Translations under genes and position numbers: made by a program | Shown here: positions 1 through 64,000 of the stretch, one piece after another | How positions within the stretch are numbered: position 1 is the stretch's first letter | Layout of the letters: each line of letters opens with the position of its first letter | Assembly: GCF_042688385.1 (NCBI RefSeq) | Contig: NZ_JBHUPY010000007.1 | Coordinates: forward strand, 258,110 to 322,109 | DNA length: 64,000 nucleotides | Origin: Herpetosiphon sp. NSE202 | GTDB taxonomy: Bacteria; Chloroflexota; Chloroflexia; Chloroflexales; Herpetosiphonaceae | Reading direction: 5' to 3' | Notes under the pieces: generated by a model | Seen by the model: the letters and a program-made list of their open reading frames with translations, nothing else | Told to the model about the DNA's origin: nothing | The model's database searches: none

Positions 1-11
1 TTGCTGAGCGT

Positions 12-698
12 TTGGCCCCGCCATCGTTGAGCAATCCGCTTGGCACCGATCAATTTGGGCGTGATGTTCTCGCCCGAATCTTGATTGGCGGGCGCTGGTC
101 GTTAGCGGGAGCGACATTAGTTTGTCTTGGAACAAGTTGTTTAGGCTTGATCATTGGCGCGTGCTGTGCTTTGGGACCGCGCTGGCTTGATTATCTACTG
201 AGCCGCATTACCGAAACCCTGCAAGCAATTCCAGCAGTGTTGTTGGCCTTGGCGCTAAGTGCGATTCTCTCGCGCTCGTTTGGCAATTTGCTGCTGGCCT
301 TGGTGCTGACCAATTGGACGTGGTATGCTCGCATATATCGGGCCTTGATCATCAAAGAATTGGCAATGCCCTATATTGAAGGTGCGCAGGTCATTGGGGT
401 CAAGCCGCTGGCGATTTTAACCCGTCATGTGCTGCCCAACCTCTTTGGCGCGATTGTTGTGGTTGCCACGACCAACTTTGGCGGCGTGATTTTGAACCTC
501 TCAGCCTTATCGTTTATTGGCTTTGGCCTCAACCCACCAACCCCAGAGTGGGGCAATTTGATTAACGAATCGCGAACATTTTTTCAACGTGAACCACGCC
601 TGATGCTTATTCCTGGCCTGTGCATTGCGACCACCGTGCTTTGGATTAATCTCTTGGGCAATGCCCTGCGCGATCGCTTGGATCTTGATAGAAGGTAG
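12..698 (+). CDS. ABC transporter permease (Dpp/Opp-type inner-membrane component), C-terminal part; gene starts upstream of the window
   Basis: Multi-TM protein with a binding-protein-dependent transport signature (..ITETLQAIPAVLLALALSAIL.. / ..ARIYRALIIKE..). The ORF runs off the 5' edge. Confidence 0.8.
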   Translation: MAPPSLSNPLGTDQFGRDVLARILIGGRWSLAGATLVCLGTSCLGLIIGACCALGPRWLDYLLSRITETLQAIPAVLLALALSAILSRSFGNLLLALVLTNWTWYARIYRALIIKELAMPYIEGAQVIGVKPLAILTRHVLPNLFGAIVVVATTNFGGVILNLSALSFIGFGLNPPTPEWGNLINESRTFFQREPRLMLIPGLCIATTVLWINLLGNALRDRLDLDRR

Positions 699-990
699 AG
701 AGTGGGGATTGGGGATCGGGGATCAGGGATTAGGGGCTATCGGACGATCAATTAGTGGAATTCGGGCAATTCGTGGCTAAAAAGAACAGAGAGCAAAGAA
801 CATAGAACAGAGAGCATAGAACATAATCCCAACAATCTGTGCCAATCTGTGGCGAAAAATAATGCTTCGCGTTTTTCGCGCCCTTCGTGGTTTTCGTCCT
901 TCGTGTCCCTTCGTGCCCTTCGTGGATCAAAAACAAACCCCCGCCACCAGAACGGTAGCGAGGGGTTCGTAAGCCATAGTAAAAACTCTT
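699..990. repeat. Mosaic intergenic repeat cluster A: G-rich gggat(c/t)(a/g)ggg words, agaacatagaac words, ccttcgtg words (the reverse orientation of ccacgaag)
   Basis: Short words are tandemly reiterated. The same word set recurs at 8 other intergenic loci in this window in both orientations. Confidence 0.8.
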
Positions 991-2047
991 AGTCAAGATA
1001 GGCTCGGAGGTGTTGTCCAACATTGGGTTGGCGCAAGTGGCGCATTGCTTCGGCCTCGATTTGGCGGGTGCGTTCGCGGGTAATGCCGAATTCAGCCCCA
1101 ACTTCTTCGAGAGTGCGGCGTTTGCCATCGGCTAAGCCATAGCGCAACTGCAAGATTTGGCGTTCGCGGTCGGGCAATTGCGAAAGCGCATCGGCCAACT
1201 CATCGTGCAACATCATGCGGGTTGCTTGCTCAAGTGGCGCTTCATCGGTATCGTCGGCCAGAAACTCGCCAACCCGACCTTGGCCTTCTTTGCCAATTGG
1301 TTGCTCGAGCGACACTGGCTGGACTGAAGCATTCAACATGCGCTTGACCTTGCGCAAACTTACGCCCAAGGCATCGGCCAACTCATCGGGAGTAGCCTCG
1401 CGTTGCAGGGCTTGTTCAAGCTGGTAGGCAACGCGGCGCATTTGCGCGATTGATTCGCTCAAGTGAACTGGCAAGCGAATGGTGCGGCTTTGTTCGGCAA
1501 TCGCCCGGGTCACTGCTTGGCGAATCCACCAAGTAGCATAGGTTGAAAAACGGTTGCCTTTGCGATAGTCGAATTTTTCGACGGCACGCATCAAGCCAAT
1601 ATTGCCTTCTTGGATCAGATCCATGAACGACATATGATTGCCGATATATTTTTTGGCGACGCTGACCACCAAGCGCAAATTGGCTTGAGTTAGCTTGCGC
1701 CGGCCTTCGTTACCATAATCGACGCGGCGTTCGAGCGCTTTGCGCTCGTCCCACGTTGCGTATTGTTCGGTTTGCAACTGGAGCTCCGCCTTGCGCCCAG
1801 TTTCAATTTGTTTGGCGAGAGTAATTTCTTCCTCGGCGGTAAGCAACTCGACCTCGCCGATTTCACGCAAATACATCTGGACTGAATCTTCGACAGCCTC
1901 GGAATAGAGCGTTTTCTTGCGGCGTAGGTTTACTATGGCTAATTCTGCGTCTTCATCATTAAAACCCGGCTCAAGCTCCCAGCCCTCAGGGGCATCTTCA
2001 AGCTCCGGTTGGTTTTTTGCTACATTCATCGTTTCATACTTTGTCAT
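989..2047 (-). CDS. rpoD: RNA polymerase sigma-70 factor RpoD/SigA
   Basis: Regions 1.2-4 are conserved (..TLYSEAVEDSVQMYLREIGEVELL.., ..FMDLIQEGNIGLMRAVEKFDYRKGNRFSTYATWWIRQAVTRAI.., ..TLEEVGAEFGITRERTRQIEAEAMRHLR..). The start is placed at MTKYETMNV (ATG at 2047); the six-frame ORF extends to 2200. Confidence 0.9.
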   Translation of the reverse strand: MTKYETMNVAKNQPELEDAPEGWELEPGFNDEDAELAIVNLRRKKTLYSEAVEDSVQMYLREIGEVELLTAEEEITLAKQIETGRKAELQLQTEQYATWDERKALERRVDYGNEGRRKLTQANLRLVVSVAKKYIGNHMSFMDLIQEGNIGLMRAVEKFDYRKGNRFSTYATWWIRQAVTRAIAEQSRTIRLPVHLSESIAQMRRVAYQLEQALQREATPDELADALGVSLRKVKRMLNASVQPVSLEQPIGKEGQGRVGEFLADDTDEAPLEQATRMMLHDELADALSQLPDRERQILQLRYGLADGKRRTLEEVGAEFGITRERTRQIEAEAMRHLRQPNVGQHLRAYLD

Positions 2048-2456
2048 CGTCCACGCTCGCTGGGCTACGCCCACTATGGCTTTCGCTGCTGGCGGCGCAC
2101 GAAAGCTATCTATTGAACCCGCAGGATTCTTTATACAATGTACTACGTTACGTCTGGTAAGCTTGGATGTTTGCTGGATTGTGACGGGCTGCTTCCACAT
2201 CCTGGATTATGTCTAAAGCAAAAACCACGCCACGAACTGTAATTCTTACAGTTACAGTATAACAAGTATAGTATAGCAAGAGATTCGTCAAGATCAATAA
2301 GCCAAAAGGGGTAGTTTATAGATGTTCAAAGTTTCTTCATAGGTTAGGAGTAAAGTGCTAGTGTACAATGGGACTATTGTATGCATTGGAGGATTTATCG
2401 AATTGTTAGGTATCAAAAAGTAACTTGAAATGAGGTCAAATAATAGTTAAAAACTA

Positions 2457-2485
2457 TTGCAAAGGGTATAGCTATCCGCTATAAT
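2457..2485 (+). promoter_or_regulatory. Near-consensus sigma-70-like promoter (TTGCAA-N17-TATAAT) on the + strand
   Basis: ttgcaa agggtatagctatccgc tataat. It lies downstream of the rpmB stop and points toward the asp23-fakA-fakB genes on the + strand. Confidence 0.3.
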
Positions 2486-2543
2486 GCGTTGCGGTCAAAA
2501 CCGAGGTTCCTTGCCGCAACGCACCTCTGCGGTGATAAAACCA

Positions 2544-2726
2544 TTAGCGATCTTTGTACATGGTGCGAATATAGCGGGTGCTAACTTTCATTCGCTTCAT
2601 TTGACCATTAACTTCAACCATAGCCCATTGGATATTTGGTTTCCATGAGCGATTGGTACGGTTTTTAGCGTGGCTCACATTGTGGCCGAAGGAGCGCTTT
2701 TTCCCCGTCATTTGGCAGACTGCCAT
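2544..2726 (-). CDS. rpmB: 50S ribosomal protein L28
   Basis: MAVCQMTGKKRSFGHNVSHAKNRTNRSWKPNIQ.. is the L28 signature. A GGAGGT RBS sits 6 nt upstream of the ATG at 2726. The six-frame ORF has a spurious N-terminal extension. Confidence 0.85.
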   Translation of the reverse strand: MAVCQMTGKKRSFGHNVSHAKNRTNRSWKPNIQWAMVEVNGQMKRMKVSTRYIRTMYKDR

Positions 2727-3018
2727 GGGCGGACCTCCGTAGTTGAGACTTAAAAAGAGCCACCCTTGGTGGCTGTACCCGCTGACTATACCATAGGACG
2801 CGCTCTGATGCAACTTTTTAAATTATGCAAGTTTTCTGGCTGAATGCCCAGCAATCAAGGCCAATTGGGCTTCAGATTGAAGCCAATTATGGCATATGCT
2901 AGCTCTTGCATAATCGAGTATCATACAGCAGTAGCGCGGTTAGTTCCGCGCTATTCTCATCAAAAAACCGACGCTCGTGAGCGCCGACCATCGAACCATC
3001 TAGTTGCGAGGACTGTTC

Positions 3019-3500
3019 GAGTGAACGAGAAAACAAGTCTCGCGAATGTGCGCCAAAACGACGCTGGACGCATCGAGGTACATTCTCGCGCCATTGCTAC
3101 TGTAGTAGCCGGAGCGGTAGTGCGGTGCTACGGCGTTGTGGGCATGGCCCCGCGCAACTTACGCGATAGTGTCGCCCATGTGTTGCGACCGGAAGATCAA
3201 TATAAAGGTATTGACGTGCAAGTCAGTGCCGAGGCAATTAACATCGATCTGTTTGTGATCATCGAGTATGGCACACGGATCGCTACTGTTGCCCGCAATA
3301 TTATGGAAACTGTTCAGTACGCGGTTGTGCATGCACTTGGCGAGGCCAATATCACGGTCAATGTGCATGTTCAGGGCCTGCGGATTGAGCAAGCAGACAA
3401 AGAACCAACAAAAGATGCAACCGAAGGCCAGCCCAGCCGCTGGCGACGTTTTGGCGTAATGGGAGGTCTGCGTGGACAGCGCACCGAAGAATCAAATTGA
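3019..3500 (+). CDS. Asp23/Gls24 family (alkaline shock protein-like)
   Basis: ..GRIEVHSRAIATVVAGAVVRCYGVVGM.. is an Asp23 core. The start is proposed at the GTG at 3019 after GAGGA; the ORF track starts at 2844. It overlaps the fakA start by 29 nt. Confidence 0.7.
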
Positions 3501-5109
3501 TGGCACCCGGCTGTTGGCAGTTTTTCGCGCAGCCGCAGCGTGGTTTAGCCAGAATGTGGCAACTGTCAACGCCCTAAATGTGTTTCCTGTGCCCGATGGC
3601 GATACAGGAACCAACATGAACCTTACGCTGACAGCGGCGCTCAAGGATGTGCAGGATGATGCCTCGGTCGCGGTCGTGGCCGAACGAGTGTATCGCGGGG
3701 CTTTGATGGGCGCTCGCGGCAACTCTGGGGTGATTCTTTCGCAAATTCTGCGCGGGCTTTCGCAGGGCATGGCCGGCCAGCAGGTTTGTACGCCCGAAAT
3801 CTTGGTTGCAGCCTTAGAACAAGCCTCAACTACTGCTTATAAAGCGGTGATCAAACCAGTCGAAGGCACAATGCTCACGGTTATTCGCGAAACCAGCGAA
3901 GCAGCCCGAGCAGGCTTTAAGCCAGAAATGAACTGGCATGAAGTGCTTGATTTAATTGTTAAAGGGGCACGGGTTTCGGTCGATAATACGCCCAACCTGA
4001 TGAAAATGTTACGCGACGCTGGCGTAGTCGATGCTGGCGGCGAAGGTTTGTATGTGCTCTTCGAGGGCGCGATGGCATTTGCCCGTGGCGAGAAGCTTGA
4101 ACAACGAGTTGCCCCAGTCGATCAAGTGGCGATGGCCTTTGACGATATTCATAGCGACGATGATTTTGGCTATTGCACCAACTTTATGATCCAAGGCGAA
4201 GATATTCCCTACGAGGATGTGCGGCGCACGATTGCCGAAATGGGTACGTCGGTGGTCGCGGTTGGCGATGAACGCTTGGTCAAGGTGCATTTGCACACCC
4301 TACGGCCTGGCGATGCACTGAATTATGCAGTGCAATGGGGCAGCCTTGGGGCAATTGAAATTACCAATATGGATAAACAGCGCAGCGATCTGCATGAAGC
4401 CAAAGCCCAACAAACTAGCCAACCAGCCCGGGTAAAACCCGATGAGCCAGTGAGCGATGTTGGCGTGGTCGCGGTTGCGCCTGGCCAAGGCTTTCGCGAG
4501 CTGTTTGAATCGTTAAATGTTGGCGAAGTGGTCACTGGCGGCCAAACCATGAATCCCTCGATTCAAGATTTGGTGACGGCAATCGAGAAATTGCCCCAGC
4601 CAGCAGTTGTGGTGTTGCCAAATAATAGCAATGTGATTTTGGCAGCACAACAAGCGCAACAATTAACCAATAAAGTTGTGCATGTAATTCCAACTAAAAC
4701 CGTGCCGCAAGGCATGGCGGCAATGTTTGCCTTTAATTATGCGGTTGGCGCTGAAGAAAATGTGCAGGCCATGAGCCGCGCAATTAAGGATATTACTACG
4801 GCGGAAATTACCACTGCCGTGCGCGATGCTACCGTAAATGATGTTGAAGTGCGCGATGGCCAAACGATTGGCTTGCTCAACGGCGCACTGGTTGAATCTG
4901 GCGATCAGCCCGACGACGTGATTGATCGCATCTTAGCCCGGATGGATTTGGACGACCATGAGATCGTTACCATCTATTATGGCGAACAATGTTCGGCGGA
5001 ACAGGCTGAAACACTAGCCCACAAAATCAACGCAACCTACCCTGCGCTTGATGTTGAGGTGCAAAACGGCGGACAACCATTTTATGATTACATTCTCTCT
5101 GCGGAGTGA
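3472..5109 (+). CDS. fakA: DAK2-domain fatty-acid kinase subunit A (FakA / YloV family)
   Basis: The N-terminal DAK2 domain reads ..VPDGDTGTNMNLTL.. and is followed by a YloV-like C-terminal domain. A GGGAGG RBS sits 5 nt before the GTG start. The genes that follow are DegV/FakB genes. Confidence 0.85.
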   Translation: MDSAPKNQIDGTRLLAVFRAAAAWFSQNVATVNALNVFPVPDGDTGTNMNLTLTAALKDVQDDASVAVVAERVYRGALMGARGNSGVILSQILRGLSQGMAGQQVCTPEILVAALEQASTTAYKAVIKPVEGTMLTVIRETSEAARAGFKPEMNWHEVLDLIVKGARVSVDNTPNLMKMLRDAGVVDAGGEGLYVLFEGAMAFARGEKLEQRVAPVDQVAMAFDDIHSDDDFGYCTNFMIQGEDIPYEDVRRTIAEMGTSVVAVGDERLVKVHLHTLRPGDALNYAVQWGSLGAIEITNMDKQRSDLHEAKAQQTSQPARVKPDEPVSDVGVVAVAPGQGFRELFESLNVGEVVTGGQTMNPSIQDLVTAIEKLPQPAVVVLPNNSNVILAAQQAQQLTNKVVHVIPTKTVPQGMAAMFAFNYAVGAEENVQAMSRAIKDITTAEITTAVRDATVNDVEVRDGQTIGLLNGALVESGDQPDDVIDRILARMDLDDHEIVTIYYGEQCSAEQAETLAHKINATYPALDVEVQNGGQPFYDYILSAE

Positions 5110-5153
5110 TACACAGCCCCGTTTCTGACGGCGCGATGGAGATATGTTGGGTT

Positions 5154-6002
5154 ATGGCGCGAGTAAAGATTATTACCGATAGCACTGCTGATATTCCACC
5201 AGCCTTGGCACAAGAGCTGAACATCACCGTGATTCCAATCTATGTGCATTTTGGTGATCAGACGTTGCGAGCTGGGATCGACATTAGCAACGAGCAGTTT
5301 TATCGGCGGATGGCCGAGGGTGGGCCGTATCCTTATACGACTGCACCAGCACCAGGAGTGTTTGAACAGTATTATCGTCAATTTTCCCGTGAATATGACG
5401 GGGTCTTTTCAATTCACTTGTCGAATCGCTTTGGCGGCGTGGTTAAATCGGCAACGATTGCCCGCGATAAATTGCCAGCCTCGCTGACCCGCGTTGAGGT
5501 GATTGATAGCACCTCGACCTCGTTGGGCTTAGGTATGGTGGCGATCGCCGCAGCCAAGGCAGCACTTGATGGTGCATCACTTGATGAAGTGCATCGAACG
5601 GTCATGCAAACTATTCAATTGACCCATGTAGTGTTTTTTGTTGATTCAATTGATTATCTTGAACGCAGCGGGCGTTTATCGCAAGCCTCGGCAATGCTTG
5701 GCTCGATGCAACGGATCAAGCCGTTGCTGATTCTTGATGATGGTGAAATTGTGCCTTACGATCGCACCCGCACGCGAGCCAAAGCAATTGAAGGCTTGTT
5801 TACCTTTATTGAGGACTTTCCCAAGGTCGAGCAGGTGGCGATTATGCACAGCACCACGCCTGATGATGTGGAGAAATTGCTAGAGAAGATTGACCCGATC
5901 TATCCTCGCGATCAGGTCATGATTGTGGAATATGGGCCAGCGCTGGGCGCACATCTGGGTCCAAATGCAATGGGTGTCGTGGTTTACGAAGGGATCGAGT
6001 AA
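5154..6002 (+). CDS. DegV family fatty-acid-binding protein (FakB paralog 1)
   Basis: MARVKIITDSTADIPPALAQELNITVIPIYV.. is a DegV N-terminus. The start is at the ATG at 5154 after GGAGAT. Confidence 0.85.
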   Translation: MARVKIITDSTADIPPALAQELNITVIPIYVHFGDQTLRAGIDISNEQFYRRMAEGGPYPYTTAPAPGVFEQYYRQFSREYDGVFSIHLSNRFGGVVKSATIARDKLPASLTRVEVIDSTSTSLGLGMVAIAAAKAALDGASLDEVHRTVMQTIQLTHVVFFVDSIDYLERSGRLSQASAMLGSMQRIKPLLILDDGEIVPYDRTRTRAKAIEGLFTFIEDFPKVEQVAIMHSTTPDDVEKLLEKIDPIYPRDQVMIVEYGPALGAHLGPNAMGVVVYEGIE

Positions 6003-6057
6003 ACCAGCGCCGCAGATCAACTGTGCATCAACCAGTCTTAAATAAACCAACGTAACA

Positions 6058-6100
6058 CCCCACGCAGCGTCATTTTCGGCTATTATACGGCTGCGTGGGG
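6058..6100 (+). other. Intergenic stem-loop (11-bp perfect stem ccccacgcagc / gctgcgtgggg, 21-nt loop) between the two fakB genes
   Basis: The inverted repeat was read directly from the sequence. No U-run follows it. Possibly an intercistronic processing or attenuation element. Confidence 0.3.
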
Positions 6101-6189
6101 TAGCTATTCCCTTAGCGAGCAGTGTGCTGGCAGTGTAGCCAAAGGCCGCTCGCTACGATTTGGCGAAAATAAAGCCAGAAGGAGGCCAA

Positions 6190-7023
6190 GTGGCGATTAT
6201 TGTAACCGACAGTACTGCTGATATTCCGCCTGGGTTGGCAGCAGAACACGACATTCATGTGATTCCATTAACGGTTAATTTCGATGCAGAATCGTTCTCC
6301 GATGGTGTCGAAATTACCCATGATCAATTTTATACTCGCCTCGTTGCCAGCAACAATTTGCCAACCACGTCGCAGCCCTCAGTTGGGGCCTTCGAGCAAT
6401 TGTATCGCGCAATTGGCAACGACGAGCCAATTATCTCGATTCATATTGCTGGCAAATTGAGCGGCACGATTCGCTCAGCTCAACAAGCAGCCGAATTATT
6501 GCCCGATTTTGATATTCGGGTGATTGATGTCCAAAGCACCACCATGTCGCAAGGCTGGGCAGCGCTTTTGGCAGCTCGCGCCGCCAAAGAAGGCAAATCG
6601 GCTGATGAAATTGAAGCCTTGGTGCATAGCATCGTTGAGCGCACTCGCTTGCTTGCAGCCTTGGATACCTTGCGCTACCTCGAAAAAGGTGGTCGGATTG
6701 GCAAAACCCGTGCGTTGCTGGGAACTTTGCTCAACGTCAAGCCAATTATCGACGTGCGTGATGGCGAAGTTAAACCCTTCGAGCAAGTGCGCAGCAAGAA
6801 AAAAGCTGTGGCCCGCTTGATCGAAGAAGCACGCAATATGGCTCCCTTCGAAGAATTGGCGGTACTTTATTCACGCAACGAGGAAGAAGCCCAAGAGTTT
6901 GCCCAAAGCCTCAACGAAATTTTTCCCGCCGAACGAATTGTACTGGCCGAAATTGGGGCAGTTGTGGGAACCCACATTGGGCCAGGCGCTTTAGGTTTCA
7001 CTGGCGTGCGTAAAAATAAATAG
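6190..7023 (+). CDS. DegV family fatty-acid-binding protein (FakB paralog 2)
   Basis: VAIIVTDSTADIPPGLAAEHDIHVIPLTV.. The start is GTG at 6190, directly after AAGGAGG. An alternative TTG start lies at 6160. Confidence 0.85.
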   Translation: MAIIVTDSTADIPPGLAAEHDIHVIPLTVNFDAESFSDGVEITHDQFYTRLVASNNLPTTSQPSVGAFEQLYRAIGNDEPIISIHIAGKLSGTIRSAQQAAELLPDFDIRVIDVQSTTMSQGWAALLAARAAKEGKSADEIEALVHSIVERTRLLAALDTLRYLEKGGRIGKTRALLGTLLNVKPIIDVRDGEVKPFEQVRSKKKAVARLIEEARNMAPFEELAVLYSRNEEEAQEFAQSLNEIFPAERIVLAEIGAVVGTHIGPGALGFTGVRKNK

Positions 7024-7375
7024 GCGATCAGGAATAAGGGGTCAGGGATCAGGCTTAAAAAACGCGAACTCTGGCCCCTCGCCCCTGAATTCCGCCCCCT
7101 AGCTCTGAGTTAATGATCTACGCAGGACACGAAGGCTTGAAACCACGAAGCGCGCGAAGAACGCGAAGCATTATTTTTTCGCCACAGATGAGCACAGATT
7201 GGCTTGATTATCGTTCCCAATAGCCAATAGCCAATAGCCCTGACTCCTCGCTTTTGACTTCTGATTTTTGACTTCTGATTTTTGCCTTTTGCCTTTTACT
7301 TTCACAGCTTCTATGTTCTATGTTCTTTGCTCTATGTTCTCCTTCATCCCTCATCCTTAACGACAGCGACTTAAG
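7024..7375. repeat. Mosaic intergenic repeat cluster B (gggtcagggatcagg, ccacgaag/cgcgaag words, atagccaatagcc x3, ttttgacttctga x2, ttctatgttc x3, catccctcatcc)
   Basis: Same word families as cluster A, in the opposite orientation. Confidence 0.8.
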
Positions 7376-7471
7376 TCATAGCTAGTCGTGCTATAATCGT
7401 TCTAAATAGCATAACAAGATTGCTCAATGGTGCGCGACACTCGCATCATTGTTATAGGAGCGCATAGCACC

Positions 7472-8551
7472 ATGGGCTTGTTTGGGAAACGGGCGGATGC
7501 GCCAACACAAGAGGCAGTCTTGGCTGCCCTTGCAACGGTGCAAGAGCCAGAACTCGGTGGCAACTTAGTTGCCCGCAAAATGATCAAAGAACTGACCATC
7601 GATGGCGGACGCGTCGTTGTCTTGGTCGATCTGACCACGCCAGCTTGTCCGTTCAAGGACCAGTTGGCCAACGATGTGCGCGCAGCTTTGGCCCAAGTGC
7701 CAGGCGTGAGCGAAGTCGAGGTCGATTTTACCGCTACCGTGCGGTCATACAATGGGATTCCTGATAAAGCCCGCGTGCCTGGCGTGAGCCATATTTTGGC
7801 TGTGGCTTCGGGCAAGGGCGGCGTAGGCAAATCAACAGTTGCAGTTAATCTTGCGGTCGCGTTGGCCCAAGAAGGCGCACGGGTTGGCTTGCTCGATGCC
7901 GATATTTATGGGCCAAGTGCCCCGTTGATGACTGGCGCACGCGGCAAACCAGGCATTACCGAAAACCAAAAAATTGCCCCACTCGAAGCACATGGCATTA
8001 AAGTCATTTCGGTGGGCTATTTTGTTGATGATAGCCAGCCCTTGGTTTGGCGTGGGCCGATGATTTCATCGATGTTGCGTCAATTTTTGTTCGAGGTTGA
8101 TTGGGGCCAGCTGGATTATTTGGTCGTCGATTTGCCCCCGGGCACTGGCGATATTCAATTAACCTTGGCCCAAGCGATTCCACTTTCTGGCTCAGTTGTG
8201 GTAACCACCCCGCAAGATGTAGCCCTTGCTGATGCGATTAAAGGCGTTGAGATGTTCCGCAAGTTGAATGTACCCATCTTGGGGATTGTCGAGAACATGA
8301 GCTACTTTATCGCACCTGACACTGGCAAGCGCTACGACATCTTTGGCCATGGCGGCGCACAAACCGCCAGCACCAAATTGGGTGTACCATTCTTAGGCGA
8401 AATTCCGTTGGGCATGCCAATTCGCGAAGGTGGCGACACTGGTCAACCAGCGGTTACTCAAAGCGCCAAAGATGCCTATGCAGATGCCTTCCGCGAAGTT
8501 GCACGCACACTCGCAGGCCGCATCAGTATTGAAACCATGGTGGCGGCCTAG
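7472..8551 (+). CDS. Mrp/ApbC/NBP35 family iron-sulfur cluster carrier ATPase with an N-terminal MIP18/DUF59 domain
   Basis: ..AVASGKGGVGKSTVAVNLAVALAQEGARVGLLDADIYGPS.. is a deviant Walker A. The start is placed at MGLFGKR.. (7472). Confidence 0.85.
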   Translation: MGLFGKRADAPTQEAVLAALATVQEPELGGNLVARKMIKELTIDGGRVVVLVDLTTPACPFKDQLANDVRAALAQVPGVSEVEVDFTATVRSYNGIPDKARVPGVSHILAVASGKGGVGKSTVAVNLAVALAQEGARVGLLDADIYGPSAPLMTGARGKPGITENQKIAPLEAHGIKVISVGYFVDDSQPLVWRGPMISSMLRQFLFEVDWGQLDYLVVDLPPGTGDIQLTLAQAIPLSGSVVVTTPQDVALADAIKGVEMFRKLNVPILGIVENMSYFIAPDTGKRYDIFGHGGAQTASTKLGVPFLGEIPLGMPIREGGDTGQPAVTQSAKDAYADAFREVARTLAGRISIETMVAA

Positions 8552-8625
8552 CGCCTTGCCACTGGCAACGCTTCAATGACGCATGGCTGCTGCTATGCGT
8601 CATTGTTGTCTGAAAGAGCAAGCCG

Positions 8626-9660
8626 ATGATGCCGATTGAACTACTGGAAAGCCCTCAAACCAGCCAAATTCACGCCAGCACCCCTGCCCACGATGCTCAT
8701 GGGCGGCGGATTAATTACCTGCGGATTTCACTAACCGACCGCTGTAATTTTCGCTGTTTCTACTGTATGCCTGAATGGGGCATGCAATTTGCGCCCAAAC
8801 CAGAATTGCTGACCAATGACGAGTTGATTCGTTTGGTGCGAATTATGGCCCAAACTGGCTTTGAAAAGATTCGCCTAACGGGCGGCGAACCAACTTTGCG
8901 CCGCGATTTGGTCGGGCTGGTCGAGGCAATTGCCAATACTCCAGGCATTAACGAAGTTTCGATGACCACCAATGCCTTATTGTTGGCCCCGATTGCTCAG
9001 CAATTGGCCGATGCAGGCCTCAAACGGGTCAATATCAGCATCGATTCGCTCAACCCCGAAAACTTCCGTAAAATTACGCGCGGTGGCGATTTGGCGCGGG
9101 TTTGGGCTGGCATCGAAGCCGCCGAACAGGCTGGTTTAACGCCACTCAAGCTTAATTGTGTGATCGTGCGCGGCGTGAATGATCACGAAGTGCTCGATTT
9201 GGCGCGCCTGACGATCGACAAGCCATGGCAAATGCGTTTTATCGAGGTGATGCCCTTGGTTGGCGTGGCTGATGTGGCTGATAATGGCGTAGTGCCAAGC
9301 AACGAATTAATTGGCCAGATTGAAGCCAACTTGGGCCTCGATTTCCTTGGCTGGTATGGAGCCGACCCAGCGCGCACCTATCAAATTCCTGGGGCGCAAG
9401 GCAAAATTGGCTTTATTAGCTCAATTAGCGACCCGTTTTGTGCCACCTGCAATCGAATGCGGCTGACAGCCGATGGCAAATTACACCTGTGTTTGCTGCG
9501 CGATAATGAGCTTGATCTGCGGGCAGCGCTGCGTGGCAAGAGTAGCGATGAAGAGCTAGCAGCTTTGGTGCGCCATGCAGTTTGGATCAAACCTTGGGGC
9601 CATGGCTTGCCCGAAGGGGTTAAACCGACAGTTCGAGGAATGTCAGAGCTAGGCGGGTAA
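8626..9660 (+). CDS. moaA: GTP 3',8-cyclase MoaA (radical SAM)
   Basis: ..INYLRISLTDRCNFRCFYCMPEWG.. is the CxxxCxxC radical-SAM cluster. A C-terminal Cys motif reads ..CATCNRMRLTADGKLHLC.. Confidence 0.9.
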   Translation: MMPIELLESPQTSQIHASTPAHDAHGRRINYLRISLTDRCNFRCFYCMPEWGMQFAPKPELLTNDELIRLVRIMAQTGFEKIRLTGGEPTLRRDLVGLVEAIANTPGINEVSMTTNALLLAPIAQQLADAGLKRVNISIDSLNPENFRKITRGGDLARVWAGIEAAEQAGLTPLKLNCVIVRGVNDHEVLDLARLTIDKPWQMRFIEVMPLVGVADVADNGVVPSNELIGQIEANLGLDFLGWYGADPARTYQIPGAQGKIGFISSISDPFCATCNRMRLTADGKLHLCLLRDNELDLRAALRGKSSDEELAALVRHAVWIKPWGHGLPEGVKPTVRGMSELGG

Positions 9661-9679
9661 ATCGAGCAGAAGGAACAAA

Positions 9680-10141
9680 TTGATGCCAAAGCCATTACGC
9701 ATTAGCGCCAACGAATTGCTGAGCAGCGATCAAGCAACGACCTTCGCCTATGTTTGTCGGTTTGAAAATAACCGCGAATGGTGGTTGCCAGTCACCCATA
9801 CCCAACACATCAGTGGCGAGGGCGTTGGCGCAATCTACGAGGAACACGCCAAAGTAGCGGGAATTCCGATGAAAATGCAGTTGAAGGTTTATCATTACGA
9901 GCCACCAAAGCAAATCAAATTCACCATTAGCTCAGCGTTAATGCAATCGGATATGGATTATCAGTTTGTGGTTGAGCCAGCAGGCACGCGCTTAATCATT
10001 AGCACCGCGATTGATTTTAAGTGGTTTTTACGCCCATTTGCTCCGCTGATGCGTTCTGCATTAATTAAAGAAGCGAGCCAACATTTGAGCGTACTCAAGC
10101 GGGTTTTGGCCCAAAAAACTGCCCAAGCAAGCGGCCAATAA
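9680..10141 (+). CDS. Hypothetical protein, possibly SRPBCC-like
   Basis: 153-aa ORF with good coding appearance. No strong motif was recognised. Confidence 0.45.
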   Translation: MMPKPLRISANELLSSDQATTFAYVCRFENNREWWLPVTHTQHISGEGVGAIYEEHAKVAGIPMKMQLKVYHYEPPKQIKFTISSALMQSDMDYQFVVEPAGTRLIISTAIDFKWFLRPFAPLMRSALIKEASQHLSVLKRVLAQKTAQASGQ

Positions 10142-10198
10142 GCTATTTTTTTGCTTGGGGCAGCCAAATTTTATGGTATGCTATACAAAACTTAGACG

Positions 10199-10240
10199 CT
10201 GAGGTCAACGTTGTTGCTCGGCGTTTTTTGTTGTTGAAAG
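10199..10240 (+). terminator. Rho-independent terminator-like hairpin plus T-run
   Basis: cgctgag gtcaacgttgttg ctcggcg followed by tttttt. Confidence 0.5.
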
Positions 10241-10252
10241 GATAGTGGCGCA

Positions 10253-10693
10253 ATGGCGCGTACTGATCAAACCAATGAATCGGAAGTTTTAGCAGGTAGT
10301 AGCCGGGTTTTACGCTTTGCCTATTGTGTGCTGGCAATTTCTGCTGGCGTGCGAGCCTTGTTTCAAGTTGCCACCAAATTCAATCAAGCTCCACTGGCCT
10401 ATAGCCTAACCACCATCGCCGCGTTGATTTATGGAATCGCTTTCTTGGGCTTTGGGCGACGCACCCCACAAGCGTGGCGCGTGACCATAGCGGTATGTGC
10501 GGTTGAGCTTTTGGGCGTAATTACGGTCGGCATTTTGACCTTAATCGAACGCGATTGGTTTCCCAAGGATACGGTTTGGAGCGATTTTGGGATTGGCTAT
10601 GGCTTTACGCCATTACTCTTGCCCATCGCTGGGCTGTGGTTATTGCTGCGCCAAGAAACCCGCGAAGCCTATGGAGTCGCCAATAGATCCTGA
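10253..10693 (+). CDS. Hypothetical integral membrane protein (about 4 TM)
   Basis: Hydrophobic segments throughout. No recognised family. Confidence 0.45.
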   Translation: MARTDQTNESEVLAGSSRVLRFAYCVLAISAGVRALFQVATKFNQAPLAYSLTTIAALIYGIAFLGFGRRTPQAWRVTIAVCAVELLGVITVGILTLIERDWFPKDTVWSDFGIGYGFTPLLLPIAGLWLLLRQETREAYGVANRS

Positions 10694-11478
10694 ACCGCAG
10701 CCACAACCGCAGGCCATTCGCGACTTGACGGATCGATTAATTCAAAATGATGAGCGTTTGGTAGCGCTACCAAGCGCGACTCATCACCAGCAGCCAGCGC
10801 TTGCTCAACATAGCTTTCGCTAATACCAAACGGTACTGGCCCATCATCTGTGCCATGGAGCACGATTTGGGGCACGCCTAAGGGCAATAAGGCAGCTGGA
10901 GAAGCATCATGGTAGCGTTCTGGATACTCTGCTGGCGAGCCGCCCAATAATTCTTGCACCGCTTGCTGGCTCAAACGCCGTTGATCAGCCAAGGCCAAAT
11001 CGGCGACTCCCGCCAAACTAACCACACCTTGTAAGCGCAACGGTTGGGCTTGCCAAAGCGGGCTGGTTGGGGCAAGTTTCGAGCGTGCAGCCAGCCATAA
11101 AGCTAAATGGCCACCAGCAGAATGGCCCAAGCTAATCACACGTTGGGCATCAATCGGATAGGTTTGGGCCAACTGAGGCACAAAATCGGCAGCTTGGGCA
11201 ACATCGAAAAAGGTAGTGGGCCAACCACCGCCATTGCCAATCCGCCGATACTCAATATTCCACGTCGCATAGCCAAGTGCAGTCAGGGCGGCACAAACGT
11301 GGCCAATATGCTCAAGGTCGTAGCGAGCACGCCAAAAACCACCATGGACAACGATGACCACAGGAAATGGCCCACTGCCAGCTGGCAAGCGCAAATCGCC
11401 AAATTGCAATGGATCGGCAGCATACCAAATTCGCTGATCAGCAGGCGGCGCAGCCTGAGCCAAAATCGAATCACTCAT
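10669..11478 (-). CDS. Alpha/beta hydrolase (esterase/lipase-like)
   Basis: ..VVIVVHGGFWRARYD.. is the oxyanion HGG. ..SLGHSAGGHLALW.. is the GxSxG nucleophile elbow. Confidence 0.8.
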   Translation of the reverse strand: MSDSILAQAAPPADQRIWYAADPLQFGDLRLPAGSGPFPVVIVVHGGFWRARYDLEHIGHVCAALTALGYATWNIEYRRIGNGGGWPTTFFDVAQAADFVPQLAQTYPIDAQRVISLGHSAGGHLALWLAARSKLAPTSPLWQAQPLRLQGVVSLAGVADLALADQRRLSQQAVQELLGGSPAEYPERYHDASPAALLPLGVPQIVLHGTDDGPVPFGISESYVEQALAAGDESRLVALPNAHHFELIDPSSREWPAVVAAVQDLLATP

Positions 11479-11634
11479 TGGCTATTCCTAAATGCTTAAA
11501 AATACATACTTGTTAATAAAGTTTTAAAGGCGAATAGGACTGTTGGCCTATAGTCAATTAGCGCTTAGCATAGCACGATCTACCCATTATTTCCATTTAA
11601 CTGCCATGTTTGCAGTCACGGAGGAGTGTCTGGT

Positions 11635-13374
11635 ATGTTCATTCGAAGGATGATGTTTGTTCTGCTCGTTATTTTTAGCCTGAGCACAGTTTCGGCAAAG
11701 CCGCTCGAAACGAACGCCCCTGAAGCCCAAGTTGTCGCAAGCCCAGCCGCAACCAATGCCTACAATATGCGCGCTGGCTTTCCAGCAACCAAGCCCAATG
11801 GCTCCTACTTTTCGTCGCCCACTGTGGTCGATTTGTTCAAAGATGGCTCGCCGGAAATTCTCTCCGCCGATGCAACTGGCTGTATTTGGGGCCATAACAT
11901 TTATGGCCAAGTGCTGCCTGGCTTCCCATGGATGACTGGCGGCGCATGTGCCAACACGCCACGGGTCAACGGCTCGTTAGTGGTCGCCGATATTAACCAA
12001 GATGGTTTGCTAGAAATTGTGGTTGGGACGCGCGGCAAAGGTACTGCTGTCGGCCAACGCGGCAAAGTGATCGTCTATCAACGCAACGGCGCAATCCTGA
12101 GCGGCTGGCCCAAAGAGATGGATTGGGCCTATATTACCAATGGCAATTTCCCCGAAGTCGTGCATGTGGCAGCTGCTGATATTGTTGGCGATGGCAAACT
12201 TGAGGTGATTGCAACCACGACCAACGAAGCTGGCAGCAATACCAATTTTGCGCCAAATGTCTATGCTTGGTCTTCGAACGGAACCATCCTCAATGGCTAT
12301 CCACGCAGCGCCGACAAAGGCTCGGGCATTTGGGGCCACCCAGCCTTGGCCGACATCGATAATAATGGCCATTCGGAAATTTTGGTTGGCCGCGATGAAA
12401 TCTATTTCTATCGCTACAATGGTGATGGTAACCAATATCCAGGCTGGCCAATTCGCACCTATACCAATGTCAACCAAACCACCTGGAATGTCCACGATTA
12501 TCTGGAGTTTACCCGCTCTGGGCCAGCAGTCGCCGACTTAGATGGCGATGGCAGTTACGAGGTTATTGCAGCAGGCAAAGTGCGGACTCCCGACGGTTTG
12601 CCCAATAATAACTATGACCCCCAAATTGCTAGCGCGGTAATTGTGACCGAGCCAAACGGCACGCGCCGCGCAGGCTGGACTGATGCCAAACGGGCAGGCG
12701 CGCCCTTGGATGTGAACTTCACGCCAAATAACCCGATTGTCGTCGCCGATTTGGATGGCGATGGCATCAAAGAATTTGTCGTGACCTTCGACGATGGCAC
12801 GATTCGCGCCTATCGCGAAAATGGGGTTCAAATGTGGTCGTTCTTCTATGCCCAAGAGCCTGTTGCTGGCGCGCCAACCCGCAAAGTCTTTGGTAGCGAA
12901 GTCGTCATTGCCGATGTGACTGGCGATCGCAAAATAGATATTGTGTTCGGCACCTATTCATTCGATCGCGTTTATGCAGGAATTGTGGGGCTGTACGCGC
13001 TCGATGCCCGTACCGGAACTTTGCATGGCGGCTTTCCATTATCGCTGCCTAATGAAGGCCCATCGAACGATAATAGTGCTGGATCGCAAAAAGGCATTCA
13101 AGCTGCGCCAACCATCGCCGATATTGACAACAATTGTTATGTTGAGATTTTGGCCCATAGCCGAGCTGGCAATATTTATGTTTGGGAAACCCCAGGCCGT
13201 AATTTGCCCGAATTAATGCCCTGGCCAATGAGCCGCAAAGACTTGCAGCGTACCGCGTGGGTCAAAAACCCTGCGCCAGAGCCACCACGCCAACAGGTGT
13301 ATGCTCCCGAGCAACTGCAAGGTGGCGATTTCAAGGCCTATTTGCCAATTACCCGCACAGGCTGCGATTTCTAA
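11635..13374 (+). CDS. Secreted FG-GAP/VCBS-repeat beta-propeller protein
   Basis: Signal peptide MFIRRMMFVLLVIFSLSTVSA. About 7 repeats of the type (V/I)AD(L/I)(D/N)xDGxxE(I/V)(V/I). The ATG is at 11635 after GGAGG. Confidence 0.8.
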   Translation: MFIRRMMFVLLVIFSLSTVSAKPLETNAPEAQVVASPAATNAYNMRAGFPATKPNGSYFSSPTVVDLFKDGSPEILSADATGCIWGHNIYGQVLPGFPWMTGGACANTPRVNGSLVVADINQDGLLEIVVGTRGKGTAVGQRGKVIVYQRNGAILSGWPKEMDWAYITNGNFPEVVHVAAADIVGDGKLEVIATTTNEAGSNTNFAPNVYAWSSNGTILNGYPRSADKGSGIWGHPALADIDNNGHSEILVGRDEIYFYRYNGDGNQYPGWPIRTYTNVNQTTWNVHDYLEFTRSGPAVADLDGDGSYEVIAAGKVRTPDGLPNNNYDPQIASAVIVTEPNGTRRAGWTDAKRAGAPLDVNFTPNNPIVVADLDGDGIKEFVVTFDDGTIRAYRENGVQMWSFFYAQEPVAGAPTRKVFGSEVVIADVTGDRKIDIVFGTYSFDRVYAGIVGLYALDARTGTLHGGFPLSLPNEGPSNDNSAGSQKGIQAAPTIADIDNNCYVEILAHSRAGNIYVWETPGRNLPELMPWPMSRKDLQRTAWVKNPAPEPPRQQVYAPEQLQGGDFKAYLPITRTGCDF

Positions 13375-13385
13375 ATTTAGCGCCA

Positions 13386-13421
13386 GCGCAGGGATAGTCG
13401 AGCCATCCCTGCGCTTTTTTT
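13386..13421. terminator. Bidirectional rho-independent terminator between convergent genes
   Basis: agcgcaggga tagtcgagcca tccctgcgct followed by ttttttt. It sits between the FG-GAP gene (+) and the lipoprotein gene (-). Confidence 0.7.
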
Positions 13422-14133
13422 ATTGCAATGGAAGGCTGGGATCGATTTTGTAGCTTTGAACAATTCGTTGTAGGTCGGGTTGCAAGCTCTCGAATTGCTC
13501 CAAGGGAACCAAAATCTGAATCATGCTGATATACTTGCCATCGCGGCGTACATAGCCATCGCCACTCATCGCCAGCAAGCTTTGCGGATCAACGAAGCTA
13601 TAGGAAACATAGGTTGTGCCATCTGCTTGCTTGACTGGCTGATCAAGATTAAACTCCGCCGACTCACCCACGATTTGGCTAATAAAATCGTTTAAAAACT
13701 CTTCCTCGTTGGTAATTAAATTTTCGCCATCCTCAACTACCAGCAATTGAATAAAAGCTTGTTCTAAAGGATCGACCCAAAACAGCAGATTATTGCCTGC
13801 ATCAACGCTATCGCGCAGTTGCCAATCGCTTGGCACATCGATTGAAAAGGCCTTGGTTGGATTGGTGTAGGTTTGCAGCTCGTCAATTACGATAAAGGAT
13901 GTGCTATCGCCTGGCACATTCGCCAAATCGTCTGTGGTTGGGGTCAATTGCGGACGTGGGGTAAACGTCGCTGGCACGGTTGGGGTGGCCGATGGTTGCA
14001 ACAAAACTGGCTCAGCAGTGGCCGTAGCCGTGGCTGCTTGGGCAACCTGTTCGGTTGGCGGCACCGTTGTGGCCGTCGCACCACCACAGGCAACCAAGCT
14101 ACAGATTACGAGAAAATAGCCAATAAACCGCAT
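13420..14133 (-). CDS. Lipoprotein (Thr/Pro/Ala-rich linker plus globular domain), hypothetical
   Basis: MRFIGYFLVICSLVACGG has a lipobox. An AAGGAG RBS sits 6 nt upstream of the ATG at 14133. Confidence 0.65.
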   Translation of the reverse strand: MRFIGYFLVICSLVACGGATATTVPPTEQVAQAATATATAEPVLLQPSATPTVPATFTPRPQLTPTTDDLANVPGDSTSFIVIDELQTYTNPTKAFSIDVPSDWQLRDSVDAGNNLLFWVDPLEQAFIQLLVVEDGENLITNEEEFLNDFISQIVGESAEFNLDQPVKQADGTTYVSYSFVDPQSLLAMSGDGYVRRDGKYISMIQILVPLEQFESLQPDLQRIVQSYKIDPSLPLQ

Positions 14134-14195
14134 AGATACTCCTTCCGACCAACGGGGTCGGCTCAATGACGGTTTAGAGTGTACTCGATTTTGGC

Positions 14196-15035
14196 TTAGG
14201 CTAATTCGCCGCGCTGCCACAATGCCAATTGCTGCAATTCTTCGTAATAATCAGCTACGCAGGCAATTCCTGCCTGAATGCCATCATCAAGGTGCAAGAG
14301 ATCGGCCATACTCATGCGATTCACATCGGGGCTAAATAGCAGATCGGGCGGGGTTTCGCGCAAGCGTTGCAAGGTAATTTGATGCACCATAATGCCAATC
14401 GCCCGTTCAGCCAAGGCCAATTGGGTGAGTGGAACCCAGCGCCGCCACGAAAAAAGGCTACTTTGGGCAGCGCTGCTCACTTCAAATTGATCAAATTCGC
14501 CAATTAAATTAACTGCAATCACCCGTTCAGCGCCAAGCTGACGAGTTATGTCAATTGGTAAATTATTGCGAATGCCACCATCAGCCAAAATATAGCGATC
14601 GATCCGGCGCGGCGGAAATACGCCAGGCACAGCAGCACTCGCCAGCGCTGCCTCAACCAAAGAGCCACGTTGCAACACAATCTCATGGCCAGTCACTAAA
14701 TCGACAGCAACCGCCGCATAGGGAATCGGCAAATCCTCAATCAGCTGATCGCCCAATAATTCGCTGAGCACGCCAGCCAATTTTTCCGAGCCAATCAAGC
14801 CCCAGCTGGCCGGATCAAGACTGAGAATGCGGCGCAACGGAGTTGAGCGAAAGGCTTGCTCGATGGTTCTCGCGTTGTAGCCCGCCGCCACAACTGCGCC
14901 AATAATCGCGCCAATGCTCGTTCCGGCCACCATATTCGGTTGAATGCCAACTCGTTCTAGCTCGTGCAGCACGCCGATATGAGCGCTGCCTTTGCCGCCG
15001 CCGCCGCCAAGGCACAAGCCGATTGTCCGTTGCAT
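14196..15035 (-). CDS. Patatin-like phospholipase
   Basis: ..GLCLGGGGGKGSAHIGV.. is the oxyanion GGGxxG. ..GTSIGAIIG.. is GxSxG. ..ILADGGIRNN.. is the catalytic DG(G/A). Confidence 0.85.
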   Translation of the reverse strand: MQRTIGLCLGGGGGKGSAHIGVLHELERVGIQPNMVAGTSIGAIIGAVVAAGYNARTIEQAFRSTPLRRILSLDPASWGLIGSEKLAGVLSELLGDQLIEDLPIPYAAVAVDLVTGHEIVLQRGSLVEAALASAAVPGVFPPRRIDRYILADGGIRNNLPIDITRQLGAERVIAVNLIGEFDQFEVSSAAQSSLFSWRRWVPLTQLALAERAIGIMVHQITLQRLRETPPDLLFSPDVNRMSMADLLHLDDGIQAGIACVADYYEELQQLALWQRGELA

Positions 15036-15059
15036 GGCCCTACTCCTGAATTCAAATGA

Positions 15060-15445
15060 CGCACTGCATTATATTATATCACGTTAATTTAGGGGTCAGG
15101 GATGAGGGGTCAGGCATCAGAGCAGTTACAGAAACCGCGAAGGACACGAAGATTGGAAACCACGAAGGACGCGAAGAGCGCGAAGATTAAGTTTTTAGCC
15201 ACAGATTCTTGTTCCCATAGCCTATAGCCTATAGCCTGATTCCCTCACCCCCAGCCCCCTCTCCCACTAGACGCGGGCGAGGGGTGTTTGTTTCGTGGTT
15301 CTAGTCTCAATCGTGGCGAAACTATCTTCATCCCTCATCCTTCATCCCTCATCCTTCATCCCTCATCCTTCATCCTTCATCCTTCATCCCTCATCCTTCA
15401 TCCCTCATCCTTCATCCCTCATCCTTCATCCTTCATCCCTCGCTA
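15060..15445. repeat. Mosaic intergenic repeat cluster C, including a solo MITE arm (15240-15285) and a 113-bp tandem 8-mer array catcc(c/t)t(c/t) (15328-15440)
   Basis: Words present: gggtcaggg, cgaaggacacgaag, atagcctatagcctatagcc and ccctcacccccagccccctctcccactagacgcgggcgagggg, followed by about 14 tandem copies of tcatccct/tcatcctt. Confidence 0.8.
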
Positions 15446-15535
15446 CCCCTCATGGTTACCCTATCGTGGCAATTGTGCAATTTTAATAACTCTGTTACTG
15501 TTTTGAGTAACGCTATTATGTGGAGAGTCTGGCAT

Positions 15536-16474
15536 ATGTCCTCAGCATCAGGATCGCAGCTTGACAATGCTGACCGAACCGAGACACTGCAAGAGCTAGG
15601 GCTACTTGATGTTTCTTTCGACCCAGCCTTTGATCGATTGACCCGCTTAGCAAGCAAGGTGCTGCAAGCACCAGTTTCATTACTTTCCTTAGTTGAACAT
15701 CATCGCCAATATTTCAAAAGCCATGTTGGCTTGGGCGAGCCTTGGGCCGAGCGCCGCGAAACGCCCTTGAGCCATTCATTTTGTCAACATGTCGTCAGCA
15801 ATGGCAGCGAGTTGATCGTTACCGATGCCCGCGAACATCCTTTGGTTCACGATAATCTTGCCATCCCCGATTTGGGCGTGATTAGCTATGCTGGCATGCC
15901 GATTCGCAGCGATGGCCATGTGCTTGGCGCGTTCTGTGTGATCGATAGCAAACCACGGGTTTGGACAGCTGACGAACTTGATATTTTGCACGAATTTGCT
16001 GAATTGTTGATGACTGAACTCAAATTGCGCCAAGAGATTCGCACCCATCAACACGATATTCGCGAACGCGAGCGGCTGCAAACCGAGATTATTGGCCTGC
16101 AACAAAACTTGCTCGATGAGCTTTCAACGCCGTTGATTCCGCTCAATGATCAAGTGTTGGTTGCACCATTGATTGGCGCACTCGATCAGCAACGGGCGCA
16201 ACGGATGACCGAGGCGGTCTTATCGGGAGTTGGCAAATATCGCGCCGATTTCGTGATTCTCGATATTACGGGCGTGCCAGTCTTGGATACCTATGTGGCT
16301 TCGTTGTTAGTGCAAACCTCGCAAGCAATTCAGCTGCTTGGGGCGCGCATGGTGCTTACTGGCTTGCGGCCTGAAATTGCCCAAACCATCGTCAGCGTGG
16401 GCCTCGATTTGCGCAGCGTCGTGACCTATAGCACGCTACAACAAGGCATCGAATATACCTTTCGACGTAAATAA
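15536..16474 (+). CDS. GAF domain plus STAS domain protein (partner-switching / RsbR-like anti-sigma-antagonist-type module)
   Basis: GAF-like ..GAFCVIDSKPRVWTADELDILHEFAELL.. The C-terminal STAS reads ..LIPLNDQVLVAPLIGALDQQRAQRMTEAVL..ILDITGVPVLDTYVA.. The start is placed at MSSASGSQ (15536); the ORF track starts at 15452. Confidence 0.7.
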   Translation: MSSASGSQLDNADRTETLQELGLLDVSFDPAFDRLTRLASKVLQAPVSLLSLVEHHRQYFKSHVGLGEPWAERRETPLSHSFCQHVVSNGSELIVTDAREHPLVHDNLAIPDLGVISYAGMPIRSDGHVLGAFCVIDSKPRVWTADELDILHEFAELLMTELKLRQEIRTHQHDIRERERLQTEIIGLQQNLLDELSTPLIPLNDQVLVAPLIGALDQQRAQRMTEAVLSGVGKYRADFVILDITGVPVLDTYVASLLVQTSQAIQLLGARMVLTGLRPEIAQTIVSVGLDLRSVVTYSTLQQGIEYTFRRK

Positions 16475-16487
16475 TGAGTTTCTTCAA

Positions 16488-16523
16488 AACACGGCGGAGT
16501 TTGCGCTCCGCCGTGTTTCGTTT
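16488..16523. terminator. Bidirectional terminator hairpin between the GAF-STAS gene (+) and murJ (-)
   Basis: aaacacggcggag tttgcg ctccgccgtgttt, then cgttt. Confidence 0.6.
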
Positions 16524-18102
16524 AGGCAGCTTTGCGTTTGAATTTACGTTGCAGGGCTTCGCTGAAAAATTGCAGTGCATCGAGTTTGAGCCACCACAAT
16601 AAGCCCAAATAGATTAAGCCACTGCCGCCACCCGCCACAATCAGCACCAACAGCGCATTCAATTTGCTGGGCGTGGTTGGCAACAAGTGTAACAACCCCC
16701 AACATGTTGCGGCCATGACCAAGGCAGCCATGGCTATTTTGGCGACAGCCAGAAGCATGGCTTGGCCATCAAAAACTCGTAAGCGCCGATGGGCCACGAC
16801 GGCCATCACCAAGGCGTGGATCGTTAATTGAGCCACATTACCAGCAATCAGGCCATACATGCCCCAATGGCGATAGCTCAAACCAGCCACCAAAAAGTAG
16901 CTGGCAATCGCTGGAGCTTGTACCAAATTGGGCAACAAGGTATTTTTGCGCGCATAAAAAGCGAAAATTAATGGCTGATCGATCGCCGCCGCCAGCATGC
17001 TTGGCAAGTAGGCCAGCAATACCAGCGCTGTAACCCGAGTATTTTCTGGGCTAAACTTGCCACCTTCAAACAAAATCCGCAGCACAGATTCGCCCAGCAA
17101 GCCAAAAATCACTAACATTGGCACAATCAGCAGCAACACCACTTTCAGCCCAATGCCTAAGATGCGGCGAAAACCTGCTTCATCGCCGTCGCTGTTGAGC
17201 CGCGCTAGGGTTGGCAAAATCGCAATTGAGATTGCTGCGGAAACTAAGCCCAAGGCAAATTGAATAAAGGTTGTGGCATTGCGCATATACGATGCAGATA
17301 GATCATCAATGCTGCCCGCCAACTGGCGATCGATCAGCGTGCCAACAAACGAGAAGCTAATGCCTAAGGCAACTGGGGCATACAGTAAGCCAATGCGGCG
17401 CACGCCTGGGTGACGTAAACGCAGCATCGGGCGCAAGCGGGCAGCACGCAAAGCTGGCAATTGTAAGCCAACTTGAGCCAAGGCTCCAGCCACCATCGCC
17501 CAACCCAACACCCGCGCATCCTGCGGCCAAAACCAAATCAGCACAATCAAGGCCAAATTAAACACGGTCGAGGTAAAGGCAGGCAACGAAAAACGCCGTT
17601 GGGCTTGCAATAAACCAGTTAGCACCCCCGACAAGCACATAAAAACCACTGCGATAACCATGGAATGCAACATCGACACGCCAAGGCTGAGCATGGTTGG
17701 GCTAGCAACAATTTTAGAAGCCAGTACCTGATTAATCGGCTCAGCAAAGAGCCAAACCAGCCCGCCCAAAACACCCAAAACAAGGCTGAGCATGGTCAAA
17801 ATTGTGTTGATAATTTGCCACAAATCGCCATCATCCTGCTGATCGATGTAATCGCTGAGCACCGGAACGAGGGCCGCGCTGACCAAGCCACCAACCAAAA
17901 AATCGTAGAGCTGGGTGGGCACGGCGCTGAGCAACGAATAGAGGCTAGTTTCTGCGCCAACCCCAAAATTATGATTAATAACTTTATCGCGGACGAGGCC
18001 AAGGATGCGGCTCGCAAAATTGCCAACCATTAATAACAAAGCGGCTAGCGCAATACTGCGTCCAGCCGTTGCTTGGGCTTTGGTTTCGAGTTTGGTGTTC
18101 AT
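16522..18102 (-). CDS. murJ: Lipid II flippase MurJ/MviN
   Basis: 526 aa with about 14 TM segments and a MurJ-like architecture (..FGVGAETSLYSLLSAVPTQLYDFLVGG..). Confidence 0.85.
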   Translation of the reverse strand: MNTKLETKAQATAGRSIALAALLLMVGNFASRILGLVRDKVINHNFGVGAETSLYSLLSAVPTQLYDFLVGGLVSAALVPVLSDYIDQQDDGDLWQIINTILTMLSLVLGVLGGLVWLFAEPINQVLASKIVASPTMLSLGVSMLHSMVIAVVFMCLSGVLTGLLQAQRRFSLPAFTSTVFNLALIVLIWFWPQDARVLGWAMVAGALAQVGLQLPALRAARLRPMLRLRHPGVRRIGLLYAPVALGISFSFVGTLIDRQLAGSIDDLSASYMRNATTFIQFALGLVSAAISIAILPTLARLNSDGDEAGFRRILGIGLKVVLLLIVPMLVIFGLLGESVLRILFEGGKFSPENTRVTALVLLAYLPSMLAAAIDQPLIFAFYARKNTLLPNLVQAPAIASYFLVAGLSYRHWGMYGLIAGNVAQLTIHALVMAVVAHRRLRVFDGQAMLLAVAKIAMAALVMAATCWGLLHLLPTTPSKLNALLVLIVAGGGSGLIYLGLLWWLKLDALQFFSEALQRKFKRKAA

Positions 18103-18815
18103 GCAAAAAGTGTCGTTTCTGGCTGATCGTTCAATCCGAACGAAGGATAGACGCGATGTAAATAGGCGGTATTAAACCAATCATGGTTGTCGAGAAATTG
18201 TTGCCAATCGTGGCGCTGCGTGGCATGGGCATCTAAAGCTGCGCGCTTGGTTTCGGCAAACTCACTAACATCAATAATCGTGGTTGCTGGCAGCGGGTCA
18301 GGGAAATCGCCGCTACTCGCAGCGTTGATCACGCGATCGCTGCCTGGCGCAACGCTCTGATAATACAAGCGTGGCTGTTCGCTACTTGGATTCAAGGCCA
18401 TATATTGGGCAAAAGCTTGGGTTGTGGCCATGCTAATTGCAATATGGTCGGGGTGGCCATAAATTCCATCGGGGCCAAAGGTCAAGACAATTTCTGGCTG
18501 CTCTGCATTCAACACTTCGACAATTTTATCGCGCAATTCGCTGGCATTTGCCAGTGCCAAGCCACCATCGGGATAATCCCAGACGATGCTGCGATCGACT
18601 CCGATTGCTTGACATGCTTGATGCAGCTCCTCTAGGCGCACCGAACCCAAGTGTTCAGGATCAATTTCCAGCTCAGGGCTTACATCGCCGCGTTCGCCAT
18701 GAGTTGCAGTGATAATCACAACCCGATAGCCAGCAGCACGGGCTTGGGCGAGCACGCCAACAGGGCCAAAAGCTTCATCATCGGGGTGCGCCCAAACAGA
18801 AAGAATGGTTGGCAT
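18099..18815 (-). CDS. PIG-L/LmbE family N-acetylglucosaminyl deacetylase
   Basis: MPTILSVWAHPDDEAFG.. is the AHPDDE zinc-binding signature. ..THGERGD.. The start overlaps the murJ stop by 4 nt. Confidence 0.8.
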   Translation of the reverse strand: MPTILSVWAHPDDEAFGPVGVLAQARAAGYRVVIITATHGERGDVSPELEIDPEHLGSVRLEELHQACQAIGVDRSIVWDYPDGGLALANASELRDKIVEVLNAEQPEIVLTFGPDGIYGHPDHIAISMATTQAFAQYMALNPSSEQPRLYYQSVAPGSDRVINAASSGDFPDPLPATTIIDVSEFAETKRAALDAHATQRHDWQQFLDNHDWFNTAYLHRVYPSFGLNDQPETTLFA

Positions 18816-18833
18816 AGTTTCGATAGTCCTCGA

Positions 18834-19508
18834 CTAAGCAGGCTTTAGCAGGTTTAAATCAAAGACACGGATAAAAATCCGTATAATGCGTTGTTGCACA
18901 TCGCTCAAAGCTGGCGCGACAGGCAACAGATCGGCCAACGAGGTTACGCCATAATCATGAATGCCGCAGGGCACAATCGCTGCAAAATCATCCAAATTGG
19001 TCGTAACATTCAGGGCAAAGCCATGCGAGGTAACGCCACGGGTATTCGAGCGCACGCCAATCGCAGCAATTTTGCACTCGCCAACCCAAACCCCAGTATA
19101 GCCAGGAAAGCGCCGCGCACTCAAACCATATTCAGCCAGCAACTCGATAATCACTTCTTCGAGCATGCGCAGGTATTGGTGTAAATCGCGGCCATGATCG
19201 CGAATTTGCAAAATTGGGTAGCCCACCAACTGGCCTGGGCCATGATAGGTAATATCGCCACCACGATCAACCTCGATCAGGGCTGCACCGCGTTGTTGCA
19301 AGCTTTCGGGGCTGACCAACAAGTGTTCGTGGCCGCCAGAACGCCCAATCGTGTAGGTTGCTGGGTGTTCCAACAACACCAAGGTATCGGGAATGGTTTC
19401 GGCGCTGCGTTGACTAACCAAGTGGCGTTGCAATTCCCAAGCAGCTTGATAATCGAGCATGCCGAGAATTTGCACATCCAATTGGCGTTGGGCTTGTTGA
19501 ATCGTCAT
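18834..19508 (-). CDS. lipB: Lipoyl(octanoyl) transferase LipB
   Basis: ..LLEHPATYTIGRSG.., ..GGDITYHGPGQLVGYPIL.., ..KIAAIGVRSNTRGVTSHGFALNV.. Confidence 0.85.
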   Translation of the reverse strand: MTIQQAQRQLDVQILGMLDYQAAWELQRHLVSQRSAETIPDTLVLLEHPATYTIGRSGGHEHLLVSPESLQQRGAALIEVDRGGDITYHGPGQLVGYPILQIRDHGRDLHQYLRMLEEVIIELLAEYGLSARRFPGYTGVWVGECKIAAIGVRSNTRGVTSHGFALNVTTNLDDFAAIVPCGIHDYGVTSLADLLPVAPALSDVQQRIIRIFIRVFDLNLLKPA

Positions 19509-19939
19509 AAAGGCATCAAACTAATCATATCGCCGCCGAATGGTGATGGTTGGCTCAGCCGAGTGCCATAGGTTGCTGGCTCGCTCGCCGCCCAATCTGC
19601 ATAATCGGCACTATATTGGCCATTAAAGTAGACATGCACCACTTGATTGTGGGTCACGCGGCTCATCGCATCCCACACTTCGTTATCGTCGTGGGAATAA
19701 GCCACCAGCATCGCGCGCTCAGGTGCAAATTCATCTTCCTCGGGCGGAATCACCAAGCCGAGCCATTGATTTGGATAGCGGGCTTCGATGATTTCGATGG
19801 CTTCGGTATGGCCGCGAGTTTCCATCGCGGTATATGGGCAACCACAATTGCAACTCACGCCACATTCGGCGGTGCCACATTTGCCGGTTGAAACGCGTCC
19901 GCCGTGATCGGCAGTGGTTAATTGGATTAAAACAGGCAT
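19505..19939 (-). CDS. Hypothetical Cys-rich protein (CGTAECGVSCNCGCP motif), co-oriented upstream of lipB
   Basis: 144-aa ORF overlapping the lipB start by 4 nt. The Cys cluster is near the N-terminus. No family recognised. Confidence 0.45.
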   Translation of the reverse strand: MPVLIQLTTADHGGRVSTGKCGTAECGVSCNCGCPYTAMETRGHTEAIEIIEARYPNQWLGLVIPPEEDEFAPERAMLVAYSHDDNEVWDAMSRVTHNQVVHVYFNGQYSADYADWAASEPATYGTRLSQPSPFGGDMISLMPL

Positions 19940-20128
19940 AGGTTAAACTCACAAGTTGAGAACAAACGCTCTGCGAGCATGATAGCACAATCAAGTTATT
20001 TGCACTCAAATCGCTAGCAATTGAGGAATTTCTGCTATACTAGCACGCTAGTTAGCCGCACATTTTGCGCAAACCTAGTTGCTTATGCTCCGTCAATGCC
20101 AAGCAATTCAGCGGAGGTACGATAAACA

Positions 20129-20704
20129 ATGAAGCGTGTTGATCCAACTCAAGCAGCGTTAGCACCGGAAGCTGCCGAAGCTCTGCTGCGCAGCTTGCAA
20201 GCTCGCTTTGAGCAATTTATGCAGCGCCATCCAACGCTGGAATGGGCCAAAATTGAAGCAAAACTCGTGGCCCAGCCGGCCAAACTGTGGTCGCTCAACG
20301 AAATGGAGCGCACTGGTGGCGAGCCAGATGTGGTTGGCTACGATCCAGCAAGCGATCAATATCTGTTTTATGATTGTTCGATTGAAACTCCCAAAGGCCG
20401 CCGCAGCATCTGTTACGATCGTGCTGCGCTGAATGCCCGCAAAGAGCATAAACCAGCAACCAGTGCGCAGGATATGGCAGCGGAAATGGGGATTGAATTG
20501 CTGAGCGAAGCAGATTATTGGGCTTTGCAACAGCTTGGAGCATTCGATACTAAAACCTCAAGCTGGATTCAAACTCCGCCCGCGATTCGCGATCATGGCG
20601 GCGCGCTCTTCGGTGATTATCGCTATAAACATGTTTTTATCTATCATAGTGGTGCCGATTCGTATTATGCTGTACGCGGCTTTCGGGGCTTGATCCGCGT
20701 CTAA
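20129..20704 (+). CDS. Hypothetical protein (DUF4256-like, tentative)
   Basis: 191-aa ORF with good coding bias. The family assignment is from memory only. Confidence 0.5.
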   Translation: MKRVDPTQAALAPEAAEALLRSLQARFEQFMQRHPTLEWAKIEAKLVAQPAKLWSLNEMERTGGEPDVVGYDPASDQYLFYDCSIETPKGRRSICYDRAALNARKEHKPATSAQDMAAEMGIELLSEADYWALQQLGAFDTKTSSWIQTPPAIRDHGGALFGDYRYKHVFIYHSGADSYYAVRGFRGLIRV

Positions 20705-20762
20705 AGTGGATTTAGCGCTCGCGTCGCGGCACTCTATGCTACGCCAATAGAAAGGTCGATCA

Positions 20763-21878
20763 ATGGTTGGACGTGAACTTTATCGGTTGTTGCAATGCCC
20801 TACCTGTAACTCACGGGATTTGGCGGTGTATGCTGAGCACGTGCTCTGCGCTGGCTGCCGCAACGAATATCCCATTCACAAGGGCTACATTGATTTAATG
20901 CCGCGCCAAACTGAATTTGATTATATTTCGAAATATGTTTCCGAAGAAGAAAGCATGGGCGAGGAGCTTGATTATCGTGAGATGGCTCCCCCGTTGCTGG
21001 CAGCAGGCGTGCGCCATCGCCAAATTCGGCGCATGTTGGCGCTCAAGCCAACCGATATTGTGTTTGATAATGCCTGTGGTAATGGGCGCTTTGGCTTGTG
21101 GAACGCCGATGCAGTTGGCTTGATTGTTGGCAGCGACCCAGCGGTGCTCTTCGCCGACCAAGCCTTGGCCGAGATGGAATTGGCGCAAGCTGATTCGCGG
21201 CGCTTGCCATTTGTCGATGGTGCGTTCGATAAATCGCTCTCGGTCGATGTGCTCGAACACTTCCCACGCGATGTAATTCACGATTATTTGGTCGAAACTG
21301 CACGCGTGTTGCGGGTTGGCGGGCGGGTGGCAATCTTCTCGAATACCCGCGAAATGTCACCAATTCAGCCGATCATCAATATTTCCAAACGCTTGGGCAA
21401 ATTCTTCGTCAAGCAAGGCGTTTACGATTTCGAGCGCGAAGCACGGCGTAAATCCGACCACATCAAAGACCTTAAAACCTGGGATGATGTTGAAGCAGCC
21501 TTGGTTGAAGCAGGTTTGAAGCCGGTTAAAGTTGTATTTTGGAATAGCGTTTTCACCTCGTTTGTTGAGCATGTGCTGATGAAACTGGGCGAATCGTTGA
21601 TTGCCAAGCGCAAAGCTGCCAAATCAGCCAGTGCTCCGGTGCTAACCGACGAGGCCGTTAATGCCTCGGCTGGCGCACAACGCGAAATCGTGGCCCGGCG
21701 CGCGATGCGTCGCCACCTGACCAAAAGCTCGCCAATTTACTGGGCGCTATATCTGGTCACACTGCTGATGGAGCTTGATTTGTGGTTGTTTGGCTGGATG
21801 CGCACCGGCCCCTATTTTGTGTTGGCCGAGAAGGTCGAAGGCCGCTATGTGCCAGCGCCCTTGCCAACCGAAGAATAA
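20763..21878 (+). CDS. Class I SAM-dependent methyltransferase with an N-terminal Trm112-like zinc ribbon and a C-terminal TM helix
   Basis: CPTCNSRDL..CAGCRNEYPIHKGYIDLMP is the zinc ribbon. ..FDNACGNGRFGL.. is the SAM motif I. A hydrophobic C-terminus reads ..IYWALYLVTLLMELDLWLFGW.. Confidence 0.7.
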   Translation: MVGRELYRLLQCPTCNSRDLAVYAEHVLCAGCRNEYPIHKGYIDLMPRQTEFDYISKYVSEEESMGEELDYREMAPPLLAAGVRHRQIRRMLALKPTDIVFDNACGNGRFGLWNADAVGLIVGSDPAVLFADQALAEMELAQADSRRLPFVDGAFDKSLSVDVLEHFPRDVIHDYLVETARVLRVGGRVAIFSNTREMSPIQPIINISKRLGKFFVKQGVYDFEREARRKSDHIKDLKTWDDVEAALVEAGLKPVKVVFWNSVFTSFVEHVLMKLGESLIAKRKAAKSASAPVLTDEAVNASAGAQREIVARRAMRRHLTKSSPIYWALYLVTLLMELDLWLFGWMRTGPYFVLAEKVEGRYVPAPLPTEE

Positions 21879-21883
21879 AAAAT

Positions 21884-21919
21884 CAGCCCTGTTGCTCAAG
21901 CGAGCAGCAGGGCTTTTTT
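21884..21919 (+). terminator. Rho-independent terminator of the methyltransferase gene
   Basis: cagccctgttgctc aagc gagcagcagggct followed by tttttt. Confidence 0.7.
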
Positions 21920-21925
21920 GATGAC

Positions 21926-22064
21926 ATTCCCTCACCCCAACCCCTCTCCCGTGGCACAGGCGAGGGGCTTTAAGTCCTTGGTTCTTGCCCAATTCGTCCA
22001 TGAACACTGGCGGCTCCCCCTCGCCCGCGTCGAGTGGGAGAGGAGGTTGGGGGGTGAGGGAATT
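21926..22064. mobile_element. MITE-like palindromic element (about 139 bp; terminal inverted repeats attccctcaccccaacccctctccc .. gggagaggaggttggggggtgagggaat)
   Basis: A perfect or near-perfect long inverted repeat. Each arm contains its own hairpin (cccctc..gagggg). Further copies occur at 43741-43846 and 59726-59856, with partial copies at 15240-15285 and 29829-29954. Confidence 0.6.
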
Positions 22065-22069
22065 GCTCC

Positions 22070-23101
22070 TTAACATTCTTCATCACAACATTCGTCGTTT
22101 TCGTGGCGCACGATCATGCTAATTGGAAGGATTGTGTTTTCGCTGCTTGGCGTTTTGCCTTCGATCATTTCGATCAACACATTGGCTGCGGTTGTGCCAA
22201 GGTCGTACATTGGCTGATGCAGCGAGGTCATGCTGGGGTTGAGGCTGGCAGCAGTTGGTACATCATCAAAACACACCACGGTTATATCATCGGGAATGCG
22301 CAGCCCAGCATCGTGCAAGGTTCGCAGCACGCCAGTTGCCATCACCGCGCTACTCACAAATAGCGCAGTTGGCCGTGGTTGCAAGGCCAAAAGTTGCTGA
22401 ATTGCGCTTTGGCCACCTTGTTCGCTCTCAGCTCCAGTCACAATCAAGGCTGGGTGAATTGGCAAGCCTGCCTCACGATAGGCTTGTTGATAGCCCTCAA
22501 TTTGATCATGGCTGGCTGGGGCATGCAACGAGCCAATAATCATGCCAACCGATTGATGGCCAAGCATCAGCAGATGCCGCACCGCTTGATAGCTACCAGC
22601 AAAATGGTCAATATCGACGCTCACGATATGGTGCAAAAGCGGGTGTTTGCCGACCAACACCATTGGCACGCGATCAGCAATCAGTTGCGGTAACAAGGGA
22701 TCATTGATCGTATTCGGAATCACGATCCGGCCATCGACGCTGCGACCATGCAACAATTTGGTCGCCGGATCATCAGCCCGATTAGCGCTATCGAGCGAAA
22801 CCATCAATACGTAGCCCTTGGCATTACAGGCTTCGGTCATACCTTGCAGCAAATTCGAGAAGGTCGGATTGCGAAAGATCGTCGCGGTGGTTTCGGAGAT
22901 AAACACCGCAATAACTTTGGGTCGTTGCCCAGCCAAGGTGCGGGCCGCTGCCTGCGGCGTATAATGATGCTCTTGCATCACCGCCAAGACCCGTTCGCGC
23001 ACTTCCGCTCGCACATGCGGCTGATTGTTCAGCACCCGCGAAACAGTCGCAATCGAAACTTGGGCAATTTCGGCAATTTGTTCAATCGTAATCGATGGCA
23101 T
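22070..23101 (-). CDS. LacI family transcriptional regulator
   Basis: MPSITIEQIAEIAQVSIATVSRVLNN.. is the LacI HTH, followed by a periplasmic-binding-protein-like sugar-binding domain. The ATG is at 23101 after GAAGG. The ORF track extends to 23245. Confidence 0.85.
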   Translation of the reverse strand: MPSITIEQIAEIAQVSIATVSRVLNNQPHVRAEVRERVLAVMQEHHYTPQAAARTLAGQRPKVIAVFISETTATIFRNPTFSNLLQGMTEACNAKGYVLMVSLDSANRADDPATKLLHGRSVDGRIVIPNTINDPLLPQLIADRVPMVLVGKHPLLHHIVSVDIDHFAGSYQAVRHLLMLGHQSVGMIIGSLHAPASHDQIEGYQQAYREAGLPIHPALIVTGAESEQGGQSAIQQLLALQPRPTALFVSSAVMATGVLRTLHDAGLRIPDDITVVCFDDVPTAASLNPSMTSLHQPMYDLGTTAANVLIEMIEGKTPSSENTILPISMIVRHENDECCDEEC

Positions 23102-23679
23102 AATCCGACCTTCTAAACAACTTCTATTGCTAGGCTGACAAGCGCACAAACTTACTGGCGCAATCCTTGCTGCGCTGCCCAACGAACAAACAGAGCTGTT
23201 GAGCGAATTCACAAACAGCGCTAGGCTTGCTAAAATTGCGATCAACAGCCGCTCAATGAGAGCGGTTCCGAGCTGCGGATAGCGTTGGCAGCATTATTTT
23301 TTGACAGGCGTAAAGCATATTTTGCCATAGCCGAGCCTAATATTGATCAGACTTTCGCCTGAAAAATGAATTATCACTTAAATAAAACACTCCCAGCGCA
23401 GCAGCCCTCATCGGGAGAATCAAGGCCAATCCGCTGGGAGTGCAAGGAGAGTATGCTTCGAACACGCGAGGCTCGCGAATCTCGGTTTTTGGAATGTGTT
23501 TGCCGCACATGCTCCAAAGACCATTATCAGACGAAACGCTGAAGCAACGCTTGTGTTTCTGAAACGTTACAGAAGTATAGCACAGCAATGCGGCACATGC
23601 AATAGACTTATTACAATGATTTGAATAACGCGGCACAACTGCTGCTATAGCCAAATCGGTAAAAATAGCTGGGGACTCT

Positions 23680-24696
23680 ATGAAGTATCGTGAATATCGC
23701 ATTCCTGCGCCAAACGTGCGCTCGTTATGCTGGAACAATAATAGTTTGATTGATTGGGTTGCTGGCGGAACGCGCTATCAGCTTGATGGCAAGATTAAGC
23801 GTTCGGCCACGGTCTATCCGTATCCTTTTGATGCGGCGGTGCAATCGGCCTCAGGCGAGGTGGTCGTCATCTATCAACGCTTGGGAACGAAGGGCTTGGT
23901 GCTTAAAAATGGCAAGATTGTGCGCGAAATTAACCGCAGTTATTACTACGCCGATAGCTATGAATACCCGATAGCCGTGTTGCAGCATGCCGATTTGAAT
24001 GATGTGCTACTACACTGTCCCGATAAACACAACCAACTTGATCTTGAGGATGTAGCAACCGGACGGCGTTTGACTGAAGGCTGGAAGCGCAAACCAGTCG
24101 ATATTTTCCATTCGCGCTTGAGCGTCAGCCCCAAAGGAACCTGGGCGGTAAGTGCTGGTTGGCAATGGCAGCCAGCCCATACCGTGGCAATCTACAAAGT
24201 CGATGAGCTATGGTCAGAGCCGCAAATTCTTGATACTGAAGGCTTTTGCCCGCCAATCAAAGTTGATATTAGCTCGGTCAGCTTTTTGGATGAACAAACC
24301 CTGCTGATCATCACCGATGAATTTGCCAACCTCAATGCAAATTTGGTTGATACGCTGGTGCAACGGCGCGGAGCACATAGCATTGGCTACTACGATTTGG
24401 AAAATCGCCAATTTCGAGCAACTGTTCAGGCACAAGAAATTGTGGGCACAGCCATGGCATTAAGCGAGCGCTACGTGGTCGGCTTCTTTGATCATCCCAA
24501 AGTATTCGATTGCACAACTGGCAAAGTAGTGCAGCGTTGGCCAGAGTTAGCCACAGGCCGCCAAACCCACAGCATGATTGGCAGGCTTGACCAAGCACTG
24601 CCGCCAACCGCCTTTGATTCAGCAAACCAGCGTTTTGCGGTCGCCGATGAAAAAGGCATTACCGTGATTGAATTGGATTTGCAGGATATTAATTAA
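23680..24696 (+). CDS. Hypothetical protein (possible beta-propeller fold)
   Basis: 338-aa ORF. No motif recognised. Confidence 0.45.
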   Translation: MKYREYRIPAPNVRSLCWNNNSLIDWVAGGTRYQLDGKIKRSATVYPYPFDAAVQSASGEVVVIYQRLGTKGLVLKNGKIVREINRSYYYADSYEYPIAVLQHADLNDVLLHCPDKHNQLDLEDVATGRRLTEGWKRKPVDIFHSRLSVSPKGTWAVSAGWQWQPAHTVAIYKVDELWSEPQILDTEGFCPPIKVDISSVSFLDEQTLLIITDEFANLNANLVDTLVQRRGAHSIGYYDLENRQFRATVQAQEIVGTAMALSERYVVGFFDHPKVFDCTTGKVVQRWPELATGRQTHSMIGRLDQALPPTAFDSANQRFAVADEKGITVIELDLQDIN

Positions 24697-25493
24697 TGCA
24701 TGATTTGCTTGAATATCAAACCCAGCGCGATCGTTTAATTGCTCAGTTAAGCACAACGCTCGCAGCCGATCAGCGCTTTGTGGCTGGTTGGCTGGTTGGC
24801 AGTTTTGGTCGCAATGCTGCTGATGCAGTCAGCGATCTTGATCTGATGGTGATAGTAGCCGAGGCGGCAAGCGCCCAATTATGAGCCAAACCAGCGATTA
24901 ATCGCGCCAGCACAACGCCCGAGCGGGCAGCGTTATTTACAACATTTGGCCCAATTGCCGCCTTGTACGAGGCCCATCAGAATGCACCAGCAGGCGGAAC
25001 CCAAAGCTTTGTCTGCTACCAAGGCATTGGCTTAATAGTTGATTGGACATTAGTTCCAGCTGACAAGGCGCAACGCCCAGTCGATGCGATGATCTTGTTT
25101 GAGCACGTGCCAATTGCCGTGGCAGCTGCCTCGCAGGCTGAGCCAAACCCAGCTGAATTAATCAAAGAACGGGTAGCATTTTTTTGGATGATGAGCACAG
25201 TCACGATTAAATATCTGATTCGCAAGGATCATGTGTTTGTGACGACATGGCTGGAGGAATTGCAACGGATTGTGCTTGAAGTCGAACGCTTAATCGAACA
25301 GCGACCATGGAGCTATCAGCATGGCTCGCGCAGCCAGTTTACGGCCACAACCCTCGCCCAAAAACAGGCAATTCAAAGCTTGATTGCGGCAATGCTGCAA
25401 TTAACCTCACCGCTTGCTGAGCTTAGGCCTGCGCCTTTACCAGAGCTTGAGCGTTTGTTAGCATTGGTTGATACAGAGGATCTTATGCTCTAG
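24696..25493 (+). pseudogene. Nucleotidyltransferase (ANT/Lnu-like NTase fold) interrupted by an in-frame TGA at 24882-24884
   Basis: The N-terminus reads ..WLVGSFGRNAADAVSDLDLMVIV.. (GS..D.D NTase motif). The reading frame is open in the same frame on both sides of the TGA (..AEAASAQL*AKPAINRASTT..MYEAHQ..). Confidence 0.55.
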
Positions 25494-25706
25494 GGCTTAA
25501 GATGTTCAATTCAATCTATCGCTACGACATTGTTTCGCCACCCTTCCGTCCCTCCGCCGGAGGGAAACGCCGGGGGTTTTCATCCCCCAGCGCCCCCTAA
25601 TATTTATTTTGTGGATTATTTGGGCAGAACATTAGCTTCAATCTTGGTTAAAAAATCCAAAAATCATCCTCATCATAAAGCTCCAATGGTACAATAGCCG
25701 CTGCTG

Positions 25707-26597
25707 ATGTGTAGATTGGGGCTGGCGATGCGGCGAAAAAAACCATTGGATTGGGCAACTCTTGGGCCAATTGCGGTACTTTTGGGCTTATTGCTGTTAA
25801 TTGTCAACCAGCTTAATCAACCAAAAACCCGTTATGCTCCGCTGGGTGCATATTTCAGCGATGCTGCTGCCAGCGTGCCTCAAAGCCAAGTTACACCCCT
25901 GCCACCAACCACCTTGCAAGCGATTGAACAAAGCAATGCTGCTGGCAGCTCCAACCAAATCGATTTGGTGCTCGAAACCGAGCTGTACCAAGACCAAAGC
26001 AACGAATTGGCGGGCGAGTTGCAAACAGCGCTCGATTATGTTCAAGAGCGCACCAATATTCGCCTCAATGAACGAGTGACCGTCGTAATTAGCCAGGATG
26101 CCCAATGTGGTTTTCATGGCGTAACCTATTCCGATGTGCGGGTGATTTACATTTATAGTTGTGCTGGGGTTGCGCGTAGCCGCGTGGTTAATATCGCGGC
26201 TCACGAATTTGTGCATCAATTGGAGCAAGATCGCTATGGCGCTGCCCATTTGAGCGCCGACTTGGCGCTTTCTGAAGGCTTTGCAACCTGGGGCGCAGGC
26301 CGCTATTGGCTTGGCAGTGCCAGCGATTTTAGCAGTTTTGCCCGCGACTATAAGTCCAATGGTCAAGCCTTGCCGCTTGCCACGCACTACGCCAGCGTTG
26401 GCATCGACGGCATGAATGTGCTCTACTATCAATGGGCGAGCTTTGTCGATTATTTGATTAACAGATATGGCCGCGAAGCCTTCGATCAATTGTACGTTTC
26501 TGGCGGCGAGCGCCAACCTGGTGCGGCCAACTATGCTGCAATCTACAATCGATCGTTTGGTTTGTTAGAGGCCGAATGGCAGCAAACACTCGATTAG
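25707..26597 (+). CDS. Membrane-anchored hypothetical protein with an HExxH zinc-metallopeptidase-like motif
   Basis: N-terminal TM helix (..LGPIAVLLGLLLLIVNQL..) and ..VNIAAHEFVHQLEQ.. Possible alternative start at 25728 (MRRKKPL). Confidence 0.5.
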   Translation: MCRLGLAMRRKKPLDWATLGPIAVLLGLLLLIVNQLNQPKTRYAPLGAYFSDAAASVPQSQVTPLPPTTLQAIEQSNAAGSSNQIDLVLETELYQDQSNELAGELQTALDYVQERTNIRLNERVTVVISQDAQCGFHGVTYSDVRVIYIYSCAGVARSRVVNIAAHEFVHQLEQDRYGAAHLSADLALSEGFATWGAGRYWLGSASDFSSFARDYKSNGQALPLATHYASVGIDGMNVLYYQWASFVDYLINRYGREAFDQLYVSGGERQPGAANYAAIYNRSFGLLEAEWQQTLD

Positions 26598-26639
26598 GCC
26601 GTGCTACAATGGCCCAAGCAATTGTTCTAAGGAGAGTCT

Positions 26640-27542
26640 ATGCAACCGCCGTTTGGTCCAAATTTGCTTGAATTAGGCCCGATTATTATTCGAATGTATG
26701 CGATTGCCATTTTGAGTGGTGCGATGATGGGTGGCTGGTTGGGTGCGCATCGCGCGCGCGCTCGTGGCTATAATCCCAATATCGTGTGGGATTGGTTGAT
26801 CGTTGGCTTGATTTTGGGCGTTGCCGGAGGCCGCATTTGGTATGTCGCCTCGTCGTGGCCGCAATATCGCGATGGCCCATTCATCGATATGATCAACACC
26901 ACCAAAGGCGGGCTGGCAATTCACGGAGCAATCGTTGGCGCAGTACTCACGGTGATTATCGCTTCGTGGCGCACCAAAACCAATGCCCTGACATGGATGG
27001 ATATCATGGCTCCATGTTTGAGTGTTGGCCAAGCAATTGGGCGCTGGGGCAATTTTTTCAACAACGAAGCCTATGGCGGCCCAGTCAATAATGGCCTGCC
27101 TTGGAACTTAAATATTCCTGCTCAATATCGCATTCGTGGCACCGAACAATACGATGCAGCAACCCGCTTCCACCCAACCTTCCTGTATGAATCATTCTGG
27201 AATTTGGGTGTGTTGTTTGCAATTGTGTTTATCGAGCGCCGCTTCCGGGGCCGCTTGCGCAACGGCGATTCATTGCTAATCTACGGCGTGCTCTATTCAA
27301 TTGGCCGCTTCTGGATCGAAGATCTGCGGGTTGATAAGCTGTGTACTGGCGGGGTTGGCGGCGCTGCGTGTGGCGATAGCCTTTCAACCGCCCGTTTAAC
27401 CAGCATTGTTTTAATTGTTGGTTGTAGCAGTTTGTTTGTGTTGCGCCGCGCCTTACAACGCCGCCCACCAGCCAGCAGCTACCAACAATGGGATAATCCT
27501 TGGCAACCAGAGCCAAGCGAACCAGCCAAAGCCGCCGCTTAA
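26640..27542 (+). CDS. lgt: Prolipoprotein diacylglyceryl transferase
   Basis: ..MYAIAILSGAMMG.., the Lgt signature ..GQAIGRWGNFFNNEAYGGP.., a multi-TM protein. Confidence 0.9.
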   Translation: MQPPFGPNLLELGPIIIRMYAIAILSGAMMGGWLGAHRARARGYNPNIVWDWLIVGLILGVAGGRIWYVASSWPQYRDGPFIDMINTTKGGLAIHGAIVGAVLTVIIASWRTKTNALTWMDIMAPCLSVGQAIGRWGNFFNNEAYGGPVNNGLPWNLNIPAQYRIRGTEQYDAATRFHPTFLYESFWNLGVLFAIVFIERRFRGRLRNGDSLLIYGVLYSIGRFWIEDLRVDKLCTGGVGGAACGDSLSTARLTSIVLIVGCSSLFVLRRALQRRPPASSYQQWDNPWQPEPSEPAKAAA

Positions 27543-27675
27543 TCACAAAAGAGCTTGGGGTTGCTGCCTCAAGCTCTTTTTCGCAACAATCAACCCCGAA
27601 ACCACGTACCTTTTGCAAGATTTTCTCCCAATTCTGGCCATTTTCTGCGATGTTCTTTTTGAGAAAGGGCTTATT

Positions 27676-29055
27676 ATGTTTGGCGTTTTGCGTGGGTGCT
27701 CGCCGCACCTCGATCAATCGACCCATGCTGCTTGGTGGAGCCATATTTGTGGCATGTGCCTCACATTGCGCGATCAGCACGGCCAAGTTGCCCGCATCAC
27801 CACCAATTACGATGCGGCCTTGCTTTCGGCCTTGTACGAAGCGCAACGCCCTGAACAAGGCGCACGCCGCACCAGTGTTTGTGCCTTGCGCAGCTTTCGG
27901 GCGCTCGATGTGGTAGCGGCTGATGATCATGGGTCGCGCTATGCAGCAGCGGTCAGTTTGCTGATGGCAGCAATTCGGCTGCGCGACAATGTGGCCGACC
28001 GCGATGGCTGGGCTGGTAAAGTGCCCTTCGTTGCCAATGGCGTGGCCAAGCGCTGGGATAAGCAGGCAGAACAAACCGCCCGCGAATTGGGCTTCGAGCC
28101 AGCCTTGTTGCGAGAACAAGCAATTGCCCAAGCAGCAGTCGAAGCCTTGCCCAAGGCCGATTTTTGCACCTACTCAGCGCCAACTGAAGCCGCTGTGGGC
28201 GCAGCCTTTCGGCATACCGCAATTTTGGCCAACCAGCCAAGCAACGCCGAGCCGCTAGAGCATATGGGTCGCATGTATGGCCGCATGATGTTGCTGCTCG
28301 ATAGCTATGGCGATTTTGCCGAAGATCAGGCGCGTGGCCATTTTAATGCCTTGAATGCAACACCCCAAGCTGAATTGCGCACCACGGCGCATAAAATCTT
28401 CAACGATGCCTTGGCAAGCTTGCGCCAACACTGGCAACGTTTGACCCTCTTGCAAGCGCATTTGGTCGAAGTGTTGTTGCTCAATATGTTGCCAGCAATT
28501 GGCTCAAAAGCTTTTGGAGCTTGCAAACGCCATAGTTTGGTCTGTGCAACCGCTTTGCCAGTGGCCGCCGCATTGTTGCCAGCCATGGCCAGCGATTATG
28601 ACGACGACCCTTCGCGTCGCGACCCCAACCGTGCCTACACTGGGCCAACACGGGCCCTCAAACCCCACGAAAACCCAGAGTACCAAGGCCAATATCCGCA
28701 ACAACCGCCCTACCAAGGCCAACAATATCCTTCGCAATATCCGCCGCCGTACAATCCCAACGATCCAGGGATGTTGCCACCAGGTACGTTGCCGCCAGCC
28801 AGCTCGCATCCCGCGCCGCAAGGCCATTATCAAGATAGCAAGCGCGATGTGGCCTTAGGTGCGGCCTTGTGTTGCTGCCAAAGCCGCCGCCATTCGCATC
28901 GCTCGCGCAGCCGCTGTTGTGATAGTGATTGCTGTGATTGTTGTCAATGTTCATGTATCTGTTGCGATGCAACTGATGCCTGCGAAGGCGGCTGTGGCTG
29001 TTGCGAATGTGGTAGTTGCTGCGAATGTGGCGATTGCTGTAGCTGCGATTGTTAA
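27676..29055 (+). CDS. Chimeric protein: conserved N-terminal Cys/His-motif domain (DUF5685-like, tentative), Pro/Gln/Tyr-rich linker and a metallothionein-like poly-Cys C-terminal tail
   Basis: N-terminus MFGVLRGCSPHLDQSTHAAWWSHICGMCLTLRDQHGQVARITTNYD.. The linker reads ..YQGQYPQQPPYQGQQYPSQYPPPYNPNDPGMLPPGTLPP.. The tail reads CCCQSRRHSHRSRSRCCDSDCCDCCQCSCICCDATDACEGGCGCCECGSCCECGDCCSCDC. The start is ATG 27676 after GAGAAAGGG; the ORF track starts at 27415 inside lgt. Confidence 0.7.
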   Translation: MFGVLRGCSPHLDQSTHAAWWSHICGMCLTLRDQHGQVARITTNYDAALLSALYEAQRPEQGARRTSVCALRSFRALDVVAADDHGSRYAAAVSLLMAAIRLRDNVADRDGWAGKVPFVANGVAKRWDKQAEQTARELGFEPALLREQAIAQAAVEALPKADFCTYSAPTEAAVGAAFRHTAILANQPSNAEPLEHMGRMYGRMMLLLDSYGDFAEDQARGHFNALNATPQAELRTTAHKIFNDALASLRQHWQRLTLLQAHLVEVLLLNMLPAIGSKAFGACKRHSLVCATALPVAAALLPAMASDYDDDPSRRDPNRAYTGPTRALKPHENPEYQGQYPQQPPYQGQQYPSQYPPPYNPNDPGMLPPGTLPPASSHPAPQGHYQDSKRDVALGAALCCCQSRRHSHRSRSRCCDSDCCDCCQCSCICCDATDACEGGCGCCECGSCCECGDCCSCDC

Positions 29056-29122
29056 ATTAAAAGCTGACCCCGCCATGCGTCTAGGCTGCATGGCGGGGTC
29101 GCTGTGTGTATCTGTAAGTTGT

Positions 29123-29575
29123 TTAGGCGCGAGCGGTAATTTGGCGGCCAGTCAAGCGTGGGCTGAGCAAGTTGTCGAGCGCCAATGAGCCTGAACCAAG
29201 CAAGACCAAGGCAAGGCTTGCCCCAATCAAAGCCAACACATATTCGTAGCCACCATTTTGTGATGAGAAGCCATTTTCCAAGTGCACGGTTACCAAGGCC
29301 ACAACCATGGCAATTGCTTCAGCCACTGCAACGTAGCGGGTAAAGAGGCCGAGAATCAACATAATCCCGCCAATAAGCTCAGTCGCAATCAACAAAATTG
29401 CCATGAAATAAGGGGCTGGAATGCCAAGGCTGCCAAGGAAACCAGAAGTTCCGTTAAGCCCACCTTCGCCAGTAAATTTATCCCAACCGTGCATAAAGAA
29501 AATAAAACCAACCACAATTCGCAAAATAGCGATCCCAAACCCTGGCTTATCGAGTAATTTATTGATACTTGCCAT
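29123..29575 (-). CDS. DoxX family membrane protein
   Basis: ..IAILRIVVGFIFFMHGWDKF.. and 4 TM segments typical of DoxX. Confidence 0.8.
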   Translation of the reverse strand: MASINKLLDKPGFGIAILRIVVGFIFFMHGWDKFTGEGGLNGTSGFLGSLGIPAPYFMAILLIATELIGGIMLILGLFTRYVAVAEAIAMVVALVTVHLENGFSSQNGGYEYVLALIGASLALVLLGSGSLALDNLLSPRLTGRQITARA

Positions 29576-29828
29576 GACCGTGTGCTCCTTTCAAGCAATG
29601 GTGAATTTCAAACCTCGGCCACTATAAAGCTAGATAGTCCGAAACAACGTCCTTGCTCACGTCCCAAAGGTCAATAAAAGATTAATAAACGATGAAGTAG
29701 CGATGAATATTGCTGAGAATTCCAGCTAACAAACTTAATTTTAGATATAACGCCGCATAAACGTGGGCAAACGAGCTACATAAAAAGCCCTTAGTTCGTA
29801 ACCATTCTTGGGACATCCACAGCATGAA

Positions 29829-29954
29829 AAAGCCCCTCGCACGCTAGGCATGCGAGGGGCTTTAACACCTTGATTGTACCGCAATCTGTTGGTACATAAC
29901 GGTCGGCTCCCCCTCGCCCGCGTCTAGTGGGAGAGGGGGTTGGGGGGTGAGGGG
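29829..29954. repeat. 5'-diverged MITE-like element copy whose inner hairpin doubles as the rho-independent terminator of the FTR1 operon (- strand)
   Basis: agcccctcgca cgctaggca tgcgaggggc ttt aacacc .. cggctccccctcgcccgcgtctagtgggagagggggttggggggtgagggg. On the - strand the hairpin is followed by UUUUUC. Confidence 0.55.
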
Positions 29955-29979
29955 ACGTTTGACCACAGCTTTAAATTAT

Positions 29980-32310
29980 TTATTTGGCAGGGGCACTTTG
30001 GCGTTTAACCGCAACATCGGTTTTGCGATGTTGCAAGTGCTCAGCAATCACATACGAGCCAATGACGAAGGCAGCAGCTGCAACTTGTGAGGCAATGCCT
30101 TCCCAGGTTGCATAGAAGCCCAGCCACATATTGGCCCAATACGGAATTTCAAGGCTGCGAATTGGGTGCAGCGGCATCCAACCAACTAATTGCATAATAT
30201 GAACCGTGTTGCCAACCATAATCAGCAGCACCGCCCCAATCATCACGCCAGTGACGATCAGCATTTTCTTATGCGGCAATTTGGCTTGCAAACCAAAGAC
30301 TAGCACGCCAACCAAGGCCGTGCCACCAAGCCCCAGCGCAACCCCGCCAAGCACCACTTGGGTGCTAGCTTCGAGCACCAGCGCTTGCAAAAAGAGCACG
30401 GTTTCAACGCCTTCGCGATAGATGCTGGTAAAGCCCAAGGTGATCAAGCCCAGCCAAAGCCCTGCTTTGCCGCCAATAATTCGGCGTTTTTGGGCATGGA
30501 AATTGGCCATCCAGCCAGTCCAATAGACTTTGTGGAAGAACCAGTTGGTGATCAATAGCAACACGCCAATCGCAATCAACGAAACAATCGCCTCGATCTT
30601 TTCTTGATCACCACGCCGAATCAGTTCGTTGATCAAGCCTCGCGCTAGCACCCACGTTAGAGCTGTAGCGACCATCGCGAGGGCTGCACCAATCCAAATT
30701 GGCTTGCGATAGCTGCGTTGTTCGCCAATTTTGAGGCTGGCTAGCAACGAGGCCAAAATCAACACGGCCTCTAAGCCTTCGCGGAACACAATCACGGCAG
30801 CACTGGTAGCCACAGCTTCTGGGGTACTGGAGCCGCCAAGGGCATCTTGCGCCAAATCGAGTTGTTTATCCAAGGCTTGGCGGCTGGCGCGAATGTCGCT
30901 CAGCGGCGCTTTTTGGCGAATCAACTCGGCAAGGCCAGTAAATTCGTCTTTGCCATACCAAAAGAGATTTTCAATTGGGGCTTTGTATTCTGGCGCAAAC
31001 ACAATCAAGCGCGCTTCTGGGCCAGATTCGAGCACAGCGTAGGCTTCCAAACGCGCCGATTCAGCCAGATCATATTGATCGCCAGCGACAGCATTTTCCA
31101 TCTGATCAAGCATTGAATCGATCACATCGAAATCGCCTTCGAGGCTCGATTTTTGCCACTCGGCAGGCATAATTGAGGCTAAGGTTGTGGTAATGCTATC
31201 AACTTTGGCTTGCACTGCATCGGGGTCGGCGACGCTGGTACGTTGGGCCGCAGCGGTCAGCATCGTTTCAAGATCGCGCAACTCGCCAGCAACTTGTTGG
31301 GTTTTGGTCGCATCAATTTCGACCAACAAGCTTTCAAGGTCACTAAATGCGGCAGCAGCGCCATTACGGAAGGTAGTGGCTTCTTGAATTTCAAGGTCAA
31401 GCGTGACTTGGCCGTTGCGCACGCCACGTTCATATTCAACAGGCACAAGGCTCAAGAAGCGGCGCAATTGACCAGCGCGACGCACTTGCTCCGATGGACT
31501 AAGCGGAGCCGCCCGAAAGCCGCTGAGTGAGCCTTCAAAGGTTGTAATTGCCGTTTCTAGGTTGGTATTGCTTAGCGCTGCTTCGCGCAAGGCTTGGGCA
31601 TTGGTTAATGCACTATCAGCCTTATCAGGATATTGCCCACGATAGGCTGGCTCTAAAATATTAAAATAGCCTTGGATTGCTGCGCCAGCCTCTGCTTGCT
31701 GAATCCGATTGCCTTTTTGGGCGGCGCTACGCAGGGTGCGCAAACTCTCGTTAAGTTTGGCTTGATAGGTATCCAACAAATCGGCATCGAGGGCAATGCG
31801 GGCATCGGCGGCACTATAGGCTGCTTGTTTCCATTGCTCGATAGCGCGGGCTGCATCGCCATTAGGGCGTGAAAAGCGGGTCGCATTGCGAAACTCGCGC
31901 ACAGGCAGCCATTGCAAAGCTTGTTCTGGCTTGTCGGTATCGATTGCTTGGCCAACAATGCCATAGCTCGCTTTGAGCAAATCGATCCAGAGCAAGGCAC
32001 GCTGTTGAGCAAAGGCCGCAACATCGTTCGCAGCCAAGGCCTGATCTAAATCTGCCCAGCGTGTGGCGATTTCAGTAGCCTGTTGGGGAGCCAAGCTGGT
32101 CAAATCCTTGGCGAGAGCTTGATCATACAAGGCTTGGGCTTCGCTGACCAAACGTTTGGCGTTGGCAGCATCAGTTGTGAGCGATAATTGGGCTTTCACC
32201 AACAACGAACGCACCGATTCGCTGGCTTGGGCTGGTGATGGTTCGGCTGCCATGGCCGACCATGGCAATAAAGCAACGACCAACGCCAGCAAAAAACGAC
32301 GCAACCACAT
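29980..32310 (-). CDS. FTR1-family iron permease fused to a large (about 480 aa) N-terminal periplasmic domain
   Basis: Signal peptide MWLRRFLLALVVALLPWSAMA. The C-terminal 7-TM region carries two REGLE / REGVE motifs (..VIVFREGLEAVLILASL.., ..SIYREGVETVLFLQAL..). The ATG is at 32310 after AGGAG. Confidence 0.8.
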   Translation of the reverse strand: MWLRRFLLALVVALLPWSAMAAEPSPAQASESVRSLLVKAQLSLTTDAANAKRLVSEAQALYDQALAKDLTSLAPQQATEIATRWADLDQALAANDVAAFAQQRALLWIDLLKASYGIVGQAIDTDKPEQALQWLPVREFRNATRFSRPNGDAARAIEQWKQAAYSAADARIALDADLLDTYQAKLNESLRTLRSAAQKGNRIQQAEAGAAIQGYFNILEPAYRGQYPDKADSALTNAQALREAALSNTNLETAITTFEGSLSGFRAAPLSPSEQVRRAGQLRRFLSLVPVEYERGVRNGQVTLDLEIQEATTFRNGAAAAFSDLESLLVEIDATKTQQVAGELRDLETMLTAAAQRTSVADPDAVQAKVDSITTTLASIMPAEWQKSSLEGDFDVIDSMLDQMENAVAGDQYDLAESARLEAYAVLESGPEARLIVFAPEYKAPIENLFWYGKDEFTGLAELIRQKAPLSDIRASRQALDKQLDLAQDALGGSSTPEAVATSAAVIVFREGLEAVLILASLLASLKIGEQRSYRKPIWIGAALAMVATALTWVLARGLINELIRRGDQEKIEAIVSLIAIGVLLLITNWFFHKVYWTGWMANFHAQKRRIIGGKAGLWLGLITLGFTSIYREGVETVLFLQALVLEASTQVVLGGVALGLGGTALVGVLVFGLQAKLPHKKMLIVTGVMIGAVLLIMVGNTVHIMQLVGWMPLHPIRSLEIPYWANMWLGFYATWEGIASQVAAAAFVIGSYVIAEHLQHRKTDVAVKRQSAPAK

Positions 32311-32374
32311 ACAAGCTCCTAAAATTGTGGTTTGCTGCTGCTCACAATGGGCAACAGCAAAATAAACCGACAAA

Positions 32375-32412
32375 GGACGTGAACCGTATGCCAACAGTTC
32401 ACGTCCTTTGCT
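32375..32412. promoter_or_regulatory. Perfect 12-bp-stem palindrome aaggacgtgaac(N12)gttcacgtcctt in the imelysin-FTR1 intergenic region
   Basis: Read directly. It contains GTGAAC..GTTCAC half-sites. A second imperfect palindrome, aatcaGTTCgtGAACcgatt, lies at 32547-32566. Confidence 0.4.
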
Positions 32413-32586
32413 GCTTAAGTTTTGTGATGGAGGGACGCACACCCAAACTCCATCGACCTTGCTCCGTCGCAACTTCTTTCTCATTGATCGCATAGGTATA
32501 ACTGTGATACAAGCAGTATACCTATTTTGGTTCGATTTGCGAATCAGTTCGTGAACCGATTTTTAGCCTATTTCGAGCTTTTTTGC

Positions 32587-33666
32587 TTATTCGCTAATTT
32601 TTACATTCAAGCGAGCAGCAATTTGGCTAACTTGGCCGGTAATTGCATCAGCACGATTTTGGGCTTCAGCACCGAGCAAATCGGCTTCTTCCGCGGTAAA
32701 GCGTTGGCCAGCTTGTTCTTTTTTGTGCACATCGGCAACAAAATCGCGTAGACCTTGTAAGTTGGTCTTGATTTGGCGATCTTGATCGGCATCGAGGGTA
32801 GCAATTTTGGGGCTAAGGCTGTCGTAGACAACTTGCAAGCTGCCCAAAATATCGCCGATGTCGGCCAAACGTGAGATGGCCACGAAATCGCGTTGGGTGC
32901 TGCTATCGCCAGCAACAAAGCGCGAGTTCTTCCACGAATCGAAATATTCGTTCATGGTTGGCACCATCACGACCAAGGCGCTAAATGCGTCGCTGTCGGT
33001 TGGTTCCCAAGCTTTGGCGGCGGTATCAAGCTCGGTTGCGGTGGCTTTGAGCTTTTGGGCTGCTGCCAACAACACATTCGCTTCTGGCAACGATTCGCCA
33101 AATTCAACCGTGCCGTTGCCGTTGATATCGGCTTCTACATCGGTGACGCGGAAAGCATCGTAGGTGCCCCAGAGCGTGCTTTCGGTTACGCCAAACAAGT
33201 TGCCTGGTTTGGCAACCGTGCGGCCATCAGCCAAGGTCAAATCATAATTGACCACGCTATCGCCGCCTTCTTCTGCCGAAGCGCCAGCGTCAAGCGTTAC
33301 GTCGAAATCGGCCAAGCTGCTTACGCCTGCAACGATCCCTTCCATTTGTTCGTAGGTAGGGCTGGATTTCAACCAAGCTGCTTTGGCATCGTTTAAGATT
33401 GTGCCAACCTCAGCTTGCTTGCTGCTCCACAGCGTTGCATAATCGAAATTAGCAGCTTTTGCCAAATCATAATAGCGTTGGCTAGCGGTTTCCAAAGCGC
33501 TGGTACTGGTGATCAAATCGCCAGTTTTGCCCAAAAGATAGGTCTTGATTGCGCCAAGTTCGCCAGCGGCGGCAGCTTGGGTTGGTTGCGTGGTAGGAGC
33601 AGCTTCTTCAGCACCACAGCCGAAAAGCACTGCCACGAGAGTTAATGCACAAAGCCAACGATACAT
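32587..33666 (-). CDS. Imelysin-like (EfeO/M75-like) periplasmic lipoprotein, iron-uptake associated
   Basis: Lipobox MYRWLCALTLVAVLFGCGA. It lies co-directional and upstream of the FTR1 permease gene, the typical imelysin-FTR1 pairing. The ATG is at 33666 after GGAGG. Confidence 0.65.
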   Translation of the reverse strand: MYRWLCALTLVAVLFGCGAEEAAPTTQPTQAAAAGELGAIKTYLLGKTGDLITSTSALETASQRYYDLAKAANFDYATLWSSKQAEVGTILNDAKAAWLKSSPTYEQMEGIVAGVSSLADFDVTLDAGASAEEGGDSVVNYDLTLADGRTVAKPGNLFGVTESTLWGTYDAFRVTDVEADINGNGTVEFGESLPEANVLLAAAQKLKATATELDTAAKAWEPTDSDAFSALVVMVPTMNEYFDSWKNSRFVAGDSSTQRDFVAISRLADIGDILGSLQVVYDSLSPKIATLDADQDRQIKTNLQGLRDFVADVHKKEQAGQRFTAEEADLLGAEAQNRADAITGQVSQIAARLNVKISE

Positions 33667-33773
33667 GAGCCAGAAACCTCCAAATGCCAAGGTCTAGTTA
33701 AATCAGTTAGTACGGAAAAAACTGTTTTTATTGTGATTGGCAGAGTATACGTCGCGCTATTGGTTCTGTCAAA

Positions 33774-33788
33774 CGAGAATGATTCTTA
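33774..33788. promoter_or_regulatory. Candidate Fur-family 7-1-7 box cGAGAATgATTCTta upstream of the imelysin-FTR1 operon
   Basis: The 11-bp perfect palindrome agaatgattct resembles the TGATAATnATTATCA architecture (5/7 plus 5/7 matches). Confidence 0.25.
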
Positions 33789-33925
33789 GATTTAGCTGCT
33801 GAATCAAGCCCAAAGCTGCGTCAACGCGAGGCCAAGTCAATGGTACAATTTGTGATATTACAGCACAAGGAATCCCAATTAAAAACTGTGCTGGAACATT
33901 CTATATTTGAGAAAGGAACAATTGA

Positions 33926-35224
33926 ATGCTAAGTGACATAGCCAGCGAGCTAGGAATTGTCTTGGTATTGCTGGTTGCCAACGGGGTTTTTGCTGCATCG
34001 GAGCTAGCCATGGTTTCGGCGCGGCGTTCTCGCTTAGAACAACAAGCCGCCGATGGCGATCTTCGGGCAAAGAAGGCCCTGCAACTCGCCGACCAACCTG
34101 ATCGTTTATTAGCCACCGTTCAAGTTGGGATCACATTAATTGGTACGTTTGCAGCAGCTTTTGGGGGCGCGAACATCAGCAAACCCTTTGCCGAATATCT
34201 GAAAACGATTCCTGCGCTCGAGAGTTATGCCGATTCAATTGCCTTTACGGTGGTTGTATTGCTCATCACGTATCTGTCGTTGATTATTGGTGAGCTAGTG
34301 CCAAAACGCTTAGCTTTGTTGCATGCAGATGCGATTGCCCGCAACCTTGCGCCGTTACTTTCGTGGCTTTCGTGGCTCACCCGCCCAATCGTTTGGGTGC
34401 TTACCAATTCATCAACTTTGATTTTGATGTTGATTGGCCAGAACAAAAAACCTGATTCTAGCGTTACCGAAGACGATATTTTGTATATGACCCGCGAAGG
34501 GCGAGCAGGCGGCACAGTGGCCTTGCACGAAGAAGCGTTAATCTCGCGGGTTTTCGATTTTTCGGATCGCACGGCGCGCATGTTGATGACTCCCCGCCCC
34601 GATGTGGTAGCGGTCAGCGCCAACACCCCACTTGCTGAAATCACTCGCATTGCGGTTGAACATGGCTATTCGCGCATGCCAGTCTACGAAGGCGATTCGC
34701 TTGACCGCTCGATTGGCACGATCTATATAAAGGATGTGTTGCCATCGATGTTGGGCAACGATCAACGCCAACTGCGTGAATTGGTGCGCCCGCCAACCTA
34801 TGTCTTGGAGCACGAGCCAGTATCCAAAATGTTGAGTCTGTTTCGCCGAACTGGCTCGCATATGGCCTTGGTGGTCGATGAGTATGGCCAAATTTCGGGG
34901 ATTCTGACCCTCGAAGACGTGTTAGAAGAATTAGTTGGCGATATTCGCGACGAATATGATTCGAACGAAGAACAAACCATGGTCAAGCGTGATGATGGCT
35001 CATGGCTGATCGACGGCTCTGAATCCTATGCGGTAATTGCAGATCGCTTAAACATTGCAATTAATGATGCCAATGATTTTGTGACGATTGCGGGCTATGT
35101 GCTAAACGAACTGCATCGTTTGCCAAATGTTGGTGATCATGTCGCTTGGGATGATTATGATGTTGAAGTTATCGATATGGATGGGCGGCGGATTGATAAA
35201 GTCTTGATCAAAAAACGCGCCTAA
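33926..35224 (+). CDS. HlyC/CorC (CNNM) family transporter: DUF21 TM domain, CBS pair and CorC_HlyC domain
   Basis: N-terminal 4 TM (..GIVLVLLVANGVFAASELAMVSARRSRLE..), a CBS pair and C-terminal ..WLIDGSESYAVIADRLNIAI.. Confidence 0.85.
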   Translation: MLSDIASELGIVLVLLVANGVFAASELAMVSARRSRLEQQAADGDLRAKKALQLADQPDRLLATVQVGITLIGTFAAAFGGANISKPFAEYLKTIPALESYADSIAFTVVVLLITYLSLIIGELVPKRLALLHADAIARNLAPLLSWLSWLTRPIVWVLTNSSTLILMLIGQNKKPDSSVTEDDILYMTREGRAGGTVALHEEALISRVFDFSDRTARMLMTPRPDVVAVSANTPLAEITRIAVEHGYSRMPVYEGDSLDRSIGTIYIKDVLPSMLGNDQRQLRELVRPPTYVLEHEPVSKMLSLFRRTGSHMALVVDEYGQISGILTLEDVLEELVGDIRDEYDSNEEQTMVKRDDGSWLIDGSESYAVIADRLNIAINDANDFVTIAGYVLNELHRLPNVGDHVAWDDYDVEVIDMDGRRIDKVLIKKRA

Positions 35225-35344
35225 ACTGCTTGATCGACAATTGGCAATGACGAAGCTCGTTTGAGTTTCGTCATTTGCGTTAATCACGAACCTGTTGAAT
35301 TGATTGTTGATAAAGCCCGTCACGTGTTTACAACAAGAGGTGAT

Positions 35345-35944
35345 ATGCTTGATTTAGATCGTGCTTTAGCCCAATTTCCCGTGTTGGAGACCAAGCGCCT
35401 GATATTGCGCCAGCCAGTTTTAGCCGATCGCGATCCCATGTTTGCGATTATGGCCGACCAGCAGGTATTGCGTTATTTTGGTCAATTGCCAATGGAAACG
35501 CCTGAGCAAGCAGAAAATCGCTTGAACAATCTCAAACGATCGTTTGAGCAAAAAATTGGTGTGCGCTGGGCCATTACCTTACGCGACCATGGCGAATGGA
35601 TTGGTTCTGGTGGGTTTTGGCGGTTTGAGAGCGAGCATGCGCGGGCCGAAATTGGCTACGAATTGGCAGCCCAATACTGGGGCCAGGGCATTATGACCGA
35701 GGCCTTGCAGGCGATTCTCCAATTTGGCTTTGAAAACCTTAAATTACATAGCGTCGAAGCCCAAATTCACCCTGAGAATCAAGGCTCGCGGCGAGCGCTC
35801 GAAAAAGTTGGCTTTCGCCAAGAAGGGCTGCTGCGCGAGAACTACTTTGATATTGTCGAAAAACGCTTTACCGACACGGTGGTCTTTGGCTTGCTCGGCA
35901 CTGATTGGCGAGCGGCGCAGGCCAAAAAGATTAACAACGGTTAA
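35345..35944 (+). CDS. GNAT family N-acetyltransferase (RimJ/RimL-like)
   Basis: ..WAITLRDHGEWIGSGGFWRFE..IGYELAAQYWGQGIMTEAL.. is the acetyl-CoA binding core. The ATG is at 35345 after GAGGTGA. Confidence 0.8.
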   Translation: MLDLDRALAQFPVLETKRLILRQPVLADRDPMFAIMADQQVLRYFGQLPMETPEQAENRLNNLKRSFEQKIGVRWAITLRDHGEWIGSGGFWRFESEHARAEIGYELAAQYWGQGIMTEALQAILQFGFENLKLHSVEAQIHPENQGSRRALEKVGFRQEGLLRENYFDIVEKRFTDTVVFGLLGTDWRAAQAKKINNG

Positions 35945-36017
35945 GCCAAAGCTTTGACTTTTTATCAGCGCTACGGTAGCATAACGAGCGATTGAAAACC
36001 CATGGAGGTTCTTACAG

Positions 36018-36254
36018 ATGCGCAAACACATGTTGGCTAGCCTTGTTGTGCTAGCACTCTTGGCTGGTTGTTCAACCACCGGTTCAGCTCCAACCACGGC
36101 TCCGGTTACCAACCAACCAACCAATCCGGCCCCAGCCCAAACCCCGGCCAGCTACCCAACGCCAGCAGATGGCAACGTGGTTGTTGAGCCAACCTTGGAG
36201 CCAGGCCAATACCCAGCCCCCAACTCGCAACCAACGGCCTACCCAACTCCCTAG
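36018..36254 (+). CDS. Small Pro/Thr-rich lipoprotein
   Basis: MRKHMLASLVVLALLAGCSTTG has a lipobox. A GGAGG RBS is present. Confidence 0.55.
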   Translation: MRKHMLASLVVLALLAGCSTTGSAPTTAPVTNQPTNPAPAQTPASYPTPADGNVVVEPTLEPGQYPAPNSQPTAYPTP

Positions 36255-36256
36255 GG

Positions 36257-36285
36257 TTGCACGGCCTTAGTGGTAGTGATATACT
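36257..36285 (+). promoter_or_regulatory. Sigma-70-like promoter TTGCAC-N17-TATACT for the nusA operon
   Basis: ttgcac ggccttagtggtagtga tatact, about 145 nt upstream of the nusA ATG. Confidence 0.4.
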
Positions 36286-36310
36286 ATAATCAGTATGAAG
36301 TACACAGACC

Positions 36311-36341
36311 GAAACGTGGGTGTCCCCCACGTTTCTTCTTG
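36311..36341 (+). terminator. Leader hairpin (10-bp stem gaaacgtggg / cccacgtttc) plus U-rich tract in the nusA 5' UTR; candidate NusA-dependent attenuator
   Basis: Structure read directly. It lies between the putative promoter and the nusA start. Confidence 0.4.
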
Positions 36342-36429
36342 TCAACAAGGTTAACCAACGCAGGGTGGCTCCATCAAAGCAGGTATTATGTCGATACCTG
36401 ACCCACTGCACCCCTAAGCGAGGCTAGAT

Positions 36430-37764
36430 ATGAAAAGTGATTTTTACGCAGCTATTTCACAGATTGCCGCTGAGCGCGGCATTCCCCGCGAGTCGGTGCA
36501 GGATGTGGTCGAGCAAGCCCTAATCTCCGCCTATCGGCGCTATTTGGGCAATAATCCGCCACCCGTTGATGTTAAGATTGAATTAGAGCCAAATACTGGC
36601 CGCATTCGGGTTTATGCTGAAAAGCAAGTTGTTGATGAAGTAATGGATGATCGCTTCGAGATCGACATTGAAGATGCTCGCAACGTGCGCGCCGATGTTG
36701 AAATTGGCGAAACCGTCTATGTTGAAAGCACGCCCGACGATTTTGGCCGGATTGCCGCCCAAACTGCTAAGCAAGTTGTGCTCCAACGAATCAAAGAAGT
36801 TGAACGCGACCATATTTATGGCGAATACTTTGATCGCGAAGGCGAAATTGTCACGGCGACCGTGCAGCGCACCGCCAAAGGCAACGTCATTTTAGAAGTT
36901 GGGCGCGCCGAAGCAATTCTGCCCCAAAAAGAGCAAATTAGCCACGACAACTATCGCCATGGCCAGCGGCTCAAAGTCTATTTGATGGAAGCCCGCCGTG
37001 ATGATCCCCGTGGCCCGCGCTTGGTGGCCTCGCGCACCCACAAAGATTTGATCAAACGCTTGTTTGAAATGGAAGTGCCAGAAATTTATAACGGCACGGT
37101 TGAAATTAAATCAATTGCCCGCGAACCGGGCTTACGATCGAAAGTAGCCGTGCATGCCCGCCAAGAAGGCATCGACCCAGTTGGCTCGTGCGTGGGGATG
37201 CGCGGGATTCGGATTCAAAATATTGTCAATGAACTGAACGGCGAGAAGATCGACGTGGTGCAATGGGGCGCTGATATGCGGGTATTTATTGCCAACGCCC
37301 TCAGCCCAGCCCAAGTCGTCGAAGTTCATCTTGATGAAGGCGAGAAAACGGCCACCGTGGTCGTGCCAGATAAACAATTGTCGTTGGCAATTGGCAAGGA
37401 GGGCCAAAACGTTCGTTTGGCAGCCAAACTGGTTGGTTGGCGCATCGACATCAAGAGCGCATCTTCACTCCTTGAGGAAGAACGCGCTGCTGCCGAAGTG
37501 CGCGAAGCTGCCGCGTCGGAACAAATGCTGCAAGAAGCAGCGCTTTCAACCGCCAAAGTCGAAACCCGCAAGGTTCGGGTCGATTCCTTGGTTACCTATC
37601 AAGGGCGACAATACGGCCCATTGCCAGCAGAGATTATTGGCGAAGAAGTCGCGTTACGCGCCGCCGCCCAAAAACTCAATATTTATTTCAATGACAAGCT
37701 CATTGCTAGCTATATCATCGATGATGAAGCTGGCGAGAGCGACGAGACGGATACCGAGGCATAG
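36430..37764 (+). CDS. nusA: Transcription termination/antitermination factor NusA
   Basis: [37 protein letters not shown].. An S1 domain reads ..[21 protein letters not shown].. KH domains and an acidic C-terminal tail are present. Confidence 0.9.
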
Positions 37765-37767
37765 CCT

Positions 37768-38091
37768 ATGGCTGCTCAAAAGCAGTCGCCGCGCCCACGC
37801 CATGTGCCACAGCGCATGTGTGTTGCTTGCCGGCGTACCGATAATAAACGTCAGTTGGTACGTCTTGTACGCTTGGCCGACCAAAGTGTTGTGGTCGATC
37901 CAAGTGGCAAGCAAGCGGGCCGCGGTGCATATCTCTGTGCTGAACGCCCATGTTGGACCAATGCGCTAAAGCGCGGGGCCTTAGAGCGAGCCTTGCGCGT
38001 CGAATTAAGCGCGATTGATCAGCAGGCTCTGCAAACAATTGCTGATCAATTTCCCGATGCTGACCCAGCGGTGGAGGCTGCGATGAACTAA
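37768..38091 (+). CDS. ylxR: YlxR/DUF448 family RNA-binding protein
   Basis: ..PQRMCVACRRTDNKRQLVRLV..GRGAYLC.. It sits in the conserved position between nusA and infB. Confidence 0.8.
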   Translation: MAAQKQSPRPRHVPQRMCVACRRTDNKRQLVRLVRLADQSVVVDPSGKQAGRGAYLCAERPCWTNALKRGALERALRVELSAIDQQALQTIADQFPDADPAVEAAMN

Positions 38092-38174
38092 GCCGCATCA
38101 CTGCCTTCGCCTCTGGCTTCAGCTTCCCAAGCCCTTAAACACAAGTTTCGTGTTGGGCATTAGGAGGACTATAG

Positions 38175-40397
38175 ATGCCAGTTTCTCAAAAAAATACCCG
38201 CGATGGCGTAAGTGATCGCGCAAACAATCGCAAATCATTCTCTGCTAGCAGCGGCGGCAGCGGTGGCAACCGTGGCGGCGGCGGTGGCGGTGGTGGCAAC
38301 CGTGGCGGCGGTGGCGGCGGCGGTGGCAACCGCAATCGGCCTCAATCGTCTGGTGGCGCACGCCCTACCCGTAGCGGCGAAGACGACCGCAATCGCTCTG
38401 GTGGCGGTGGTGGCGGCGGCGGTAACCGCAATAATAATAACCAAAACCGTAGCGGTGGCCCTGGTGGTAATCGTGGCGGTGGTGGTGGCGGCGTTCCTCC
38501 ACGCGGCGGTGGAGTTCCACCTCGTGGCAGCGGCGGACGCGGCCAAAACAACAATCAACAAGGTGGCCGTGGCCGTGGCACGCCAATGATGGCTCGCCCC
38601 GTTGCGCCTGCGCGCCCACGTGGCCCAGTCGAGCTTGCTCCGGTTATGACCGTGCGCGAGCTATCAGAAGCGCTGAGCGTCGGCGCAGCTGATATTATCA
38701 AAGAAATGCTCAAGCAAGGCATTTTGGCAAATATTAATCAACAGCTTGATTATGAAACTGCCGCTGTAATTGCCGCAGAATTTGATATTGAAACCACCGA
38801 GCATGTGCCTGAAAGCATGGCTGGCTTGGTTGATGATATTGGCGATGCGCTACGCGCTGAAACCGCTGAAAATCTCAAAACCCGCCCACCAGTTGTCACA
38901 ATCATGGGTCACGTTGACCACGGTAAAACCAAATTGCTCGATGCAGTGCGCTCAACCCGCGTTGCTGAAGGCGAAGCTGGCGGGATTACCCAACACATTG
39001 GGGCTTACCAAGTTGAAATCCATGGCCGCAAAATTTCGTTCTTGGATACACCAGGTCACGAAGCGTTTACCGCCATGCGTGCCCGTGGTGCAACCGTCAC
39101 CGATATTGTTATTTTGGTGGTTGCAGCAGACGACGGCGTGATGCCGCAAACGGCAGAAGCTATCGCCCACGTTAAGGCCGCTGGCGTGCCAATGATTGTG
39201 GCCATCAACAAAATCGACGTGCCTGGGGCCAACCCCGACCGCGTGCGCCAACAATTGGCGGTCGAAGGCATTGCGACTGAAAGCTGGGGCGGCGACGTTC
39301 CTGATGTCGAAATTTCGGCCAAGCACAAGAAAAATATCGATGGCTTGCTGGATATGGTGTTGTTGGTTGCCGATTTGCAAGAATTGAAGGCCAACCCCGA
39401 TAAACCAGCCATCGGTACAATCGTAGAAGCTGAGCTCGACAAAGGTCGTGGCCCAGTCGCAACGGTGCTGATTCAAAACGGTACGTTACGTCAAGACGAT
39501 ATTGTGGTGGTGGGTGCAACCCACGGCAAGATTCGGGCAATGTTTACCGATATTGGCCGCCGGATTCGCATCGCCGAACCTGCAACGCCAGTCTCGATCA
39601 TTGGGCTTTCGGAAGTGCCACAAGCTGGCGATATTTTGCAAGTGCTTGATGATTCGCGGATTGCCCGTGAAGTGGCAACCCAACGCCAACGCCAACGCCA
39701 GATGGAACACTTGGCCAACCAGCTTGGTAAAGCAACCACGCTTGATGAAGTCTACAAACAAATTCAAGCAGGCAAAATCAAAGATCTCAATATTATTCTC
39801 AAAGCCGACGTACAAGGCTCAATTGGGGCTATCGAACACTCGTTGGCGCAGTTGAACGAGAAACAAAGCGAGATTCAAATCAAGATTTTGCACCGTGGGA
39901 CGGGCACAATCAGCGAGTCGGACGTAAGCTTGGCCGTGGCATCGCACGCGATTATCATTGGCTTTAATGCTCGCCCCGATGCTGCTGCTCGCCGTAGCGC
40001 CGAAGCAAACGGGATTGATATTCGCTTCTACAACATCATTTACCAATTGATCGAAGACCTGAACAAGGCCATGATCGGGATGCTCGATCCTGAGATCAAG
40101 GAAGTGACCGATGGCTTTGCAGAAGTGCGCAATACCTTCCGCTTGCCATCACGCGAAGTTGTGGCTGGTTTGATGATGATCGACGGCAAGGTTACCCGCA
40201 ACTCATTGGTACGGGTCTTGCGCTCAGGCGTTGTGTTGCACGACGGACGGATTGGCTCGCTACGCCGTTTCAAAGACGACGTGCGCGAAGTGCTGTCTGG
40301 CTACGAGTGTGGGATGCAGGTCGATGGCTTCAACGACATCGAAGCTGGCGATACCATGGAATTCTATCGCAAAGAAAAGATTATTCGCACCTCGTAA
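38175..40397 (+). CDS. infB: Translation initiation factor IF-2 with a Gly/Arg/Asn-rich N-terminal low-complexity region
   Basis: G-domain ..[18 protein letters not shown].., ..DTPGHEAFT.., ..NKID... The N-terminal region ([14 protein letters not shown])n is encoded by 27-nt tandem repeats (38255-38335). Confidence 0.9.
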
Positions 40398-40496
40398 GCG
40401 CTGATTAACCGTTAGAGTGGAGACAAATAGATCTGTTGTTTGTAACAGGTGTGTTTGTCTCCATTCTGCATTATTAATCCTGTGGGAGTGACTGTT

Positions 40497-40877
40497 ATGG
40501 CAAAAGGTAAACGAGTTGAACAAGTTGCCGAAGAAATTAAAGTCATTTTGAGCAACGCAATTCAATTTGAAATTCAAGACCCACGCTTGGGCTTTGTAAC
40601 CCTCACCAGCGTGAATGTTAGCCCAGATTTGTATCATGCCAATATCAACGTCAGTGTGATGGGCGATGATGCTGCCCGCAAAGATTCGATTGCAACCCTT
40701 GATCGGGCTAAAGGCTTTTTGCGGCGTGAACTTGGCCAGCAAATGAAGTTACGGGCTGTGCCAGAGTTGCATTTTCATCTTGACGTGACGATTGATACAC
40801 GCCAACATATGGACAAGCTGTTCAACCAAGTGGACGAAGAACGGCGGGTTAATCCACCACAACTAGACGACGAATAA
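40497..40877 (+). CDS. rbfA: Ribosome-binding factor A
   Basis: MAKGKRVEQVAEEIKVILSNAIQFEIQDPRLGFVTLTSVNVSPDL.. The ATG is at 40497 after GGGAGTG. Confidence 0.85.
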   Translation: MAKGKRVEQVAEEIKVILSNAIQFEIQDPRLGFVTLTSVNVSPDLYHANINVSVMGDDAARKDSIATLDRAKGFLRRELGQQMKLRAVPELHFHLDVTIDTRQHMDKLFNQVDEERRVNPPQLDDE

Positions 40878-40888
40878 GGAATACCACG

Positions 40889-41881
40889 ATGCTGTATACC
40901 ACTATTCAACAAGCGGCTCCGGCCCTGCGTGATGCCATGACCGCCGCACGCCATATTTTGGTTACCTCGCATATCAACCCCGATGGCGATGCAGTTGGCT
41001 CAAGTATTGGGCTAACCCGTATTTTACGGGCGATGGGCTGTCGAGTAACCATGGTTTTGCCAACCGATCTGCCAAGTTTGGCGGTGGTTTTGCCCGATGC
41101 GCCAGAGGTTGGGGTTTATAGCCAAGGGGCAAGTTTGCCCGCCGATGTTGATTTAGTGGTGTTGGTCGATACTGGCAGCATCTCGCGGATTGAGCCGATT
41201 TTTAGTGCTGAACGGGCCTATTTGGCTCAGCGCCCATTGTTGGTGATTGATCATCACGCCACCAATAGCGGCGAGGGCTTTTTAAATTTGGTGATGACCG
41301 AAGCCGCCGCAACTTGCGAAATTTTGGGCTTGCTGGCGCAAGCTTGGAACCAAGCAATTGATGCAGAAACTGCAACCGCCTTGTTGATGGGCTTGGTGAC
41401 TGATACCCAAAGCTTCCAAACCTCGCATACCAGCCCGCGCACCTTGCGCGTTGCCGCCGATTTATTGGCGCTTGGCGGGCGATTAAACGAGGTGATGCGC
41501 TCGATGATGTATGGCAAGCCGTTTGCCCATGCCAAAGCTTTGGGCATGGCAATTGAGCGCATGCACGACGAAGGCGATATTATCTGGACGGAATTTACCC
41601 AAGCCATGCAACAAGGCACTGGTGCAGATGATGAAGCTGGTGATGAAATTACGGCCTATCTCAGCCGCGTTGCCACAGCCAAAGCCTATGTGCTGTTTAA
41701 AGAGCGACGTGATGGCACGGTGAAAATCAGCATGCGCTCGCAACCTGGGATTGATGTTGGCAGCGTGGCCCATAATTTGGGTGGTGGCGGCCATCGCGAA
41801 GCTGCTGGCGCAACCTTGCAGATGGGCTTAGCCGAAGCCCGCGAGTTGGTGCTGAGCACGTTACGGTCAGCCTTAGCCTAA
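40889..41881 (+). CDS. nrnA: DHH/DHHA1 phosphoesterase (NrnA-like bifunctional oligoribonuclease / pAp phosphatase)
   Basis: ..HINPDGDAVGS.., the DHH motif ..LVIDHHATN.. and the DHHA1 motif ..GGGGHREAAG.. Confidence 0.8.
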   Translation: MLYTTIQQAAPALRDAMTAARHILVTSHINPDGDAVGSSIGLTRILRAMGCRVTMVLPTDLPSLAVVLPDAPEVGVYSQGASLPADVDLVVLVDTGSISRIEPIFSAERAYLAQRPLLVIDHHATNSGEGFLNLVMTEAAATCEILGLLAQAWNQAIDAETATALLMGLVTDTQSFQTSHTSPRTLRVAADLLALGGRLNEVMRSMMYGKPFAHAKALGMAIERMHDEGDIIWTEFTQAMQQGTGADDEAGDEITAYLSRVATAKAYVLFKERRDGTVKISMRSQPGIDVGSVAHNLGGGGHREAAGATLQMGLAEARELVLSTLRSALA

Positions 41882-41921
41882 TTAATAGAAAGGTTGTGGC
41901 TCGTTAATTGACGAGCCATGT

Positions 41922-42803
41922 TTGCGTATGCTGCATGGATTTTTAAACATCGATAAACCTCAGGGTATGACCTCAACCGACGTGGTGCGGGTGGTTAAAC
42001 GAACTGCGCGCATGAAACGGGTTGGCCATGGTGGTACACTCGATCCAATGGCCACGGGCGTGCTGCCGATTGCTTTGGGCAATGCCACCCGTCTGCTGGA
42101 ATATTTGCAAGAGGAAGATCACAAAGCCTATACGGCAACCCTGCGGCTCGGCATCACCACCGATAGCGACGATGCAGAAGGCGCTGTAATTGCTGAATCG
42201 GCGGTTCCTGCGCTTGATGCAGAATTGATTGAGCGGGTGTTGAGCCAATTTCGTGGTGCAATCGAGCAAGTGCCACCGCAATATGCAGCGATTCGGGTTG
42301 ATGGCAAACGCATGTATGAATATGCTCGCGAAGGCACACATATCGAGTTGCCAGCCCGCCCAATCACGATCGAGCAGCTTAATTTGTTGGCTTGGGATGC
42401 GCAGCAATTAACGATTGCGGTAGATTGCAGCAAAGGCACCTATATTCGCGCCTTGGCCCGCGATATTGGAGCCGTGCTTGGGTGTGGCGCGCACCTAACT
42501 GCCTTGCGACGTACCCGAGCAGGAGCCTTTGATTTGAGCACAAGCATTGCGCTGGCTGAGCTTGATCAACAGCCTGAGGTTTTGGCTGCGGCGCTTTTGC
42601 CACCACAGGCAGCAATTGCCAACTGGCCCTTAATCTCGCTGCATGAGGCGGTTATAGCCGATGTGCGTATGGGGCGGGTTGTACAGGTTGAAAGCGCTGC
42701 CGAACGGATTGGCTTGCTTGATCAAGCTGGTCAATTAGTGGCGATTGCGGTATTGCGCGAAACTGGCTATCAGCCAATCAAGGTTTTTGCCCCAGAAGCG
42801 TAA
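41922..42803 (+). CDS. truB: tRNA pseudouridine(55) synthase TruB
   Basis: ..GFLNIDKPQGMTSTDVV.., ..GHGGTLDPMATGVLPIALGNATR.. where D is catalytic, and a C-terminal PUA-like region. Confidence 0.9.
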   Translation: MRMLHGFLNIDKPQGMTSTDVVRVVKRTARMKRVGHGGTLDPMATGVLPIALGNATRLLEYLQEEDHKAYTATLRLGITTDSDDAEGAVIAESAVPALDAELIERVLSQFRGAIEQVPPQYAAIRVDGKRMYEYAREGTHIELPARPITIEQLNLLAWDAQQLTIAVDCSKGTYIRALARDIGAVLGCGAHLTALRRTRAGAFDLSTSIALAELDQQPEVLAAALLPPQAAIANWPLISLHEAVIADVRMGRVVQVESAAERIGLLDQAGQLVAIAVLRETGYQPIKVFAPEA

Positions 42804-42804
42804 A

Positions 42805-42995
42805 GCAAATTATGAAGGATGAATTATGAGGGATGAAGCACAAAGCAACCTAATAATCTGTGGCTAAAAACCTTCTTTGTGCACTTCATGGTTTCTATAA
42901 TTCATCCCTCGCAATTACGTAAACCTGACCCCTGATCTCTAGACCCTGACCCCTCTGAACTCTGGGCTGCTATTCATCATCCCTCATCCTTCATA
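42805..42995. repeat. Mosaic intergenic repeat cluster F (atgaaggatgaattatgagggatg words, cctgacccctga words, catccctcatccttcat)
   Basis: It shares the word families of clusters A, B and C. Confidence 0.7.
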
Positions 42996-42999
42996 ATTA

Positions 43000-43494
43000 C
43001 TACTGGGTTGTGTATGGCAAAAAGACGAAATTGGCAGGCTCAACCGAGAAGGTGCGGGTAATGCTCTGGCCTTGGTAAGTGCTGCAATCATAGGCAACAT
43101 GCCAATTCCATGGCCCCAGTGCATCGGCTGGCAGCGCTTGCGTTTGAGTATAGCTGAAGGTAAACGGGACGATTGCTTGGCCTTGGCCCATAACCCCATT
43201 GAAAACATAATTCCGATCGCCAGGCCCATCGAGATGGATCGTGTGTCCACAGCGCGGGCCTTGCCAATTAAATGTCCATTTGTTGGGGGCAACTGGCTGG
43301 GGCAAAATGGCTTCATTGGCAGGCGACTGGAGGGTAGGCTCTGGTCCAGGCGTTGCGGTGGGGCCGCCAAATGAGTGGGCAAGGCTGCTTGTGGTTGCTG
43401 AAGTGGCATGGTTCGGCGCAAGCAAGGTTCCGACGATGAACAGTCCGATCAGCCCTATCACAATGATAGTGCCTGTGCGTTCGAGAAAATTCAT
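43000..43494 (-). CDS. Hypothetical secreted/membrane-anchored protein
   Basis: N-terminal TM/signal MNFLERTGTIIVIGLIGLFIVGTLLA. No motif recognised. Confidence 0.5.
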   Translation of the reverse strand: MNFLERTGTIIVIGLIGLFIVGTLLAPNHATSATTSSLAHSFGGPTATPGPEPTLQSPANEAILPQPVAPNKWTFNWQGPRCGHTIHLDGPGDRNYVFNGVMGQGQAIVPFTFSYTQTQALPADALGPWNWHVAYDCSTYQGQSITRTFSVEPANFVFLPYTTQ

Positions 43495-43559
43495 ACCATC
43501 CTCCTAAACTGTAGCAGTGGCTGAATCAGCAACAGCCATATGCTCCAACTTGATAGTAA

Positions 43560-43975
43560 TTTTTTCGAATGCAAGAAGCAATAGCCGATCTAGGCTAGAT
43601 TATCGTTTTGATCCACGAAGCGCACGAAGAGCACGAAGGACGAAAACCACGAAGAACGCGAAGAGCACGAATTAATTATTCCAATAGCCAATAGCTGTAC
43701 TGGTTCATTAGGTTGACAACCAAGTGCATGCCCTCACCTCCAGCCCTTCTCCCACTGAACGCGGGCGAGGGGAGCACTGATTCAGCGGTTCCCCCTCGCC
43801 CGTTCGACGGACGAGGGGGCTAGGGGGTGAGGGGGAATCGTCGTTAACGCAATGAACCATTACACATGGCCAATAGCCAATAGCCCTGAGTTCTCTGCGC
43901 CTCTGCGTTAAATTTTTGACTTTTGACTTTTGACTTTTGATTTTAGATCCCAATCAAAAAAAACCCTCTGGAATG
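43560..43975. repeat. Mosaic intergenic repeat cluster G including a MITE-like palindrome (43741-43846), at the left flank of the low-GC island
   Basis: ccacgaag x5, atagccaatagc x2, ccctcacctccagcccttctcccactgaacgcgggcgagggg .. ccccctcgcccgttcgacggacgagggggctagggggtgaggggg, ctctgcgcctctgcgttaaa, ttttgac x4. Confidence 0.8.
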
Positions 43976-44021
43976 TATCTAACTCTAGTAATGCGTATTT
44001 ATGCTAGAGTTGGAGGCTTTT

Positions 44022-44894
44022 ATGCCAGTTGTTGGTACCGCCCCAGTAAAGCCCTGTCCGCAATGTCAATTTCGTAATAACACTCATTCAACATTTTGTC
44101 AGAATTGTGGCCAAGTATTAGCCAAGCCGCAAGCAGTTCCATCAACCCAGCCTGTGGCCAAGCCAATTGCGCAGTCACCTGTTAATCAATCTTCGACCCA
44201 GCCTGTGGCCAAGCCAATTGCGCGTCCACCTGTTAATCAACTTTTAGGTGCACCAGCAACAAGACCACTTACACCGCCAGCACCCTATCAAACCAGCCCA
44301 ATTGCAAGCTCAACTCAATCAACTCATCAAAAACTCTTGTTTCAATTGCAAATGTTTGCTTACGGTTTAATTGGGCTTGGCTCAATTATGCTGATTTGTT
44401 TTATTTTTGGGCCATTTGTACAAAACAATATTGCTGGTGGCTTTGGCGATACCCTAGGTGCCAGTATGGGAAGCAGTTTTAGCGCACTCCATATGTTGGG
44501 AATGCTTTTAGGTGTTCTATTTGATGATCGCTTTTCAAATGGTAGCATTTTTATAGTTTTGGGGATTATTGCGATTCTTCTATTGCCAATTTTTGCTGTT
44601 ATCGTAATTATGACGGGATCAAAAATGTATAAAGGCTTTACGTTGAATCATCCACCCCAACCAATCAAGCTCCTCCAAATTGGCAGTGGAATTATGCTTG
44701 GCTTTTGGGGCTTTCTTTACTCAGCATTTAATTTCCGATTAAGCGTTAATGGAAACCTTGCAAAAATTTTTGGAATCGAAGGCGACATTGGTTTGGGATG
44801 GGGATTTACATTCAGCGTGATTTCAATCTTAGTGCTATTTATTAGCTGTATTTGGTATAAAAATACAGTTTTAAAACTTTCAGTTACCCCATAA
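44022..44894 (+). CDS. Zinc-ribbon membrane protein: N-terminal CxxC..CxxC ribbon, Pro/Gln-rich region with a 17-aa tandem duplication, and 4 TM segments. First gene of the low-GC island.
   Basis: MPVVGTAPVKPCPQCQFRNNTHSTFCQNCGQV.. STQPVAKPIA(Q/R)(S/P)PVNQ appears twice, encoded by a 51-nt tandem duplication at 44145-44246. Hydrophobic helices follow. The ATG is at 44022 after GGAGG. Confidence 0.6.
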   Translation: MPVVGTAPVKPCPQCQFRNNTHSTFCQNCGQVLAKPQAVPSTQPVAKPIAQSPVNQSSTQPVAKPIARPPVNQLLGAPATRPLTPPAPYQTSPIASSTQSTHQKLLFQLQMFAYGLIGLGSIMLICFIFGPFVQNNIAGGFGDTLGASMGSSFSALHMLGMLLGVLFDDRFSNGSIFIVLGIIAILLLPIFAVIVIMTGSKMYKGFTLNHPPQPIKLLQIGSGIMLGFWGFLYSAFNFRLSVNGNLAKIFGIEGDIGLGWGFTFSVISILVLFISCIWYKNTVLKLSVTP

Positions 44895-44904
44895 AGGAGC
44901 AATT

Positions 44905-45573
44905 ATGGAATATGGATTAGAAAGCCCAACTAATTACGAACAGAAATGTTTGTGTGTTTTGGTCGTCGATACATCAGGTTCGATGCAGGGTAAACCAATT
45001 GACGAATTAAACCAAGGTCTCCAATTATTTCATCAAGATATTAGTAATAATTTTTCGACTGCTCAACGCTTAGAAATTTGCTTAATTGAATTTAATAGTC
45101 AAGTTGATTGTATTGTTGAGCCAAGTTTAATTGATCATTTTGATATGCCAATTTTAGCGGTAGCCGGAACAACAAAACTCGTTGATGGAGTACGTTTGGC
45201 TATTCATAAAGTCCAAGAACGCAAAGAATGGTATCGCTCAACAGGTCAGCCATATTATCGGCCATGGATTATTTTGATGACTGATGGCGCGCCTGATAAA
45301 GACCAAGATATTCCAGGTTTAGCCCAAGAGCTTCAATATGGGGTCGCCAATAAACAATTTACGTTCTTCCCAATCGGGGTTCAAGGAGCAGATCTTAACA
45401 TGCTTCGGCGTATTAGCACGCCAGATCGCCCACCAATGATGTTGCAAGGCTTACGGTTTGAAGCATTTTTTGACTGGTTAAGCGCAAGTTTAGCTATGGT
45501 CGCAAGCTCAACTGATGGCCAAGTAATCAATTTGCCGCCAACGAGTGGTTGGGGAATTCTTCCAGTGTCCTAA
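44905..45573 (+). CDS. vWA domain protein, TerY-like
   Basis: ..CLCVLVVDTSGSMQGKPIDEL.. is the MIDAS DxSxS. ..ILMTDGAPD.. At about 220 aa it is the size and architecture of TerY. Confidence 0.75.
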   Translation: MEYGLESPTNYEQKCLCVLVVDTSGSMQGKPIDELNQGLQLFHQDISNNFSTAQRLEICLIEFNSQVDCIVEPSLIDHFDMPILAVAGTTKLVDGVRLAIHKVQERKEWYRSTGQPYYRPWIILMTDGAPDKDQDIPGLAQELQYGVANKQFTFFPIGVQGADLNMLRRISTPDRPPMMLQGLRFEAFFDWLSASLAMVASSTDGQVINLPPTSGWGILPVS

Positions 45574-45630
45574 AATTTGTTGGGGTTGGTTGGTTTGGCT
45601 CCAGCTGACCCCTTTTGCAAGGAAGAGACG

Positions 45631-47031
45631 ATGAAACAGTATCAACGATCACTCATTTTGGTGTTATCTGCGCTGCTTTTGCTCAGCAGTCTATTAATTG
45701 TACTGCTCTTTATCCGATTAAACACCACCAATCCGCAGGCAACTCCAATAATTCGATCAACAACTATACCACCAACGTTAACCAGTTCAGGCTCAATTAC
45801 AACAACCCAATCGCTACCTGTTGCGGCACCAATTGAATCAATCATTACCACTATTGCAACTGTTGCGCCAAAACCTGATAATGCCAAACTGCAACCAAAC
45901 GCTCCTAAACCCGCTACAACTCAAGCCCCCACTAGTTTTGGAGCAACATTGCTCAAAAGCCTGCTTGGATTGGGTGTGCTTGCGATTGGCGGATACTTAT
46001 TATGGGTGCGTTTGACTGGTTCGCCTCAGTTCGAACCCCAACGGCGTTTGATGCCGAAACCGCTGCTTAAGCAAAATCCAGCGGAGATTGCCTTGCCACC
46101 AGAGAGCAATCCAACTCCACCTAGGTCGCGACCAGTCGCTGAACCGAGCGCGTCTAGCAATTTGAAACCAGCAGTTGACCCGAGTTTGCGGAATGCCAAC
46201 TATCAATTTCATGTATTTTGTGAATCGATCATTGGTAAGAGCCATAGTCAACATGGTTTATTATGTCAAGATTATTCACAACATCAAATGTTGGGTGAAG
46301 GTTGGGGTGTTGCAGTGATAGCTGATGGTTTGGGTAGCCGCAAATTATCACATCTTGGCTCTGAATTTGTGGTTAAAGCAGCATGCACACAATTATTAGA
46401 GCTGGTGAAAAAGCATTCTTGGTATGAAACCAAGCAATTACCGAATCTGCAGCAATGGCAGAGCTATGTAATTTATATTTTCCAAGATATTTATGCAAAA
46501 TTACAAAAGAAGGCCCAAGCAGAAAAGCAATCAGTTCATGAATATGCTTCTACATTAATTAGTGTCATTTATAGCCCAATTGGCATTTTGGTAGCACATA
46601 TTGGCGATGGTCGGGCTGGCTATAGCGATCGTCATGGCCAATGGCATTCAATGATTACGCCACATAAAGGTGAAGAAGCCAACGAGGTTATGCCATTTAC
46701 TGCCGATCAGGTTTGGAAAAATCCATCTGAATTAATCGAATGTCGAGTCATTAACGACCACATTAATGGATTTGTATTAATTTCTGATGGCTGTGAAAAA
46801 CATACATTTCAATGTAGCCAATTTGATCAAGCAACTCAGCACTGGCACGATCCAAATCGACCACATCAACAATTTTTTGATCGTTTGCAGCAGCTATTTC
46901 GTGAAAAAAAACAAAAAGGCCAAAGTCTCCAAGATTTACAGCCTACGTTTAAAGATATTCTAGAACGAGGTACTACCGGTTTTGCCAATGAGCCAGATGA
47001 TAAAACCATGATTCTTGGTTTGTGGATCTAA
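45631..47031 (+). CDS. Transmembrane PP2C-family Ser/Thr phosphatase (two TM helices flanking a Thr/Pro-rich extracytoplasmic segment; cytoplasmic PP2C domain)
   Basis: TM1 is ..LILVLSALLLLSSLLIVLLFI.. TM2 is ..GLGVLAIGGYLLWV.. PP2C motifs are ..GVAVIADGLGS.., ..VAHIGDGRAGY.. and ..VLISDGCEK.. The ATG is at 45631 after AGGAAGAG. Confidence 0.7.
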   Translation: MKQYQRSLILVLSALLLLSSLLIVLLFIRLNTTNPQATPIIRSTTIPPTLTSSGSITTTQSLPVAAPIESIITTIATVAPKPDNAKLQPNAPKPATTQAPTSFGATLLKSLLGLGVLAIGGYLLWVRLTGSPQFEPQRRLMPKPLLKQNPAEIALPPESNPTPPRSRPVAEPSASSNLKPAVDPSLRNANYQFHVFCESIIGKSHSQHGLLCQDYSQHQMLGEGWGVAVIADGLGSRKLSHLGSEFVVKAACTQLLELVKKHSWYETKQLPNLQQWQSYVIYIFQDIYAKLQKKAQAEKQSVHEYASTLISVIYSPIGILVAHIGDGRAGYSDRHGQWHSMITPHKGEEANEVMPFTADQVWKNPSELIECRVINDHINGFVLISDGCEKHTFQCSQFDQATQHWHDPNRPHQQFFDRLQQLFREKKQKGQSLQDLQPTFKDILERGTTGFANEPDDKTMILGLWI

Positions 47032-47053
47032 GCATACGAGAAGGATATCAATA

Positions 47054-48271
47054 ATGAGTCTTATCTATCAAACCAAACAGCATACCCACGTTCAGCTTGA
47101 TGAATCCAAGCCGCTAGGAAAAGGTGGCGAGGGTTGTGTTTATTCTATCATTAACACTGCTACTTATCCTAATCATTGTGCGAAAATTTTCTATCCTAAC
47201 CGATTAACTCCTGAATTAGAGCAAAAGATTAATTTTATGGTTGATAATCCACCTGATACTCTTACCAGTACTAATTATCGGATTGCATGGCCAATTGCTG
47301 CATTGTATCAAAAACAAAAATTTTGTGGTTTCATTATGCCAAAAGCTTTTGATCAGAGCATTGGGCTTGAACGATTAACACAACCTCATATTCATATCAA
47401 AAATATTGATCAGTCATGGATTAAGTATCAACGATCTGATAAACAAGGGGTTATTAATTGCTTTAAAGTTTGTGTTAATATTGCTTTCACGGTTAATCTT
47501 ATTCATCAAATGCAAAAATATATTTTTGTCGATTTAAAACCTCAGAATATATTAGTCACATTAAATGGATTTATTTCGATTACCGATATTGATTCAATGC
47601 AGGTTTATGATGATAAGAAGAATCTCTATTATAAATCGGTCGTTTCAACAGCTGAATATTCGCCTCCAGAGTATCGTAACTATCTTAAAAGTGGAAGCAT
47701 TATTGCAAAAGAGTGGGATAATTTCTCATTAGCAGTTATTTTCTATCAATTGATTACAGGAATTCATCCTTTTGCTGCAACCTTTGGTGATAAATTTCAT
47801 GATTCAACAACGATTGATGACCATATTAGCCGTAGTTTATTTGTATTTGGTAATCACAAGCATGCAATTGTTCAGTTGCCAAAGTTACATAAATATTACG
47901 AAAGAATGCCAGCTGATATTCAACAATTATTCCTGCGTGCGTTCGATAAACCAGTTGCTCAGCGACCTAATGCAGAGGAATGGGGAAAAAATCTGTTTGA
48001 TTTAGTTTCGCAGAAACAACATTTAATTGCACATAATCCAGATATTAGTCCGGCTTCACAGCCCAAAAAACCAGTAGGAGGATTAAATCAAGCAAAAAAA
48101 ATCAACTCAGCATTAAAACCAGTACAACAGCAAGCGACTCAGCCACGCAATAATTCGGCTCCGATTCAAATATCACAGCCAATTAATGCTCAGCGTAAAA
48201 GTTATGCTTGGATCGGCTGGTTGATTGTTGTAATTGCGATTATTGGAGTTATTTTGCTGGCGCAAGCCTAG
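47054..48271 (+). CDS. Eukaryotic-like Ser/Thr protein kinase with a C-terminal TM anchor
   Basis: ..LGKGGEGCVYSI.. is the Gly loop. ..HCAKIF.. carries the catalytic Lys. ..IFVDLKPQNILV.. is the catalytic loop. ..ITDIDSMQ.. is DFG-like. ..TAEYSPPEY.. is APE-like. C-terminal ..WIGWLIVVIAIIGVILLA.. It overlaps the PP2C gene end by 17 nt. Confidence 0.75.
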   Translation: MSLIYQTKQHTHVQLDESKPLGKGGEGCVYSIINTATYPNHCAKIFYPNRLTPELEQKINFMVDNPPDTLTSTNYRIAWPIAALYQKQKFCGFIMPKAFDQSIGLERLTQPHIHIKNIDQSWIKYQRSDKQGVINCFKVCVNIAFTVNLIHQMQKYIFVDLKPQNILVTLNGFISITDIDSMQVYDDKKNLYYKSVVSTAEYSPPEYRNYLKSGSIIAKEWDNFSLAVIFYQLITGIHPFAATFGDKFHDSTTIDDHISRSLFVFGNHKHAIVQLPKLHKYYERMPADIQQLFLRAFDKPVAQRPNAEEWGKNLFDLVSQKQHLIAHNPDISPASQPKKPVGGLNQAKKINSALKPVQQQATQPRNNSAPIQISQPINAQRKSYAWIGWLIVVIAIIGVILLAQA

Positions 48272-49173
48272 AGGCCAATAATGCCGCGCCGCCGTAGAAA
48301 GGGCAGAATGCTTTGCTCAAGCGGGCGATCGCTGCGAATGCCAGCATAGGTCGCCCCATAGCGCTGACACATTTGCTCGTGCATGCGCACCCAACGCACC
48401 AGTTTTTCGCGATAATCTTTTTGGGTTTGTTGATCAAGCTCAAGCGCCAGCACTTGGCCTGTTTCACTATCTTCAAATTCAACTGGTCCGCTTAGCGTGG
48501 GCTTGATTTCTTCGGGATGCAGCAGGTGCAGCACCACAACTTGCCAGACTGGCGGGGCAGCCGCCCGCAGCAATGGCTCTAAATCGCTCGTCCATAGATC
48601 GGAGATGATCAAGAGCATACCGCCAGAACTGCGGCGAACTGCTTGAGTAATTGGCGTAAATGAGGTTTGTTCGGCCCAATTCAAATTGCTCAAATAGCGC
48701 AGCAAATCGGGGCCGCGTGCGCGACTAACCGCCGGCCCAAACGGCTTGATCAATTTGCTGGTAAACGGCCAAATCGTGGTTTGATCGTTTGAGGTAAGGC
48801 CGAGATAGCCGAGCATTGCCGCCAAACGCAGCGCATAGCGACCTTTGTGCAGCTCGCCTTGGCCCCAATCCAACGAGGCTGAACAATCTAAGGCAATCGT
48901 AATATTAATATCTTGTTCAGTTTCGCCAAGCTTCACATGCAAATCTTCATGGCGTGCATAGGCAAACCAATCGACGTGGCGAAGGTCGTCGCCTGGGCTA
49001 TAGGCGCGATGATCGCTAAATGTTGGCGCGGGCAAGCGCCGGCGCGAGGCATGTTCGCCGCTCAAGCCCCCGCGTAAGGTACGCCGCGAACGCAAGGCAA
49101 GGCGTTCGATCCGCGCTAAAAACTCAGGGTTAAATAGGTCGCCACTAGCGCCCGAAGTAGTCTTGAATCGCAT
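48268..49173 (-). CDS. DUF58 family protein (vWA-like; normally a MoxR-operon component)
   Basis: ..LARIERLALRSRRTLRGGLSGEHASRRRLPAPTFSDHRAYSPGDDLRHVDW.. is the characteristic DUF58 N-terminal motif. The start is at MRFKTT (49173). Confidence 0.75.
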   Translation of the reverse strand: MRFKTTSGASGDLFNPEFLARIERLALRSRRTLRGGLSGEHASRRRLPAPTFSDHRAYSPGDDLRHVDWFAYARHEDLHVKLGETEQDINITIALDCSASLDWGQGELHKGRYALRLAAMLGYLGLTSNDQTTIWPFTSKLIKPFGPAVSRARGPDLLRYLSNLNWAEQTSFTPITQAVRRSSGGMLLIISDLWTSDLEPLLRAAAPPVWQVVVLHLLHPEEIKPTLSGPVEFEDSETGQVLALELDQQTQKDYREKLVRWVRMHEQMCQRYGATYAGIRSDRPLEQSILPFLRRRGIIGL

Positions 49174-50479
49174 CGCGTAGCTCCGCAGGAATATTGGATG
49201 GATCGCTAATATCGCTGGGCACGCTGCCACCGCTACCGCCAGCATTGCCACCACCAGCACCCTCACCACCAGGCAAGGTGATTGAAGTATCGCCGCCCGT
49301 TCCTGGAGTCGTTTCGCCAGCAGCAGGTGCTTCCGGCAAGCTTACATCGGGGCCAAGCGCAGCGCTCGGTGGCGGCGATGAACGGCTGCCAGTGCCGGGA
49401 TTATTGCCAGCGCCGTTGTTGCTGGGCTGGCCATTTTGGTTTTCGCCTGGCTGGCCTTGTTGCGGTTGGTTGCCAGCTTGTGGCTCGTTGCCAGCTTGGC
49501 CATTCTGCTCGCCATTGGCTAAATCTGGTTGGGCATTATCAAGCTGATCGGTCAGTTGGGCCAAATCTTCAAGCGCATCGGCACCATTTTGCGGGTTGCC
49601 ACGCAGTTGTTCTGCATCGCTACGCAAGCGTTCGGCCACCTCTGGCTGATTCTGCAATTGTTCGGCTGCTTGTTCAAGACCATCAGCAATTTCGTTGCGG
49701 GTTTGGGGCGATAGCTGATCAGCTTGATCGGCGAGTTTGGACAATTCTTCGGCTGCTTGTTGCACATCACCACGGCGCAAAGCATCGGCAGCGGCCCGCG
49801 TTGCACCATTATCACTTAAGCCATCGGCCAAGGCATCGGCAATTTCTTGGCCTTCGGGGCTGATTTCTGGTTGTTGATCAGGCTGATTGCCAACTGGCTG
49901 ATTGGGATCAGCAGCAGGATCTTGCTCAGTGGCAGGCTGTTGCGGCGGTTCAGTCGTGGTCAAACTCGCCAATTCGCGCAATGGCTCGGTGGTCGGCGCA
50001 GGCAAGCCAGCATCAATTTGGCCCAACACAAACAAACCAGTAGCCAACACCGCAGCCAAGCCCAAACTTTGCCATTCAAGCGCAATCGGCGCAATCACGC
50101 TAGCAGTGGCATCGCGGGCAACGCTAGGCAAACGGCGCTTGGCACGTTCAATATTCACAGCGTGAAAGCCACCACGCTGGTCTTGAAATTCGCTAGCAGT
50201 GCTCAACTGGGCATTTAATTGATAATGCTGATCGAGCATTTGCACAAATTCGGCTGGGGCAAGAATTGATTTCCAAGCGTACACTCCGCCTAATGCCGCC
50301 ACCAAAATCACAATTAAGCCCAACATTGGCCACGAAAGTGGCCAAGCTAGCCAGTTTCGGCCAATCAGGCCAAGGCATAAGACCGCCAAGGTCATCCAAG
50401 CGGCGCGAATTAATAAGCGCTGGCGTTGGCGCTTTTGAACTTCGACATATAATTCAAGAATTTGTTGGGTCAGATTCAT
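49145..50479 (-). CDS. Membrane protein with a long Gln/Asn/Pro/Gly-rich low-complexity C-terminal region, upstream partner of DUF58
   Basis: Two N-terminal TM helices, then an acidic coiled-coil-like segment and a Q/N/G/P-rich tail. The ATG is at 50479 after AGGAGCG. Confidence 0.55.
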   Translation of the reverse strand: MNLTQQILELYVEVQKRQRQRLLIRAAWMTLAVLCLGLIGRNWLAWPLSWPMLGLIVILVAALGGVYAWKSILAPAEFVQMLDQHYQLNAQLSTASEFQDQRGGFHAVNIERAKRRLPSVARDATASVIAPIALEWQSLGLAAVLATGLFVLGQIDAGLPAPTTEPLRELASLTTTEPPQQPATEQDPAADPNQPVGNQPDQQPEISPEGQEIADALADGLSDNGATRAAADALRRGDVQQAAEELSKLADQADQLSPQTRNEIADGLEQAAEQLQNQPEVAERLRSDAEQLRGNPQNGADALEDLAQLTDQLDNAQPDLANGEQNGQAGNEPQAGNQPQQGQPGENQNGQPSNNGAGNNPGTGSRSSPPPSAALGPDVSLPEAPAAGETTPGTGGDTSITLPGGEGAGGGNAGGSGGSVPSDISDPSNIPAELRDAIQDYFGR

Positions 50480-50639
50480 GGTGGCGCTCCTAGCCTTGCG
50501 CGCTGGTGAATAGCTGCATGCCCTGAGGCGTGAGAAGGACAACCAAACAGTTGCAATTATGAGTGTACCATAGAATTACAATGGATCGGCCTCTGCTATA
50601 ATTGACAGTTGGAACTGATACATCACCGCAGGAGGATTT

Positions 50640-52646
50640 GTGACTCAAGCACATACACTCGATGAACTGGCCATCAATACAATCCGCATGTTGGCGGTTG
50701 ATGGTGTGCAAGCGGCTAATTCGGGCCACCCAGGCTTACCAATGGGGGCTGCGGCCATGGCTTATGTGCTGTGGACGCGCCACCTCAAACATAATCCGGC
50801 TAATCCAGATTGGGCTGACCGCGACCGCTTTGTGCTGTCGGCGGGCCATGGCTCAATGCTGTTGTATAGTTTATTGCATCTCACGGGCTATAGTGACATG
50901 ACGCTCGATGATTTGAAGAATTTCCGCCAATGGCACAGCAAAACTGCTGGCCACCCAGAATATGGCTATGCTGCTGGGATCGAAACCACGACTGGCCCGC
51001 TTGGCCAAGGCTTTGCAACAGGCGTGGGTATGGCAATTGCCGCCCGTCACTTGGCTGGCACATTCAATCAACCTGAGCTTGAAATCGTCAAGCACCATAT
51101 TTATGCGATTGTCTCCGATGGCGATTTGGAAGAGGGCATTAGCGCCGAAGCTGCTTCGTTGGCAGGCCACCTCAAATTGGGCGAGTTGGTTTATCTCTAC
51201 GATGATAATGAAATTTCGATTGAAGGCGATACCTCAATTGCCTTCACCGAAGATGTGCCAGCGCGTTTCCGCGCCTATGGCTGGCATGTTCAAGAGATCG
51301 ACGGGCTTGATACCGAGCAAGTTGATGCAGCCTTGACCGCCGCCAAAGCAGTGACCGACCAGCCATCGTTGATTGTGGCCCACACCGTGATTGGCTATGG
51401 CTCGCCTAATCGGGCTGGCACGGCCAAAGCGCACGGCGCACCACTCGGCCCCGATGAAGTAAAATTGACCAAAGAAGCCCTCGGCTGGCCGCTCGAACCA
51501 ACCTTCTACGTTCCTGAAGAAGTGTCGGCACATTTCCGCGAGGCCTTAACCAAGGGCGCTGCTGCTGAGCAAGCGTGGAACGAATTGTTCGACCGCTACG
51601 CTGAGGCGCATCCAGCAAAGGCTGCCGACTTCAAGCAACGCATGGCTGGCGAATTACCAGACGGTTGGGATAGCAAGTTGCCAGTTTGGGAAGCTGATGC
51701 CAAGGGCGTGGCAACTCGCAAATCATCAGAAGCAGCGCTCAACGGCTTGGCCGAGCAAATTCCGGCCTTGATTGGCGGCTCGGCAGATTTGGCCGAATCG
51801 ACCTTTACCTTGATTGAGCATGCAGAATCGTTCCAACCAGCAACGCCTCAAGGCCGCAACATGCACTGGGGTATTCGCGAACATGCGATGGTCGCAGCTG
51901 TCAACGGCATGGCCTTGCATGGCGGCACGATTCCCTACGGTGCAACCTTCTTGGTGTTCAGCGATTATTGCCGCGCCTCGATTCGTTTGGCAGCCTTGAT
52001 GGGCATTCGCACGATTCAAGTCTTTACCCACGATAGCATTGGCGTTGGCGAAGATGGCCCAACCCACCAACCAATCGAACACATTCCATCGTTGCGGATT
52101 ATTCCCAATTTGAATGTGATGCGACCTGGTGATGCCAACGAAACCAGCCAAGCCTGGCACGTAGCCGTAACCCACAAAGGCCCAACCTTGCTGGCACTGA
52201 CTCGCCAAAACTTGCCAACCCTTGATCGCAGCCGCTATGCTTCGGCAGAAGGCGTGGCCCAAGGTGGCTATGTGTTGGCTGATAGCGACGGCCAACCAGA
52301 ACTGATTATCATTGCCACCGGCTCGGAATTGCAGCATGCGGTTGCTGCCTACGAGCAATTGAGCGGCGAAGGAGTCAAAGTTCGCGTGGTCAGCATGCCA
52401 TCGACCTTCTTGTTTGATGCGCAGTCGGCGGAATATCGCGAAAGCGTGCTACCCAAGGCTGTGAGCAAACGGATTGCGATTGAAGCTGCCCATCCAGTCA
52501 CGTGGTACAAATATGTTGGCACTGAAGGCGATATTATTGGGATTGATCACTTCGGTGCATCAGCACCAATTAATATTTTGATGAAGGAATTTGGCTTTAC
52601 CGCTGAAAACCTGATTGCCCGCGCCAAGGCCTTATTGGCTAAGTAA
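50640..52646 (+). CDS. tkt: Transketolase
   Basis: ..[14 protein letters not shown].. is the ThDP site. ..[10 protein letters not shown].. ..[19 protein letters not shown].. Confidence 0.9.
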
Positions 52647-52723
52647 TCGTTGCTTGATTGAGCATGTGACGCGAAGTACGAGCAATTCGTGCTTCGCGTT
52701 GTGCTGTTGAAAGGACATAAATC

Positions 52724-53167
52724 ATGAAAATTGCGGTCGGAACCGATCATGGTGGCCTGATTTTGAAGCAAGCAGTGATTGAGGCTGTGCAGCGGCTGGG
52801 CCATGAAGTGCTCGATTTTGGCACCGATTCGCCAGCCTCGGTCGATTACCCTGATTTTGCGGCTGCGGTTGGCAATGCGGTCGTTAGCGGCCAAGCTGAA
52901 CGCGGGATTGCGATTTGTGGCAGTGGCGTTGGTGTGACCGTCGCCGCCAACAAAATTAAAGGCGTGCGGGCATGTTTGTGCCACGACACCTACTCGGCGC
53001 ATCAAGGCGTTGAGCACGATGATTTGAATGTGCTGTGTTTGGGCGGGCGGGTAATTGGCCCAGCCTTGGCCGATGAAATTGTGCAAGCCTTTTTGAGCGC
53101 CAATTTCCACAACGAAGCGCGTTTTACCCGCCGCTTGGATAAAGTGATCGCCCTCGAAAACCAATAG
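52724..53167 (+). CDS. rpiB: Ribose-5-phosphate isomerase B (RpiB/LacAB family)
   Basis: [18 protein letters not shown].. ..[23 protein letters not shown].. Confidence 0.9.
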
Positions 53168-53180
53168 ATCGCCAATCAAA

Positions 53181-53218
53181 AAAGCCCCGCCCTTGGTTTG
53201 AATCAAGGGCGGGGCTTT
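53181..53218. terminator. Bidirectional terminator between rpiB (+) and the protease gene (-)
   Basis: aaagccccgcccttg gtttgaatc caagggcggggcttt. On the - strand it is followed by UUUUUUG. Confidence 0.7.
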
Positions 53219-53238
53219 GGGCTATTCAGCGCAGCGAT

Positions 53239-55845
53239 TTAGTTCTTCATCACTGCTGGCAAGTAGACCAATTCTGGGCCTTCTGGCTCAGATTCTTCGG
53301 TACAAGCCTTCACGCTGACGTTATCGATCTTCCAGCCATCAGGCCGGCCAACTGAGCTGTCCGAGGCAAGACGGAAGCGGAACATCACGGTTTCGCCGTC
53401 GTAGGCTGCCAAATCAACGACGCTCTTGATCCAGTCTTGTGGGTCGCCACACCAAGCGTCGCGGCCATTGAGTGGATTGGTAGAAGCAGTGATTGCGCCA
53501 TTGTATGGGTCGGTCAACAAGGCAGCGTTAGGAATTTGCTCCCATGCGGAGCCGCCATCGGTTGATACTTCAATCAATGCGCCATCATAACAGCCGCCAG
53601 CTGTACGATCTTCAAGCGTTTGTGAGTTCCAGAATTGCAGGGTATGGGTCAGACCTTCGGTTAAGGTAATTGCTGGGGTAGTCAGCCATTGATCTGATGC
53701 TGTGGTCGGATCAATCGCCTTCATCCCTGAAGTGCCACCATAGCCAAATGCACCATGGGCCCAGGTATTGCCAGTGCCACCGCTAACCCAGTTTGGATTG
53801 GTTTCGAAATTTTCTTCGAAGGTAACCACGGTTTCGGTGCCAATTGAACAATCGCCAGGTGCTGCTTCAGTCATAAAGCTGAAGATTGCGCTATTGGCGC
53901 TAACGCCACACGCATTGGCAGCGCGCACGCGCCAGTAGTGTTTGGTGTTGGTGCTCAAAGGAGCGCTGGTCAAGCTGGTCAACTCGGTCGTGGCCGTGTA
54001 AACCAAATTGCTGAAGCCAGCATCGCTAGCAATTTCGAGCACATAGCTATCTGCGCCAGTAGCGCTTGACCAAGTGAAGGTTGGGGTATTGCTCACATCG
54101 GTAGCATTGTTGGCTGGTGCAGTCAAGGTTGGTGCTGCGCTTGGAATGCCAGCCGAGACGCTGAGATCCAAGTCGGCGGTGCGGGTGATGCTAGCACTAT
54201 CTGCATGCACCACAACCGTATAATCGCCAGCTGCGGCAGCAGTTACGTTACCAATGGTTAATTGGCTGCTCAAGGTTGGTGAAATCACTGGGTTTGGCGT
54301 AAAGGTTGCGGTTGCGCCAGCAGGCAAATTGCTTGCCGAAAGGTTTACCGGCTCGCTGAAGCCTGAAATCCAGTTTAAGTTAACCGTGGTTTGGCCCGAA
54401 GCTGGGGCACAAACTGCCAAGCTGGCAGGGCTGAGATTCATGGTGAACGCAGGCGAACCACCATTACCATCAAGCACCAACGTACCCGAGTTGGTTGGGT
54501 CAAGCCAATCCTTCAAGCGGCTTGCGCTGGTACCGCCACCATTCCATGATACAGAAACCCGACCATACCAGTCTGATAAATCGTTACCACAGGCAGCGCC
54601 GCCACCATGGAGTTGGCCAACCACGCGATGCTGAGGATCGTACAATGGCGAGCCTGACGAACCACCTTCAGTCGTGCCTAAATCCCAGTCGATAACCCGA
54701 ATGTGGGTGCCATCGCCAGGTACAGCGTTGCTATTGTAGCCGGTGGTTTGGGTAGCTTGGTTTTCAAAGCTGATCCGTTTTTCTTCAACACCTGGGTGGT
54801 GAATCGCCACAACGCTAGCGAAGTCGCCACTTTGGGCGTTCCAGCCAGTCCAGTATGGTGAGTATTCGGTTGGAACTGCATCATCAAGCTCAACCAAGGC
54901 AAAGTCTGATGGGGCATATTCGGCGCGTAGAATCGCCCCGGTCATGGTTGTGTTAGGCTTGGGCAATGGCGTACCATTTTCAGCCGATCCAACCGCGCGA
55001 CACAGGGTTGATTCGTAGTTCCAATATGTCACCATCGAAGCAGCATTGCCTGAACTGATGCCACAGTGATCGGCGGTCAGGAAGTAGGGCTTTTGATCTT
55101 GGGCGGTGTTATTCACCAACGAACCAGTACATGTGTCAATACCATTCAAGGTATAGGCAGCAACCGCGTTGATTTCTGCGCGCCAGTCGTCGCCTTGAGG
55201 ACAAATAACGTCGACATTACACGATCCTGATTTATCGACCAAGAGATCACGCGGAACACCGAAGCCACTAAAGCCACGGTTGATTGCGCTCAAGGTCAGG
55301 TCGGCTGTTGCAAACTCGCCACTATCAGCGCTATATTCGATGATCATTTCATCGCCAGCGACGATTGGAGTCCACAATTGGCCATGATCTTCGTTATCAG
55401 CAGCACCGTATGGCCCAATAACTGAGCGATAATCAGGGCTGTACATAAACAGTTGGCCGCTCTTGGGCAGGTTATAGCGTGTATAGCCAAGGTTAATCGA
55501 CAAGGCTTTTGGTGCGCTAATCCGCAAGCGGGCTACAGTACGATTGCCAACGACTTCGATCGTCGATACTTGCTTGATGTCAAGCGAGGTTTGATAATCT
55601 TTGGCAAAACGCATTGGGGTATTGCTTGGGCGTTTGGCTGCATCGGAGCGCTCTTTGGCCACATCCAGTTCTGGCACAGCAATCTGGGCAACTGTCGCCA
55701 AATCTTTCAAGCCTTGCGCCAATGCCAACGGTCGGTCGGACGTGCTGGCTTGATTTTGCGCAGCAGTAAACGGTACCTTAGCCCCAATTACCGATAATAA
55801 AACGGTAATCGCAAGTAAAGCAAATAGCCAACGGGATCGAACCAT
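53239..55845 (-). CDS. Large secreted trypsin-fold (S1-like) serine protease with a propeptide and C-terminal Ig/Fn3-like and additional beta-rich domains
   Basis: Signal MVRSRWLFALLAITVLLSVIGA. ..YFLTADHCGISSGN.. is the catalytic His. ..TEGGSSGSPLYD.. is the catalytic Ser. 868 aa. Confidence 0.75.
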   Translation of the reverse strand: MVRSRWLFALLAITVLLSVIGAKVPFTAAQNQASTSDRPLALAQGLKDLATVAQIAVPELDVAKERSDAAKRPSNTPMRFAKDYQTSLDIKQVSTIEVVGNRTVARLRISAPKALSINLGYTRYNLPKSGQLFMYSPDYRSVIGPYGAADNEDHGQLWTPIVAGDEMIIEYSADSGEFATADLTLSAINRGFSGFGVPRDLLVDKSGSCNVDVICPQGDDWRAEINAVAAYTLNGIDTCTGSLVNNTAQDQKPYFLTADHCGISSGNAASMVTYWNYESTLCRAVGSAENGTPLPKPNTTMTGAILRAEYAPSDFALVELDDAVPTEYSPYWTGWNAQSGDFASVVAIHHPGVEEKRISFENQATQTTGYNSNAVPGDGTHIRVIDWDLGTTEGGSSGSPLYDPQHRVVGQLHGGGAACGNDLSDWYGRVSVSWNGGGTSASRLKDWLDPTNSGTLVLDGNGGSPAFTMNLSPASLAVCAPASGQTTVNLNWISGFSEPVNLSASNLPAGATATFTPNPVISPTLSSQLTIGNVTAAAAGDYTVVVHADSASITRTADLDLSVSAGIPSAAPTLTAPANNATDVSNTPTFTWSSATGADSYVLEIASDAGFSNLVYTATTELTSLTSAPLSTNTKHYWRVRAANACGVSANSAIFSFMTEAAPGDCSIGTETVVTFEENFETNPNWVSGGTGNTWAHGAFGYGGTSGMKAIDPTTASDQWLTTPAITLTEGLTHTLQFWNSQTLEDRTAGGCYDGALIEVSTDGGSAWEQIPNAALLTDPYNGAITASTNPLNGRDAWCGDPQDWIKSVVDLAAYDGETVMFRFRLASDSSVGRPDGWKIDNVSVKACTEESEPEGPELVYLPAVMKN

Positions 55846-56067
55846 GCTTTAACCTCCTGAGGTGAGTTCCACACAACACTGAGGGGAATTGAGAGGATTT
55901 GTTAATAAGCTTAATATAAAAAGATTTAGCGCATTTGTCAAATTTATTAATTATTGTCTTATCGCGATAAGCCGATATATATTCAATTCGACGCTAATTT
56001 AATAGATTCAATTTAGCTAGCTAGATGGAGATTCAGATTAATTTAACTGCAATTAAATAACACATGT

Positions 56068-56125
56068 GGGCAACAAAAAAACAGCATTCTTCAAATAATA
56101 CACTTTTGTCAGAATGCTGTTTTGG
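56068..56125 (-). terminator. Rho-independent terminator of the FAH-family gene
   Basis: On the - strand: aacagcattct gacaaaagtgtattatttg agaatgctgtt followed by tttttttg. Confidence 0.6.
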
Positions 56126-56132
56126 TGTGAAA

Positions 56133-57002
56133 TTAACCGGCGACAACCGGATTGCGCAGCATGCCAATGCCCTCAACTTCGGTTTCGAGCAAATCGCCTG
56201 GGCGCAAAAATTCTTGCGGGGTGCGGGCAAAGCCCACGCCAGCAGGAGTGCCAGTTGCAATAATATCGCCTGGCTCAAGGGTCATGCCTTGCGAGAGCAC
56301 GCTAATTAAGGTTGGAATATCAAAAATAAGATCGTTGGTATTGGATTCTTGCTTGATCTCGCCATTGACCCGTAAGCGTACAACTAAATTATGCGGGTCG
56401 GTCAACTCGCTGCTGGTGATAATCCACGGCCCCATTGGGCACGAGCCATCGAGTGCTTTGCCTTTGAAAAATTGCTGGTGGCGGGTTTGCAAATCGCGGG
56501 CCGAAATATCGTTAATCACGGTATAGCCCCAAACATGCTCCATGGCTTGCTCGCGGCTAATGTTTTTGCCAGCTTTGCCGATGATCACACCCAACTCAAC
56601 TTCCCAATCAATCCGCTCGGAAACCGCCGGATCGATCACAATTTCGCCGGTTGGACTATTAATAGCGGTTGGTGGTTTGGTAAAAAAAACCGGATGTTCG
56701 GGCATTTTGACTTCGAGGCCTTTGGCTTGCAACGATTCACGGGCATGAGCAGCGTAATTCAAGCCAACACAAAACACATTTTTCAATGGCCGTGGCAACG
56801 GAGCCAATAATTGATCAAGATTGAGCTGAATGCCTGCACGGCTTTGATATTCAGGCAAGGCTGCTTTGACGATTTCTAAGCCAGCATCACCAGCCTCAAT
56901 CAGGGCTTGCAGTGATTGATAGCCATCGAGCAACATCACCCGATCGCCGAGCACAATGCCTGGGCGCGGCCCAACCGCTGTTTTGAGCGTTACAAATCGC
57001 AT
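56133..57002 (-). CDS. Fumarylacetoacetate hydrolase (FAH) family protein
   Basis: ..KNVFCVGLNYAAHARE.. ..INDISARDLQ.. ..GDIIATGTPAGVG.. Confidence 0.85.
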   Translation of the reverse strand: MRFVTLKTAVGPRPGIVLGDRVMLLDGYQSLQALIEAGDAGLEIVKAALPEYQSRAGIQLNLDQLLAPLPRPLKNVFCVGLNYAAHARESLQAKGLEVKMPEHPVFFTKPPTAINSPTGEIVIDPAVSERIDWEVELGVIIGKAGKNISREQAMEHVWGYTVINDISARDLQTRHQQFFKGKALDGSCPMGPWIITSSELTDPHNLVVRLRVNGEIKQESNTNDLIFDIPTLISVLSQGMTLEPGDIIATGTPAGVGFARTPQEFLRPGDLLETEVEGIGMLRNPVVAG

Positions 57003-57098
57003 AGTATCTCCGCAATATCGCCATGATAGCGTTTTCGCACCATCGTTTTGGCAAAGAATATGCTTGCATTATAACGATATTCGCTTATGTTGATGAAG

Positions 57099-58349
57099 CT
57101 AGCTTGATTCAGGGTTGAGCTTGACGACCAACAAGGTCAAATCGTCAATCGGCGGTGTGCCACTCTGAAAGGCGCGCACATCACCAAGGATGGCATCTGC
57201 AAGGCCATGGGCTGGTAAACGCCCATAGGCTTGAACTGCTGAAATTAAGCGCTCGCGGCCATAGGTATCGCCAGCAAAATTGCGCGCATCACACAAGCCA
57301 TCGGTATAAAACACCAAGGCATCGCCTAGCTCTAAATCGATGTGCATCTGCTCGAAAAAGGCTTCTTCGGTGATGCCAACGGGCATACCACCACCCTCAA
57401 GCATGGCAACCCGCCCTTGTTTTGAGCGATAATGCAACGGCCAATCGTGGCCCGCTCGCACATAGCTAAAGCGTCGCCGCGCCAGATCCAAATGCGCATA
57501 AACCATGGTAATAACTGCTGCATCAAGGTTGGTGGTGCGAATTAATTGATTGAAACGTTCGACCAACGCCAAAGGATCACGCTGATCCATACCCAGCAAC
57601 AGGCCTTTGGCCAGCGCCATCACCAAGGCAGCGCCCGCACCTTTATCGCAGACATCGGCCATCACAATCGAGAGCATGTGCTCGCTAAGTTGGCGCACCT
57701 CGTAGAAATCGCCGCTCATTTCGTAGGCAGGGAAGGTCGCGGCGGCAATGACCACGCCATGCACATTTGGAAAACTGGTAGGAATTAATCGGCGTTGCAA
57801 TTCGCGGCCCAACTCCAATTCCCGGGCGGCCCGCGCACGGCGTAACGCCTCTGCTTGGGCTTGTTCCAAGGCAGTGTAGGCATCAGTTAAAAGCCGATTC
57901 TTATGGCGCAAATCTTCCAAACGCCGTTCATCAGAGCGGCGCACATGGGCAGCAACGCGGCGCAACATATTGTAGGCAATCGCGGGGTAGGTATGCAGCA
58001 AGGTTTCAAACGCCGCAATCGGAATCTCCAAGACCTCGCTTTGGACAACCGCAATTGCGCCAGCGGCCCGCGTACCATCAGGCTCCAATAAACTAAGCTC
58101 GCCGAAAAATGCCCCAACCCCCAACAAACCAAGGGTCGTTTCCTCGGAACTACCTTGCTCGAGCACCAACCGCAAGGTGCCACTCACCACCACATAACAG
58201 GCATCGCCACGATCACGCTGGTGGAACAACCACGCATCTGCTGGCAAGCCACGAATTCGGGCCTGACCATCGAGCATTTGCAAGCCTTCGAGCGAAAGGT
58301 CAGCAAATAGGGGCACTCGACGTAGGAACTCCATTTGGGACATACCCAC
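57099..58349 (-). CDS. Cyclic-nucleotide-binding domain plus PP2C/SpoIIE-type phosphatase (RsbU-like)
   Basis: The N-terminal cNMP-binding region reads ..FGELSLLEPDGTRAAGAIAV.. The C-terminal PP2C region reads ..MSGDFYEV.., ..MADVCDKGAGAAL.. and ..YTDGLCDARN.. Confidence 0.8.
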   Translation of the reverse strand: MGMSQMEFLRRVPLFADLSLEGLQMLDGQARIRGLPADAWLFHQRDRGDACYVVVSGTLRLVLEQGSSEETTLGLLGVGAFFGELSLLEPDGTRAAGAIAVVQSEVLEIPIAAFETLLHTYPAIAYNMLRRVAAHVRRSDERRLEDLRHKNRLLTDAYTALEQAQAEALRRARAARELELGRELQRRLIPTSFPNVHGVVIAAATFPAYEMSGDFYEVRQLSEHMLSIVMADVCDKGAGAALVMALAKGLLLGMDQRDPLALVERFNQLIRTTNLDAAVITMVYAHLDLARRRFSYVRAGHDWPLHYRSKQGRVAMLEGGGMPVGITEEAFFEQMHIDLELGDALVFYTDGLCDARNFAGDTYGRERLISAVQAYGRLPAHGLADAILGDVRAFQSGTPPIDDLTLLVVKLNPESS

Positions 58350-58463
58350 CTCCTAGCAACGACCAAAATGCAGCATAGCACGCTCGCTAGCCTGATGCAA
58401 GACAGGCTTGTGCAATGGCTGCGGTACAATATAGCTATACCTGCTTAGTGATGGAGGAAGACC

Positions 58464-59594
58464 ATGCCTCGTCAGCTTTTAACCTATCTTGATGCTTGCC
58501 TGCCGGATCTGTTGGATGAAATGCGTCAATGGATCGAAATTGAGTCGTTTACCCGTGATATTACGGCGGTTTCTTGGATGGTCAATGTGGTTGGCGAGCG
58601 CTTGAGCAAATTGGGCGCAAGTGTGCGCAAATACAACGGCAAACCCCAAGCCGACCATTTGTTGGCCAGCTGGCCCGGCGAGGGCGAGCCAATTCTGATT
58701 GTCGGCCATGTTGATACCGTTTATCCCCCAGGCACAATCGATCAATTTCCCTTCCGCATAGATGGTGATGTTGTGCGTGGGCCAGGCGTGAGCGATATGA
58801 AGGGCTGTATTTTGCTGACCTGCGCCGCCTTGCAAGCCTTACGCCATTTTGGGCGCTGGCCAAGCCGCCCCTTGAAATTTTTGATTACCACCGATGAAGA
58901 AATTGGTAGCCCAACCTCGCGGCGCTATATTGAAGAACAGGCGCGAGGCTGTCGCGCTGCACTGATTATCGAATCGGCGGAAGAGGGCGGCTGGCTCAAA
59001 ACATGGCGCAAAAGTGTCAGCATGTATGATTTGGAGATTACTGGCAAGCCGTCGCACGCTGGCGTTGCCCCTGAGCTTGGCATTAGCGCCATCCATGAAT
59101 TAAGTTATCAGATTGGCCAGATTTTACCATTGGCCCGACCTGATATTGGTACGACGATCAATATTGGCAAAATTAGCGGCGGCACTGCTGCCAATGTGGT
59201 TGCTGCCGCAGCTCATTGCACAATTGACGTACGCGCACTCAAAGTTGGCGAGGCCGAACGCGTCGATCAAGCATTGCATCAGCTAGCGCCGCGCCTCGCT
59301 GGGGCCAAATTAAGCTTGGAAGGTGGCGTGAATCGCCCAGCCATGGAACCAACGCCGGCGACGATGGCCTTATATGCAGCTGCCGAGCAGATTGCCAAGC
59401 AACTCGATTTGCCGATTAAAGCCAGTGGCACTGGCGGCGGCTCGGATGGCAATTTCACCTCGGCGATTGGCGTGCCAACCCTCGATGGCCTTGGTGGCTG
59501 GGGCAGCGATTCGCATAGCTTCGACGAGTGGCTCTCGATCAGTCAATTTGCCCCTCGCGCTGCCTTGTTGGCGCGTTTGATTGAAACGTTGTAG
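58464..59594 (+). CDS. M20 family metallopeptidase / deacylase (ArgE/DapE/CPG2-like)
   Basis: ..LIVGHVDTV.. ..GVSDMKG.. ..TDEEIGS.. The dimerisation and lid domain is present. Confidence 0.8.
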   Translation: MPRQLLTYLDACLPDLLDEMRQWIEIESFTRDITAVSWMVNVVGERLSKLGASVRKYNGKPQADHLLASWPGEGEPILIVGHVDTVYPPGTIDQFPFRIDGDVVRGPGVSDMKGCILLTCAALQALRHFGRWPSRPLKFLITTDEEIGSPTSRRYIEEQARGCRAALIIESAEEGGWLKTWRKSVSMYDLEITGKPSHAGVAPELGISAIHELSYQIGQILPLARPDIGTTINIGKISGGTAANVVAAAAHCTIDVRALKVGEAERVDQALHQLAPRLAGAKLSLEGGVNRPAMEPTPATMALYAAAEQIAKQLDLPIKASGTGGGSDGNFTSAIGVPTLDGLGGWGSDSHSFDEWLSISQFAPRAALLARLIETL

Positions 59595-59599
59595 GTATA

Positions 59600-60000
59600 A
59601 AAGAACATAGAGCATAGAGCGAAAGGATGAAGGATGAGGGATGAATTATGAAGTTTAACGCAGAGGCGCAGAGAAGTTGTGGCTCTAGGCTATGTGTATT
59701 GGTACATGAGGTTAACCACCGCCTGATCCCCTCACCCCAACCCCTCGCCCGTCCGACGGGCGAGGGGCTTTAACGCCGTGGTTCTTGCGCAATACGTCAG
59801 TAAAAACCAGTGCTCCCCTCGCCCGCGTTCAGTGGGAGAGGGGCTGGGGTGAGGGCATGGATGTCATTGCCAATCCAATGAACCATTACATAGAGCCTAT
59901 AGCCTCACTTCGCGTCCTTCGCGATCTTCGCGGTTTCAGAATCGCCCATCCTAGAGCCTAGAGCCTAGAGCCTCACTTCGTGTCCTTCGTGGATCATATT
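59600..60000. repeat. Mosaic intergenic repeat cluster H including a MITE-like palindrome (59726-59856)
   Basis: gaacatagagcatagagc, ggatgaaggatgagggatgaa, ttaacgcagaggcgcagag, the palindrome cccctcaccccaacccctcgcccgtccgacgggcgagggg .. cccctcgcccgcgttcagtgggagaggggctggggtgaggg, aatgaaccattaca, tagagcc x3, cttcgcg/cttcgtg words. Confidence 0.8.
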
Positions 60001-60013
60001 CAGGAGCAAAACA

Positions 60014-60475
60014 ATGGCAGGCTACACAGTTAACATCGAATGGGAGCGCAAGGCGGCTTCATTTAGCGACGGCAAGGATAGCCGCGCTCATCGTTGGATT
60101 TTTGATGGCGGCCAGGTTGTGCCAGGCTCTTCGTCGCCGCATGTCGTGCCGCTGCCCTACTCCGACGAACAGGCGGTGGATCCTGAGGAAGCCTTTGTGG
60201 CCGCCTTATCAAGCTGTCATATGCTCTGGTTTTTATCAATCGTGGCCGAAGCAGGCTTTGTCGTCGATCACTATGCCGATCAGGCGCTGGGCAAAATGGG
60301 CAAAAATAGCGCTGGCAAAATCGTCATGAGCAAAGTAACCTTGCGCCCAAGCATAACCTGGGTCGAGCCAGCACCCAGTGCCGAGCAAATCGAGTACTTC
60401 CATCATCAAGCTCACGATAAATGCTTTCTGGCCAACTCAGTCTATACCGAAATTAGCATCGAACCACAAGCCTAA
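60014..60475 (+). CDS. OsmC/Ohr family protein
   Basis: 153 aa. ..PEEAFVAALSSCHMLWFLSIVAE.. carries an OsmC-type Cys. Confidence 0.7.
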   Translation: MAGYTVNIEWERKAASFSDGKDSRAHRWIFDGGQVVPGSSSPHVVPLPYSDEQAVDPEEAFVAALSSCHMLWFLSIVAEAGFVVDHYADQALGKMGKNSAGKIVMSKVTLRPSITWVEPAPSAEQIEYFHHQAHDKCFLANSVYTEISIEPQA

Positions 60476-61872
60476 CGCAACAGTTGATCAAATTCCTGAG
60501 CGGCTTCATGCATTTTGCCTTGTGGCTCGCTCAGGCTCCATTCGCGCCATTGCTGGCCAAACGGCTGATCAACAAACCAACACAAGGCCTGCACCTGCGG
60601 ATTGGCGCTCACTTCGCGCAGCGCATTGCTCAGCCACCCATTGGGATAATTCTCCAGCGGCGTTTGGCCTTGCTCAGGGTGAAACGTGTTGGTAGCCGTG
60701 ATATACACCGGACGATTGGCCATACTCGGGTAACGATTGATAATCGCCAACCAATCGCGATAAACCCGAAATCCGCGCTGGGCCTTGCCCGATTGCGCCA
60801 GATAGAGATCGCGTAATGGCTCTTGGGCAGGGTCGGCGCGCTGTTCGGGCCAGCCAAACGTACTGACCGCAAAGCCATCAGGCGCAACATTAATTTGCTG
60901 CGCATGCTTCAAACGAATCGTTTGATCAAGCAACAGCAACAAACTATTAAAATAATTGAGCCATGGTTGATTTAGCGGATCAGCCCAAGCGCCATCTGCA
61001 TCGTTGCTCCAAGGCCGTACTGCCCCGACCAACAATTTGAGCTGCGGATTCAAGCCGCGCATAGTTTCAATCACATTATCGTGGCGCTCGACGGCAACAC
61101 CATAACCAACCAGCATCCGCGCAACCCAAGCAGGAGTTAATGGTTCTTGGGTCAGGGTATTTTCGCCAACACTATTGTAGCCATTGCCAATGCTATAGCC
61201 ATAAACCGCCTGCAAGCGTTGATCATGGGCTAGGCGCTGGCAAAAACGCAAAAAAATCGCCAAGGCAGTTTCATCATTATTCGGCGGCAAACTTTGGCCT
61301 TGATCGTAGGCAACCCGAATAATCACCCGCAAGCCAGCTTTATGCGCTGCCGCCACCCGCGAGGCTAGGGCATCGATGCTCCATTGGCTCTCATCGGCAC
61401 GCAACGCATAGGCCAATTCAATCGTCCAAGCTGCGCGGCCATGCCAATCGCGCTCAGGATTGGCGAAGACAGCGCCCAACAAGGTGCTTTGGCGTGGCAT
61501 CGGCGTTGGCACAGGCTGGCCCAGCATCAAACTGCCACGCTCTTGGCAACCACGATCACAATCGTGATAAAAACGAATATCAGCTTGGGTCAAATTGCCT
61601 GTTGTGTTCCAGCGCCATGTCCATGGGTCGCTGCCAGTGGCAAATTGCTGATCGCGGCTCAACGTCGTGCCATCAAGCGTCAAGGCCACATAGACCCAAG
61701 GCTGGTTATCACGCACATAGACCCATTGCTGATTTTCGGCATCGCGCTCGAACCAAATTTGGGGCCAGCCAGCCTGTTGGTTGGTCTGAAGCACCAAATT
61801 ACCGTCAATTGGCAAGAGCCAGTAGATGATTGAACCAAGAACGAGTAGGCTAAGCCAACGCCATTTAGTCAT
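60472..61872 (-). CDS. Membrane-anchored hypothetical protein, possibly a glycoside-hydrolase-like TIM barrel. Third gene of the two-component operon.
   Basis: N-terminal TM ..WRWLSLLVLGSIIYWLL.. The start is ATG 61872 after GGTGGA, overlapping the histidine kinase stop (translational coupling). Confidence 0.5.
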   Translation of the reverse strand: MTKWRWLSLLVLGSIIYWLLPIDGNLVLQTNQQAGWPQIWFERDAENQQWVYVRDNQPWVYVALTLDGTTLSRDQQFATGSDPWTWRWNTTGNLTQADIRFYHDCDRGCQERGSLMLGQPVPTPMPRQSTLLGAVFANPERDWHGRAAWTIELAYALRADESQWSIDALASRVAAAHKAGLRVIIRVAYDQGQSLPPNNDETALAIFLRFCQRLAHDQRLQAVYGYSIGNGYNSVGENTLTQEPLTPAWVARMLVGYGVAVERHDNVIETMRGLNPQLKLLVGAVRPWSNDADGAWADPLNQPWLNYFNSLLLLLDQTIRLKHAQQINVAPDGFAVSTFGWPEQRADPAQEPLRDLYLAQSGKAQRGFRVYRDWLAIINRYPSMANRPVYITATNTFHPEQGQTPLENYPNGWLSNALREVSANPQVQALCWFVDQPFGQQWREWSLSEPQGKMHEAAQEFDQLLR

Positions 61873-62677
61873 AGGGCAAAATCCACCATACATTCGTGCC
61901 AGTCGGCGGGCTGGTGCTACTTTCAAGCTGCAAGCTGCTATGATGGCGGGCCAAAATCTGTTTGACCAAGCTCAAGCCCAAGCCGCTGCCTTGATTATCC
62001 AGCACGCCACGATACAATGGCTCAGTTACATGCGGCAAATCAGCGGTGGCGATGCCTGGCCCACTATCTTCAACACTACAACGCAACCCTTGCTCGCTCG
62101 CAGCAACTCGCACCAGCACCCGATCGCCAGCCCGACAATAGCGCAAACAATTGATCAGCAAATTTAACCAAACTTGTTTTAAGCGATCAGGATGAGCTAA
62201 AACACGCTTATGCGTTGGGTCGGCCTCAAATTGTAATTCAATTTGGGCTTCATCAGCCATCACCCAAATACTGGCAAGCGCTTCTTCGGCCAGCAGCGCC
62301 ACATTAACTGGCACTAGCGGTAATTCTTCGCTCAATTCTAAACGATGCAATTCCAACAGATCGCGCACCAGGCGCGCCATACGTTGGGCTTCGCGTTCCA
62401 ACGTCAGCAACGAATGGTCGCGCACCGTTTGCTCGCTTTGTTGGTTGCGCACAATTGCGGTATGGGCTAAAAGCGCGGTCAACGGTGTGCGCAATTCATG
62501 CGAAAGCGTGCCGATAAAGGCCCGATGTTGGGCAATTTGCTGGCGCAAGATTGGGTCAGCAGTGTGTTGAATAATCGGGCGCTTGCCGCGCTGACCCAGC
62601 CACCAGCCAAGACTAGCGACCAACCATAGCAACAGCAAGCTACCAAAAAGCATGGCTTTGAGCGGCAGCACAATCAT
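61865..62677 (-). CDS. Sensor histidine kinase (short sensor, HisKA plus HATPase_c)
   Basis: N-terminal TM. ..GTLSHELRTPLTAL.. is the H-box. ..VEDSGPGI.. and ..GSGLGLSLV.. are the G-boxes. Confidence 0.85.
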   Translation of the reverse strand: MIVLPLKAMLFGSLLLLWLVASLGWWLGQRGKRPIIQHTADPILRQQIAQHRAFIGTLSHELRTPLTALLAHTAIVRNQQSEQTVRDHSLLTLEREAQRMARLVRDLLELHRLELSEELPLVPVNVALLAEEALASIWVMADEAQIELQFEADPTHKRVLAHPDRLKQVWLNLLINCLRYCRAGDRVLVRVAASEQGLRCSVEDSGPGIATADLPHVTEPLYRGVLDNQGSGLGLSLVKQILARHHSSLQLESSTSPPTGTNVWWILPYD

Positions 62678-63366
62678 GGTTCACACTTCAAGCGATAGCC
62701 AAACCCACGCACCGTCTGAATTGGGTCGGCACTAGGATCAAGTTGGTTGATTTTAGCACGTAAGCGTTGCACACATACATCAACAATTCGCGAATCGCCC
62801 AAAAAATTGGTGCCCCAAACGGTTTGCAACAAGGCCAAACGACCCCAAACATGGCTCGGCTGACGCATTAATTGCAATAAAACGCCACTTTCTTTGGGAG
62901 TTAATTCAAGCAATTGTTCATCCCACCATGCGCGCTGCAATTCGCAATCAAAGCGTAATTTGCCGCATTCCAATGCGCCAAGCGTTTCGCGTTGATGTTG
63001 AGCCAAGCGCAAAATTGCTCGTACTCGCGCCAATAATTCAACGGGCGCAAACGGCTTGGTCAGATAATCATCAGCGCCAACCGTCAGGCCTTCAACCCGA
63101 TCATGCAATTCATCACGGGCCGAAAGCATCAAAATTGGCACATATTGACTGCTCTGACGAATTTGGCGACAGAGTTCAAAGCCATCACCATCGGGCAACA
63201 TTAAATCGAGAATCACCAAGCTTGGGGGATTAAATGCCTGCAATTGGGCCCGCGCCTGAGCCACACTTGCAGCCTGAGCAATCTCATAACCTGCTTGCTC
63301 CAACAGGGTGCTCACCCCACTTAAAATTGCTGGATCATCATCGACAATCAGGATGCGACCACTCAT
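62674..63366 (-). CDS. OmpR/PhoB family response regulator
   Basis: MSGRILIVDDDPAILSG..LVILDLMLPDGDGFEL.. is the receiver domain. The C-terminal winged helix reads ..LRRLRAKI..VRGFGYRL.. Confidence 0.85.
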   Translation of the reverse strand: MSGRILIVDDDPAILSGVSTLLEQAGYEIAQAASVAQARAQLQAFNPPSLVILDLMLPDGDGFELCRQIRQSSQYVPILMLSARDELHDRVEGLTVGADDYLTKPFAPVELLARVRAILRLAQHQRETLGALECGKLRFDCELQRAWWDEQLLELTPKESGVLLQLMRQPSHVWGRLALLQTVWGTNFLGDSRIVDVCVQRLRAKINQLDPSADPIQTVRGFGYRLKCEP

Positions 63367-63446
63367 AGCCCAAAACCTCCAAACTGTTGCATAGGGCTAT
63401 TTTAGCCATAAAAGCGCACTCTCAGCAGCGCATCAGCGCTTTATCA

Positions 63447-63465
63447 GCCAATTGTTACCTAATTG
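63447..63465. promoter_or_regulatory. Direct repeat TTGTTAC-N4-TTGTTAC (11-bp periodicity), a candidate OmpR-family binding site about 80 bp upstream of the response-regulator start
   Basis: aattgttacctaattgttaca. The 7 plus 4 spacing is typical of PhoB/OmpR-type boxes. Confidence 0.35.
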
Positions 63466-63562
63466 TTACACAAGGGTGCTAGGCAGCTGCGTAGGAAGTT
63501 GCTACAATAATTAGTGAGGGGTGCGAACTAGTGTGTGGAAGTGATATGTGGTGGTTGATCGG

Positions 63563-63586
63563 GTAGCATTGCTACCCTTTTTTAAT
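63563..63586 (+). terminator. Hairpin gggtagc attg ctaccc followed by tttttt, a candidate intrinsic terminator on the + strand
   Basis: Read directly. It follows a candidate promoter (TAGGCA-N17-TACAAT, 63474-63508). Confidence 0.4.
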
Positions 63587-63589
63587 TTA

Positions 63590-63850
63590 ATCCACGAAGG
63601 ATACGAACCTGAGAAACCGCGAAGAGCGCGAAGGTCGCGAAATTTTCTCATTCCCTCGTCCGTACATTGCATCCTTCATTCCTCATCCTTCATATTTTTG
63701 AAGCTCTGCGCCTCTGCATTAAATGCGTACTCTATTTTGCTTTTTGACTTTTGATTTCTGCCTTTTCACTTTTAAAAAGGGATCAGGCTTGATGGAATAC
63801 ATCCTCCAAAGCCTAATCCCTTTTGCTTTTTGATTTCTGACTTTTGACCT
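63590..63850. repeat. Mosaic intergenic repeat cluster I
   Basis: ccacgaaggatacgaa, cgcgaag x3, catccttcattcctcatccttcat, ctctgcgcctctgcattaaa, ttttgacttttgatttctgcc, gggatcagg, ttttgatttctgacttttgacc. Confidence 0.8.
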
Positions 63851-63855
63851 TTAAC

Positions 63856-64000
63856 TTATGCTTGCAACTCGCGCAAGGTTTGGAAGTCTTCGTCACTCAA
63901 AGCAATCTTTTCAGCGCCCAGATTTTCTTCGAGGTGCTTGATTTTCGAGGTACCAGGAATTGGCAAAATCACTGGTGAGCGTTTGAGCAACCAAGCCAAG
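63856..64000 (-). CDS. Aldo/keto reductase, C-terminal fragment (gene continues beyond the window end)
   Basis: The reverse-strand translation ..[39 protein letters not shown] is the classic AKR C-terminal signature. Confidence 0.7.

What the first reader, a model, noticed from the sequence alone, without database searches (positions are those of the whole stretch)
43980..48271. Low-GC island encoding a TerY-P-type triad (vWA/TerY-like, TM PP2C phosphatase, TM eukaryotic-like Ser/Thr kinase) preceded by a Zn-ribbon membrane protein
Four co-directional, tightly packed genes (44022-48271) have markedly lower GC than the surrounding 52-55% genome and different codon usage. That implies horizontal acquisition. 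A vWA (TerY-like), PP2C and STK triad matches the 'TerY-phosphorylation' architecture described in comparative genomics of tellurite-resistance and stress systems (Anantharaman, Iyer and Aravind). These triads are rarely annotated functionally. Here both the phosphatase and the kinase carry TM anchors and an extracytoplasmic Thr/Pro-rich segment, suggesting a trans-membrane phospho-switch. The island is flanked on the left by mosaic-repeat cluster G, which includes a MITE-like palindrome. On the right it abuts an orphan DUF58 gene; the kinase and DUF58 stop codons overlap by 4 nt.
Basis: partly seen in the sequence, partly recalled or inferred. Interest (0 to 1): 0.8.

Follow-up and report, generated by a model that had tools for sequence, protein, structure and literature searches.

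The report
Variable membrane kinase–phosphatase–vWA island
A 4.3-kb AT-rich block in a Herpetosiphon genome encodes a known type of three-protein phosphorylation switch (the TerY-P / E. coli YegL-PphC-YegI kind) plus one genus-specific membrane protein, and only some Herpetosiphon species carry it; the finding is correct and well defined but not a new kind of system.

Summary
Four co-directional genes (44022-48271), each with a Shine-Dalgarno motif, form an operon-like block. Its GC is 0.40 and GC3 0.26-0.33, against 0.54 and 0.49-0.58 in the flanks. Genes 2-4 are a MIDAS-intact TerY-like vWA protein, a two-TM PP2C_2 phosphatase and a tail-anchored Ser/Thr kinase. All three are homologous to E. 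coli YegL, PphC and YegI, in the same gene order as there and in the IncHI2 ter locus. So this is a TerY-P-type triad.

- Only the phosphatase has a predicted extracytoplasmic Thr/Pro loop. The kinase has 2 residues beyond its TM.
- The kinase lacks the C-terminal zinc ribbon used in the published triad definition. A generic zinc ribbon sits on gene 1 instead. Gene 1's membrane domain has no detectable relative outside Herpetosiphon.
- The block is a 4,325-bp indel bounded by an 11-12-nt direct repeat at the DUF58 stop codon. It is present in 3 of 6 Herpetosiphon-clade genomes, interleaved on the flank tree.
- Island dS tracks flank dS and dN/dS is below 1. That fits an old resident lost repeatedly, not a recent arrival.

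Function (membrane phospho-switch, possibly anti-phage) is inferred, not shown. I rate it a new member of a known kind, of modest interest.

The parts
43944..43954 (.). Left copy of the flanking direct repeat (TAGATCCCAAT)
   Evidence: Matches the right copy at 9 of 11 positions. The H. geysericola empty site has one copy joining the left flank directly to the DUF58 3' end. In H. llansteffanensis both copies are a perfect 12-mer, TAGAGGCCAATA.
43955..48268 (+). Body of the low-GC indel (4,325 bp from repeat to repeat); contains only the four genes and a 67-nt leader
   Evidence: Present in NSE202 (this window), H. llansteffanensis and H. aurantiacus. Absent in H. geysericola, H. giganteus and MAG MFD03066. 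GC 0.398. No integrase or transposase ORF and no tRNA.
43978..44014 (+). Conserved leader hairpin or palindrome whose 3' arm overlaps the first 3 nt of the gene 1 Shine-Dalgarno (GGAGG, 44012-44016)
   Evidence: RNA fold -21 kcal/mol, z=-4.3, 0 of 200 shuffles as stable. Two stem pairs carry compensatory double changes in the H. aurantiacus lineage, and one sequence has one mismatch. Only about 2 independent lineages, so this is suggestive only.
44022..44894 (+). Gene 1: 290-aa membrane protein. N-terminal C4 zinc ribbon (C12, C15, C26, C29), ~70-aa Pro/Gln/Ala-rich linker, ~4 TM helices
   Evidence: Weak Pfam DZR/Zn_Ribbon_1 hits. Hydropathy. Orthologues only in Herpetosiphon. A profile search of 1.84 billion representatives hit only the ribbon. 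dN/dS 0.22-0.36. The AF2 model was unusable, pLDDT 41.6.
44905..45573 (+). Gene 2: 222-aa TerY/YegL-like vWA protein with intact MIDAS (D22-x-S24-x-S26, T90, D127)
   Evidence: Pfam VWA E=1.7e-10. 41% identity to E. coli YegL, E=9e-44. 26.7% identity to IncHI2 TerY. MIDAS and the C-terminal F-x-W-x-S-x-S motif are invariant across YegL, TerY and relatives. dN/dS 0.05-0.06.
45631..47031 (+). Gene 3: 466-aa membrane PP2C_2 phosphatase. TM1 (~7-28), 72-aa Thr/Pro-rich loop, TM2 (~104-126), Pro-rich linker, catalytic domain (~196-466)
   Evidence: Pfam PP2C_2 E=1.7e-38. Full-length alignment to E. coli PphC, E=1e-13, with the Asp of CQD, ADG (the PphC D46 equivalent), GDG, SDG and DD motifs conserved. 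Hydropathy. The same two-TM plus Ser/Thr-loop layout occurs in relative L016.
47054..48271 (+). Gene 4: 405-aa YegI-like Ser/Thr kinase. Kinase domain (~1-320), Gln/Pro-rich linker, C-terminal tail-anchor TM (382-403). No zinc ribbon.
   Evidence: Pfam Pkinase E=4.4e-19. 26% identity to YegI over residues 18-334, E=6e-18. Gly-rich loop GKGGEG, K44, catalytic D160 (DLKPQN), and D178-I-D180-S181 in place of DFG, as in YegI's DSD-S. Hydropathy. No CxxC anywhere in the protein.
48269..48279 (.). Right copy of the flanking direct repeat (TAGAGGCCAAT). It overlaps the kinase stop codon (48269-48271) and the DUF58 stop codon (48268-48270, minus strand).

Best explanation
What it is. A TerY-P-type triad of the E. 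coli YegL-PphC-YegI kind, extended by a Herpetosiphon-specific zinc-ribbon membrane protein. It lies on a 4.3-kb compositionally foreign block that is a presence/absence polymorphism in the genus.

Shown here:
- The four genes form a tight operon-like unit.
- The vWA protein has an intact metal-binding MIDAS site.
- The PP2C and kinase keep their catalytic residues. The kinase has the YegI-type DxD-S motif.
- All four genes are under purifying selection.
- Three of the four proteins are predicted to be membrane-anchored with catalytic or ribbon domains on one side. By charge distribution that side is the cytoplasm.

Inferred from E. coli biochemistry (YegI autophosphorylates on Ser; PphC dephosphorylates it). 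The tail-anchored kinase autophosphorylates and phosphorylates partner(s). The membrane PP2C resets it. The soluble TerY-like vWA protein acts as a metal-dependent adaptor or sensor that binds a partner through its MIDAS.

Inferred more weakly. Gene 1 is a lineage-specific membrane partner (scaffold, target or effector). Its cytoplasmic zinc ribbon may stand in for the ribbon that other triad kinases carry at their C-terminus.

Physiological role. Most likely a conditionally useful stress or anti-phage module, as shown for a TerY-P system by Gao et al. 2020. That fits its patchy distribution.

History. Acquired once from a low-GC donor before the split of H. aurantiacus from the NSE202 group. 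Afterwards inherited with the flanks and lost repeatedly, plausibly by recombination between the 11-12-nt direct repeats or by replacement with an empty allele.
For: Domain calls. Homology of all three triad proteins to YegL, PphC and YegI and to the IncHI2 ter-locus TerY/PP2C/kinase genes, with the same vWA->PP2C->kinase order. The same order in 7 unrelated loci: L002, L016, L017, L019, L020, L021, L022.

MIDAS and family C-terminal motif invariant. Catalytic motifs conserved. PphC dephosphorylates YegI (bioRxiv 10.1101/303594). YegI is a membrane kinase with an essential DSD-Ser (bioRxiv 10.1101/819920). TerY-P is reported as an anti-T7-like-phage system (PMC7699616, PMC11090510).

Topology. 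dN/dS 0.05-0.36 for all four genes. Presence/absence at the identical site. Direct repeats. Island carriers interleaved on the flank tree.

Island dS versus H. llansteffanensis is 0.25-0.36 for g2-g4 (g1 0.70), against flank dS of 0.21-0.43. Versus H. aurantiacus it is 1.0-1.7 against 0.48-1.19. The nearest vWA relatives outside the genus are mostly in low-GC Bacteroidota and in metagenomic contigs of 34-43% GC.
Against: - No experimental data exist for this locus or for any Herpetosiphon triad.
- The kinase lacks both the C-terminal zinc ribbon of the published triad definition and the OB-fold of the experimentally validated defence version. Transfer of the anti-phage function is therefore by analogy only.
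- The neighbours are housekeeping genes (TruB, transketolase), not a defence island.
- PADLOC gave no TerY-P hit. This is uninformative, because genuine TerY, YegL and PphC also hit nothing in this copy.
- Gene 1's link to the triad rests only on co-inheritance, shared composition and tight spacing.
- Island dS versus H. aurantiacus is somewhat higher than flank dS, so allele exchange is not excluded.
- Hydropathy-based topology is a prediction.
Confidence: 0.6

Rival explanations
1. The module is an ordinary membrane-associated Ser/Thr signalling unit. It would regulate host physiology (growth phase, envelope, gliding or predation behaviour, metal stress) and would have no role in phage defence or conflict.
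For: Housekeeping neighbours. In E. coli the homologous yegL-pphC-yegI locus has no known defence role and is barely expressed (bioRxiv 10.1101/819920, 10.1101/303594). Contexts of related triads are mixed: TonB receptor and TPR in L017, kinases and FHA in L020. The kinase lacks the OB-fold of the validated defence version.
Against: Dispensable in half of the sampled genus. Foreign composition. Fast-evolving accessory gene and linkers. Some related triads sit next to STAND/NB-ARC NTPases, restriction genes or resolvases. A TerY-P system was shown to protect against T7-like phages (PMC7699616).
Confidence: 0.3
2. The island was gained recently and independently in NSE202, H. llansteffanensis and H. 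aurantiacus by site-specific insertion at an 11-12-nt target at the DUF58 stop codon. The direct repeat would then be a target-site duplication.
For: Direct repeats flank the island and a single copy is found in the empty sites of H. geysericola and H. giganteus. Carriers are interleaved with non-carriers on the flank tree. GC3 remains about 0.30 in all three carriers.
Against: No recombinase, transposase or tRNA lies in or next to the island. Island divergence mirrors host divergence: H. llansteffanensis is close and H. aurantiacus is far, with dS similar to the flanks. The repeat decays with host distance: perfect in H. llansteffanensis, 9/11 in NSE202, degenerate in H. aurantiacus. That pattern is expected for one old event. 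Gene 1 is found nowhere outside the genus, so there is no visible external donor pool for the four-gene unit.
Confidence: 0.12
3. Gene 1 is an unrelated hitchhiker. It would be a lineage-specific membrane protein that merely shares the transcript and has no functional tie to the triad.
For: No homologue accompanies triads in other phyla. Its ribbon is of the generic Zn_Ribbon_1/DZR class. Its membrane domain diverges fast, 53-54% identity within the genus.
Against: It lies inside the same indel, with the same low GC3 (0.32), 10 nt from gene 2. It is retained under purifying selection (dN/dS 0.22-0.36) in all three carriers, and its ribbon and C-terminus are invariant. It carries the only zinc ribbon in a system whose relatives have one on the kinase. 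An unrelated 4-TM accessory protein sits inside an Anaerolineae triad, so membrane add-ons recur.
Confidence: 0.25
4. The low GC is not a sign of foreign origin. It would be maintained intrinsically, for example by selection for AT-rich codons or low expression, in a native gene set.
For: GC3 is still about 0.30 in lineages separated by dS>1. That is surprising if host mutation pressure were free to ameliorate it.
Against: The nearest relatives of the most conserved protein outside the genus are mostly in low-GC Bacteroidota, at 55-65% identity. The block is an indel with flanking repeats. The dinucleotide signature is also deviant. My attempt to measure amelioration directly was uninformative.
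Confidence: 0.1

Closest known systems
E. coli yegL-pphC-yegI locus (vWA protein YegL, PP2C-like phosphatase PphC, membrane Ser/Thr kinase YegI)
   Same: All three proteins are homologous over their full domains (41%, 26% and 26% identity; E=9e-44, 1e-13, 6e-18). Gene order is the same. The kinase has the non-canonical DxD-Ser in place of DFG and is membrane-anchored without an extracytoplasmic sensor domain. The phosphatase keeps the residue equivalent to PphC D46 (bioRxiv 10.1101/819920, 10.1101/303594).
   Different: [quoted passage not shown] Here the kinase is 405 aa and tail-anchored, with no Cys motif. PphC is a soluble 253-aa protein, whereas the phosphatase here has two N-terminal TM helices and a Thr/Pro loop. 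E. coli has no gene 1 equivalent. The kinase catalytic loop here (DLKPQN) is closer to canonical than YegI's.
TerY-P triad of tellurite-resistance (ter) loci and CoCoNuT systems (Anantharaman, Iyer and Aravind 2012, as summarised in PMC11090510)
   Same: TerY-like vWA, PP2C and Ser/Thr kinase in that order. The vWA shares MIDAS and a C-terminal F-x-W-x-S-x-S motif with IncHI2 TerY.
   Different: There are no ter genes (TerD/Z/A/B/C), no TerY-C domain protein and no McrBC/CoCoNuT genes nearby. The kinase lacks the C-terminal zinc ribbon named in the definition. Identity to plasmid TerY is only about 26%.
TerY-P anti-phage system of Gao et al. 2020 (kinase with C-terminal OB-fold)
   Same: The same three-component logic, as a small stand-alone cassette with patchy distribution.
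   Different: The kinase here ends in a low-complexity linker and a TM helix, with no room for an OB-fold. No sequence-level comparison was possible, because the PADLOC copy has no model that recognises even genuine TerY or YegL. Defence activity is untested.
Bacteroidota/Chloroflexota membrane triads (e.g. Mariniradius sediminis L002, L017, L016, L019-L021)
   Same: These are the closest sequence relatives: vWA 50-65%, PP2C 33-42%, kinase 36-44% identity. They have membrane-anchored phosphatases, including the two-TM plus Ser/Thr-loop layout. Membrane kinases include at least six tail-anchored forms without a ribbon.
   Different: The L002 and L017 kinases carry kinase-ZnR-TM-coiled coil-beta domain. 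None has a gene 1 homologue. Accessory genes differ from locus to locus.

Membership tests
TerY-P triad | TerY-like vWA protein with a MIDAS metal site | tested here: met
   Pfam VWA E=1.7e-10. 41% identity to YegL and 26.7% to IncHI2 TerY. D-x-S-x-S, T and D of MIDAS, plus the C-terminal F-x-W-x-S-x-S motif, are invariant in the alignment with YegL and two TerY proteins. JGI labels 55-65%-identical relatives 'YegL'.
TerY-P triad | PP2C-family phosphatase encoded next to the vWA gene | tested here: met
   PP2C_2 E=1.7e-38. Full-length alignment to PphC with conserved acidic motifs. 57 nt downstream of the vWA gene.
TerY-P triad | Ser/Thr kinase of the YegI type encoded next to the phosphatase | tested here: met
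   Pkinase E=4.4e-19. E=6e-18 to YegI. Shared DxD-S motif. 22 nt downstream of the phosphatase gene.
TerY-P triad | Zinc ribbon fused to the C-terminus of the kinase (definition in PMC11090510) | tested here: not met
   There is no CxxC anywhere in the kinase. A low-complexity linker occupies the position where the L017 and L002 kinases have a full CxxC...CxxC ribbon, and YegI and the IncHI2 kinase have a single CxxC. A ribbon is present on the separate gene 1. None of the 38 nearest kinase relatives has the ribbon either, so the feature is not universal in this clade.
TerY-P triad | Association with ter (TerD/TerZ/TerC) genes or tellurite resistance | tested here: not met
   No TerD-family or other ter genes lie within about 10 kb. 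The resistance phenotype is not testable here. Triads are known to occur without ter genes (E. coli yeg locus).
Gao 2020 TerY-P anti-phage system | Kinase with a C-terminal OB-fold | tested here: not met
   The 85 residues after the kinase domain are a Gln/Pro-rich linker plus one TM helix.
Gao 2020 TerY-P anti-phage system | Protection against phage on expression | not testable with these tools
   This needs plaque assays. The PADLOC scan was uninformative.
E. coli YegL-PphC-YegI module | Phosphatase dephosphorylates the autophosphorylated kinase | not testable with these tools
   Shown for E. coli only (bioRxiv 10.1101/303594). Here only the catalytic residues are conserved.
E. coli YegL-PphC-YegI module | Membrane-anchored kinase without an extracytoplasmic sensor domain | tested here: met
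   Predicted tail anchor at residues 382-403 of 405. The topology differs from the two-pass YegI (bioRxiv 10.1101/819920). This is a hydropathy prediction only.
Genomic island (horizontally acquired block) | Composition deviating from the host genome | tested here: met
   GC 0.398 against at least 0.498 in all other 4.3-kb segments. GC3 0.26-0.33 against 0.49-0.58. The dinucleotide distance is the largest in the window.
Genomic island (horizontally acquired block) | Presence/absence polymorphism among close relatives with a precise empty site | tested here: met
   Present in 3 and absent in 3 Herpetosiphon-clade genomes at the same site. The H. geysericola junction is exact.
Genomic island (horizontally acquired block) | Flanking direct repeats | tested here: met
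   11-nt repeat with 9/11 identity here, and a perfect 12-mer in H. llansteffanensis.
Genomic island (horizontally acquired block) | Own mobility genes (integrase or transposase) or a tRNA target | tested here: not met
   The four proteins match no integrase or transposase family. There is no tRNA or tmRNA in 38000-54000.

The most novel reading that the evidence does not exclude
The four genes form an obligate four-component, membrane-embedded variant of the TerY-P system. In it, the zinc-ribbon function normally fused to the kinase has moved to a newly evolved polytopic membrane protein (gene 1). Gene 1 would serve as the phospho-regulated effector, for example a membrane-permeabilising or abortive-infection pore, or as the sensor. 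Translation would be gated by the conserved leader hairpin that overlaps its Shine-Dalgarno. If true, this would give the TerY-P family, whose output is unknown, its first identifiable effector.
Probability: 0.15. Interest if true: 0.6.

Novelty: new member of a known kind. Interest (0 to 1): 0.3.

Why it matters
TerY-P triads are widespread, and one version has been reported to block T7-like phages. What they sense and what they act on is still unknown. This locus adds three things. First, it is a compact natural four-gene version with a dedicated membrane partner. Second, it comes with ready-made isogenic-like comparators: sister species with a precise empty site. Third, it is a dated case of a foreign block that has stayed AT-rich through long residence. 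That makes Herpetosiphon a reasonable place to test triad function, but it does not change what is known about the family.

Tried and rejected
1. PADLOC scan for TerY-P models. There were no hits for the vWA or the PP2C. Genuine IncHI2 TerY and E. coli YegL and PphC also hit nothing, so I rejected this negative as uninformative.

2. Amelioration test. I polarised synonymous AT->GC against GC->AT changes using H. aurantiacus as outgroup. The island gave 63:26 and the flanks 87:101. I rejected this as evidence. The outgroup is saturated at island synonymous sites (pS 0.56-0.68), and pure mis-polarisation predicts the outgroup's AT3/GC3 ratio (about 2.3 and 0.9), which is what was observed.

3. 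AlphaFold2 model of gene 1 from the 3-sequence alignment. Mean pLDDT was 41.6 and pTM 0.23, too poor for any fold search, so none was run.

4. Exhaustive profile search for gene 1, followed by a Pfam scan of the hits. Only generic zinc-ribbon matches came back, with no family for the membrane domain.

5. Rfam scan of 43300-48600 at E<=0.1: nothing.

6. Consensus promoter/terminator scan: no enrichment over shuffles and no site in the leader.

7. The original Anantharaman 2012 paper could not be retrieved. The triad definition is therefore taken second-hand from PMC11090510.

8. PDB sequence search. The vWA has no relative with a solved structure. The kinase matches only generic eukaryotic kinases.

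9. Idea that gene 1's ribbon is a fission product of the kinase ribbon. The spacing differs (CxxC-x10-CxxC against CxxC-x17-CxxC) and there is no detectable similarity, so this remains speculation.

Full report
**1. Observation**

The window is from Herpetosiphon sp. NSE202. Gene 1 and the kinase are 100% identical to NCBI proteins of that strain.

Four co-directional ORFs occupy 44022-48271. The gaps between genes are 10, 57 and 22 nt. The longer TTG/ATG alternatives from the mechanical ORF list are therefore unlikely.

GC drops to 0.31-0.40 across 44250-48250, against 0.52-0.55 on either side. Composition per gene:

| Region | GC | GC3 |
|---|---|---|
| Island genes g1-g4 | 0.35-0.42 | 0.26-0.33 |
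| Five flanking genes | 0.54-0.55 | 0.49-0.58 |

The block's GC of 0.398 is lower than that of all 51 other 4.3-kb segments of the window (minimum 0.498). Its dinucleotide signature is the most deviant in the window. The 4-nt overlap of the convergent kinase and DUF58 genes is real. No MoxR-type partner lies near DUF58, so calling it an 'orphan' is fair.

**2. What the proteins are**

- Pfam places gene 2 in VWA (E=1.7e-10), gene 3 in PP2C_2 (E=1.7e-38) and gene 4 in Pkinase (E=4.4e-19). Gene 1 has only sub-threshold zinc-ribbon hits, but its CxxC-x10-CxxC is invariant in the three orthologues.
- Direct BLASTP against the E. coli K-12 yeg locus gives:
  - YegL: 41% identity, E=9e-44.
  - PphC: 26% over its whole length, E=1e-13.
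  - YegI kinase domain: 26%, E=6e-18.
- The vWA also matches TerY of IncHI2 ter loci at 26.7% identity.
- The order vWA->PP2C->kinase is shared by E. coli, the IncHI2 ter locus and every related locus I opened.
- In a nine-protein alignment the MIDAS residues (D22, S24, S26, T90, D127) and a C-terminal F-x-W-x-S-x-S motif are invariant from TerY through YegL to this protein.
- The phosphatase keeps the acidic residues of the CQD, ADG (the PphC D46 equivalent), GDG, SDG and DD motifs.
- The kinase has a Gly-rich loop, K44 and the catalytic D160 in DLKPQN. In place of DFG it has D178-I-D180-S181. In YegI the corresponding DSD-Ser162 is an essential autophosphorylation site.

The triad assignment is therefore sound.

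**3. Topology**

Hydropathy analysis predicts:

- **Phosphatase (gene 3).** TM1 (~7-28), a 72-residue loop with 16 Thr and 12 Pro, TM2 (~104-126), then a Pro-rich linker and the catalytic domain. Positive charges before TM1 and after TM2 place the loop outside.
- **Kinase (gene 4).** One TM at residues 382-403 of 405, so it is a tail anchor with nothing outside.
- **Gene 1.** A ribbon, a ~70-residue Pro/Gln/Ala linker and about four TM helices. The helices were also seen in an otherwise unusable AF2 model.

Membrane anchoring is not special to this locus. [quoted passage not shown] Relatives have the same two-TM phosphatase layout. At least six of the 38 nearest kinases are tail-anchored.

**4. 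Fit to the published definition**

As summarised in PMC11090510, the triad kinase carries a C-terminal zinc ribbon, and the defence version of Gao et al. carries an OB-fold. The Bacteroidota relatives L017 and L002 do show kinase-ZnR-TM-coiled coil-beta domain. YegI and the IncHI2 kinase have a CxxC at that position.

The two Herpetosiphon kinases have a low-complexity linker there and no cysteine motif. None of the 38 closest kinase relatives has a ribbon either. The ribbon criterion is not met, but it is evidently not universal in this clade.

**5. Gene 1**

A word-indexed search of 5.8 billion proteins found only the three Herpetosiphon orthologues. A profile search of 1.84 billion representatives hit only the ribbon in other proteins. 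Those ribbons belong to the generic Zn_Ribbon_1/DZR class.

The membrane domain is thus a genus-restricted orphan. It diverges fast (53-54% identity within the genus) but is under purifying selection (dN/dS 0.22-0.36).

Other triads carry different accessory genes, including an unrelated 4-TM protein inside an Anaerolineae triad. Gene 1's functional tie to the triad is inferred from co-inheritance, shared composition and spacing only.

**6. The island and its history**

I used the DUF58 neighbour to fetch the locus from six Herpetosiphon-clade genomes.

- **Carriers (same site):** NSE202, H. llansteffanensis and H. aurantiacus DSM 785.
- **Non-carriers:** H. geysericola, H. giganteus and MAG MFD03066.

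In H. geysericola the empty site joins window 43954 directly to 48269. An 11-nt direct repeat brackets the block: TAGATCCCAAT at 43944-43954 and TAGAGGCCAAT at 48269-48279. The right copy overlaps both stop codons. The repeat is a perfect 12-mer in H. llansteffanensis and degenerate in H. aurantiacus. From repeat to repeat is 4,325 bp.

No recombinase or tRNA is present.

On a flank-gene tree, carriers and non-carriers are interleaved: aurantiacus(+), MAG(-), llansteffanensis(+), geysericola(-), then NSE202(+) with giganteus(-). This needs about three losses, or three same-site gains, or allele shuffling.

Synonymous divergence from NSE202:

| Comparison | Island dS | Flank dS |
|---|---|---|
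| vs H. llansteffanensis | 0.25-0.36 (g1 0.70) | 0.21-0.43 |
| vs H. aurantiacus | 1.0-1.7 | 0.48-1.19 |

All dN/dS values are 0.05-0.36. The island's divergence thus mirrors the host's. That favours one old acquisition followed by vertical descent and repeated loss, or replacement by an empty allele, over recent independent arrivals.

The nearest vWA relatives outside the genus (55-65% identity) are mostly Bacteroidota and metagenomic contigs of 34-43% GC. This is compatible with a low-GC donor. The PP2C and kinase are only 33-44% identical to those relatives, so no close donor is in hand.

**7. An unresolved point**

GC3 is still about 0.30 in lineages separated by dS>1. I tried to measure amelioration by polarising synonymous changes. 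The outgroup is saturated, and the ratios obtained (2.42 for the island, 0.86 for the flanks) equal what mis-polarisation alone predicts. I draw no conclusion from that test.

**8. Mechanism**

Shown: operon-like packing, intact catalytic and metal-binding residues, purifying selection, and predicted co-localisation at the membrane.

Inferred from E. coli, where PphC dephosphorylates autophosphorylated YegI: a kinase/phosphatase switch, with the TerY-like vWA as a MIDAS-dependent adaptor or sensor.

More weakly inferred: gene 1 as a membrane partner, and a stress or anti-phage role by analogy with Gao et al.. The housekeeping neighbourhood and the missing OB-fold and ribbon argue for caution.

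**9. Verdict**

Its interpretation is largely right but overstated. This is a new member, with a lineage-specific fourth gene, of a known and already catalogued module. Interest is modest.

Noticed in passing
window 43978-44014 (leader of gene 1): A 13-14-bp hairpin or palindrome lies immediately upstream of gene 1 and overlaps its Shine-Dalgarno. Its fold energy is -21 kcal/mol (z=-4.3). It is conserved in all carriers despite saturated synonymous divergence next door, with two compensatory pair changes in the H. aurantiacus lineage. It could be a translational RNA hairpin or a DNA operator.
   Followed up: partly
window 43696-43864, with direct repeats at 43681-43695 and 43870-43884: A MITE-like element of about 169 nt. 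It has 25-nt terminal inverted repeats (80% complementary) and GC-rich internal hairpins, and is flanked by an exact 15-nt direct repeat, CCAATAGCCAATAGC. H. geysericola has no sequence similar to it at the same position. Its terminal repeat is unique in the window, but an internal 53-nt piece recurs at 59808-59859 (96% identity).
   Followed up: partly
window 43606-43671 and 43914-43944; related pieces at 883-932, 7217-7291, 15157-15284, 22017-22041, 29910-29934, 59654-59859, 63704-63757: Short tandem arrays (CACGAAG-type 9/7-mers and TTTTGAC heptamers) and other modules of the left intergenic region recur at several other sites in the window. This intergenic region differs strongly between Herpetosiphon species, while the genes on either side are 91-98% identical at protein level within the NSE202 group.
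   Followed up: partly
window 43955-48268 and the homologous blocks in L007 and L010: GC3 of the island genes is about 0.26-0.39 in all three carrier species, although they differ by dS>1. The persistence of AT-richness over that much synonymous turnover is unexplained, and the direct test was defeated by outgroup saturation.
   Followed up: partly
L007 15316-15371 (H. llansteffanensis, left junction): H. llansteffanensis has about 55 extra nt between the left direct repeat and the poly-A start of the island. The extra stretch ends in a second degenerate copy of the repeat (TCTAGCTCAATC). NSE202 looks like a deletion between the two copies.
   Followed up: no
window 48268-50542 (minus strand): The DUF58 gene is co-oriented with, and in the longest ORFs overlaps, an upstream 465-aa ORF. 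That ORF has no Pfam family and a long acidic, Gln/Pro/Gly-rich low-complexity C-terminal half. The pair is conserved in all six genomes whether or not the island is present, and no MoxR ATPase lies nearby.
   Followed up: no
L019 1-1038 and 9723-10889; L020 8100-11198; L022 9315-12651: Some related triads sit next to STAND/NB-ARC-type NTPases, AAA_14/DUF4143 genes or a type III restriction res subunit. This suggests conflict-system neighbourhoods in other phyla, unlike the housekeeping context in Herpetosiphon.
   Followed up: no
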